The position numbers were made by a program, and so were the translations under genes. A DNA stretch of 57,068 bases, the filler included, from Sphacelaria rigidula (lineage: Eukaryota), in the NCBI GenBank assembly GCA_964200075.2. It is 3 parts of 3 records of this genome, joined end to end, with 100 filler letters (N's around TTAATTAATTAA, not from the genome) between each part and the next. Parts side by side here need not be neighbours in the genome. Positions count along the whole stretch, not along the records: positions 38,115 to 57,068 come from CAXNAA020000759.1; 2 more parts are not named here. One strand, written 5' to 3'. This document shows positions 1 through 57,068 of this stretch, piece by piece (the stretch's first letter is position 1; the number at the start of each line of letters is the position of its first letter). The notes under the pieces are model-generated. The model worked only from the letters and a program-made list of their open reading frames with translations. It ran no database searches and was not told the origin of the DNA.

Positions 1-409
1 GTGCAACCAAATACCCCCCCCCTATCGTAGGATGACTCAGAGCGTGTATCGGGCCTCGTGGAGGAGGATTTCGGAAGTGAGACACATTATTCACTGATTG
101 ACCGCTTCTCACTCTCAATCGTACCCTGGCCTCTCAATCTCACGAAAACATCGTTCTATGAGATTTCTCGTTTTTACATTTGAAAAACGTTTCAAGCAAC
201 GGAATGTTTTTTTTTCCGAAACATTAGCGGCGGCATATTGTTATCTCCAGAGGCGTTTCCTGTTCATCATCTGCGGAGACATTGAAAAGACCCTGCAACT
301 ATTTTTCACGAGACCCGAAGGGAGTCACGAAAGCTCCTCCTCTCATCTTACCAGAGACGTTTCGAATACACGACGGGGGACACGTATGGCTTTCGGGACT
401 GGGGCGCAA

Positions 410-761
410 CACACGCGGCCACTTGGCTACCCCCAAGATTCCTCCGGGGCGACCAATTTTTCGAGCCTCCAGAGGAATTAAACGCCTCCGGAAGGGTGCG
501 CGGCCCTCTAGAGGAGTATTTTCTGGTTGCCTCTAGAGGGATGAAACACCTCCGGAGGCTTGTTTTTGCTTCTGGAGCGCCGTACACCCCGCCGGAATCA
601 TTCTATTACTCCCAATCTCCTCCGGAGGCGTGCGCGGCCCTACAGGGCGATAGCGTTTGATTTCCTTCAGAGATAGAAGGCCTCTGGAGACTTTTTTTGC
701 CTCTCGAGGGCCACGTATCCCTCCGGAGGCATTTTGGGGGGTAGCCAAATGGCCGCGTGTG
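410..761. mobile_element. MITE family A, copy 1
   Basis: TIRs CACACGCGGCCACTTGGCTACCCCC / GGGGGTAGCCAAATGGCCGCGTGTG; internal repeats of the palindrome CCTCCGGAGG; second copy at 8675. Confidence 0.85.
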
Positions 762-3700
762 AAGCTAGGGGGGAAGTACGAGTGAGCTGCTAAATTAGGA
801 GTGGCAACGTGTCGAAGCATCTAAGCATCACATTTGTATATGTCACGAGACTCGTCGTAATTTGCTTCGGGCCGTGAATTAGCTGCGCGTATTTCTACAT
901 TCCCCAGTGCGCGTTTACTTTACTGTACATGATAAAAAAAAACACCAGCGCACCGCAGCCCTAAGCGTACAGTATGCCAGCTTCCATGTGGACCACGCCA
1001 GTAGCAGCTAAGCCGGCGCCAAAGGTGTCCTCTTTCACTCGATATGCCAAGAAACCCTCTCTGCGTGTGGTTTTTCGTAGTACGTGGTCATACGCGCAGC
1101 CTGTGTGTGCTCCTCTCCGGGCAACAGCCAGCTGTAAGTACATTATCATGATACTTGAGATAGCACCCGCCCAGAGTCTACACGCACATCTGCAGCAGTA
1201 GGTGCTTAGCTTTCAACAGACAAAAATAACTCAGCAGTCTTTTTTCTGGGGCAACATCCGCGTCCGAGGTAAGCCAGCCTCGGACGGGATGTGCGCGGTC
1301 CAGGTCCATACTTTACACTCGAGGGTCGGATTTTCAGATTTGGCGTACAGGATGAGCACCGCGTGATAGCTGAAACAGTTAGGGATAAGAAGACTTCGTT
1401 TCTCCATGAATTAGGCGACGTAAATGAGATCCCTTCTTCACGACAATATCCGAAAGACATGAAAAACAGCTAAAAACGCCTTTTTTCTCTTGTCAAGCTC
1501 TCTTCATTCTCCATGCCAAATATGGGAATCTAAACCTCAAAGTGAAGATGGTGAAAGGCGTTTTACAGTGTGGGCAAGCCGGTTCTCGGAAATAGTTTCA
1601 TGTAGGCCATCCACCACTCCCGTTTTTGTGATTTCTCTTTGACATGCTGTCTCGAGAATCGCTAGGGCATGATGAACATAGACGAAAATGGCCCACGTGA
1701 AATATTTTTTCATGAGTTGAGGACCTCCTAGTGTAGCGACGACAGTGTCATGCCCACGGCATTCTTAGCTCACGAAGCAACACACAAAATAACGAAGACC
1801 CGCCTGAGTCGTGTTCACGATGTGCCCTTGCGATTCGCCTTACGAAACTCAAAACAAGCAGAGAAACTGGCTCGAGCGAGAAAAGCTATGCAAATCTACC
1901 ACGGAACTATCCTCCGCTCAAATTTTCATGCCCCCCAACCCTCACTTTATATATTACCTCCGATATCCCCCACCAGAGTTAAAAGCACAACCATTGTAAT
2001 GACACGTGAGTATGAAATTTAGTGCACGTTGTGTGAGTGCACGCGAAATATTGAGTCAAATGCATAAAAACATGAACCCCATACCCCGAGGGAGGTAAAG
2101 GAGTTAGGTTCAGGCGTGGGTATCGATCCTTTGCCCGTGCTGCAGGAAATGTCAAAGCGAACGTTCATCATTTGCTATACGCGCCGATAGTGGTTTCAAA
2201 TAAACGTCAGTTACAGTTCATCTCCGCACGTATGTAGCGTTGCGCCAACAGGAGAAGACAGGATTGTTTGTGTTCGCTGCTTACTAAAGGCATTGTATAT
2301 GATTTAAAGTAATAGCTGTTTCATACAGTAAACTTGGTTGTGGAGATCTCCCGTACGAGAACTAAAAATGACTGTAAGAGCGTATATGCGTTTTCAAGCT
2401 GGCCCAGCTCGTGCAGTCATTTCGGTTTGAATCGGAATATCTATGGAGTATTGTCGGACTCGGCGATCTTCAGCAGCTTTCCTAGCGTGCCGTTGTTCAT
2501 CGCAGCAAACGTTCAACCTCAAGGTGTGGGGATCGACAGATACTACGCGCCCGTTCCACATTCCGAAACAAAATGGAAGAGTTCCGCTCATTGTTGCAGG
2601 ACTTGAACCATTTTTTCATGGGAACCAATATGTATCGTACAGCCTTGATGATTTCAGACCGTCTGCAGGGGATTTTCTCCCGGGGTTTGATTTTGATGAC
2701 TTAGATCCTACGGGCAATGTTTGCGACTAGCTGTGAGAATACCACATCAAATTTCCGATTCTCTGGACGTTGACTTTTGGCATGCCAGGCTTATGCTGAA
2801 CTCCAGACACTCCCGAATCTGTACAGATTTTAGGCACAGGTCTGTATGGATTCGGAAGTGCCCCGGTTTGATTGGAAAGGTAACATTCAACGTGGAGACA
2901 ATCGGAGGAATATATCATTTTGTCACAGGTGGCCGAAAAAACATTCCACGAGAAAAAATCGCCTAAGCAGGGGCTGAAATCCTTAATTCCCTATAACTAC
3001 AGGTGGGTTTCCATAACAACGCTTATTATTGGCTGAATCATGAAGGGGTGTTAATGACCATTTTTGGAAAACGACACTTATTTATATTCAGATCTCGCAC
3101 AATTTACAGGTACAGATAAGTCACAAGGGTCTGTAACATTTGTCACGAGAGTGATCGGGATTGATTCACAACCCCTGAGCTGGACGGAACTTGGTTGGAA
3201 AAATATCGCCGTCGGGTATTTTCCTGAATCATCTACTGTGGCATTCATCTCCACCACTCGAAAGTCCTGGCGTCAACACATATTTGAAAATTAAGCATGT
3301 GGTTCTCGGGACTCTATCCCTTGCCTCGTTTTATCGGGGTTATATGGGGTACGAATATCATGTGTAAGGTGGGTGTTACCGACCATCAGTGGTACCATAA
3401 ACACAATTTCCCGGCTATTGAGCGACGAAGAGTAGAATTTAGAGTGACAATGCCGAGTATTTACTCCACGAGAATGATCGAGATTATTTAAATAAAACGA
3501 AAACACCAAGATATGAGAATCCGGGGCTGCACAGTCGCAAGACTCCCGAGGGCCGGCCAGCCCATAGGTCGTCCGATATTGAGTGCATCGATGATCCTTA
3601 TTGAGGTATGTGGCGCAAATATCTGGTGTCCCTGATCCCCAACCTTTGGGAGGAATCGTGCACTGCGATGGGCGCTCGCACGCGAGGCAAAACTACTGGA

Positions 3701-6700
3701 AATCGCCGACGGCGAAAAAGAGTAAACAAAAACTGGTTCAAGTAAAACCGACGTTGTTTCACACGGTGTACCATGCGTGCAATATCCGTCTTGAGGATAA
3801 ACGCTCATTTTCAAATACCACGATGAAAGACACGTGCGGGTTATTATGCACAATCTATAAAAACTCGCCCCGATTCCTTGATGATTTCTTGCGCATGACA
3901 CTTCGCCACTCGAACATCTACCGTAGCAAATGCTACGAGCTCCGAGATTTTCGTAGGCGAGATAGATAGCCGATGTTTGTCATGCCACTTCTAGTATCCC
4001 AGACGCATGCCCTACAGACCCACTACTTCAGCGACACGTCAAAAAACAAGGCACATCACGCTAAGCCTATTCGCAGATGCGAATCGAGCGCGGCGATGCG
4101 TGCATTTGTCGCGGGTGAACCTGACATCGCCGTATTCTTCACCCTATCGAGAAGACAAGAAAAAAAGTCACCGAACATCGGCTTCTCCCTACCGTTGCGA
4201 ACCTACGTCGACACCCACGGCTTCCATGGCCGATGCTGCCCGGACGTCGTCGAAATTCCCTAACCCTTCACTGCCCTCCCCGGGGGTAACAATCCCTGGC
4301 ACCAGGTAATGAAGCTGCGCTCATAGGCGCATTTTCTTGGCCTTTCTCTGCATCTCCAGGTTACCGACTACCACCTGGGCATGGTCCCTCAACAGACCGA
4401 CTGTGAGCTTCCCGAAGGACACCTCGATCTACTTCAACGCGAGCAGAGCCGCCTTCGCGTCAGCGCGATTTCGTCAGTGCCACCCGAAGCACCACCGCCG
4501 CTTCTGTTCGCAGGCGGCGCTTCAGGTTTGGCGGCAGCGCGGGCGGCTTCCAACGTTGCACGCAGGGCCTGCTGCGTGGATTTCTCTTTCTTAAACTGTA
4601 CGGCAACCATGCTCAGTCGCCTACAATAATCGATGAATCGCACGTTGTGAACCATCTGGAGGGAGAAGTCGTACACTGCTTGCTCCGCATCAGGGTTGGA
4701 GTTCCACTCCCGGGTGGCACGAACGCACTGCTGCCACTACAGTGCATCGTCTCTAGTCCCCGCAAGTTGCACCGAGCGCGGAGGTCGAAAAAGTCCGGGT
4801 TCACATACTTCTGAGCATTCAGCAAAGGCAAGAACAACTGGCCTTCGTTAGTATTCCGGCGCGTGGGTGAAGCCGCTAGCGAGCAACCACCACGACACCA
4901 TGCACAACACGGCCGCGCGATTCCCATTCAGTTCCAACGCACCCATGGGGTATCTAAACTCGACCATGATGACATCCTTGACCACAGTATCCAGCTTGTC
5001 GCTCGTGGCCCAGCTTGTCGCTCGTGGCCTGCAAGACGCCAACACATGGAAAGACACCAGGGTGGGGCGAGGGTATCAGACGTGTACTGTTTGTGTTGGA
5101 ACACATAAAAACAGGAGAGGTGGTCCATGAGGAAAGCGCCGGCATCAGCCGGAACAAAAATTATCGCCAAAGAGCGAGGTTGTACAGACCCATTGCCGTC
5201 GGCCCGTGAGACGGCAACGCTAGGGAAGAAGCATACTAGTTGGAACTTGCCTGCTCGACGGATAAATGGAAGATCGACAGGGCCCCCTTCGCTGTGGGAG
5301 TTGGGTGGTCAGCGCCGGAGATATGGAAATGAGCTGACGCCACCGCCTCCACCGTTGGCCGGATGACGAACGCCAACATCTCTTCATGACGTCCGTTTTG
5401 GCGCAACTTCGTGAACCTCGACGCTCGTGATGAGTTGGTGGGATCCGCAATAACGGTCCGCCGTGGTGCAATAAGTTTATACCAGATACGTCGAATCCCT
5501 CAGGGGGTCGCGGTAAGGCCCAGCACAGCTGTCGCTAGGGGTAGCTACCGCTGGACTTCCTGCGCACAACGTTCGAGAAACTTCCTCATCACTGTGTCGT
5601 ACCGTGACCCGCGACAGGGAAGTTCCGAATACTTTCGTCGATCTTGCCTCTTGATCTCTTGACAGGACGTCAACAACGGTATGTGTGGGCGAGAATAGAG
5701 TACACCGATAAGTTCCGGTGCCGTCATGGGCGACCCCGTGGGCGACACATGCTGTGAGCGAAAACCTACAGGGCTTAATTTGCCGTTGGCGGGTGAACAA
5801 AGCAGGCGAAATAATCTACCGCTGTATGCCGATAACCACGGATCCTTGCCACGGACCAAACGATCTGCACGAGTGCGGCACGTGATGCGAACCTGACGAG
5901 GGGTTTCACGGATTTTGATGCAATAAATTATGTGATCTTTTGTGTGGAAAACCCTATCGTTTTCCACGAGTTTTCACATGTCGAACAACTCAAGAGTTGA
6001 CACATTTACGTGGTATAACCCAGCCTGTGGAAAAAGCTACAGCCGACTTGCACTGTATAACTCAGACAGTGGGGAATGATTCAACTGCGGTACAAATCAA
6101 GACGATGGGAAATGTCACTCCTGAGTTGCGCGGTACAATTCATGGATATTGGTGCCGCCGGGTATACCCTAAAATGGACACCTGGGTTGTACCAAAACGA
6201 GTTAAATCGAATGCAGGTGATTCGACTTATCGGATGTGCAGAAATTTTCTTTGCACGTTTCATCCGTCGGGGGCAGCGGCAGTAGGATTGACGGACGTCA
6301 TGGCGCCTTCCATCTGCGGCGACACGAGTCATTATTCTCGCTGCGTTATCGATGTGCATAAGACGACGCAATGGCCTCTCATGATCGGTTGCACCGCCCA
6401 CGCGCTCATTTTCGAGTTTCACTACCTCACCTCCAAACCAACGGAGCCAACACCAGCGGTGTTGACTGCATGCATATTTTCAGTATCCATGGGCGATGCC
6501 AAACGGAGGGTAGACTGATCCCTGCGTCAACGGTCCGAGTTGGGGGTGCGGTGTAGGTGAACACAAACGGCAAAGTGAGCTGTGTACCCTGGTGTGTTGT
6601 TGTCGTCCGTGCGGAGGAGTTGTTGCAGCCGTTGGGCAGTACAGGTGCTATCGCGCGGAGTCATCGAGGCTTCGGTCCCTAATTTGTGCGGTACCGGTTG

Positions 6701-8674
6701 TAAAAGAGGGCAGTACACAGTACAGTATCAGTACAGCACAGTGCAGTACCCTACATTACAAGGGTCGGACGAATTGATGATTTGTCTGGAAGTTGATTGA
6801 GTTTAGTGTAATTGATTCGTACCGTACGAATCAATCGTCAGACTTCGTTTTCAGCGTTGCAACCCAGGTACGCAACAGGCACGTGGAATGGCGCAAAAAT
6901 TGCGTGGAGACCTGTTTGACCAGCGGTCGACTTTTTCTCACTTTCGAGCAATCAGGCCTGAAAACCCGTGAATTTGGTGATTCGAACCGGGGATGATTCG
7001 TCCGAATCGTGCTACATTACACCAATACAAGAACACATCGCACACGAAACAACACACATTCACAACTTAAGACACGAAGTCCACAAGGACACGAAGTCTG
7101 CAAGAACATAGCACAACAGTGCAGGACGATTGAGCTCACTTCTCGTGTCTGCGAAGAAGCGAAAATGGGATCTCGTTTCACCGCTTGGCAGGGTCATGGT
7201 ATGATGCTGCAAGATCCTGGAGGGGTTAAAGTCAAGATTACACGCCGTTCTCGACACTGCAATGGTCGATTGACCCCATTTTTTTTCACAGCATCGGCCA
7301 ACTGTCTACTAAATGAGACGGCGCCGGTGGTACAGACGATTGATCAAAGGATCTCGGACGCACTCGCTTCTCGGCGAGAACATTATGCGGGTGCCGACTG
7401 CTATCTGTGGAGTGTACACCTGCTACTAGGGGCATCGACCTTGCCACTCACCAGATAAAATGAGGAGATTCCACATGCTCAGATTATTGCACACGTACTA
7501 CAGTTGGCTCTCCTTACTTCTTGCGTTCCCTCGTCGGCTGCAACTACTGTACTGGTGGCTGCAGTGGATCTCACCCATCAACCGAACTGTTCTTCATGCC
7601 CCACCTATTTTGTCATATTCTAACTCGAAAAACGCGAGCACGCTATGTCATGGATGATGACGAAAAACGACTCAAGTGCACAGGCTATGATTGAGTATCT
7701 TATACCCTTTGTCGTACACGCAAGAGAGATACATATTTTCCATGACTCTTGAACGAATTAGGTCGGCATCAATTTAGGCATTCTTGTGTTGGCAAGGTGT
7801 TGGTGGAATTTAGATACCATCGATCGAGATCCAAGCAAACACAACCTGGTATCTTCCTCACGGGAACGGCCATGCTATCGAACCAAATGTGATTATGAAA
7901 AACGAAAAGATATCGCGTTCTCGCCGAGCGATCTCACGGCCGAGGTGAACACACATCAGTAGTGCAGTGTGTATGGGAAGTGTATGTGGATTTACCTTGG
8001 CTTGCGTGTCGTATTTATGTCTGGTTATGTTTATAGCATCAGTGTGCTGCTTAGACCTAGACCAACGATAGACAGAGAACATCACACTCTCACCCAAAAC
8101 TGGTCATAAATCAACGACAGACACGAAGATTGGCATGGAATCCTGGGAAACAGCGAAGAACAGCCCGCGGCCGTAGAAACGACACATGGGCAACTACCGT
8201 CGTATTAAGAACCCTTACGAGGCGAAGATTTCCAAATAACTATGAGGAGACCCTACTCCTGAAGCACATCGCCTACAAAGCTATCGACACCGTGCGGATC
8301 CAAAACTTCACTTCAAGGGATACGTACCTAGTGGTGGCAGCTACGCAGGTCTGCACGGTACGGCCGCACACAGGTGGGTATTGTTCGTTCAGAGTGCGGG
8401 CAAATTCATGCAACACATGTATGTACGTTAGGGTACTCTAAGCTGCACCGCTGGAGTACTTCACTGACGTACGTGCACGCCACTCTGTGGTGAAACTAAT
8501 TGTACTGAGCGGTTGACATCCACATCAGGCCCGACTAGAGCGCGTACAGAGCGCAAGCTACAGTAAAAGGGCTTGATATCTGTCCTACACTGTCAGTGAA
8601 AACAAAGTGATGAACGCGTTTGAGTAGTATATGACGCGGAATGTGCAAGAGCGTATGTCCGCAAACGGCGACCA

Positions 8675-9007
8675 CACACGCGGCTATTTGGCTACCCACC
8701 AAACTCCTCCAGGTGGGTGAACTTTTCGAGCCTCCAGAGGAATTAAACGCCTCCGGAGGGGTGCGCGGCCTTCAAGAGGAGATTTTTTTGTTTCCTCCAG
8801 AGGGATTAAACACCTCCGGAGGCTTGTTTTTGCCTCTGGAGGGCCGCGCATACCCCCAAATTCCTCCGGAGGGGTGCGCGGCCCTCCGGGTCGGTAGTGT
8901 TTAGTTTCCTCCAGAGGGATTGAAGACCCACCGAGGCTTGTTTTGCCTCTGGAAGGCCGCGCATCCCTCCGGAGGCATTTTGGCGGGTAGCCAAATGGCC
9001 GCGTGTG
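8675..9007. mobile_element. MITE family A, copy 2 (in an intron of the RDR-like gene)
   Basis: TIRs CACACGCGGCTATTTGGCTACCC / GGGTAGCCAAATGGCCGCGTGTG; same internal CCTCCGGAGG/CCTCCAGAGG repeats. Confidence 0.85.
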
Positions 9008-9419
9008 TACGGTGCTTGACCCCAACAGCTCCACCACCGCTGTCGACGCATACACCGTCTAAGAAGATGGTGGACACCGCCAATCCACGGCGCTTGAACA
9101 TAAGAAATGGCGCAGGGTGTCACTTGCAAGTGTCCTGATGATTCTCGCACAGGTGCGAGCACCACAGCATGTTCACAGGGCAGCGCTGCAAGTGTTGCGC
9201 TGCAGTCAGAAGGGTTCAGACTTCTCCTATCGTGAAGCTTCCGAGGAAAAAATCGTGCCGCCTCCTTTTCGGAGAACGCTGAACGCCGGGTCTGAAAGCG
9301 CCATATATTTTAGGGGTTTCCGAAAAAACAGTGTCAATAACAATGGGCCTTAATAGCGGATCGGTCCGAGAAACTGCTCCGTCTTTTTTTCCCATAGCCT
9401 GGTTTCCACCGTAGAAGTG

Positions 9420-10250
9420 TGAAGTGTTCTCCTGCCCGCCCAGGACACACGCTCCCGCAAAATGAGTATTTTCCTTCCATCCGAAATCATGGCAGGTTGT
9501 ATCCTTCGGCGTTTTTCGGTGGTGTAAATATACTCCCGCTATGCGGGTTTTGGTCCATGTCGGCTTTTTTGCGCTTTCGTTTGCGCCATACGAGTCGACC
9601 GATCCGCGAGGAGCGCTCAAATGGCTTGGGGGGATGTCGCGGATCATTCGACATCAATTGCTTTGCCCCGGGCACGTTACCAAGGGGGCGCGTTAAGTCT
9701 GGGGGTGTTTGTCCCGTTGCCGCCTTCCCTCGTGACATTTTGAGGTGCTTTCCTGTCTACTCTTCGTCGGGGCACACGCTACCACAAGACTGATACGTTT
9801 CCCGACGTCGAAATCACAGCAGATTTTGATCCGTCAGCGTTTTTTAGGATGGTGATTTATTTCCGCCATGCGGGTTTTGATCCATCTTGTTTTTTTCTCG
9901 CTTTCGTTCATGTTGTGCTAGTATACCGATCCGCGAGGATCGCTTATATAGCGAAGGGGGATGCGGATCATTCGACATCATTTGTTGTGCCCTGGATACG
10001 TTACCAAGGGGGCGCGTTAGATCTGGGGGGTTTCGTCCCGTCGTCGGGTTTCCACCGTAAATGTGTGAGCGAGGTGTTCTCCTGTCCGCTCTCGGTCAGG
10101 GCACACGCTCCCACAAACGGGTATTTTTCCTGAAGCCGAAATCATGGCAGGTTCTGATCCGTCAGCGTTTATTTGGAGTGGTAATGCTTTCTCACTATGC
10201 AGGTTTTGATCCATCTTGGTGTTTTTTCGCTTTCATCAGTGTTGTGCTAC
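9420..10250. repeat. Diverged tandem repeat, ~325-bp period, ~2.5 copies
   Basis: CACACGCT...CGAAATCA...ATCC blocks recur near 9447, 9773 and 10102; GCGGATCATTCGACATCA recurs near 9639 and 9963. Confidence 0.75.
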
Positions 10251-11955
10251 AGTATATGCAGCAGATCCCGTTCATGTTCGTTTCAGTATTACTAACGGGG
10301 CTTACTTTTTACACGATTCGTGACATCTCCGACATTTTCGGACAATCTCTACTTTTCTCGGGAAATGTTAGGGCACGTTTCTTACCCAGCTCAGGCAATA
10401 GATCAATTTTGGACTCATGCCGTTTGTTAGGGATAACACAATGCTTGTCGGGCAACGACAACGCTCGTCAGGTAGCGCAACGGTCCTGGACACCTTCTCG
10501 ACAGTGGATTCGTCGGATGAGCATTGCAGATTATAGAGCCCAGAACACTCGCAGAGGCGCGAGTCGGTCCGATAGTCATATATGCCGCCGAAGCACAGAC
10601 TGTTTTCCTTCTCTCTCACACACACCCCCGCGCGCGTACAGCGGTAGTACCTACCTAGAGTTGGAGTTTTATACAGCAAAGCAGTAAAGTTTTCCGAAAA
10701 CGTAAAAAAAAAAACGAGAAGAAAGCCGCGTTAACATCGGACCCTTCGGCCCACAAAGCGGTTCTAGAGACGCAGCTTCAGACCAAGTTGCCGACTACTG
10801 CTGTGGCTAAAACTGTGAGCAACTACTGAAGTTACGACCGTGACAACAACAACAACAGCAGCAGCCGGTACCACTTTCATCACGGACATACTGCGTTGCG
10901 GATTGTATCCACCGTAAGCATACAGCATTTCGTATTCCCTACTTCGCGGGCTGAAGGGCGCGACTACAGCGGATCCACAGCGCTTTCTGTTCTCGGCCAT
11001 GGCTCTGAGTTTTATTGGCAAGGCAGCTACCAATCTTCGTACACCGACAAGCACCACAGGGTGCAGACAGGCTGGTGTTGTCATGATTCTGTCCGGAGAA
11101 TGACTTTTTTTTCGGGCAAGTCAGAAAAAAAGCGCTTTTCAAGGGAAAACTTCAAGAAACTCGGGAAAATAGAAAAGTATGGAAAGATCCCGTTACTAAT
11201 ACCCTCAAGTGAAGACATCAAAGCCCTCGAGGTCGAAGCAAGAGGGCTTCGTAAATGTGGAAGTATTGAAGCCCCCCCCCTCCCCCCCCTCCTTGACTCT
11301 TTGACCGTCAGGGTGATCTACTCGACCGACATCTTTTCGTTTGAGAATGAATGTAAGGGTCACATGACCTACCCCAGCGGTCGGAGGGTTGGTGTCGGGG
11401 GAAGGTTCAATTTCTGGAGACGAAAAGTTGGAAGATAGCATGGTATTATGCTGTCTCTATGGTGTGTCCTGATGGTTATTTCGTCTTACCCCTTGACCAC
11501 TTGCATAGTGTCGTGTTCAGACTGTGGTATTTTTTCATCTCCATCAGCTTTGTGGAAGCGGGAAGTTGTGGGTTTTGCGTGCGTATGAGGAGTGTGAGCT
11601 TTCATATTCAAGGCAAGTCATAAACTTGCGTATAGACAAAATCGATTCAAATTTTCAACCATGCTTAGCAGTTAAGGATGTAAGCTGCTTGTGGGAAAAG
11701 TCCAATCTCTCGACATTACCTGGACTGCCTGTCTTTTTCATCCCCGGCATCTAGGTGACTTGCACTGGCTACTAAAGGCTGCTGTGCCTCGGACCTAAAT
11801 CTCATTAGTTGGGCTGCAATTGACCGCTCTACTGTTGCGTGGTCATCCATGGCTCCGATCGGTAGCGAAGATCCCCTCGTGCTGTCGCGTCGGTCAGAAT
11901 GCTCTGCAGCGACGGCTACGTTTTGCTGGGAGAAGCAGCAGCCGTCACAGCAGTC

Positions 11956-11956
<1 letters not shown>

Positions 11957-12007
<51 letters not shown>
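11957..12007 (+). repeat. (CAG)17 microsatellite
   Basis: Direct read; lies just upstream of the minus-strand acceptor at 11926-11928. Confidence 0.95.
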
Positions 12008-12009
<2 letters not shown>

Positions 12010-12457
12010 CCTATGTGGTCCGCGCAACGGCAAGGCGGCGCATTCCTTCGTGGTAAGTGTATCTGCCGTAGTACTGCGTGCTAGTTGTCGCTTGTTCTCC
12101 CTTACTATTTTCATACATGTTAACTGCATGTAGTATACTTGAGTTCTACTATAAGCAGGTAATGGAAAGCCGCAAAAATAACGGGGAGCGAGCAAGCAGG
12201 AATTACAAACCTTAGTCCCACGCAGATTGTTGGCTAGGACACACAGTCGTAGGCACGTTTTGGGGGAGGCAAGGTGTAAAATTTTCCTCATCCATAGTTG
12301 GTAAGATAGTTACCTCTCCAACCCTCTTCTAGGCAGAAAAACGCATCGAAGAGGCCTACAAAAAAGGGTAGGGCGATGTGAATGCTCTATCCGGCACAAG
12401 AGGTGAATAACCACAAGCGTATGTTGAGGACTCACCACCTTTGCACAAATATATCGT

Positions 12458-12672
12458 ATGTTGGGGCTACTTTTTTCTGCATCAAACTCTACCGCCCTCT
12501 CCCCGCTATCTCTGCATAATGAAAACCTACGCCGCACCAATGCGCAGAAAAACGGCGACGTACTGGGTTCGGATAACGATGGCGGGGGTAGCGGAAGCAG
12601 CAGTGGTACCCACATCGATGACTACGATGTGGTCAAGCCAATTGGAAAGGGCAAGTTCGCCATGGTTTACAG
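12458..12672 (+). CDS. NEK6/7-like (NIMA-related) Ser/Thr kinase, exon 1
   Basis: ATG at 12458; ends ...HIDDYDVVKPIGKGKFAMVY(R), the kinase subdomain I Gly-rich loop. Exon ends AG|GCGAGC (phase 2). The start codon is uncertain. Confidence 0.85.
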
Positions 12673-14420
12673 GCGAGCTACCGTACAGTCAGATGGAGGC
12701 CTGACACACGGTGCGGATTTGTTTTTGCCACATGTACAGTATCAGGATCTACGTGAGGGCTCACGGATCCGAGGTGCGCGAGGTCGGGTTCTCCCCGAGA
12801 AGAACATGGTGTGTGTTGCTTCAATCCTGCATTTTGGGGTTGTGGTCAAGACTGGCCGGGTCAGGGGGGCGAGGCAACGAGCCTAACCGCGATCGAACTC
12901 ACTACCCCGTGTCAGCTGACACATTATTGCCAATCGTTACATCAGCCCTTTTTTTCGGATCCGCGATTGGAACATAGAATGTTCCCGGGCAGCCACGCAT
13001 ACAAAGAACCGCCACTCCTCGGACACCGACACATATGTGTATCAGTGGCACGTCATTCGTAGTATGACACATATCGTGCGGAGCAAATGCATGTGGATAC
13101 ACGAGGTAAGGATACTTGGTGATCACACATACAGGAAAAAGCCATGTGTCATACATTTTGTTTTGTTTTCCTGCGGTGTTTCTCCGTCTTTGCCCCTGGG
13201 AGAAATACCTGCTTCGGAACTCCACACGTGTACGTTGGAAGAGCAACTTTGATGTAAACAAACCCGCCAAAGACGGTACGTAGTGCGCCTCAACTTGTAC
13301 TAGTGAATTCCCATATCCGCAATGAAGGGAAGTACCAGGGCGCTCTTCCGGGCTGTTGGATACCATTTCGAGAGAAAGTCATTCCATACCACTCTATGAG
13401 AGTTTTGTGCCCTCGTCTCGGAACTGCTCCGTGGGAACACAAATCGGACCCAACACTCACCTGCTAAGAGCACCTTCACTCGGACACAGAGCACCAAGCA
13501 GCTCCCGAAACTCGAAGCACTTGTGGAGTGCCTTTTCATCTTATTTTATTTGTCACACTTTGGATCCCTCCCCTTCGTCGGGACGAGTCTGCGATCTCTC
13601 CCCGGTACTTCCATGTTGAAAATGGACAGCTCCGATGAGCACGCATTGATAGATGGCCGTGTTGAGTTTAGTGTCTTGCACCTTACTTTCCAAGAAGTAA
13701 ACGGAGAAACTAGTGACCGTTCGTTGGGGGTAACGATGCTGGTGAAAAAAGCGGGCCGAAAGGTGGGTGATCTCTGTAGAGATTTTCGTCAATAGGTTTG
13801 CACGGTAAACATGTCGTACGCATTAAGGGGGTGATGCAACTAACACATGTCGTCTGCTTAACTATAAAATACTATCGTGAACCACAGCAGTTGTAGTGCG
13901 TTCAGCGTTCAGTCTCGTGCTTCTGATTCGGGTACTGTTGCTTGCCTTGCTTCCTGTGCGCACACCCTACCCTGCCGTCAATACAACAGAGAGGACTCTG
14001 CAGTACAATCAGTTCAGGATACAGAACCGCACTGACATCTAGTTCTGGCACACATGTAGTCAATCATGATTACGCCCTAATGACCATAAGCACAAGGTTT
14101 ATTTGATACGCAGCGTGTGCGAGGTTGTTGGACAATCTGAGCTCAACTCGGCTAAGTTTCGGCTCTACCGCAGCAAACGGTTGGCTTCCGGGTTGCTCCC
14201 GAGCAATGCTTAGTGCCTGGATACTGAATCACAGGCGCACTAAACAGAATCGAGGTGATACACTTGGAATACCTGTACTATAGAACGTGAATGTTGGAAC
14301 AAAGATAATTGGAGGTCCAACTTGTGGAGCATGACGAGTTGTTCTGCAAGATTGTTCTACGGCTACTAGCCGCACACCCTCACCGGGTTTCCCAGATGGG
14401 ACTCAAAGAGGAAGTAAAAA

Positions 14421-14527
14421 GGGTTGTACTCATGATCATGCATGCCATTGTCATAAGACCATTGACGTCGCACCCCTACAAAGCCGGGACGGAGCACACC
14501 GGGTTTTCGCTGGACCAGGCTCGCAGT
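14421..14527 (+). repeat. Interspersed repeat fragment, inverted copy at 36413-36520
   Basis: GTACTCATGATCATGCATGCCAT...CCGGGTTTTCGC.GGAC.AGGCTCGCAG is present at both sites. Confidence 0.75.
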
Positions 14528-16850
14528 CAATCAATCACCGAGCGCGAAGCGCCGTGGTGTGTTCGGCGAGTCGCATGAAGGGTGAGCTGCATCGTGCTAA
14601 GATCGTTCGGCCCGAAGTCTACTGATGATCTTGCATTTGGATGACAACCTACAATGAGTTGCTTTATTTTCTGGTTTCGCCACTTCCAGAGACACGACTT
14701 ATACACTGCCTCATGGGTGTCTGCATGCCCCCTAGAGTAGGAAGGGGTGGGAGAAAAACAGCTGGGTGAGCTCGTCCAGGCTCCAGCCCAGAACATGGCT
14801 ACAGAATTCACCCGAACATACATCCCTTGCCAATATACGGGGTAGATATTGGCTTCTCATCACGGTTGTAGCCACGAGAAGTATCAGCGCTTGGTCCCTG
14901 TACTAACCTACCAGATGTACGTACCCTGCCCTTTTTCCAACCTCGGTTCATGTGCATGAACGTCACTTCGAGATAGACATTGTCGGGGTACTGAATGAAC
15001 TTCCAACACCCCTCCCCGTTGATGAAAAACCACGCCACATGTACGAAAGCCGCGTTACCCTACGTACCAGTGTTCCCCCGAAGCAGATCGAAAACTCATT
15101 ATTTTAAAATTTGCCTACTCCCTCGCGCCGCATCATAATTTCTTGTGCTCATGCACTCATTCGCTATCCTGGAATAATCAAGATCATAGTTCCTTGCGTA
15201 ATGTTGAGAGCAGACATTCGATATTGGAAATATTCTTGCTCTAACGTGCTACAGTCTTCCTCGGCAATAAGTCGGAAACTACTATTCTCGGTCTGTATTT
15301 CATTAAATTATTTACTTATTTAGTTTGTTTATTTATCTGTCGCACTTTGAACCATGTGATGTTCTCATCCCTTCTTTGTATAACTGATATTAACGTCTGG
15401 AGAAAACAGCAGTTTGCTTGAAAAGTCAAAAATCCATTCCACTCATCGATCGGTACTGGTAGTATAAATTGTATCGTTGTCCTCTCTTGCAAAGGGGATA
15501 CAGCATTCACAAGCGCAGTTGAAACTAGTCTTGAATATTTATTTGTTTCCGTTTGGTATTCTACGGTATCGTTGTATTCCCTCAATCAGGATATATCCCG
15601 CAGTGCAACTGTAGTGCAGAACATCGGTGTTCAAGTTTTGTTTTCTTCAATCGCTCGTCGCACAGCCGTCGTTTTGGCTGTCTCGCTGCGGGTGCGATTC
15701 AGTGTGATAAATTATGTAGTGCTATTCTTGGGTCTTCGGTCCTTCTCCAGTAAAACCTATAACCTATTGTTCGAATCCCCAAGAATTACCACCACTTTCT
15801 CGGCAATTCCACATTCGAATTGCCACAGTTTTCTCCAGTGTGCTACCTACATATTCATCACGTACACCGTCTCCCTGCCGTGTATCGAAGTACACCTCGA
15901 GCTTGCCGAGCTCGACTTCTTTTGCATTCGGGGTGACCCTGAGATTCCATGTCCCCCGTAATCAACCCTGGCCTCTCCGGGATTAGACCAATAATCCCGC
16001 TTTCTCGTCTATGCTCAATCTTTGTTGGTAGTATAATAGTGTCCGAGACGAATTTCACCTCCTGCTGTTGCTTCACATCCTGCTCGCTAACACCGGGCAC
16101 CGGAATCTCGTTTGGCTTGTAAATGCTGCTGCTGGCACTTACCTCTCCATCATTCGCCATCTCCCTTCCGGCAGTCCCCATTCCCGAGCTTAGCCTCGAT
16201 GGCTGTGGAGTGTGCATCGCTAGGCCTGCCCTGCACTGGGGATAAAATAGTCTTCAGACACGGAAAAATCACTGCGGATACCTTGTGTTACTGTTGATGA
16301 CTTTTTTGCCCGTTTCATTCCCTACGCTGATACCCATCGTCCGCGTCCGTCGACTTCGTAATTTTCTCCTTTTTTTGTTCTTGTTGCTGTCCGTCTCTGC
16401 TTCGTGCGTGTGAATTTAGCGCTACCTCTTCTTGAGTCTGTGTCCTCACTCACCTCCGTTGTCACGTGGATATCCAAACGTCCCCAGTGTTCAGGACTGT
16501 TGTTTGCCCCGTCTTACTTCGTTGCGACTCTCGCATTGTCCGCACTGTTCCGTCTGTACCAATGTTGCCCTATGTATGTGCCGAATTCTTGCTGTAGCGG
16601 GATGGGAAACAAACTTCGCGTCTAAATATGAGTTTTTGTGCGATTACTATCTCCACTCCCTCTGTGGCCATGCACCCTGATAAAAAGAATCTCGTATCTC
16701 TCGATTCTAGATGAGGTCACGACTGTCATCGTGAAATTTTGTGCGTGGTCGAGATCAGTAGACAGCCACAAAGAGTATTCTGTGGCTTATGTCATCACGT
16801 ATCTCCCCAGTAGCATTCACCGGCATCGAGGCTTACAATTTCGTGTAGCA

Positions 16851-17295
16851 ACACAGGATTTTACAATTGGGGATGGATTTGTTTTGAGGATGAGAACCTG
16901 GAGCATTAAAATCTTCGTATCTACACCAAATGTTCGAGATATAGTTCCACTCCTTCACCTACTGGTGGCTATTGGCAACTACTACACGCCACACAAATTT
17001 GGATCCTGATAACCGACATGTTGGGGTCCTAGGTGAAGAAATAATTTTGGGTAATTAAGGTGATCCGATCAGATCGCCGAATTTCCCCAAAATTGAACTT
17101 TCATCTGGGAACTCAACAATTCGGTTATCAAAATCCAAATTTGTATTTTGTGTCGTGTAGTAGTTGTCAATAGCTACTAGAAAGGGAAGAAATGCGACCA
17201 TTTTTCGAAGAGTTGGTGTGGATACGAAGATTTGAAATTTCCGGGTTTTTCATCCTCAATAAAAACCCCATCCGCAACTTGTCAAAAACCCCGTG
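16851..17295. mobile_element. Foldback MITE family B, copy 1 (in kinase intron 1)
   Basis: ACACAGGATTTTACAATTGGGGATGGA...CCCATCCGCAACTTGTCAAAAACCCCGTG; long inverted arms; similar to 37571 and 55433. Confidence 0.8.
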
Positions 17296-17441
17296 CCTAG
17301 TGGATGACAATTTGTTCTGCCCTCTGCAGCAAGTTGCTGTTGATGTAATGATGGAACGCATGAGTCTTCTATCGGCGTGGTAAGTCTTCTTGTCCATCTG
17401 TGCCGCGAAACTACACCCTTGACTGGTCTGTACTGCGCTAG

Positions 17442-17535
17442 GGCCAAGCGAAAGCCGGACGGGACTATGGTGGCTTTAAAGAGGATCCCTGCCGACAGTA
17501 TGGACGAGAAGGCGAGATCCAAGTGTCTCAAAGAG
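17442..17535 (+). CDS. NEK6/7-like kinase, exon 2; no further exon found before the contig end at 18957
   Basis: Acceptor ctag|G, donor GAG|gtatgt. Encodes (R)AKRKPDGTMVALKRIPADSMDEKARSKCLKE (subdomain II VALK, helix-C Glu), resembling NEK6/7 VALKK...MDAKARQDCxKE. Phase matches exon 1. Confidence 0.88.
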
Positions 17536-18957
17536 GTATGTTGGTATGGCAATACGGTCGGAAGTCGGCTGGCAAGGCCGCTACTGTGAAATATCAGCCG
17601 GCAACGAAATGGTCTCCACGTAAAATTTTTCCCTCAGAGTGTGTGTACGTGTGAAGCATACTATCAAGTGCTAGTGTCTGATGCCGTGCTGTTAGCCCTC
17701 TGGGAACCCGCTCCTCTCCTCCCCGAACCAGATGCCTCATTTTCCACAGACGCCTGTGGTCAAAAGCAGGGCCACAATATGTCTACAACCATATGAAGTG
17801 CGCAGACGGTGTAAACAAGCGCCGCACTCTCCGAGCTTTCAAATCACCCCAGGCACGCTCTGTTGCATACGCTGCGACTTTCTCTCATACGTGATATCGT
17901 CGCGGAGGGCTTTTGTTCGGCGTCTCTTCCTCTCTCAAGTCGCAGCAGTGTCATCAGCTGAGTCAACGGCCCATCTCGGATTGAAACCGGACGCGTTTCT
18001 TACATTTATCAAAGAAAGTGCTACTCGTGTCGTGCTGCGAGTCATGTAAGTGTGTGTACATCACTCCCCCGCTTGCTGAGAGTTATCTCGACGTTTGATG
18101 GCGAGGATAGTAGGCGCAGGCCACATAGATTCCATAGTACACGCACATTTTGTTGGCTGTGTCGTCTATTGGATCGTCCGTGCGAAGATGGAACATCCGT
18201 CGAGGGTATGCCTAAAGAAACCAACGAGCATGGAAGAAAGGAGGGATGCGTTTGTGAGAGCATATGATACTTAGCCTAACTCACGACTGCGGCATATATG
18301 AGGTAACCACGAGGGGGCAGAGCACCATCACTAGTAAAGTACACCGCCACGTGTAGGTTGTACTTATTGCTGCTGTGTAGTAGCGTGCGTACACCCTATT
18401 GTTGGGTGTTGATGTTGGTGGGTGTGCGCTTGGAGAGGACTAGTACTTGCGAAGGTCTGCTACTGCCTGATTTGTGCATTGCAGCTGTCTGCACAGACAT
18501 TTGTCACACGGATGTGCATGCACAAGTTACATCGAAGTGATCAACCCTGCGTGTCATTCCCACATCTTTGATTGGTATGCCGGTCTGATAGTCTCGCATT
18601 CCGGCGAAAATGTAGAAAAACATGTACTTCCTCTGTCCCATAAGTAAAGCCACCTAAAATTGTACGGGCCCTTAACGATGTCCGATCGTTTTTTTTCATT
18701 AACTCTACGGTGTTTTTTGGGTTAAGAAAATGTGCTTAAAATTTGCAGCTCGTGCTTGAACCATGCCGCCGAACGGCTGTCAAAAAAGTAGTCGGCCCCA
18801 AAATGGCCGTTTTTTGCCCCTTTCCGAGGGGGGAAAAAAAGTGCCGATTTTTTTCTTGATTTTTTTTTCAATCGCGTGGGACTTCCTGGCAGCCCCAGTG
18901 AAGGCGGGGGCGAATAAAAAAAATAATGAATAGACACTTTTTTTCCCCTCGGAGAGG

Positions 18958-19057
18958 NNNNNNNNNNNNNNNNNNNNNNNNNNNNNNNNNNNNNNNNNNN
19001 NTTAATTAATTAANNNNNNNNNNNNNNNNNNNNNNNNNNNNNNNNNNNNNNNNNNNN
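18958..19057. other. Artificial contig spacer (N44-TTAATTAATTAA-N44)
   Basis: Exactly 100 bp; six-frame stop linker at 19002-19013. Confidence 0.98.
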
Positions 19058-19221
19058 AATGAGTACCCCCCCCCCCCCTCCCCCCACCCCTTTTTTTTCG
19101 AAATAGAAAGGGAAAAAACCAAGGAACCCTCTTTGCCGAGAGCGAGAATACGCCAGAATGATCCTGGCAATTGGCCGTCATTCTAATCGTGGCAATACTT
19201 TGGGCCCATCATCAGAGTTTT

Positions 19222-19750
19222 CTTCTCGTGGATGAGGCATAATATAATATATATATATATATATATCCTTCTCGCAAACGACGCAGCAGATATCGCTTTT
19301 AGTGGATGAGGCACGATATATATAGGTATATATATTGTGATTGAGGCATTAGATATCTCTCCCGTGGATGAGGCATTATGCAAATGCATACATAAAGAGG
19401 CTCTAGACATCTCTTTTCCCGCATGTGGCATTACATCTCTTCTCGTGGAGGAGGCAGCATACCTCCCGTCTCGTGCATGAGACAACAAGCGAAAGAGGCA
19501 TTAGGGATCTCCTTTTCACGCATAAGGCATTGCATCTCTTCTCGTGAAGATGGCAGCGTATATTTCTTCTCGTGGACGAGGCAACATCTCTCTTCTCGCA
19601 AAAGAGGCATTAGACATCTCTTTTCACGCATGAGGCATTACATCTCTTTTCGCAAAAGAGTCATTAGACATCTCCTTGCACGCATGAGGCATAACATCTC
19701 TTGTCGTGGAGGAGGCATCAGATGTTTCGTCTCGTGGATGAGGCAACTCG
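19222..19750. repeat. Minisatellite, ~26-28-bp unit GAGGCATTA(GA)CATCTCTTCTCGTGGAT
   Basis: Well over a dozen contiguous diverged GAGGCA-initiated units. Confidence 0.85.
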
Positions 19751-20005
19751 CCGAGTGGAGGCAGTGGTCATATCTCTACACGATGACACCCTTCAAAAGC
19801 ACAGGGTGGGCGGGTAGCGATGCGACTTCTCTCCGACTGCTCACAGCGCAAAGTACGTGTTCCGGATGTACCACCTTCAACACTCGTACTGCCTGCAATC
19901 GAACAGTACAATGGCTGAATGTTCAGGCCACCGCTCTGCACTCCTGCTACTACGTCTGCCTACCACTCTCTCAGCGTGTTAAATGACAATCGCTTCGATG
20001 TTCGG

Positions 20006-20196
20006 TATCAGCTATACAGATGTCTCGAGCCCTGGTCCATTCTGTTTCTGTTCGGTACTCGGCATTACACATGTAACATCATTCATTTGTGATTCAATAT
20101 ATGTATCAGCTATACAGACGTCTCGAGCCCTGATCCATGCTGTTTCTGTTCGGTACTCGGCATTACACTTGTAACATCGTTCATGTGTGATTCAAT
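20006..20196. repeat. Tandem duplication, 98-bp period
   Basis: TATCAGCTATACAGA...GTGATTCAAT begins at 20006 and again at 20104. Confidence 0.9.
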
Positions 20197-20570
20197 TTAT
20201 TTCAATGATGCGATTGGAAATTCTTTCGCTCCCTCAAAACACATATTTCCTTGATTGGGAATATTTCGCTTTGTACTCGGCATTCGAATTTGTGCATTGA
20301 TGAAAGCCCTGTGCACAGGGCAGGTGCGTGGGGGGGAGCATTTTTCCAAAATGCCAGCCACCCCGAATGTAAGTTGTCATGGAGAAGAACTGACAACGCC
20401 AACTGGCAAAACCGTAGGTCCCTGCCCGCCACCGAATCACGTTGCCAGTTTCTTCTGAGTGCACAGATTCGTGTGAATTATCCCCAAACCTCCAATACAC
20501 ATACTCGCCTTGCCTGTGTTTGCCAAAGCCTATCTTCTCTCACATCATGTATAAACGTATTCCAATCATT

Positions 20571-21530
20571 TCACAGACCATTCCAACAGGTCCCTTCTCC
20601 TGGTTGCTTCCGCCTCCCGATCGACTCCTTTTCTACGGCGCTATACACCCTCTTTGCACTTTCATTACTTTTTCTCACGTGAGTCTGATAGACATCCGAC
20701 TTCCACCTTTCTTCTTTCTGCAATATGTCAGGCGATATTCCTCCAGCTGAAAGTTGAGTAGCCCCGCCAATACGTAGGGAGTGCAATGCGTATTCATCCG
20801 GGTTTGCTCCCGCCGCCGCTACCAATGTCCGTTATGCTTTGGTGGCCTGATCCTGGGTCCACCAAACGGGTACCCCATCGCCATGTAAATGCACCATTAA
20901 CGATGAGTCTACGGGAAAATTTCGGAATCAAGACAACAATTCCACCACCACATCTACCGCTCCTAGCATCGGAGAATCCCTATTGTCCGTATTCTAACTG
21001 ATGGAACGTTTTGTACGTGTAACGATGGCCCCCCGTCTCATCTGGTCACCCTTGGATGCACGAAAGCGTACCTCAACACGATCAGCCAAAAACCAGAACG
21101 GTAATTCCACTTGCCGCTCTTCATGAAATAATGCTACGTCCTTCCTACGCAAGCAATATGCAGGATGTACGCGATGTTTGTTCTCAGCAAACAGTTCGGA
21201 TGCGCGGGTTAAAAAGAAATATGACATTCCGAGACCCAAAAATAATACCCGGCCCCGAGGTCCCCATTGTGACACCAGCGTTTCAGCTGTGCATAACGTC
21301 GCCCAAGACATGGGGCGCCTTACTTGCGGTTGGTTCCCGACCTCGGTGTGACTACGCTCGACCCCGTTTTAGCGCCTTTTGCACCAAGGCGTGCCCAACA
21401 GGTAAATCCAGGTTGAACAATATCTGGTGGAAATACTCAACAGCTGCTAGATGATTTCCAATTGTTGCTCCTTGTAACCCCTACACTAAGCAGGCGTAAG
21501 ACACATAAGACAGAATAATATTCACATAGT
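20571..21530 (-). pseudogene. Tyrosine recombinase of the DIRS/Ngaro-like element (frameshifted)
   Basis: GATIGNHLAAVEYFH (N-terminal region), YFFLTRASEL (catalytic R), FRASKGDQ (K), YALHSLRIGGAT (HxxR), RWKSDVYQTHVR. Confidence 0.9.
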
Positions 21531-21890
21531 CCATTGTATTCATGTCGCGCAGGCAGCGAACGCATGACCCAAAACATCCTTGGTAAGTCTGCTCAGAAGT
21601 TCGCGCAATGGATCGTTTGGCAAACTCGAATCCAAAATGTTGGAACAAAGCTGGATCCCCGGGTCTTCTATCACCTGTTCATGCTACGGGACATCGGGAC
21701 GCAACGCAATCAAATTGGTGGTGACAGGCTGTCGCGGCCACCTCGAAATACCATCTGCTACATAGTTTAGTACACCGGGGACATGTATAGCGTCGAAATA
21801 TCATCCACTGGCCATTTCAAGAACCCCTAAATAGCGCATCAATACCCCTGCCCGCGGTTCATTACCCCCCCCCCCCGGGGACTTCTTAAC

Positions 21891-22154
21891 TCATTGCACA
21901 GCAGATTTATTATCCCCACGCATTAAAACGCAATCTTTGGTACCGCCCGGTTTTTCTTGATGGAGAACCACCATCATCCACGCAGAGATGACCATTCCCA
22001 GCAATTCAAGCACTTTCTTGGAAATATCATTCTCGTGATGGATTTGGTGACCGCGAATTCGGTTCCGTTGGTCTGGCGTCAGATGATACCGCCACCACGT
22101 GCCGGTCTCTGAACAAAACCCACCAATAGCCCATGCGGATGCATCGAAAACCAC
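21891..22154 (-). pseudogene. DIRS-type RNase H domain
   Basis: FDASAWAIGG...ISKKVLELLGMV...VLMRGDNKSAVQ matches the DAS / ELL / DN..AV motif pattern. Confidence 0.85.
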
Positions 22155-23852
22155 GAGCGCGCTGGGCTCCGCTCCAATAGGTGGTATGCATGGTCAAACA
22201 TTTGACCCCCGAGGAGGGATAGACCGTCCGAGGCGAGCCACCTCCAAAAATCCCCATCACCGTGAAATTTCGCTTCGAGTCCGACTCGCCGGTTGCGGTC
22301 TGCTGAACGCACGGCAAATTCCGTCATTCCTACCCCGGCTTTATGTACTGTCGACAAGTTCACGGATTGCAATATTCGCCGTACAAATAATTGTCCTGGA
22401 CAAATCACGAATGATATATGCAAAAAAAACCGTGAGGGATTCTATTTCTCGTACGGTGGCGTACTTCCGCAATGGCGGCTAGTTCGTAACGAGTGCCTGC
22501 AATTTGCGTACTTTTATTCCTGACATCGAAATCGTCAATACCTCAGTATCAAAATACCATTCCAGCACTTCCATACTGGTTTCCCGGTTAGACATCTTGT
22601 GGGCCGATAGCAACGGGGGGTCTTGATCACCCCGTTCCCCCAATAAACGAAAATGGTCGGACGCCAGGGACTGGGTTGCACGCAAACATAGACGAAAACC
22701 TAAACCACTGGACGCTTTCTACAAGTATTGCGTCATCTGCGTAGTATCGTACAAAAAATGGGTCTGAAATATAACCGCCGGAGCCCGGGATTGCGTCACA
22801 GTCGGCAGGTACATGCACAATGGGCTGATTACGTGGCGCCGCCACTGTGATCCCCGCTGACGCCGCCCACCCGGCTCCCGGTATGCGAGCGCCGCGGAAA
22901 GTTGTGTGATTATGTGAGTATTCCAATGCGGAGGCTCTTAATGCCCAGAAAACGGCACTACTCCGCCATCCAAATTGCAACCGCAGATCAGAGACCACTA
23001 CGCCATCCACAGTATAACATAAAACTTGCGCACCCGTAGGATCTATAGGTATCTGTCGATAGGCCTCACTCACATCCATTTTGCTGAGTACAATACGTGC
23101 GGCTGCACCCTGCGATTGGCGCAGATACAAAATGTGTAACATCACCTCCTTCAGTACGTGACCCAGTGCGACTGGCGGCGCAGATTCAAAATCCGTGTCC
23201 TCGTTAACGCTTGTGTTTCCATCAGGGTCGTTCTGAGGGAAAGAAAGATCACGGATAATCTGGAATTCGTCTTCTACAACTCCCACTGGAGAGACCCGTA
23301 ATTTTTCAGTTTCGCGGGTTCAACTCTTTTTCGAAAACAATGGCCCTGCCGGTAATCACATCTGTTATCACTTTCGATCGCAACTATCGAGCATAGGGGA
23401 TAGTGCTGCGATGGTTGTCATATTCCAACGCAAAAATGTGCATCGCCGACCTCGTTAACATCCACCTTAGCCCCTGGTTTCAACGTGCCCAGCAAACGCT
23501 CGATTCCGGGACATTTCTTGAGTCCCCCAAACCAGTGTGACACACGGCTGACATCTATATGCGGTGCAAATTGCGAAAACCCAATGATATTCACCAAATC
23601 ACCAATATTTTCCCCCGTTATTGCGAAGAGTTCAGACCCCATACGTGCTATCACTCGCAATTGTTCTAAACGGTACTGATCATCCTGCAATCGACCAACT
23701 TGGTACTTCCACTGTGCAATCAAGTCAAGAATCTCAGCAAAAACTGAGTTATCCGTGGAAAAGTGGTCTGGCAATGGGATATTTTTTCGAACAGCACACA
23801 CCAGAGTGTTGCATCCCCAATGATTCTGGCACAAGCGGCTCGCGTTCGCCAA
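22027..23852 (-). pseudogene. Reverse transcriptase of the DIRS/Ngaro-like element (frameshifted)
   Basis: GVVEDEFQIIRDLSF...SVNED, LSKMDVSEAYRQIPIDP, DLRLQFGWRSS, YYADDAIL, then MEVLEWYFDTEVLTISM (LG...DT-type motif) in a shifted frame. Confidence 0.9.
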
Positions 23853-24409
23853 TAGTGTGGTCTGCTTGCGCCATCGCGTCTCGAGGTAGCTCCCTCAAGC
23901 CTCCTCGACCTATCTCCGTAACGCGCCGCCCCGCCTCCGACACCGTTGGCCCCCCCGCCCCTCGGCGGAGCCCGCACCCCTATCCAGATGTCGGCGGTGC
24001 ATTCCCACCGGTCGCTGCCGTTGGTCCTCCTCCACGGGCGGTACCCCGACCTTCGGGGTCGTACGTGCCGCGGAAGTTTGGCTCGTGATGCCCGCGCCCC
24101 TACCCGCCTGTGCATCACGATCCTGAGTACCGCCCCCTCGTCCGCTATTTCCGGCTCCGGCCCTCGCTGGTGCCGAACGACGGGCTCTCTCTGTCTTCAC
24201 CTCGCCTCGGTCACGCCCCAAACCTCCGGCGTGGCAGTATTTCATTTTCCGTCCAACCTCTTGAAACAAGTGAGGTTCCTCTTTGCGGCGGGTGTTGTCG
24301 CCGCCCGTTTTCTTGGGCCAGTCCCACCGCCAGTCGGCGCACTCCGTTTTCTGCGGTCTTGGTCGAAATTCTCCTCCGCCGACATATGTCCAGAATCGAG
24401 ATAATGTTG

Positions 24410-24970
24410 TTAATTCGGGAAGGTTGGGATTGACATCATCGGTACGCTTGCTGCTGATGGCGGGGGCGAGTCGTGTCGAGCCAGGAAAAAATGGGACTCG
24501 TTGGTCATGGCCTCCGTCCATCCCCGCAGGTCCGTGTTGATCATTTTCTCGAACATTGCAGATTTTTCCTCGACCAGCAGAGTGCGGGTCATCGCATACA
24601 TGCAAAATGTCTGCAATACCTTGTCGAACGCCGCTTCCAGCTGGGATATGCGCTGGTTGCATGTGGCCGACTCTCCGTCAGCCTGAGGGTGGCTAGCCTC
24701 AAGGCCGGCACATAACAGTTTTGCTTTTCCGTGCTTCACCAGCGCCAGGCGGTCGACGATCGAGATCGACGTTGACGAGTAATATCGGCTACGCGAACTG
24801 AAATCCATCACGTTAAACCCACCCATTTCCGACAGGGTGGTGAAGACGTTGATAGTCACGAGAAGGATGTCGCCCATAAGGCCCTGCAGTTCGCTCTTTG
24901 TCATTGCGTGTGGCATTCTCCCGCGCAACTCCCAGATCACACGCGTTTTTGTTTCCTTCCAAGCGTCCAC
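24410..24970 (-). pseudogene. Putative gag-like ORF1 fragment of the YR retrotransposon
   Basis: 186-codon open frame upstream of RT on the same strand. Assigned by position only; no motif recognised. Confidence 0.5.
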
Positions 24971-25881
24971 TCGTGTCTTGTGCTGGGCTTTGTTTCTGGG
25001 TTAGGGTTAGGGTTATGCTCACCATACGTTTTCATTTCTCCCGTTGTTCTCCCCAGGCTTTTAATGTACATACACGATTCACTCGTGACGGTTGCAGACT
25101 CTTTTCTTTTTCTCGAATGACACGTGTATGCTTCAACATCTCACAGCTCGTTCTAATGGTGTTCCTCTCCAGGTTATCTGTCCGATTTAGAAGGTACCTG
25201 ACCCGTTCGTCGTCAGGTTACTTTGCTGATGAATCGGCATCCCTATTACCTAAAATATGCCATGACCCCAAACCACCAAAAAACCACGAACGTTGGAGGT
25301 ATTTCAAACTCGAAGTTCCGGGATTTTATAACATAGGTGACTGTGAAACATAGCCGGAGCGTCGAGTTTCAGATACCCCTCTTGTGGACAAGCGAGTCAG
25401 CTCTCAGCATGTTTGCTATTTTTGGCTGTCAGCTGCAAAAATGGTGAATGGCTGCCAGCTGCCCACGGTAAAACATACACCTGTGGCTCTCAGTTGTCCG
25501 GGCAAACGTGTAGCTGTGGCTCCCTGCCCTCTACAGACTACCCACCAACCCCCCTCCCTCCACCGCATGACGAAAGACGAGGCAATCATTTGTGTCGAAA
25601 AACGACAGGCCAAACAGTAGAAAATGGACGTATATTTGAGGAAAGCTTGTCGACCGACCGCTAGTGGTGAATATGGAGGTGGTTTGACAAGGTCAGACGA
25701 TGGGTGCAATTGTGGGATCTCGCAGGGGTCGAGAGACGATGACTGCCGCCTTGCCGCGCCAACCGCCTGCGGCAACCCGTGTACCGGAGGCCGTCGAGAC
25801 GGCAATCGCCAAGATCGCGGTCCTGCAGGGACATGGGCTCTGCAGGATCCCGCCAACCTGGAAGGCCACACGACATTATAA

Positions 25882-26242
25882 GTGGTGTCATCCAATTTCT
25901 TCTGGACGTCGGTCTACACCTCTCGGTATATGTGGGCGCACCAGCCGGGGTCACACAGGAGGAAGGCCAACACAGAAGCTTTTTGTTTACGTTTGTTTTA
26001 GTTCTTCACCTTCCTTCTGCGGTGCCGACTTCTATTTATTATCGCGAGGGGGTTTAGCAGTCTTTTCCCCTCGCCAACCGTTACGTCGAATATTGTGTAC
26101 CCACGACATGGTCGTTCTCCTTTGCTCTCCTCAACCACTGTTGGGTATTGTGTGAGAATATTTCCAGATTCCCCCGAGACTCGAGCCCACGACCAAACCG
26201 TACGAAGGTTTCGAGGTTACCAACTGAGCCACCGGGGCGACC
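25882..26242 (-). mobile_element. tRNA-derived SINE, copy 1
   Basis: Minus-strand head GGTCGCCCCGGTGGCTCAGTTGGTAAC (A box) and GGCTCGAGTCTC (B-box-like); ~360-bp body shared with 38551 and 45865. Confidence 0.8.
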
Positions 26243-26576
26243 GGCTGATAAGTATGGTCTACGCTTTGAGAAAGATCCTGACGCGATGTGTGCGAAAGCC
26301 CGTGCAGATTGAGAAGAGCATGGGAGGACGCCGCAGAAGTTCGCGTGCATGGCTGCGGAGAGGTTTCAAAGGAGTTGAATGTATATATTGGTCGGAAAGT
26401 AAGGTGACTAAAGCGGCGACCCGGTATATATGCATTCTGATCTATCTGGCCACCGGTGCAGTGCCGCCCATCCACTTCACAGTATGTAATATATCTTGGC
26501 CAAACAGTACGACGGCAGAAAACGCGGGTGGATATGCTCCTTTTGGTACCCCTCTGGTCCCTAGTGCTGTATTGCT

Positions 26577-27534
26577 CATACCCTGGACAATACAATATGT
26601 TCCCATATGATATCAACACTGTATTTTGGAGACGTCGCAAGTATATTGCTTTCAATATGTTTTGTGTTGAGATGTCCTCAGAGACATTGAAGCAACAAAC
26701 ATGTTTTCTCGTGTCATGATCGTGATGTTCTGCATAGCAATACAAATTGGATATATATTTGCTCCTAGAGCAAAACACTCAATATATATTCTTCATGGCG
26801 GCCTTGTACGCGTTGAATTGTCCGTATATGTTGAGTCGGAGCGATGCGTAACGTATCATTGGCATAATATTAATCGAACATAAACCATGCGACAGTATTT
26901 TGTTTCCACCGTACATTGCACGCGCGCGCTCATCGCATAGCTATCGTGCAGCCAATATATAATATATATATTGGACACGCTCGCGGAGGAATATACTGGG
27001 CGTGTTGGGCATTTAGTGATACATTATTCAACGGCGCCCGTGGACATGGAACTGCCCCCAATACTAATTCCTATACACTTTTCGATGTTCAATTTGACTC
27101 ATCAATATATATTGCTACACCAACATGTGCTGTGACAGTCAGTTCCCTCGTGTATTGTTCGCCCAATATATATTGGACACATTGGCGCACGGCACATTGG
27201 GGCGGCGAAATATATTGGCGCTCCGGGTGTTGAGTATATCGAATCAACAAATACATTGCCCTCGTGTGATAGCCAATATATTGTTTGACAAATATATACT
27301 GCTGCCTTACCGCACTGCATATTACTCGGCCAATATATGTTGGGGTGGCGCGTGTCGTGATATACTGTTTGGTCGATACATATTGCATGTCGCGCGCCTC
27401 GACATATGATTGACGCAATATACATTGAACTGTCTCGCGTGTCACCATAATGCTCGCCCATTATAGTTGACCACCCGACGCGTCGACATATTGAGCGGGC
27501 AATATGTATTATATATGGTATTGTACAGGGTGTG
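26577..27534. mobile_element. Longer non-autonomous element of family D
   Basis: Ends CATACCCTGGACAATAC / GTATTGTACAGGGTGTG; interior rich in CAATAT/ATATTG motifs; TSD not clean. Confidence 0.65.
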
Positions 27535-28400
27535 GAATTTACTCGTGTAGTATCCGTCCTTGGCGCTTATAAGTCGTGGGGCCGACAGATATTTGGAAGA
27601 GAAGCAGGTCGTGCTTAAAACATAGTCGTCAATTAATGTTCCCGGGATGATACAGAGTAAGTTCCTTGTTCATAAGCGGATGTTATCGCCCGTCACTGGT
27701 CCAAAAAACACAATGAATAGTCAGCTCTAGCGCAATGAATAGGTGAAAGATTTCGAAAAATTATTCCTCTTCATGTGTTCGTGAAACTGATTGAATGGCT
27801 TCAATCGAGCAAAAGTACTCAGCGGTCAGAACCTAGGGCTGAGTAATCTGAGGACTCCTAAACACCGGTCACCCCGTAAATTGTTGAATAATGAGCATAC
27901 AGGTGTTTTGTTTCGAAATGTAGAGGGGATGATGAGTATCTCCCGATCACCAAACTCAGGGATCAAATGTTTGCTGGGATGAGTGGTGGCACGTGTATAC
28001 GCACTGTAGTATTCCCGACTCCGAAAGAACTACGAAGATGTGTTGGAACAAGTAGAAGGGAAAGAGGGGGTAAATGAATCGCGACCCCGTTAGCCGTCAC
28101 GTGTGCGCATCCCCAGGTGCTACAAATAACAGCAAAAACAAAAGCATGGAGGCATGCGTTCACCATAGCATCAATGTACCAAGGAATATAGACAATACCA
28201 ACTGGAACCGAGAATAGCGAACACAATTTGCGAAGTATCGACGTTACCTGGCTCACCACACCACACCGAATACATTGCAGTAGACTCTTCTACTATCACA
28301 GCACAATACCACGCCCTGTAGTCTTGTACGGTCTCTAAACTGAGCCGGAAGTCGTAGAAACTGGTTCCTCAAAAGCGGACAAGGGGTTTCGCGCTCAAGA

Positions 28401-28696
28401 CAATGTTTTCGTGGGATTGAGGGTAGAGCGTTGATTGAGAATGGATTTTATCACTCGCTTCAACTCGACCAATTTGTCATTCTCTGTATGCTTTTACTTG
28501 CCTGCAACACTGGCGTGTGCTTACAGCTACTCACCGCTATCCTACTCAGGGATAATCAAGTCTTCAGTGGCAAGCAACTACAGGAACCGTATCGGGTCTC
28601 GTGGAGGGACATTTGGGAACTGAGATGAATCATTAATTAGTTGACCGCTTCTCACTCTCAATCGTACCCTCTCCTCTTCATCACACGAAAACACCG
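28401..28696. mobile_element. MITE family C
   Basis: Inverted ends CAATGTTTTCGTGGGATTGAG / CTCAATCG...CACGAAAACACCG; right-end matches also at ~98-153 and 38121-38167. Confidence 0.7.
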
Positions 28697-31107
28697 CTTT
28701 AACCCGGTGAAAACCAGATTCTCCACCACGTCGCCAGCTATTTCCCCTTGCACGTTGGCGGTTTTCTTCACGCACTCGTTTTCCTTTTCACTCAATACTT
28801 GAATATTCTTTGCTGAGATCCGTGGTTAGATACGAGGAGGAAACACGCGCACACACTGTTGTTGAACAACCGCTTCCGAATCCGCTCCATCTGATTCAAG
28901 AACATCCGTCTGAAAAACGTGTTTCTGGTGGTTGATTCAGATGTTGCTAGAGCAGTTTCTACAATATCTTTCAGAGAGAAGAAGCGTCTGCGATTGGCGA
29001 TTGCCCCCGATAAATTCTGTTCGCCCCCATGCGTTGAGAAACACCTGTTGCCGGGGAAGTCAAAGTTTGTCGACCCAGGGGATCACAAAAACGCCCTCAT
29101 CAAGCATGGTGCGGCCTGCTGTGCAGACGGTACGTACATAAAGATACAGGGGCACACGTCGAGGACATACAATACACAGTGTACGATGCAGCAACGTTAC
29201 ATTGCAGACCGTGCTGCTGTGTAACTGTACATCCAGTACCCACAGGTGTGGCACACAGTTGTTCAGTATATGCATGCGGCACAACCGCAGCAGCATACTG
29301 CAGGGTACGTGCAGTGCTGCCGTGCAGATGCGACAGTGTTGTGCATAGCTACGGACAACGAACAGTACAACGGTCGCTGTTTCGCACGCCAAGTTGCCAA
29401 TTTCAAGTATCCCAGTGGGCGGGCGTACGCGCCAATTTGGTTTCGGAGGAGTACGAAACAGTTTCGAAAACTGCTGTTCTTCGACGAGTGTCACTGGCCG
29501 ACCATTTGCTTAGTCGTCGTATTGAAGGAAGCGGCCTCAATAGCAAGGACTTTAAAGAAAACATGTATGATTACTCCGAGAAATCGAACAATTTGTACAG
29601 AGGGCCACACATGGTACAATTTCCCGCGGGTTTTCTATGCCGAGTTGATTGTGGGGCACGGAGTTCTAATGGTATCTGCACTGTATAGTATGTGTTCTTC
29701 ACAGCACGATATTACGTGGTACGCATAATCTGTTTCACGATACGGAAAGATATGACACGGTAAGGCCACAGAGATTCGCGATACGATTTCAATCATTAAC
29801 AGGGCGTACAAATTTCCGTTTCCGCGGCATGGTAATAGTGTAAAATTTGAAATTTCGTGCGGAAACCACGGGAACGTTCGTACTGAGGAACACATTCCGG
29901 GCAAGAGAGCTTCGCTCGGTTCGTATGCTCTGGCTTGAACTTTCACTCCAAGGCTCACTTCAGTCGTCGGCCAAATAATTGTAGCACCATTATTCATGTG
30001 TTTCTTTGGTTTTTGCGTGTTTTTACGGATTTTTCTGGAGGTCGATCTTTACGCGTACATTTTTTCTCCACCTGTTGTGTACGCCTGTCCCTCCTTCCTC
30101 AAGGTGAAAGCTTTCGTGTGCGTGTCCCCCAAAGCAGCTCAAATGACCATGTTATGATCTCGATTCCTACTTGTAAATTGATACGATGATCGCTTCGTTC
30201 TCGATATTTCACGACATGCCTCCTTCTTCAGCACACCCGTTTCGTCTTACTCCATGGGGGTCTCAGGAACGGCGAAATACTGTTGGATTCGTTATTTCCT
30301 TGTAACGGATTACATCTACCACGGCGTCTTTCTGCACTGGCAATTCTGCGCACTCGTATTCGAGACACGTTTCATTGCCCTGAGCGTCACTCCAGCTATA
30401 CCCCAGATACGGCAGGCACCGATAGCCCGGATTTCCGGGGTGCGTGTTATCTACGGACCTCCGCTTCTCAACAGTTAAGGCACTGTGTGGTATTGTCATC
30501 TGAAGCGACGACACCATGAGCAGGTCGGTTGTGCCTGTCGTACGCACACAAACTGTCCCCCCAGAGCAGCGTGAGTGCCAACCACACCAAGCCCTATGCT
30601 TCCAAACTGCAACACGCGGAAACTGGACTCACGGACCACGGCTATTCGAGTCCCTGGAGATCCACCGCTCCGCACGTTCACCGCATGGCCCGTCCATAAG
30701 CCCTGTCTCGTGTCACGCTAATGGCTTGTGCCGCAGGATATCGCTTGGTGAGAGTATGTGCAAGAGTGCTCATTGCTATATCGAGGTGACGCATCATAGT
30801 GTTTCCAAGCACGACAATCCGCGAGCCCCTTTCCGTTCATCCCGTCCAGTGAATGAGTTTCAGGTATCAGTGTTGATACGCCCCAGGCAAGGGGGACATC
30901 AACGGAGTAACGCCATTTTCTGAGAGTGGTGCGTTTCCACGATCCTCCCTAGTTCGAAGGTGTGTCTTGTTCTAGCAGGTGGTGACGATTTCGATAGATG
31001 TAGGCATAGCTGGCTGTCATCATGCCGCCTGGCTAGTGCCGTATGGCGTGTGCATTAGAATGCACAATCGCCCTGCCAGTGGCCGCCGCCGCCACATCTA
31101 GCGTAAC

Positions 31108-31352
31108 CTAGGGCGGAAGATCTTGAGAGCAGGGCGGTGCGTGTACTGCGCCAAGTTGAGAGGGAAAATCAGTGGGAGCATCCCCTACATCGCCTCGAGC
31201 CACCGCTCGAGGCGCCTTCCTCATATGATTGCCGCGAGGTGGTATAGCCGAGCCTTCGGGCAATCGGCACACGAACTCGCTAGCGATCGCCTGCGATCGC
31301 TTGTGGGGTAAGTGTTGGATTGGGTTACCTCCTTCCACCAAGGGAAAAAAAA
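31108..31352 (+). repeat. A-tailed interspersed repeat, copy 1
   Basis: High similarity to the reverse complement of 44202-44452 (e.g. GGCACACGAACTCGCTAGCGATCGCCTGCG); ends in an A-run. Confidence 0.8.
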
Positions 31353-32064
31353 CACCTAGCGTAGAGCCCCCTTTGCGTACCCACACGGGATGAGGTGGTG
31401 TCTCCCAACAGCATATGACAGTACACTGAAAACGTGATGGATCGGCGTGTGCTTCCCCCGTCCACATCACCATCCGTCTGGTGCAGGCTTTCGGCATTAA
31501 TCGTTTATTTGCTGAGGAATATTTCTCACACGAACAGATGGTTCATCCAACCTGTGTAACCCCCGATTCGAGGTACACAAAACAGAATGATCGCATGCCC
31601 GTCGTGTGTCACACAAATCGGATTGGTGGAGAAGCCACACTAGCGACCTCGACCCTATAGATTTCTGTGCATCTTCGGACATCGACACCCCTTCCTTTGC
31701 TTGGTCCGTGCCGCCACGCTGCGAAAACACGTACAGAGACTACGCTTCTTGTTGGAGGCCTCTTCCCCCCTGTGATGACCCTGCTGTAGCAGCTCTCTCT
31801 CTGTCGCCAGCTAACTCCACGGCTCATTTGTCAGTTCACTCTGGCCCACGTGCCCATATGCGACCGAGATACTATTATGAGGGCTCACCTATCTTTTTCA
31901 TGGGCACGGGCTAAGGTCACCTTTGCTGGTTGATTTATGCAGGGTGCTGCTTGACTGGTCAGCTGGTCTCCGTGGAGGGGTTTGTGGTAGTGCGGATCGC
32001 GGCAGCAGGGGCATCAGCGGGACTACCACGGCTTCGTATTTTCTCTGGTGCAGTCGTGAAGGGG

Positions 32065-33615
32065 ACGCCTAGCGTTTGCACCCATACAAGTTGCACCGCG
32101 AGAGCATCATATGGCATAGCGGGTAGCAGAAAGACGGAGTTCTGCGCCGCACACGCCCGAGCGGGCATGGTCGATGTGAGGAGCAAGCGGTGCAGCAAGG
32201 AGGGCTGCTCCACGTGCCCATCGTTCGGTGCAGCCGGTAGCAGAAAGGCGGAGTTCTGCGCCGCACATGCCCGGGCGGGCATGGTCTATGTGAGGAGCAA
32301 GCGGTGCAGCAAGAAGGGCTGCTACAAACACCCATTGTTCGGTGCAGCCGGTAGCAGAAAGACGGAGTTCTGCGCCGCACACGCCCGAGCGGGCATGGTC
32401 GACGTGAAGAACAAGCGGTGCAGCGAGGAGGGCTGCTCCATGTGCCCATCGTTCGGTGCAGCCGGTAGCAGGAAGACGGAATACTGCGCCGCACACGCTC
32501 GAGCGGGCATGGTCTATGTGAGGAACAAGCGGTGCAGCAAGGAGGGCTGCTCCACGTGCCCATCGTTTGGTGCAGCCGGTAGCAGAAAAGCGGAGTTCTG
32601 CGCCGCACACGCCCGAGCGGGCATGGTCGATGTGAAAAAGAAGCTGTGCGGCGAGGAGGGCTGCTCCAAACACCCATCGTTTGGTGCAGCCGGTAGCAGA
32701 AAGACGGAGTTCTGCGCCGCACACGCCCGGGCGGGCATGGTCTATGTGAGGACCAAGCGGTGCAGCGAGGACGGCTGCTCCAAACACCCATCGTTCGGTG
32801 CAGCGGGTAGCGGGAAGACGGAGTACTGCGCCGCACACGCCCGAGCAGGCATGGTCGATGTGGCAAGCAAGCAGTGCGGCAAAGAGGGTTGCTCTGCAAA
32901 AGCATCGTTTAGCGCAGCCGGTAGCGGGAATGCGGAGTTCTGCGCTGGACACGGTCGAGCAGGTGCGGTTCACGTGAAAAACGAGCAGCGCGGCAAGGAT
33001 GGCCACCCGAACCAGTCATCGGTCGATTCAGAAACGTTCAGCAAGGTTGAGTCCTGTGCCGCACACGCCCGAGCGGGCACGGTCGACGTGGCTCGAAGGC
33101 GGTGTAGGAAGGAAGGTGCAGCCGGTCTCACCACGAATGATGGTGGTTGTGGCGCTGAGTCTCGTCCCAGCTTGCGTGTCATCTGTGTTGGGCGACGGGG
33201 TGCAAATTTCATGACCACGTCGCCTTTCCCCTTTGGACAGCCCTCCGGCGCGGTGGCAGCAGATAGGCTTACTCTAGGTGAGTCAGAGATGCACATGAAT
33301 ATCAAAATGGAAACGACTGTTGCGCCTGCGCGAGGTTTCGAGGGGCTACGAAGTAGCGGACTAGTTGCTGCGCGATCCAGCAGTTGCGACAGCATAAGCG
33401 ACTCCAGCAGGACTACCAGAAGCAGTAGCATCACGAATGGAAGGAACACGAAGCGGGTCCGCCGGACGGCCCAGGTGCTGCCGGCACTTGATGTGGCAGC
33501 CGGGGATGATGTGATGTCTGAAGGCGACAGAACTGACGTGAAGTTAGAACTGAATGTGTCCGCCCCGTCTCGCCGTGTCCGCGGCCTCATCCCGCCTGCG
33601 AAAGATATATATTAA
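32065..33615 (+). CDS. EsV-1-7 cysteine-rich repeat protein (8 intact and 1 degenerate 38-aa repeats, low-complexity tail)
   Basis: Tandem 114-bp units such as CSKEGCSTCPSFGAAGSRKAEFCAAHARAGMVYVRSKR (C-x4-C-x16-C-x2-H...GMV.V), the EsV-1-7 pattern. The frame is open 31930-33615. The start is uncertain: ACG at 32065 precedes repeat 1 and the first in-frame ATG is at 32167. Confidence 0.88.
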   Translation, partial: TPSVCTHTSCTARASYGIAGSRKTEFCAAHARAGMVDVRSKRCSKEGCSTCPSFGAAGSRKAEFCAAHARAGMVYVRSKRCSKKGCYKHPLFGAAGSRKTEFCAAHARAGMVDVKNKRCSEEGCSMCPSFGAAGSRKTEYCAAHARAGMVYVRNKRCSKEGCSTCPSFGAAGSRKAEFCAAHARAGMVDVKKKLCGEEGCSKHPSFGAAGSRKTEFCAAHARAGMVYVRTKRCSEDGCSKHPSFGAAGSGKTEYCAAHARAGMVDVASKQCGKEGCSAKASFSAAGSGNAEFCAGHGRAGAVHVKNEQRGKDGHPNQSSVDSETFSKVESCAAHARAGTVDVARRRCRKEGAAGLTTNDGGCGAESRPSLRVICVGRRGANFMTTSPFPFGQPSGAVAADRLTLGESEMHMNIKMETTVAPARGFEGLRSSGLVAARSSSCDSISDSSRTTRSSSITNGRNTKRVRRTAQVLPALDVAAGDDVMSEGDRTDVKLELNVSAPSRRVRGLIPPAKDIY

Positions 33616-35451
33616 ATTAAGGACCCGTGCACGCCTTTTTCCAGGCTGATGTTCGACAAAGCGTTTGTTCACCGTATCGGTGGTGCACAAGTGGAAATTT
33701 CGCTCAAATCTTTGCGGTGCATATAAGTTCATTCGGTTTCAAGTCGAATGGTGCAGCTGTGTTTGGTCGGTGGCTAGGCAGGCGGAGGCCGTTGAGTCGT
33801 TCATTTTGATGTACGTGTGGTGGCGGATCGTCTCCAGCCGTGTTTTCCGAGGCATGATGAATTTTCAATATGCATATTTTCCTGATTATGCCACTACTTT
33901 TGGCTCGTCACCGCGCAGAAAGGTGCATTTATATCCATGTGCCATACCGCCGCGTCGCAGTGATGCACCTGGTTCATGCAGAAGGGGTCAGGGCGAATGG
34001 TTTCAGCTTGGAGTCCTGGTGGATACGTTTCCTCATATGTATCTGATTTCTCTCTTCAAAAGCGCGAGGGCATGAGTATCCGGGAATATTTGACAACAGT
34101 CGACAAGATGCGGGGGTGCTGATCTCATCGGCGATGCCAAAAAGTTGGGCATGCACCAGGGGAAATATGGGTTGATCCCTCGAGACTTCGAACTCGTCCC
34201 GAGGTACGGGATGGGTTGGGAGTGGGATGAAGAGAAGTGCACGCATTGCGCTGCTCGTGTAACCAGTGTTTTTTTCTCGATATACAGAATGTGATACTGT
34301 AAGTAGCGGCAAGAATGCACAGCTGGAAGGTACATCCCCAGTAGGTAGCACGAGGCTTCGAACTGCTTTGGAATATTGACATGAGATGGTCACGCAAAGC
34401 ATAGTAGCACGACGCACATGCATCATGTTGAACGATAACGCGCAGCTTATTTACGGTTGAGGATATGCGACATCCGTGCCCGCCCGTAAACCTCGCACTT
34501 GTGGGAATATCAAGGTTGTGGGTGTCGTGAGGTTGAAGATCACCCACACTAGGACCGAGTTTCGACTGCAATATGAGTGCTGGAACGGGACAGCTCGAGT
34601 AAACCCCAGGAAGTAAACAAGGAGTTTTTGGCAGTCGACACCTAGATCAAATGATTTGAGCAGGGTAGGAACAAGCCAAAGCCGAGAGTGTTTGCCACAC
34701 ATGATTGTTCTCGTCACTGATACCAAGTCGTTCTCGTGTAATCCATTCGTGCATTGTTCTTACCACAAATGCGATTCTTGCAACAGGCGGACAAACGGTG
34801 TATACCTTCGCCGCCTCCGACCATTTGAACGCGAGATGCCGCACACTGACCCTGGATGTGCCCCCTGGGGACTACGCGACCATCGACTGCTTCGGCATAA
34901 AACACCCCGCTGAACGTCATGAGCAAGGAGTTGTGGGCAAATGATTTTTCGGATCTCGCCATTGGGTATTGTATTCGTGGAATCAGAGGGGCTTCAGAGC
35001 TACGAGCTAGATCGTGGAACTACGAATCAGAGGGATTTATTTTTTCTAGGTTTGACCATTCTTGATCATTCTTGGACCAAATAGCGTTTTTGGCCAAAAT
35101 AAGATCTACGGCGACAGGAGAACGCGAAGATCTCCTGGAACCGCTTCAACGGGCAGAAACGTCATTCCAAGGTGTCAAACTCCGTCTAGCTCTATTTTGG
35201 GCGTAGAACCACTTAAAAGCCCCCTTAAGAGACACTATTTCAGATTATTATTTTTGTCTGTTGTAGGAAGCCGTCTCACTTCATGAACGGAATATTCTCT
35301 AGGTTCACGCATGCTTTTTTCCTATGATATCCTCATCATTGTCCATGTCCAATTTTGTGGTACAACTTTGGATATTCATGTGCGAATGGGCCATTCAAAA
35401 GCCTGACCGAAAATTCGGAACGGAATTTCGCAGGTCACTTACTGGCCCAGG

Positions 35452-35763
35452 TTGTTCAAGAAGCGAACAGTTCACGCATTGAACCAGTAAGCGCTCCACT
35501 GTTTTAATGGGTGAACTGTTCGCTCCTGAACAAAATATATCAACTTCGAGTCTCGGCATGATCGATTGTGGAAGAAACTAGTTGGACATGTGAGCAGAGG
35601 GAGGCTTGCTAGGGGCAAGAGGCCCCGAAGATCACTGCTGTGTCATGCCGGGACGGACCACACAGCATATCGTTTGTTCAGAGAGCGAACAGCTTACCCA
35701 TTGAAACCAGTGAACCAGTGAGCGCTCACTGTTTCAATGGATACACTGTTAGCTTACTGAACA
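35452..35763. repeat. Pair of ~85-bp imperfect palindromes centred on AGCGCT
   Basis: 35452-35533 TTGTTCA..AGCGAACAG...CTGTTCGCT..TGAACAA, with a related copy at 35673-35763. Confidence 0.8.
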
Positions 35764-37570
35764 GAGGTTTGGTACTTATGTATTGAATTTTTGTGTAAGA
35801 CCTCGCTAGGGCATATTGAACCAAAGAAAGGGGGTCAGGTTGATTATTTTTTTCTTTCGTTTAGGGCATTTTAGCATGGTCAAGACGATGTTTCACCAAC
35901 CCTTTGCACGAGGTCGCCCTATTCTCTCGACACAAATGACAAATGCAAGCCCGTTTTTTTTCCCCTTCGGAACGCCTTCGCAGTTTCCTACGGTAAGTTT
36001 CGAGCCAGAATTCTATAAATTTTGGGCCGAAAAACTGAGATGGGGTCCGACAACGTTGTCCATTTTGCGTGAAATTCCCCTGAAACGAGCCATGCAACGG
36101 TAGGGGTACACGTTTTTCACGAAATACTGTCTAGTTCAGGGGCTCTTCACGATTCTAGAAGCACAAGGATATGGGTCAGGGCAGGATATCCCTAGCACAT
36201 TGGTGTAGTAGTCCTGGCGCACTTCAACCTATTTCATAAGTTGTGCTTTGCATTAGATCAAAGTGGTGTTTTGCATGAGATCAAGGGCTCCTACTATTCA
36301 AACCTCAGAAAATAGTTGTGCACCCCTACCGTAGCACCACCTCAAACGAAATAAAAGAACACGAACAACGACACTTTCTACGATAGTCCTTCCCCACCCC
36401 CAAACCAGCCCAAGCTGCGAGCCTTGTCCGGCGAAAACCCGGCGTGCCCCGTCCTGGCTTTGAAGGAGTGCGAGATCGATGGTCGTACGACCATGGCATG
36501 CATGATCATGAGTACACCCCCCCAAATCAGCCCAAAACTATCACGGAAAAAATGTCATACAGCGCCTGATGTTTGGATTCAGGCCACATGAAGCTCCTCA
36601 TATAGGCGACATTGGCGAAAACGAATCCAGGCGTTGGAATCCCCGGCTGCCCAATATGCTCGACTTTTCCCATTTCGATTCACGTGTAGATGTTGCTTCC
36701 CCAAACAAGCCGCTTTTTTGGGAGGAGGGGGGGGGGCTGTCGTGGGAAGTGTTGAACGAAGAAAGTTAAGAAACGCCATTTAATCCATTTCGAGCTAGCT
36801 ATTCTTCATACGAAAGTTCGAAACACAACTATCCAAAACTGAGACGCGATTTCCAGCTTCGGTGCATTCAGTGCATTTAGTGCCCCTGCGCGTAATATAT
36901 TGACATCGGTGCGAAACCTTATTCGCGCCATAACTCTAGGTAGGTGAATTAGGCGGAGGCAAGGGTACCGATCGTTACCCCATGCTCCAGGGAATGTCCA
37001 CGTCAAAACCTTCATCCCACACACTGTATATATTGTTCGGGGTTTCATTGAGACTGTAGTATGGACGCTATCTCCGTATCTTTTCAGAATTACCAGGCGT
37101 ATGATGCTACGGTAGGGGTGCACGAATATTTTGTGAGATCAGAATTATCGGGAGTCCTTCATCTAATCCAAAACACAACGTATGAAGTATGCGAGAGAAC
37201 GCCAAGATTACTATCCCAGTCTGCTGGACATATCCCGAAACAATTGGCAACGGGGATGCCCTGATCCATGTTCTTGTGTAACTGAAATCGTTAGGAGCCC
37301 CTGAAGAAGACATGATTTTGCGGGGAAAAGGGCACCCCCACCGTAGCATTGCTCAGGCATTGGGTTTAACCAATGAGAAGAAATCGGCCAAGATTTTTGA
37401 GCAGATGAGCACTTTCCCCTTGATCTGACGATTCATACGATATGCGCATCACGCGGATCGCAGCCCAACTCATCTGAGTCGATGAGATATTGCTTTGGAA
37501 TCTTGAGCCCGTGTCTAGGCTGGCCCAGCTCGTACCGTGCTTGTGCTACCACCTCAGGCCAGGGCTATCA

Positions 37571-37900
37571 ACACGGGATCGTGCAAATTGGGGATGGATT
37601 TTTCAGTGGAGATAAGAAACCCGGCGAGTTAAAATCTCCGTATCCACACCAAATCTTCGGAACATGGTTTCATCTCTTCACCTGCTGGTAGCATTTGACA
37701 ACTGCTACACTCCATAGAAATTGCGATTTCGATAACCGAAATGTCGGGTGTCCCAACGGACGCCGAAATGGTTCCGAAATCGGCTTTTGACCTGGGACCC
37801 CAACATTTCGGTGATCGAAATGAAAACTTCTGTGGCATGTAGCACTTCTCAAAAGCTATCAGTAGGTGAACAAACGGAAGCATATCCCAAAGATTTGGTG
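37571..37900. mobile_element. Foldback MITE family B, copy 2 (right arm truncated)
   Basis: ACACGGGATCGTGCAAATTGGGGATGGATTT...CGTATCCACACCAAATCTTCG matches the other copies. Confidence 0.75.
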
Positions 37901-38014
37901 TTCATGTGAGTCATCCTACGATAGGGGGGGGGGGTATTTTGGACCATTTGTTGCTCGAAATTTCGAGTCTGACCGTCGTTGGAAGCAGCAACGGTTTTTC
38001 GGTCATGCTCGCTG

Positions 38015-38114
38015 NNNNNNNNNNNNNNNNNNNNNNNNNNNNNNNNNNNNNNNNNNNNTTAATTAATTAANNNNNNNNNNNNNNNNNNNNNNNNNNNNNN
38101 NNNNNNNNNNNNNN
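38015..38114. other. Artificial contig spacer (N44-TTAATTAATTAA-N44)
   Basis: Identical 100-bp construct to the first spacer. Confidence 0.98.
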
Positions 38115-38550
38115 GATCAAAGCCACTCTCAATCGTATCATCTACTCTCAATCTCACGAAAACACTGTTGTTTGTCGGCTGGCCCAGCAGGTAGCCCCTC
38201 GGGAAAAACAAACCCCCGCCTCTCTCATCTACCCCAGTGCGACCACGAGAAGAAAGAAGAACCGCCACTGAAAAAATAAGGGTCTACGCTTTCCCGACTA
38301 CTATAAGTACTGAAATCCAGTTGCTTGAGGGGCCACTGCTCTTGGGATTTAGTTGGGAGGGCTCGCTGGGATATTTACGGCAGGCCTATCTCTTGTTACG
38401 ACCGGCGTTTTGTGCAACGCACCCGTTGTGCATCGAGACATACTCCTTGTGTATATGCGACATACAGCGTGGTGGGGCAAGTCCCGTATCGGGTGGGGCG
38501 CCGGCGCCTTGCGGGCCGACTCGTGCTACTGACAGTCGGTAGTGTGTATT

Positions 38551-38911
38551 GTGTGTTGTCGTCCCCTTTATTGTGGGCACCAGTCTACACCAGTCTACAC
38601 CTTTCGGTATATGTGGGCGCAGCAGCCGGGGTTACACAGGAGGGGAGTCAACATAGGATTTTTTGTTTTGTTTTGTTTGCAATACCCAGCTTTTCTTCTG
38701 CGGTGCGTGACTTTTATTCTTTATCGCGACAGGGGTTCAGCGATTCCTTTCCCTCGTCGACCGTGAAGTCGAATGTGGTGAGCCCATGGCATAGACGCTC
38801 TCCACTGTTGGGCGTGGTGTGAGAAAAGATTCAACATCGCTCCGGGAATCGAACCCCCCTCCTCAACCTTCAGCAGGGAACTAGGTTACCAACTGAGCCA
38901 CCGGGGCGACC
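38551..38911 (-). mobile_element. tRNA-derived SINE, copy 2
   Basis: Same head, with B box GGTTCGATTCCC, and the same body. Confidence 0.8.
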
Positions 38912-40141
38912 GGTAGTACAGATGTAAACTGCGTGCTGCCAATATATATATATATATATATATATATCTTGCTGAATAACCAGACCTCTATGCTGTCTGA
39001 AATGGGCCTCAACTATATGAGTGCTTTTGCCGCATGTTTCCCTCGATGGTAACGTTCGACGATAGGCGCGTAGGCGCTTGCTCCATGGAGCCGCCCTCGC
39101 TTGGATATTGTCACCTTACAACCAGCACCATCTTCCGCTCCTGAAACGCTAAATATAGTTTATTATCTTCCATTGGTATCATAATGTACTATCATATTCT
39201 AATATAGTCCAGCACTCCACACAGGGTTTATCAGTATAATAACGACGACAAAAGGCTGGAGGCGCCTCAGCTGGAGAAGGACAGGTGGGGGCTGTAGGAG
39301 AGAGGAGCACAGTCGAACCGTGGGAACCATTGCAAGGGCGAAAAATTCACAACATCACCTCAGCTGGATTAGCTCCGTAGGTGAGGACGATCGAAGCACC
39401 CGAAGCTTCACTTTGGTGGGCAATCCCGTGTATGGCACGAAAAACTACATGTATACGATAACGTGTACAGAGTACATCCTTGTTTTCTCGAATTCTACAG
39501 CAAACATGTCATGGAAAGATGTGTGATTGGAGACATTTCGTCGATCTCTTCGGATGAACGATGCAGAAAATAATCCGTGGGGGGTGTTATACACCGTCAC
39601 CTCGTGTGACATGATTGGCGCGACCTATTTGCAGGTGGAGAGTGCAAAAAAGACCGTGCAGGTCGCCAACGCCTCCAGAACCAAATCCACGACAAACCCA
39701 ATCTTGAATCGAAATACTGACACGAAACAACAGTCAGTCACACTCCACAGCACTCCACAGCAGGGCGGTAAGGAAAGGGTCTTGTCGTATGGCACGAGAC
39801 CACACATGTCGGCGGCGATGAGCTCTCTGCTCGATATTGAAGCACCAACAGTCGTCTTGTTTCGTTGGCTGGCCAAGCACCGCGCATGCTCGACTTTATG
39901 GGTGCTCTGACGACACGGACTGTATGCAGCGTCCATCAGCTGCTTACTCGTGATGATACCTCCATATCATCGTGTTGCACTGCTGCTGTTGTATAAGACC
40001 CCACGCTGTCTGTACACTGTGTCTGTGTACTGCGCATGCTAGCTAGGTGGCAGCACGAGTAGCGGGAGTCTTCCTGTATCGTACCACTCGTCAACTGCAC
40101 ATAACACTATCTAAGCAGCAGCTCTGGTCAGTTAGCGTTAA

Positions 40142-40248
40142 CCTTTAGACCGCGATGCGGGAATACTGGAGTCCATCTGGGTCACGCACACTTTTCCAAG
40201 TGAAATTCATGCCGATTCAGCAGGTGACCTACCCTCGCGGTCAAAGGG
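40142..40248. mobile_element. piggyBac-like 107-bp MITE
   Basis: TTAA|CCTTTAGACCGCGA...TCGCGGTCAAAGGG|TTAA: TTAA on both sides with CC-initiated inverted termini. Confidence 0.75.
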
Positions 40249-43200
40249 TTAAACTGGCCGCGCCAGTGGGCCGTACCGTACCAGCGCTGTACAGCAGTAT
40301 AATGCTACTCCACTACTGTTGCGTCGTCGGTTGTCAGCTGTAAAGGGTGTATAGTCCGCACGACAGACAGCAGACAAGGGTGCTTGTAGAACGATGATGG
40401 TGCGATTTCACAAGTTCACCCCGTCCTTGGGTTATCTGCCCGGATACATCATTTCCCCGCGTGTAGGCTGCGGCGGGTGTGAACGGTTGTCACTACCCAA
40501 TCACACACACAAATAGCAGCATTACATTTGAACACTCAGCTGATGTCCCGTTGTCCATGACGCCGCAGAACCATCAAATTTGATTTGTTTTTTGAGAAAT
40601 TGCCATATGGAAATGCTTCATGAAAAAACTAGTAATTCTGCGATTCCCGGTGGTACCGAGCAGAGAACTCATCGCCGTCTGCGTTCATGGTATCCTTCCC
40701 TACAACGAAATAAAGATGTTCGGTGTTACCTGCAGCTCTGCTGTGAGCTGCTGCTGATTACGTCTGTTGTTTCGTGTGTCCGGGGCGTGCCTCACGAGCA
40801 CTTTGTTTTCGATCGAAAAAGTGCGGTCGAAATGTTTGTCGCCGATCTGATGGGTTCAACGCATTTATGCTCCCAGAAGTCTTCATCTCAAAATTGCCAT
40901 TGACGGCGCGCGGAGAAGAATGCATCGAGGTGGAAAACAATCGTTTTCGATCGAAAACATGCCGTCGAAAGGCACGAAGCGGCGCGTGACTCCTATTTTA
41001 CAGACCACCACGCCAGATAACACCTGTTCACAGGACCATGCAAACCCCATCCGAATCATTCTCAGCTACCACCGCAACCCTGCAGCACAGACCACGATTT
41101 GAGCCCAGGGATAGATGCACTGCAGTAGTTTGGTTTGCTTTGTCTATTTTTGTTGGCGAAACTTGCGCATCTTTTCTCATGGTAGGGATCAGCGACGGAA
41201 TTGCGTGGTACGGTGGGCAACCGAGTTGCGTGAAGCTCATGGACAGTGCAGACAGCACAGAGCTGCATGTTGCTGAAGTCCTCTTCACGTCGCATCGCAA
41301 CTATAGAGACCTGATACTCCTTGTCCCGGGTTGTCTGCACTGCACGTTGCCCACTTCTCTTTCATATCCTCCTGAACAAAACACGTACACACGCACCCAA
41401 GACCCGGCTTGCAAGCAGTGCAGACAGTGCAGACTCTCTGTAGGCTTTTGCTTTTTACGCGCGTTTTCCCGATTTTTTTCATGTTCGAAAGAAAACATTA
41501 TGCGCCGATTTGTGCGTATTTTGGTGTATTATGCGCGACTTATGCGCCTTTTTCGCATCCTTCTTGAGGCGGTTCCTGGCGAGTTCCTGGCGACACCGCC
41601 CGTGGAACATACCTTCGGGCAAGAGAACAAAACAGCATGTTAAACATTTCGAGATTTCATTTATTTTTCATCAGTTTCACATAAACATAAAGTAGCTCAC
41701 ATAAAGCACCATATCCGATATTAGACCCGCAACAATTTTTGAAAAAATAAGACGAAAACAAACACCACGACTCCACGAGCCACTCCAGATGGAGCACTCG
41801 TGGGCAGTTACTAGCTGCTGGGCATGGAGTGCATAACCCCGTTGGAATACTGCATGCGCCAAGCCATGCGTAAAACTTGACTTTCATGCTCCTTTGCGAA
41901 GCTAAAATCTCCAAAAACGTATGTTGATATAAAAAGCGCATGTGCTAAGGGCCCTTCTTAACCCTTTTGGGACCGACCCCCCAATAGCACAGGGTTGACC
42001 CTGTGTTACTGAAATAATTAAAAATATGTCTTCGAGCGACCTGCCTACTAACTACTAGGCGAAATCTATTGACCAGACCCGAACGACCAGCGCGGGGATT
42101 GTTGGCGAGTGTAATGCCACAGCAAAGATCGTGTGGGGGCCCTTATCCCTGGCCCAGGTAAGCCTTCTCAGGTTTCCAACTGCAAGGCGGTCGGAAGTTG
42201 GTTATATGATATCACTTGCACTCAGTACAGCGTTCCCGAGTTTTCCGGTGGGTTGTTTGGGTCACAGTTCTATACTCAAACGTAGTAGTTACACTAGCAC
42301 AGGGTCGACCGGATAAACTGGGAAGGGGTGTACATGCTACAATGTGGTAATTTTCACCAGGCACGAAGTCCAGGTGGGCCGTGAAAAGACAAAAGGAGCT
42401 ACCGTCATGAATCCCGCTTATCCGTCTGCCGATGACTTGAAGTGTGCAGTTAAGATGTATGTAGTGGGCGGGGATGAAGAAGCGCGGTATATAGGCAGTT
42501 GATCTCGGTAGCTGAGAATTGCCCATAACGTGCAAGGGAGTATGCAGCGGCAGCTGCTGCTTCAGTCGGAGAGGCGTATTGTACTGCACTGTCCTATGCT
42601 GTTGTATGCATGCGCACCGCAACGCTGATACCCTTCAAAGAGAACTTGTCGCATGCAACAAAGAAGGAAGTGGCGGCCGACCCCGACCACAATGGGCCGT
42701 GTGGCCAGGTGGTGAGGACAACAGTATCCCTTTTTTCACAATCCCCTTTTGACAGGGGATTGGCCGCATGAGGACCAGTCCCGAGTCCTATCGACAAGCA
42801 GCTCTGTCCAGATTGGAACCCAGATCTGCACCCAGGCTGAGAAATGCGGCGGGTCTGGAAGTGGTCGTTAGTAGGTCTGTGTAATGCTGCAGACAAGACA
42901 CAACAAGGCAACACAGCACCTACACACCCAGCCCCGAATAAACACGCACAGAAACCCACCACTCACGCGCATTAGTTCCCCTGCTAGGCCTTGCTAATCT
43001 ACACACGATAGTTTTTGTTCGACGGAAATCCATTCTGCATTGGACGAAGGGCGGCCTCATGCGTGTCAAAAACACCGAAAACGTGTCGTTGCTGACCGTT
43101 TTGTGAGCGTGTGCTCTGCGCGCGTCTCACACAAATGGTCATTTCTCGGTGAATTCTGAACGGATTTGAGCAAGGTCACGCACAACATGCACAGCTGATG

Positions 43201-44201
43201 AGCAGCTACGGCTCGAGCTGTGTATTTTTGGTTTGCAGGGCCACCAAGTTTCTCAGGTTCAGCTCTGATTGTGTTGGGTTGTGTGGTAAGTCTTTGCATG
43301 TGCCCCTGACAACGGGACATGTATGTTGCCCTTCGAGGTGCACAGATATCCCCTTTCGAAAAGGGGATTTCAGGAAGTTTTTTCGCACTTCTTGAAATCC
43401 CCTCAATAGAGGGGATTTATGTGCACGTTAAGGGGATTTTTTCTTTGGGGGGGGTGAGGGGGGGGGTGGTATCGCAGCGACCAATCAGCGGTCGTTTGTC
43501 AACAAAGGAGATTTTGGAAAAGGGGATGATCCCCGTCGCTAAGAATAGCCCTAACTGTCACTAGTTGTAATATTTTGCAACCAGTTCAGAACTCTACTCA
43601 TGGGTGTCTCGCCATTTGGACATCACGTAGTATGGTCATCCCCTTTGCGCTGAATCGAGGTTCTCCCACGCCACACGATGAAATCTAGCTCGACCACTAT
43701 CATCGTTGCTGCAAAAAAACGCAAGCGCGCAATACAAAACGGTAACCTGGTTGTCTAGCATACGCAGTGAGTGGCGTGGTTTACAGCGTCATCGCCAACC
43801 AACGCCAACCCCATGGGGGCGGGGAGGTGGTCTAGATCCCAGCAATGAGACTGCCAGACTTGATGGGACTTCGCTAAGTGGGGTTCTTTTCACGTGTCGA
43901 AAATGGCGATCCCGTGCAGAAGTGCCGGTCACGAGAGGAAAAGCTTGAACATAGGTATAAAAATGTTTGCCGTGTACGTGCCTTGCGTGTCGTCTTCACT
44001 CGTCGTACCAAGCTTTCAAAACCCTTGAAATTTGTATCCACGCGGTCAAACTTGATGAACGGTCACCTAGTAGTAGTAACAATTTTCTTCCGACCATCGG
44101 CAGACTTACTCTATCAGACAGTTTCGACGGGGGATTAATGTCACTAGCGTTCTGTCTTCTTCACTCGAGAGCGATGCCTTGCCAGTCGATTGCACCGGAC
44201 T

Positions 44202-44452
44202 TTTTTTTTTTTTTCCTTGCTGAAAGGAGGAAACCCAACCCCCAACACTTACCCCGCAAGCGACCGCAGGCGATCGCTAGCGAGTTCGTGTGCCGATTTC
44301 CTGAAGGCTCGGCTAGACCACCTCGCGGCAGTCATGTGGGGAAGGCGCCTCGGGCGGTGACTCAAGGCAGTGTGGGGGGGATGCTGCCACTAAAACCCCC
44401 TGTCAACTTGGCATAGTACATGCGCCGCCCTACTCTTAAGAGCTTTGGCCCT
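44202..44452 (-). repeat. A-tailed interspersed repeat, copy 2
   Basis: Begins with a T-run on the plus strand; CGCAGGCGATCGCTAGCGAGTTCGTGTGCC matches copy 1 inverted. Confidence 0.8.
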
Positions 44453-44967
44453 CAAGTACACTGGACTGTTCTCTCGTACTACAATGCTTCTGTCTTCAAC
44501 GTGGCCGTACTGTCTGTCTGTACAGTATGGTTGTCAAAATGGCGTGAGTAGTTGCATCTCGTAAACGTAGGTCTGACCAGGTATGACTCCCAACTTGTGC
44601 GGCGCAGGCTTTGCTTGCGAGCTTCTCGAATTTCTTCTACAGCATTCCGCGTATGTGCGGCGTAGGCTTTGATGACTCAGGCAAAGTGCTTTGTTTTGAC
44701 GTTCGTTTGCCGTATGCCGGGTTCAAGTCTTACATGATCATCTCGAAACCGCGTACGTCGATCACATGACCCTTCTCGACCCCGACGGCAAAAGCGAAAA
44801 CCTGGCATCGCCATTCTTTAACCGGGTCGAGAACATGGACACTTGCAAGCGACACCCGTATCGACGCTCTTGTGAAAACGCCTGGCTACTGTCACCACGG
44901 AAGGCGTCCGCATCAGATGCCCAGTACAGGGTCCCGGGCAGATATCGCGACGGTTTTTAGTGTGAAG

Positions 44968-45019
<52 letters not shown>

Positions 45020-45020
45020 C
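44968..45020 (+). repeat. (ACA)n microsatellite, ~17 units
   Basis: Direct read. Confidence 0.95.
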
Positions 45021-45864
45021 TTAGCAGTCTAAGCTTTTCGACTTTACATTTGTTTTGTCGCACTTCGAACCCCTCCCCTTTCTCTGGACGAGTTCGTGGT
45101 CTGTCACAAGCGATCAACTCGTGTCTCCCCGGTACACGCCTTGCTCTTTGGTCTCGCGGATTGGATCATGACCAGCACTCCCTCACCGCGTCAACTCACG
45201 TCAAACATACTCAGTAAACTGCTGTATGTACTCGCGTTCTCACCTTTTCCACGGTGGAAGTCAGATACTACGGAGAAACACCCGGCACATCGGGAATCGA
45301 ACCCTCCTTCTCTTCACCTCAATGGCGGCTGTTGGACCATCACCCAACCGGGGCGCGGCGGCTATATCCCATTCTCGGCTGATTTGCACCTATTCTCAGG
45401 TGCCCCCTTCTTGTCGGACATGTTCAAGCTATTGAGGTAGTGGTGTTGTGTCCGAAATGGAAGAGCAACGCCGCCGGGTGGACACGCATTCGAATCGACC
45501 TAACACGCACAGTGCGACTTGAACAGTATGATGTTCCGACACCCACTGTTGGGTCAAAAAGCACAACACACGTATGCGTTGCGGTGAACTCGCGCTACTC
45601 GAACGGGGTCGCATTACAAATCCCGAAATCAACAACACAAGCCTACTTTTGGTGTCAGGCCTGAACAGGTGAATCTGTGCGGCCTCGGAATCGTGATCCG
45701 ATAGTACACTTCCAAAACTATCAGGCCATGATTATTGCTCTGCGAGGTCGGCGTTTCTCACGACGCAAACCCGCACTATTCAGAGAAAAATGGATGGGAA
45801 AATATTGATCAGAAAAAATGGCTGTTGCGATGCTGTCCTCGATGTGGGAATTTGGGAAATGACT

Positions 45865-46218
45865 GGTCGCCCCGGTGGCTCAGTTGGTTACCTCGAAACC
45901 CTCTGACGTTTGGATCGTGGGTTCAAATCTCGGAGCGATCTGGGATTTTTTCTCACATCATGCCCAACAGTGTAGAGCGAATATGTCGTGGGTACACAAC
46001 ATGCGGCCTGACGGTCGACGAGGGAAAGGGACTGCTTAACCCCTCTCGCAATAAAAAAAAAAGGCAAGCCCGGCAGAAGGAAGGTGGGGTACTAGAACAA
46101 ACAAAAAAGAAGGCTCGAGTGTTGACCTTCCTCCCGTGTGACCCCGGCTGGTGCGTCCACATACACCGAAAGGTGTAGCCCGGCGTCCAGAATAGATGGG
46201 ACGACAACACACACACAC
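45865..46218 (+). mobile_element. tRNA-derived SINE, copy 3
   Basis: GGTCGCCCCGGTGGCTCAGTTGG...GGTTCAAATCTC; body shared with the other copies; ends GACAAC(AC)n. Confidence 0.82.
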
Positions 46219-46663
46219 TGTACGATGTGGTGGATGATATTCGCGATGTCACTATGGTGACACTGTATGATGGAACAGTAAGTAGTCGCATCTTCAGCAG
46301 TCATCGCGTAGGTACATGAAGGAGCTCCAAATTTAAGAGTCGCCCAAAGTCAGGCGGGGTACGACGGATGAGTCCAGTCTGTGCCGCAAAGTTTGATCCA
46401 AGCGCTGGCTCGACCGTTGCGTGTGTGCGCCTTCGGTTTCCCGTGCCAAACTCGCAAGTCATCCTATCCAAAAATAAAGGACACGGCGCGTCGTACACCA
46501 GTCCAGTTTGTGGTTGTGCTTGATCATTATTTCGTCACCCGGATCAGTTGAGACTGAAGAAAACCTGAGGGATCCCAGTGGTGACGGCGGACTCCCCGCG
46601 AAAACAAAAAAAAAACAGAACAGAACAAGAAGAAAAAATAAAGTGTGGGAAATGCGAATATAC

Positions 46664-46798
46664 CACACCCTGGACAAAAGATTATTTTGTAAAACAATGT
46701 ACTGCGTACAGTATGGAATTTATTGTCTGTGGCAGTTGGCGCAACAGTCGATACTGTAAGTACACTTTTTTGCTGTGTATTCTATTGTCCAGGGTGTG
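46664..46798. mobile_element. 135-bp MITE (family D) with 8-bp target-site duplication
   Basis: TIRs CACACCCTGGACAA / TTGTCCAGGGTGTG flanked by GAATATAC at 46656-46663 and 46799-46806. Confidence 0.85.
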
Positions 46799-49700
46799 GA
46801 ATATACAATGGTACCATCCTGCTTTGTTTTGCAATCGAAACATTTCATACTTTTGTACTCTCTCGAATCCGCCCGTCACATACTTCAAGGCACTAAAATG
46901 TAGAAATATGTCGGGCAAACAACACTTTAAAATGGGGTTCCATGGAATCTGAACGCACGTTCTTAACGTTGTAGCATGTGTTGGGCGTTTCATCTTGTCT
47001 TCGTATTGTCTTTGTGCAGTGCTGTAGGGGCATTGCATCCTCCGGTATTCGCACTATACGGTTTCGGCGATTCGCGATAAAGTACCGCGCGGTCAGGGTG
47101 TTCCACGGCGAGGGGTACGGTAGGGTACAAGGGGCTCGCGGCACGTTCTGCACGGTAAAGGAGAAGAGCAAACTGGTGCGGTGCCGCGGTCGATTTGTTT
47201 CATTGCCGATGGTTGCACGTTTTGACTGAGTCCCTCATGGGATCCAGCCGTGATCACGTGATGGGCGTACTGGAGACAAAACATTTTCAGAACACTCGCT
47301 GAAGAAAAACGATGAAGGAGGGAAACAGAAAAAAAAAGAGAAAACAGAACAACAAAGTCGACTAAGAAATAACAGCGGTTGATTGGGTGCTGCGGTTTGC
47401 AAACTTGAGCGATGCCGCGGATGATATCACCCCCAATACTGCAATGAACTGCGGTTGTTGTCCGGCGGTAGAGCGCCGAGGATAGCTCTGGATTGTTCTT
47501 TTGGCATGTGCGATAGTGTTCCGAGAATGGGTGGGTGCGTTCAAAGGTCAAAAATGGCTAACTCGGTGGAAACGGAAACGTACATGATCGCTCGAAGTAT
47601 AAATGTGAGGGGCTGTCACGCAGCCATCTTCAATCTGGGCACAAGTCCCGCACCGCCATCTTCGAACCAGACATAAAAAAATAACGAACATAGCACATTA
47701 CCATATCTGAATTGGGCACAAGTCTCCCGTGACCATCATTCGAACCAGAAAAATGAGCGAGTGAAAGGCACTTGTAGCGTTCGTTCTATTGACCTTGGGT
47801 ATGTCTGATTTTTCAGCGGAGCTGGGTCACTCGAGGACCAGGTGATGTGCGACAATCACGAGAGGAGACAGTAAAAAACATCGATACTTCATTCAAAATG
47901 TGCTCCTTCTAAGCCTTGTAGCAAGTCGCCACGACGCCCAACACACGATATTACGAAATGATTTCCATTCGGAACAAGCTATGCGTTGCGCCGTGTATTG
48001 CAACAGCTCGAAAGATGCGTGGGTGAAGTTTCGTTCCGCGGTCAGCTTTATTCTCTCTTTCGATCAATCAGGCCTCAGAAGACGTAGATTTGCTGATATG
48101 AACCAGCGATAATTTGGCCGAAGCGTGCAAACATCCTTTTTCGGATGAAGACTGCTGTACCATCGAGACGTGCCATAGCTCACTGTGGAAGTCTTGAGCA
48201 ACCCACTGGATCGTTCGTTGCTCAGGTCTTCCTGGTGCCGAAATGGTGAAAAAACAATCCTGGCTACCATGTCTTACTTGACCATGACTATCGCAAAACG
48301 GGGAGTACTCGCTTAACGTTCACGAGTACTCTTGCAGAGTCGCACGAATCGCTGCTGCTTCTTCAATACCGAACATATTTCTGTCAAAATAACGTACACC
48401 GCGCCCAGCTATTAGCGGCCGAGCACCTCCATACCTATGAACGCCATGTTTGTCCCGGTAGGTGCATATCTTTCAGTTCCATCAAAATTAAAGAGCAACC
48501 GTCCTGTGCGTTCTCAAACTGGACCCTGTGACCGCTGAGGTGGGCTATATCCAAGTCTTGTACTCATTTCGCAAGCGAAATGATGCGTACTCACCAGATC
48601 ACCCGCTCTTCGTGGCCAAAGGCTCGTACAGAGGTACTCAGGGCTCCATTTGCGAGAGCTGATTCGGGGCATTATCGCGTGCGGGCGGCTTCGCTCGTTC
48701 CACAGCGGTGCTGTTGCCCCAGTCTGTCCGTCCGTCTGATTACTTTCCGCATGGATAGTACAATCTGGTGATGCTGTGTTGGTTATTCCGGGGCCGTTCC
48801 GCCAACGAATAGATTGGTCATTCTTGGACATACGCGATTCTCTCGTGTCCAGCTCATTGTAACACCGCCCAGCACCTCTGCGCTCAGAGAACCACACGCT
48901 GTGGTGAGAGGGTGCGATTTGTGAGAAACTTGAGCAGTAGAAGTTGTGTATGATTTCGCCGTGACACACGCTCAATCTTGCTTGAAATTCTGGTGATGGA
49001 ACCCGACGCCGTGGTTAGGTGGAGAGATAGGGCGGTGAGCTGGCAGCCCTGGCCAATTAAGTCTCAACTCGCCGCCGGCATGGCCAACACATCGACAATT
49101 TTCCAGTTGACTGGGGAAACGGTTTGACTGGGAAAAATCGGAGAGGGGAGGCGAGGCCGCAAGCCCTCTTCCCCCCTGACTTGTGAAGCGGTGCTCCGTC
49201 TCGAAAGGGATGCGGGGTCAACGGTCAAATGACGAAGGAAAGCAGCAAATGAGAATGCCCCTCCCCCCCGGCTGGTGAGGGGTTCTCGGGGAAGCGCCGC
49301 CGGAGGCAAGAAACATTGCGGTATTTGGGTTGTTTTCATTATTTTTGGATGTGCAGTGAAACGACAAACCTTGGCATATGTATCGACTATCTCACTTCGA
49401 GGTGTAGTGAGCACGTGGTGCATCATGTTTAATACGCTATTCATCATGAAATCGGCAATTGACAAGTGGCGATTGAGGTTTGGTGTTTGGCAGTCAATTC
49501 CGCATCAAGCGTCCCGCCGTGTGTAGGTCACAACTCCTTTCACATCCTCTATTTTCCTCATTCGACGGACCAGCTGTCGACGTACACGTTATACGGCCGA
49601 AAATGACAGAAAACTGCACGACTACGAGGTACCAACGAAGCGAACGGGACGAAAATAAGCAGAGAAAACACCCAAGGTAGTCAGCTGGTGACTGGCCCAC

Positions 49701-51947
49701 GGCCAATCCGTTCCTTATGTGCCATGGTACCACCACACAACGCCAGACCTCTTGTGTACAAGTCGACCGAAATATGGAATACGAAGCATATAGTTGTGCA
49801 CCGCTGCCCCCCGCGTCATTCACGCAATCAATTTCCGTCGACGCCTTCGAAGCGCCCTACGTCTCAACTGATACCCCATATTCCTCTGTAACTGTGAAGC
49901 GCAGACCTCAATTGTGTAGTCAAGTTGTACATAATGGCGTAAGTATCTTTGTTTTCAATTCTCCATAGTAAAATTGGTATGAAAATAGCCGGTAACGGTA
50001 AACCCCGAATAAACTGGATAAACTGGCGCCCTCGTGGCCAGTTCCATTATTACTCCAGTTCCATTTCAATTGACAGTATAGACTGGTCCAGTTCACAGCC
50101 CTATGGACACGTGTATTACACACGCGCTCTGCGGGGCGGCGGGGTGGGGGGGGGGTGCGCAAAACCGTCAGCTACAGATGCAGTACGTACTCCTCTGGCC
50201 ACATTTGATGGTACGTCCCCCTTGGTCGAAGCCGTGACTGGCTTATCGTTTTCCTGTCCTGTGTATAGTATGTGAATGCATGTTGCCATCATGAAATTAT
50301 CATGACTGAGTTGTTCACCGAGCAGTTTAGGGCTTTCCAGAAACCTCGTGGTCTAGACTGCAGCGTGCGATTGCCCTCGGCAGGGAAGCACCGTACAACG
50401 CCAGGATATACTCGACACGAGAGATCGGTTTGTGTTTCCCCCCCCGTCGTATTGGTGAAGGAGCCGCAGAGAACACACTCAATCATCAAATAGCTCTCCC
50501 GAAAACGCCGACCAGTTGGTGCCGGGTTTGGACGTTGTGTTCGAGGAATGGCTATCGGACTGGAAAATAATCGTCTCTGCGGTTGCCATGGTCGGAGAAG
50601 ATGGGGTAGCGCGTCCCCCCGTGGCATGATGTACCGTAGGCAGTCAGTGCCCGCCTTGAAACGGTTGGAAGGGCACCTAGGAGGAGGAATGACGACATAA
50701 GGTGTACCTCTCGGAAGCTGGCCTAACTAGGGTACCGTGGGTTTCGATGAACGGGCGCTTTTTCGCGCATGACTGTATTCGGCAAGAACATGTGAGTGGT
50801 TCCCCCGTATTTTTTCAAGAAGCGGGTGCAGCGCATATTCCCACGTGATGGGCCTTGAAGATTTCGGGTGAAAACTAATTTACGATGCGTTGTTCCGAGT
50901 CTGCATGTTTAGTCCACAATAGTGCCTCTTTAGGCGCGAAAAAACATGAAGATGTACCTCCTCCAGACTGAGGTCCATGAAACAAGAAGCTGGCCCGACC
51001 TTTGCCCCTCCGGCCTCTTTGCACACCTGCCCGTTTGTTGAAACTTTTCCCGGCGGTACCGAACGCATGAATTGTGTCTCTACCGTGCGTCTAGGCGTTG
51101 TGACGAGCCTATTATGTCATGTGGCCTGAGTATGCCGTCACAACTGTAATGCGTGAAAAGACCGCGTGCTTGGGGGACCGCATCGTAGTTCAAAACACCT
51201 CAGAATCAACGTTTCTCAAAACTTGACCCTAACCCCAACGCTAGCCCTAACCATAGGGGTGTTTGAACTCCGATGCGATTCCCTAAGCACGCGATCCTCT
51301 CACGCATTACAAAAACGATGTTCACGGTTTTGGTGTTCGTGTTTTTGTTTCAAGCCAACTGTCCCGTTTCTGTTTCATTCCTGGTGTACGCCACATGGAA
51401 TTTGTTTTCAATCTTCTGAAAGAGACCACGAAGCTGCGAGGAGCGTGTGCGGTCGCTGCACACCTCGAAACCTGCTCAGTTTTTTAACCAGGCTGCTCGG
51501 ATCCCAACAACAGCTTCGGTAGGTTATTGTTGAGCGGTTTTCAGGTCTTGCTAGAACATGCTTCAGCGAAATCTCGCAGCGCGTCCATGAAGATGTGATG
51601 GATGCAACCATGGATGTTTTTCGTCCAAACCTTTCTTCTCGTCTCGTGCATATTAACTTGTTGTGAACATCAATGAATATTGGATGCCATGTAAAGGTTT
51701 GCAGGGCTCCTTCGAGGCCTGGGCAGTATGTTAATACCTGTGTGAGTCACTTCATCAAGAGTGCTGGTGAAGTGAATGCCAGTAGCTCCCGTTCTTCCGC
51801 TTCATGTGCAGCAATAGGAATGTCAGTCGTTCTACGAAGAATTCAAAGTAGCTTTTCTCTGTGACCTATACGCGAACTCTCCCGCTTCATTCATCGAAGG
51901 TGCTACTGTGAGAAGAGTGCTCCCGACGAACCACGAGGAGGGGGCTG

Positions 51948-54104
51948 ATGGCCGACGTGACATCGAAAGAGTGCAGCAACAAGGGCTGCTCCAAGCGCCC
52001 ATCGTACGGTGTACCGGGTTACAAGGCAGAGTTTTGCTCCAAGCATGCCCGAGCGGGAATGGTAACTATGGCGCGCAGGATGTGCGGCAACAAGGGCTGC
52101 TTCAAGCATCCGTTATTTGGTGCAGCGGGAAGCAAGAAGGCGGAGTTCTGCTCCAAGCATGCCAGTGCAGGAATGGTGGATGTGGTGCACAAGAAGTGCG
52201 GCGATGAGGGTTGCTCGAGAAATCCATCGTACGGTGTGGCGGGTACCAAGACGCCCGAGTTCTGCTCACAGCATGCCACCGTGGGACTGGTGTATGTCTT
52301 GATACAGTGCAGAGACGAGAGCTGCTCAAGACGACCATCTTATGGTGTAGCGGGAAGCAAGGAGCCACTGTTTTGCTCGGAGCACGCCCGGGTGGGAATG
52401 GTGAACCTCAAACACAAGACGTGCGGCGACGAAGGCTGCACCAGGCGGCCGTCCTATGGTGTAGCGGGAAGCAAGAATGAGGAGTTCTGCTCGAAGCATG
52501 CTACAGCGGGAATGGTGAATATCAAACACAAGAAGTGCGACGGCGAAGGCTGCTCCAAGGCACCGTCTTTTGGTACGGCGGGAAGCAAGGAGCCGCAGTT
52601 CTGCTCGAAGCACGCCGAAGCGGGAATGGTGAGCGTGGTGGGTAAGAGATGCGAAGACGCGGGCTGCTCGACGCGTTCATCGTATGGTGTGCCGGGAAGC
52701 AAGGAAGTGATGTTCTGCTCCAAGCACGCCAAGGCAGGAATGATACGCGTGGTGCGCAAGAAGTGCGGCAGCAAGGGATGCTTGAAGCATCCGTCGTTTG
52801 GTGCAACGGGAAGCGAGAAGGCGGAGTACTGCTCCCAGCATGCCAGGACGGGGATGGTAAATATCGTGGATAAGAAGTGCGGCGACGAGGGCTGCTCCAA
52901 GCATCCGTTGTTTGGTGTAGCAGGAACCGAGCAGGCTGAATTCTGCTCCCAGCATGCCAGGGCGGGGATGGTAAATATCGTGGATAAGAAGTGCGGCGAC
53001 GAGGGCTGCTCCAAGCATCCGTTGTTTGGTGTAGCAGGAACCGAGCAGGCTGAGTTCTGCTCCCAGCATGCCAGGGCGGGAATGGTGAATGTCGTGGATA
53101 AGAAGTGCCGCCATGAGCGCTGCTCCACACGCCCGTCGTATGGATCAGCGGGAACCAAGAGGGCGGAGTTCTGCTCTAAGCACGCTAGGGTGGGACTGGT
53201 GAATGTGATGCAGAGAAAGTGCGGCGACGAAGGTTGCTACACGCGTCCGTCGTTTGGTGCCAAGGGAAGCAAGAAGTCGGAGTTCTGCTCTCAGCATGCC
53301 ACTTCGGGGATGGTGAGTTTCAGGAGCAAGACGGGCGGTGTAAAAGGCATGTCAAGGTCGGCGCCTTCTGGCGCTGCGGGGAGGAAGGAGCGGCAGCTCC
53401 GCTCCAAGCATGCCAGGGCGAGCATGGTAAATGTAGTCACACAGAGGTCCAGCGCAGAGACATGCCCCAGGTTGGATGTCTTGAAGTGGCACAACCCTGA
53501 CGAGGCAAAGCCCTGCCGACAGGATTTTACCAAACATGACGCAGCGATCATGAACGACACCTCAGAGCTTACTGCATGGGTGGCTGCTTTCGGCCGTAGT
53601 CCGACGGAGGTCGGTGGAGAAAGCCTTGCTGGCGTGCAAGGAATCAAGCGCAAGAGCGCAGCATACTCGGCTTCTAGTGAGAGCAACAGTGTCGGTGCTC
53701 GCCGGAGTACGCGCACAGGTCCCAGACGGGGGGGTACACCGCCACCGTTGCTGTCACTACAGCTACTCTCAGGGGCTGATGGTGAAGTATCCGTAGAGGC
53801 AAGGACAGGGGCAGGGGTGAAGGTAGAGCAGGCAGACCCTTCGGCTGCACGCGGTGGCGACGGGGTGAGGCAGTGTAGCGAGCAGGTCACCCCTCCGCGT
53901 AGATGGGACAGCGTAGATGGTGGTACTAGCTTTAGCAACAGCAGTCCTACTTTGATTACGAGGAAGCCATGTCGTTTGTCAGCTGCTGTGTCTGTGTGCG
54001 TCGGTGCGTCTGATAACGTGGAAACTGAAGGGGCTAAGGAGAATCAAAACGGAAAGTTGAAGCTAGAAATGCCTCGGTCTCCTCTTTGGATACCGGACAG
54101 ATGA
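51948..54104 (+). CDS. EsV-1-7 cysteine-rich repeat protein, 718 aa (12 intact and 1 degenerate repeats, low-complexity tail)
   Basis: Uninterrupted ATG-to-TGA ORF with 37-38-aa units such as CGDEGCSKHPLFGVAGTEQAEFCSQHARAGMVNIVDKK. Confidence 0.93.
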   Translation: MADVTSKECSNKGCSKRPSYGVPGYKAEFCSKHARAGMVTMARRMCGNKGCFKHPLFGAAGSKKAEFCSKHASAGMVDVVHKKCGDEGCSRNPSYGVAGTKTPEFCSQHATVGLVYVLIQCRDESCSRRPSYGVAGSKEPLFCSEHARVGMVNLKHKTCGDEGCTRRPSYGVAGSKNEEFCSKHATAGMVNIKHKKCDGEGCSKAPSFGTAGSKEPQFCSKHAEAGMVSVVGKRCEDAGCSTRSSYGVPGSKEVMFCSKHAKAGMIRVVRKKCGSKGCLKHPSFGATGSEKAEYCSQHARTGMVNIVDKKCGDEGCSKHPLFGVAGTEQAEFCSQHARAGMVNIVDKKCGDEGCSKHPLFGVAGTEQAEFCSQHARAGMVNVVDKKCRHERCSTRPSYGSAGTKRAEFCSKHARVGLVNVMQRKCGDEGCYTRPSFGAKGSKKSEFCSQHATSGMVSFRSKTGGVKGMSRSAPSGAAGRKERQLRSKHARASMVNVVTQRSSAETCPRLDVLKWHNPDEAKPCRQDFTKHDAAIMNDTSELTAWVAAFGRSPTEVGGESLAGVQGIKRKSAAYSASSESNSVGARRSTRTGPRRGGTPPPLLSLQLLSGADGEVSVEARTGAGVKVEQADPSAARGGDGVRQCSEQVTPPRRWDSVDGGTSFSNSSPTLITRKPCRLSAAVSVCVGASDNVETEGAKENQNGKLKLEMPRSPLWIPDR

Positions 54105-55432
54105 TGGATGAGGCTCTGCCATATGCCAATTTGAAGGTTTAGATTCCCCAGGGAGTGTTCTGGCGTGCGCTAGGATTAATGCCCATTAATTTCGACATTA
54201 TTGTTTCCGAGATCTGAGAGTATTTTGGATTTTTCGCGCTGCGCGTTCAGACTACTCCGAAAACGAAGCGGCTTGTTTTCTCTGCTTACTTTCATTTTCG
54301 GAGGTCTAATCAGTCCGCATGGCAACGCAGCACTTCGGAAAGCTGCCCTGTGTATCCCGTGGCGCTCGGGAGCGTTTGAGAGTTATCAGGTGTCTCATCA
54401 GTCCCGAAACGCTCGGGGATCTTCAAAAAACAGTGTCTATATGATGATTGGCTTAGTCATCAGTTCCAACCGTCAGCAATCTCAAACGAGAGAACGTTGG
54501 CAAGGGTGATTTTCCATTCTGTCGAAGCGAAGGAGTTCGTAACTTTGTGGGGTTCTGGTAGCCCGATGCTACATTTTACCAAGTTTTGGTCGAAATGGGG
54601 TCATCATGGGTGCGATGGCCACCTCGTTTTGTGGCGATGTGCCACTAATTGGCTAGAAGCGGGGATGAAACGTGATGAACGTCGCACTTTGTGTGGAGTG
54701 GTTCACTGTCGCACCATTGCCATCAGCAGCCTTGCCAGATGGCCCGGGTGTGGTGATGGTGCAGCCATGTGGCGTCGGAAGCGGGTTGATGACTGGCGCA
54801 ACGACTCACCAAGTAGCCCTCCTCAGCGCGTATGGTGTGCTGGTTAATGAAAATACCGAATAACACCGTATTGTACTGCCGTTCTATCTCAACGATTGAA
54901 CGGCTCTCTCTTTTTCTGGTCCCGAGATCGACCACCATGGTTGTCCGATTATGCCGAGTCGATTCCTGCTTAGCTGCTATCCGTTCGCCGGATCAACTGT
55001 ATTCTTTTCGATTCGTCGCGATCTACACAAACCTCAGGTCTCGTTACGCTCTGATCCTCCACTTCCAGTACGAGCCAGCACGTAGAGCCGGCACAGAAAC
55101 ATGCACACATGCACACTTGATTACACACGGCACGCATACGAGCACACTGCGCGGTGTCCCTGCATCTTTTGCTGAGGTTGCTGAGTCGCTGCAGTCGACT
55201 GATTTCTGGGACAAAGCGTCAGCTGACAGTAGTTTGTTTTTACATCCACGCCGCCGAGTGCTGAAATTGCGCGGCGCACCTGCCCTGCAATCGTTATGCT
55301 AGTGATTTAGCGCCGAGGGCAGAAAGATATGACACGATGCAGCTTGACCGCCTCATACCAACCTCATTATACCACATCATCTCGGGCCTGTATTCAACAT
55401 GAATTGGCATGGGTAGCGGCGCTGGAATAATG

Positions 55433-55856
55433 ACAGGATCTTACAAATCGGGGATGGATCTTTTACTGCAGATGAAAAACCCGGAGAAGTAAAATCTTCG
55501 TATCCACACCAAATATTCGAAATATGGTTCCATTTCTCCACCCACTGATAGCTATTGACAACTGCTATACGCCATAGAAATTTGAACTTCGATCACCGAA
55601 ATGTTGAGGCCCTACGTGGAAAACCAATTTCGGAACCATTTTGGCGTCCGTTCGGACACCAATGTTCTTCACCTAGGATCCCAACATTTCGGTGATCGCG
55701 ATCCAAATTTCTATGGCGTGTAGCAGTTGTCAATAGCTAAACGTAGGTGAAAGGATGGGACCATAGTTCGAAGATTTGATGTGGATACGAAGATTTTAAT
55801 TCTCCAGGTTTCTCATCTCCAAAAAATATCCATCCCCGATTTGTGAAATCCCGTGT
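55433..55856. mobile_element. Foldback MITE family B, copy 3
   Basis: Near-palindromic: ACAAATCGGGGATGGAT...ATCCATCCCCGATTTGT, TTCGTATCCAC/GTGGATACGAA and GATCACCGAAATGTTG/CAACATTTCGGTGATC. Confidence 0.85.
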
Positions 55857-57068
55857 TTATGCGGTTACACACAACAGTGGATCCTGAAAAATGGGGTCGA
55901 TCCCCAAAGTCAGGTTCAAGTGGCATATGGTATTTGCAGAGGTACTACGAAACACTCGCACAGAGCGGAACCATCTTTCCCCCCAGAACTCTGCTGCAGT
56001 GAATCAGTTGTGGCCAGGTGCACCGAATGTATGCGGTGTACACGCGTGTTGATGACGATATCACAAGAGATATGAGCAACGACATAGAGGAAGCTCCTCG
56101 CTCGTGGCCTTTGTCTGTCCTCGCTCGGCGATTACCAATCGCTCGAGAGACTGGCGTCATGGATGGTACCAGCATGTACTCAATTTCTTATGTGCCGGTG
56201 GACATGTTATTACGTTGCTGCGCACAGCCGCCCAACGAACATCGAGGTGCGGAGAGATTTCCTCTCTTCATGTCTGTGAAGCTCACCAATGCGAAGATCG
56301 ATTTCTCTCTGCCTCTCTTCCTGCACAGGACGCGTCCCTGTGCGCTGACAAACGTGTCGTTGACGAACGAGGCAATGTTCCCGTGACCGCTACTACTGTT
56401 CTCTGCCACACACATGCCAGCAAGGGCAGTGCTGGCGCAATAACAACAGATCCAATTTGAACTTGGGGGTGTTATTCGTCGTTGGTTTTACCCGATAGGT
56501 AACTATCTCGGTGCCCGACCACGAGAGCGTACCACAGGCCAGTTGAGATGTGTGTGTGTGAGAGAGAGAAAGCAAACACTTGTGGAGACTCTCTTGATAT
56601 GCGGAGTGAGAAAATATCAATATGGTGGTGACCTAGCTGTTGCTAGCGTGGTGCAGAGGGGTGCGTCAATGCTGCAATCTGGAGCTTTCGTTGTTCTACT
56701 CTACTGACTACCGTCTGCAGAGAGGTCACCCACCGTAACATGAACTGCACTTCGCAACAGCCATAGAAACAAAACGGTTCGATTTTCCGTACTATGTCCA
56801 CATGATTAAAATGACTCTTGTTACCTAAGGATCTGTGGCTTCCCGGTCCCTTCGCCAGGTATGAAAGAACGACGACACAGCTTTTGCAAGTGAAGGTAAC
56901 ACTCACGGGGGGACAGAGGTTTTCTCCTCAGTAAAAGTCCCCATTTTCCCATCTGCAAACCGTTTCATGCTCGTTGCTTTCCAAAATGATTTTGAACTAA
57001 CAGCAAATTGTGCGAATTGAGGTTTACCTCTGAATTGAGGCTCAAGTGGGCAACCCGACTTGCGAACA

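Follow-up and report, generated by a model that had tools for sequence, protein, structure and literature searches.

An EsV-1-7 zinc-repeat gene of Sphacelaria rigidula and the candidate SUMO motifs conserved in its C-terminal tail

The plus-strand gene at 51948..54104 is real and belongs to EsV-1-7, a known family of zinc-repeat proteins in brown algae; the product, P0001, joins the repeat array to a tail that carries a basic cluster and two lysine motifs. What we observed is the gene, its repeats, a tail modelled at low confidence, the conservation of the motifs and an over-representation strictly dependent on K and E. We see about an even chance that P0001 is a brown-alga-type EsV-1-7 protein built of an array and a disordered tail, in which the basic cluster would mediate import and the psi-K-x-E pair would serve as SUMO sites tuning the array. 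Coordinates are those of the window, the whole joined stretch of 57,068 nt that was analysed; its positions 38,115-57,068 come from CAXNAA020000759.1 (Sphacelaria rigidula), and the joined parts need not adjoin in the genome.

The conserved tail module, a basic cluster with one or two SUMO-type lysine motifs, would give a subgroup of the family its first concrete biochemical hypothesis, testable by point mutants (K625R, K705R and changes in the basic cluster). CRISPR editing in brown algae has reportedly been achieved. According to 10.1101/2024.02.19.579948, EsV-1-7 is one of the largest family expansions of brown algae, with 2018 genes in 31 genomes and up to 335 per species; in a comparison of 15 species no orthogroup is larger, and the family includes the developmental regulator IMM (10.64898/2026.04.27.720984). 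Its molecular function is stated as unknown (PMC7457493). The surveyed family literature deals only with repeats, expansion and expression. IMM is described in 10.1101/2024.02.19.579948 as having five repeats and an N-terminal domain found in no other protein of the family, without a C-terminal tail of the P0001 type.

The gene and its repeat array

The features of the gene are as follows.

51898..51947, plus strand: putative 5' UTR within the coding exon (read-contig starts, sequence reading)
51948..54104, plus strand: uninterrupted CDS of the EsV-1-7 family protein P0001, 718 aa (ORF calling, PF19114 match)
51972..53333, plus strand: array of 12 intact C-x4-C-x15/16-C-x2-H units with a period of 38 aa / 114 nt (Pfam, TRF, regex, unit HMM)
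53352..53444, plus strand: 13th unit, decayed, with all Cys lost and the SKHARASMVNVV part kept (unit HMM, E 6e-07)
53448..53552, plus strand: probable 14th unit, decayed, aa 501-535 (from the tail alignment)
53643..53657, plus strand: basic cluster IKRKS (K567, R568, K569), with KRK at 53646 and the family consensus G-x-KRKR (tail alignment)
53817..53828, plus strand: motif A, VKVE (K625), ~95 aa before the C-terminus, a candidate SUMO acceptor (tail alignment)
54057..54068, plus strand: motif B, LKLE (K705), 15 aa before the C-terminus and followed by MPRSP, a candidate SUMO acceptor (tail alignment)
54105..54773, plus strand: probable 3' untranslated region (colinear read contigs past the stop)

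Pfam PF19114 (IPR043822; the family of EsV-1 gene 7, whose brown-algal members include IMMEDIATE UPRIGHT, IMM) matched 12 stretches of P0001 at E 1.8e-175, with 568.9 bits versus a cutoff of 25, and the protein shares with this family the unit C-x4-C-x16-C-x2-H-x12 in many tandem copies. A regular-expression count agreed on exactly 12 units, the first with x15 and the remaining 11 with x16, and TRF found a 114-nt period in 11.7 copies at 51970-53301. The initial annotation had assigned the protein to EsV-1-7, counted 12 such units and listed the tripeptides after the second Cys (SKR, FKH, SRN, SRR, TRR, SKA, STR, LKH, SKH, SKH, STR, YTR); the assignment and the intact units hold, and the tripeptides are all exact. 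The count needs one correction, to 12 intact plus one or two decayed units. The unit HMM gave 13 domain matches, and a 14th is inferred because C-x4-C is retained at the corresponding site of two relatives, P0011 and P0026.

The Cys3His ligand columns are invariant across all intact units, which are predicted to be small Cys3His metal-binding modules. AlphaFold2 gave pLDDT 82-95 at residues 270-455 and lower-confidence stretches elsewhere in the array. No other Pfam domain passed its threshold in P0001, and in the other three Pfam rows no stretch passed alone: Phe_ZIP exceeded its cutoff of 25 bits, with 32, only when scores were summed over a 19-residue piece within the repeats, and CTD and P2R3B_EF-hand stayed under their cutoffs. 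All Ectocarpus EsV-1-7 members are likewise reported without other annotated domains (10.64898/2026.04.27.720984). The first unit begins at residue 9 in P0001 and P0003 alike (unit profile), and the C-terminal ...W..DR end of P0001 is common to P0007 and P0009 (tail alignment). A Pfam scan of 10 neighbouring ORFs of at least 180 aa found no family at E <= 0.01.

The gene is probably transcribed. In X1, X2 and X7, runs from two studies, read contigs start at 51898 in each case, and contigs reach colinearly to 54773, 54707 and 54683, respectively; the contig 53067-54773 is colinear and gap-free. Depth in these runs is ~25-60 across 51898-54773 and 0-3 in the flanks, and past the 3' ends it falls to 0-1 versus ~26 in X5, an evenly covered run with ~26 throughout unique sequence and one contig passing through 51285-52147. 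An AG at 51898-51899, preceded by a pyrimidine-rich stretch, is a probable splice acceptor, for which the contig starts, given the guessed library type of these runs, are a weak hint. Library type is unknown or guessed for all 8 sequencing runs, and the RNA status of X1, X2 and X7 is a guess.

A second family gene is present in the window.

32065..33615 (ORF 31930/32065-33615), plus strand: paralogous EsV-1-7 gene with 8 units, one decayed unit and a second type of tail (Pfam, unit HMM)
33301-33312, plus strand: IKME in its tail
33448-33465, plus strand: TKRVRR in its tail (KRVRR from 33451)
33538-33549, plus strand: VKLE in its tail

Its ORF has no in-frame ATG ahead of the first unit. The description of this gene as unlinked stands only in part: it lies outside the CAXNAA020000759.1 part, and in joined-stretch coordinates it is on the same strand ~18 kb upstream. 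Two family genes in a joined 57-kb stretch are in line with the clustering reported in 10.1101/2024.02.19.579948.

The tail and its motifs

The C-terminal tail of ~220 aa is apparently disordered, since AlphaFold2 models it at low confidence, with pLDDT mostly <55 over residues 456-718 except at ~491-500. A search of 5.8 billion proteins with just the tail (aa 455-718) as query gave no match at E <= 0.001 among 4344 candidates. Tail homology became visible only on aligning the tails of full-length relatives.

The tail family consists of P0001 and 14 relatives (n=15), mostly from Sphacelaria rigidula, and its fully conserved columns (15/15) are R568, K625 and E627. In the basic cluster K567 is kept in 14/15 members and R568 in all 15, and the fourth basic position is R in 13/15 versus S570 in P0001, whose KRKS does not fit the classical monopartite NLS core (K-K/R-x-K/R). 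Judged from the alignment, the basic cluster is a real family feature that is weakened in P0001, so that the IKRKS of the initial annotation is present, reduced to KRK-S. The coordinates it gave for VKVE and LKLE are exact. In motif A the K and the E are kept in 15/15 and the V in 13/15; in motif B the V-K-L columns are kept in 12-14/15 and the K in 14/15. In P0001, P0011 and P0026 two extra residues, KL, are inserted into motif B, which nevertheless reads LKLE. The segments flanking both motifs have pLDDT <50 (residues 615-623 and 630-650 around motif A) with block means of 41-55, and VKVE and LKLE would both lie in an accessible, unstructured region.

Strict psi-K-x-E occurs twice in the tail of P0001 with P=0.0074 in 20,000 composition-preserving shuffles, and a loose definition of the motif gives P=0.089 in the same test. 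The corresponding values for the second gene are P=0.0024 and P=0.033 (20,000 shuffles). The tails of the two genes had been called dissimilar, and indeed they are not alignable (BLASTP E 2.0). The second tail aligns with the P0047/P0072/P0089 type, whose cluster of 6 (P0038, P0047, P0071, P0072, P0084 and P0089) has 9 psi-K-x-E versus 0.5 expected.

The SUMO consensus prefers [V/I]-K-x-E. The two islands resemble SUMO acceptor sites in disordered transcription-factor regions in a strict psi-K-x-E that favours V or I at psi, in the invariant K and E with any x, and in their position, often paired, in the low-confidence tail of a metal-finger protein. Known variants include "synergy control" and the phosphorylation-dependent psi-K-x-E-x-x-S-P. 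Proline or Ser-Pro often trails the motif in relatives (at +4 after E, P in 7 and S in 5 of 33), as in LKLEMPRSP of P0001; its Ser-Pro lies at +4/+5, one residue too far for the phosphorylation-dependent form, and VKVEQADPSA has Pro-Ser, not Ser-Pro. The tail family differs from these variants also in that its acidic residues are upstream, not downstream.

Motifs and tail types among relatives

In the tails of 113 relatives we counted 64 psi-K-x-E versus 19.8+-4.4 expected, and 19 tails with two or more versus 2.4 expected; neither value was reached in any of the shuffles (0/1000). Kinship was controlled by taking one tail per BLAST-unlinked cluster. Over the resulting 58 clusters the motif count was 35.2 versus 5.3 expected (6.6x, mean z 13), with 26.9/58 motif-bearing tails versus 4.9 expected. 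The seven control motifs stayed at 0.8-1.3x (psiKxD 1.20x, psiRxE 0.86x, ExKpsi 0.81x, KpsixE 1.33x, psiKxQ 1.03x, psiExK 1.11x, smallKxE 0.98x), so that K and E are selectively retained against R, D, Q and reordered forms. The basic cluster K[KR].[KR] is enriched 5.9x in the relatives' tails. BLAST-unlinked tails may be remote homologues, and the counts therefore reflect conservation, not independent gains.

A stricter set, from which the clusters of both window genes were removed, left 56 clusters with 33 psi-K-x-E versus 5.09+-2.21 expected, a count reached in 0/2000 shuffles. Here V or I occupies psi in 28/33, and many different residues occur at x (L5, R5, V4, A3, T3, others). The motif falls within the last 40 aa in 17/56 of these clusters versus 1.07 expected, and 30/56 have no strict motif; nor was strict psi-K-x-E found in P0002, the best-scoring relative. 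N-terminal extensions were weakly enriched (8 versus 4.2, P 0.06), and 117 more distant representatives showed no enrichment (46 versus 40.6 expected).

One conserved tail cluster includes 134/231 relatives and has no excess of psi-K-x-E (37 observed versus 51.6 expected). The shared layout of a basic cluster and two psi-K-x-E, proposed in the initial annotation together with a comparison against shuffled controls, is thus upheld for the unstructured type of tail by its enrichment and its top conservation, and fails for these 134 relatives; hence the feature is not family-wide. As far as the sequences indicate, it belongs to a brown-alga-type subgroup. In a literature search covering work other than the original family description, we found no co-mention of EsV-1-7 and SUMO.

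The conserved-tail relatives share the repeat unit with P0001 (PF19114 matched 60/60 scanned) and differ in the tail, which in P0001 is unstructured and motif-bearing. Theirs has many nearly invariant columns (RPD...EVDExQH...RYNPD) and resembles DUF2726, NERD and DUF559/Vsr nucleases at a subthreshold or lead level, which suggests a possibly nuclease-like domain; these relatives are possibly of giant-virus type. A PDB search with their profile gave 0 matches, and of 7 pattern matches from a scan of viral contigs with the unit alignment none was confirmed as a relative. At least two architectures can be told apart in the family: in one the tail is unstructured and bears the motifs, in the other it forms a conserved C-terminal domain. 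The two probably differ in how they work. In P0052 a zf-MIZ label, which would make an EsV-1-7 protein fused to a SUMO E3 finger, was rejected as spurious because it scored 24.9 versus 33.5 bits, below threshold, and lay inside a repeat.

Explanations for the tail motifs and the array

Selection in the tail appears to keep almost only the KRK(R) cluster and the two [V/I/L/M]-K-x-E islands. Under the SUMO explanation the basic cluster would provide nuclear import, and the islands would be direct recognition sites of an E2 of the Ubc9 type, at which K625 and K705 would be conjugated to SUMO. Conjugation may then switch or tune the activity of the array through recruitment of a partner or co-repressor, by analogy with many animal and yeast transcription factors, in which SUMO sites within unstructured segments act in this way. 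In any proteome, many sequences that fit the SUMO consensus never receive the modification. For Ectocarpus, PMC12678776 names a putative SUMO gene, Ec-27_001840.

A possible, if doubtful, alternative is that the islands are functional short linear motifs other than SUMO sites: an amphipathic psi-K-psi-E-psi docking strand, a lysine for ubiquitin, acetyl or methyl groups, or a degron. For the docking strand the nearest analogy is the EAR-like LxLxL co-repressor motif. Among the 66 instances from the clusters of the two window genes, both x and +1, the residue after E, are mostly hydrophobic (L 20 and V 14 at x, together 34/66; L 26/66 at +1), an alternating hydrophobic pattern which suggests a motif larger than the SUMO consensus. 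The further context shared by both islands, [MV]K[VL]EL[AG]V[PS]SP, and the acidic residues upstream of motif B, not downstream, point the same way. Outside these clusters, however, x is diverse, hydrophobic residues make up just 14/33 at x and likewise 14/33 at +1, and exactly psi, K and E are kept, the R, Q, D and reordered forms being flat. The predominance of V or I, not L, at psi argues against LxLxL in particular.

The initial annotation had also proposed that such proteins may be nuclear, SUMO-dependent nucleic-acid readers of variable specificity, analogous to KRAB zinc-finger or TALE arrays and possibly acting against viruses or transposons; in its full form, a programmable reader array working with SUMO-dependent silencing, we consider this unlikely. 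Such a reader is compatible with the SUMO explanation of the tail, to which it adds the reader and defence claims. The likeness would lie in long tandem arrays of small units and in a rapidly expanded family, large and tandemly clustered according to 10.1101/2024.02.19.579948. The nuclease-like leads in the tails of the 134 relatives may hint at DNA. The second gene has an almost invariant scaffold and varies at positions 2-4, 7-9 and 33-36, but this variation tracks a super-repeat in which two units alternate, rather than units diversifying independently.

The residues after the second Cys, suggested as the specificity code, do not behave as one. Positions 7 and 9, with 3.5 and 3.6 bits over 557 units, rank 5th and 2nd of 38 in variability and flank position 8, which is conserved (K in 297/557 units). 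However, positions 2-4, 14-15, 25, 28-29 and 35-36 are as variable as 7 and 9 over the same units, and in P0001 variability is higher at positions 19, 36, 20 and 28 than at 7-9. Its entropy is spread over positions 2-4, 7-9, 14-15, 19-20, 28-29 and 33-36, and similarly over the 557 units across five patches, so that variation is not confined to a few code residues as in TALE arrays. The selection check that had been suggested gave a per-column pN/pS of at most 1.25 (crude Nei-Gojobori count) with no clear excess.

P0001 differs from the KRAB and TALE systems also in homology: Pfam gave no KRAB or C2H2 match at E up to 0.1, and TALE homology is likewise absent. With the whole 718-aa model, Foldseek returned nothing significant (best, an ArfGAP zinc finger at E 2.6) and VIA a best Z of 3.3 (Z 2-3 for RING, B-box and ZZ modules), none of them a DNA-binding fold match; a PDB sequence search with P0001 gave 0 matches. 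An AlphaFold2 model of three units from a 14-row window-only alignment was unusable (pLDDT 45.7). Nothing ties the 51948..54104 gene functionally to viruses or transposons.

A wider proposal, improbable in our view, is that brown algae evolved their own nuclear array family from a virus-related zinc-repeat module, in which the [V/I]-K-x-E pair would recruit SUMO-dependent silencing and the arrays would choose DNA or RNA targets. If true, this would be an independently arisen functional analogue of the animal KRAB-zinc-finger system.

That the motifs reflect chance or plain shared ancestry in a neutrally drifting, functionless tail is very hard to believe: the motif definition was picked after the sequence had been seen, the loose single-gene P value is weak and a single species, Sphacelaria rigidula, supplies many of the relatives, but the motif K and E stand at 15/15 in a tail family of low identity, no shuffle reached the count once the clusters of the window genes were removed, and the seven control motifs, matched in composition, are flat.

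The EsV-1-7 gene at 51948-54104 and its paralogue

The open reading frame at 51948-54104 on the plus strand is a real EsV-1-7 gene and an ordinary member of this family. Its translation has 718 amino acids (protein P0001) and, as in the initial annotation, a regular expression detects exactly 12 C-x4-C-x15/16-C-x2-H units, with x15 in unit 1 and x16 in the rest; the tripeptides listed after the second cysteine are also exact. The Pfam model EsV_1_7_cys (PF19114) matches 12 stretches (E 1.8e-175), and 11.7 copies of a 114-nt period are detected by Tandem Repeats Finder. Three further Pfam rows on P0001 include no stretch that passes alone; the only one above its cutoff is Phe_ZIP, by a summed score (32 vs 25 bits), with a 19-residue piece within the repeats. 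Both ends of the frame are independently supported, because unit 1 begins at residue 9 in P0001 and also in the relative P0003, and the C-terminal ...W..DR stop context is common to P0001, P0007, and P0009. An HMM made from 11 units of the array revealed a decayed 13th unit. Since relatives keep cysteines just past it, their sequences suggest that a decayed 14th unit may follow directly. The tail, C-terminal to the array, has a basic cluster and two psi-K-x-E motifs (A and B), whose coordinates had been assigned correctly.

Elements following the 12 units of the main gene
53352-53444, plus strand: decayed 13th unit (unit-HMM match)
53643-53657, plus strand: basic cluster IKRKS (by arithmetic from KRK at 53646)
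53817-53828, plus strand: motif A, VKVE (P0001 sequence)
54057-54068, plus strand: motif B, LKLE (P0001 sequence)

Four public sequencing runs containing the stretch were mapped onto 50000-56500. In unique sequence, run X5 keeps a depth of ~26. From 51898 to ~54700-54773, runs X1 and X2 (both of one study) and X7 (of another) reach about 25-60, against 0-3 in the unique flanks of the gene. The contigs of these three runs all start at 51898, where an AG (51898-51899) follows a pyrimidine-rich stretch, while the X5 contig continues through; one contig covers 53067-54773 without gaps. This pattern would fit an mRNA with an intron in the 5′ UTR and unspliced coding sequence and tail, a weak hint, since the RNA nature of X1, X2, and X7 is only guessed.

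The second gene, a paralogue on the same strand (31930/32065-33615), has eight units plus one decayed, and its frame has no in-frame ATG upstream of the first unit. No more EsV-1-7 units were detected elsewhere in the window in all six frames. Its eight units (32077-32988) form a two-unit higher-order repeat: the scaffold is almost invariant, and variation at positions 2-4, 7-9, and 33-36 alternates with a two-unit period, with D or Y at position 33 and TC/MC-type or KH-type pairs at positions 8-9. This arrangement points to unit pairs having been duplicated recently.

Conserved motifs in the tails

A word-seeded search with P0001 gave 140 proteins at E <= 0.001, 120 of them listed. Among the matches listed, the best named relatives are from Sphacelaria rigidula itself (up to 54% identity across 60% of the query), and others are from Ectocarpus, Pylaiella, and Scytosiphon. 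When 1.84 billion representatives were searched exhaustively, 6524 proteins matched at E <= 0.001; the window's own protein is absent from both collections. A database search with the tail only had no match, and tail homology became clear once the tails of full-length relatives were aligned. In a pool of 243 proteins all unit-HMM matches were masked, the sequence past the last match was taken as the tail, and 231 tails of at least 40 aa were retained.

By alignment, the tail of P0001 carries three conserved short motifs. In its 15-member family R568, K625, and E627 are conserved in 15/15, K567 and the lysine of motif B in 14/15, and V626 in 13/15; motif B has its V in 12/15 and its L in 13/15. 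In three proteins (P0001, P0011, and P0026) motif B is longer by two inserted residues (VKLKLE) yet still presents LKLE, and in P0004 this motif reads VKID. The second gene has IKME, TKRVRR, and VKLE as described earlier, and its tail is indeed dissimilar, giving no BLASTP alignment with the first (E 2.0). It aligns with the tail type of P0047, P0072, and P0089, whose two motifs stand on either side of the basic cluster NTKR[LV]R. Judging from these alignments, the two old paralogue types have thus retained the same three elements, though arranged in another order, which is what the initial annotation had noticed.

How much more frequent are such motifs than composition would give? In composition-preserving shuffles, two strict psi-K-x-E per tail had P 0.0074 in the main gene and 0.0024 in the second; with a loose motif definition instead the values were 0.089 and 0.033. 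The first set of 113 tails had 64 psi-K-x-E vs 19.8±4.4 expected, 19 tails had at least two (2.4 expected), and the controls psiRxE, inverted ExKpsi, psiKxQ, and KpsixE were all flat. No excess appeared in 117 additional representatives (46 vs 40.6). The reason emerged when tails were clustered by BLAST (E < 1e-4): 134 lysine-rich tails with a common conserved C-terminal sequence form a motif-poor cluster (37 vs 51.6 expected). The main gene's cluster (15 tails) had 28 vs 1.4 expected, and that of the second gene's tail type (6 tails) had 9 vs 0.5. Relatedness was controlled by drawing one tail from each of the 58 other clusters (20 draws, 100 shuffles each).

Motif frequency relative to expectation, 58-cluster sampling
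psi-K-x-E: 35.2 vs 5.3 expected (6.6x, mean z 13)
tails with psi-K-x-E: 26.9/58 vs 4.9 expected
psiKxD control: 1.20x
psiRxE control: 0.86x
ExKpsi control: 0.81x
KpsixE control: 1.33x
psiKxQ control: 1.03x
psiExK control: 1.11x
smallKxE control: 0.98x
basic K[KR].[KR]: 5.9x
four basic residues in five: 5.0x

When the clusters of both window genes were also removed, 56 clusters gave 33 psi-K-x-E vs 5.09±2.21 expected, a count reached in 0/2000 shuffles, and 26 of the 56 tails bore the motif; 17 had it within the last 40 residues (1.07 expected). Here psi was V (22) or I (6) in 28 of the 33 instances, and x was diverse. Judged from these counts, psi, K, and E are specifically required in tails. 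The enrichment that was to be checked thus holds for tails of the unstructured type, with flat controls, but not for the 134-tail cluster.

Possible functions of array and tail

The SUMO consensus is psi-K-x-E with V or I preferred, and phospho-dependent and synergy-control variants exist; the EAR motif and the monopartite NLS are likewise known motif definitions. Brown algae have SUMO according to PMC12678776, where a putative gene for it is named in Ectocarpus. The basic cluster may be a nuclear import signal, weakened to KRKS in the main gene, and the two psi-K-x-E islands could be direct recognition sites for the E2, with K625 and K705 as SUMO acceptors that would regulate an array protein. 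The main alternative is that the islands serve another motif function, possibly as a larger amphipathic docking motif, because hydrophobic residues predominate at x and directly after E in the clusters of both window genes. Elsewhere this preference fades: of 33 instances, 14 have a hydrophobic x and 14 a hydrophobic residue at +1.

An AlphaFold2 model (98-row alignment) has pLDDT 82-95 over residues 270-455 of P0001 and mostly below 55 in the tail, except ~491-500 in the decayed unit; the tail is thus predicted to be disordered. There was no significant fold match (best Foldseek hit, ArfGAP zinc finger, E 2.6; best VIA-align Z 3.3; RING, B-box, and ZZ modules at Z 2-3) and no sequence relative of P0001 in the PDB.

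The initial annotation had described a fixed scaffold with variable residues after the second cysteine and proposed that such arrays may read nucleic acids with variable specificity. The scaffold stands, but the variability is not confined to these residues. In P0001 units, positions 7-9 have an entropy of 1.5-1.7 bits and positions 19, 36, 20, and 28 of 2.0-2.6 bits. In a set of 557 distinct units (109 proteins), position 9 is the second and position 7 the fifth most variable, position 8 is conserved (297 units have K), and variability is equally high at positions 35, 36, 28, 3, 2, 25, 29, and 14. The unit is a fixed scaffold with several variable patches and no confined code. Nor does a clear pN/pS excess emerge from a crude Nei-Gojobori count, with per-column values of at most 1.25 in P0001 units.

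In most distant relatives (within P0029-P0157, alignment A4), the EsV-1-7 array is followed by a conserved C-terminal domain whose RPD, EVDExQH, and RYNPD columns are nearly invariant; these are the 134 tails (of 231) that form one conserved cluster. In 60 members scanned, subthreshold Pfam likeness was to the nuclease families DUF2726 (2), NERD (1), and DUF559 (1); a language model pointed to very-short-patch-repair endonuclease/DUF559 clusters at 0.86, as a lead only, and the PDB gave no sequence match for this domain. These distant relatives alone hint that the arrays may deal with DNA: if the domain is a nuclease, EsV-1-7 arrays probably target DNA.

The family, its expansion, clustering, and possible viral origin are already published, and its function is given as unknown or speculated to be a novel zinc finger in these texts (10.1101/2024.02.19.579948, 10.64898/2026.04.27.720984, PMC7457493). 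The second of these reports no Ectocarpus member with another Pfam domain (10.64898/2026.04.27.720984). A full-text search joining "EsV-1-7" and "SUMO" found nothing, the founding paper (Macaisne et al. 2017) and preprint supplements lying outside its scope. The conserved, putatively regulatory tail module does not appear in the literature searched, and prior mention is still conceivable. Such a module makes the function of the family testable.

Other features of the window and unusual relatives

Hairpin-like inverted repeats flank the main gene at 51145-51311 (50-nt arms 67 nt apart) and 55462-55826 (163-nt arms 39 nt apart). With X5 depth reaching tens to hundreds of thousands at both, these repeats resemble high-copy MITE-like elements. 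On the minus strand, 22627-24970 has overlapping long ORFs, one reverse-transcriptase-like by eye and none with a Pfam match at E <= 0.01, possibly a decayed retroelement; at 11716-12291 an ORF with 17 cysteines in a row reflects a TGC/GCA trinucleotide repeat. Four 44-N runs at 18958, 19014, 38015, and 38071, in two close pairs, are masked or gap stretches.

Zf_WRKY19 (PF24906) cross-matches EsV-1-7 units in P0051 (E 5.3e-09, 11 residues), is a precomputed label of P0079 and P0086, and also labels one giant-virus Atlas cluster; this model and that of EsV-1-7 may describe related motifs. In P0091 from Ectocarpus sp. CCAP 1310/34, one predicted protein combines EsV-1-7 units with a copia-type gag domain (PF14223, E 2.7e-07), which could reflect either a fused gene model or a genuine link to a retrotransposon.
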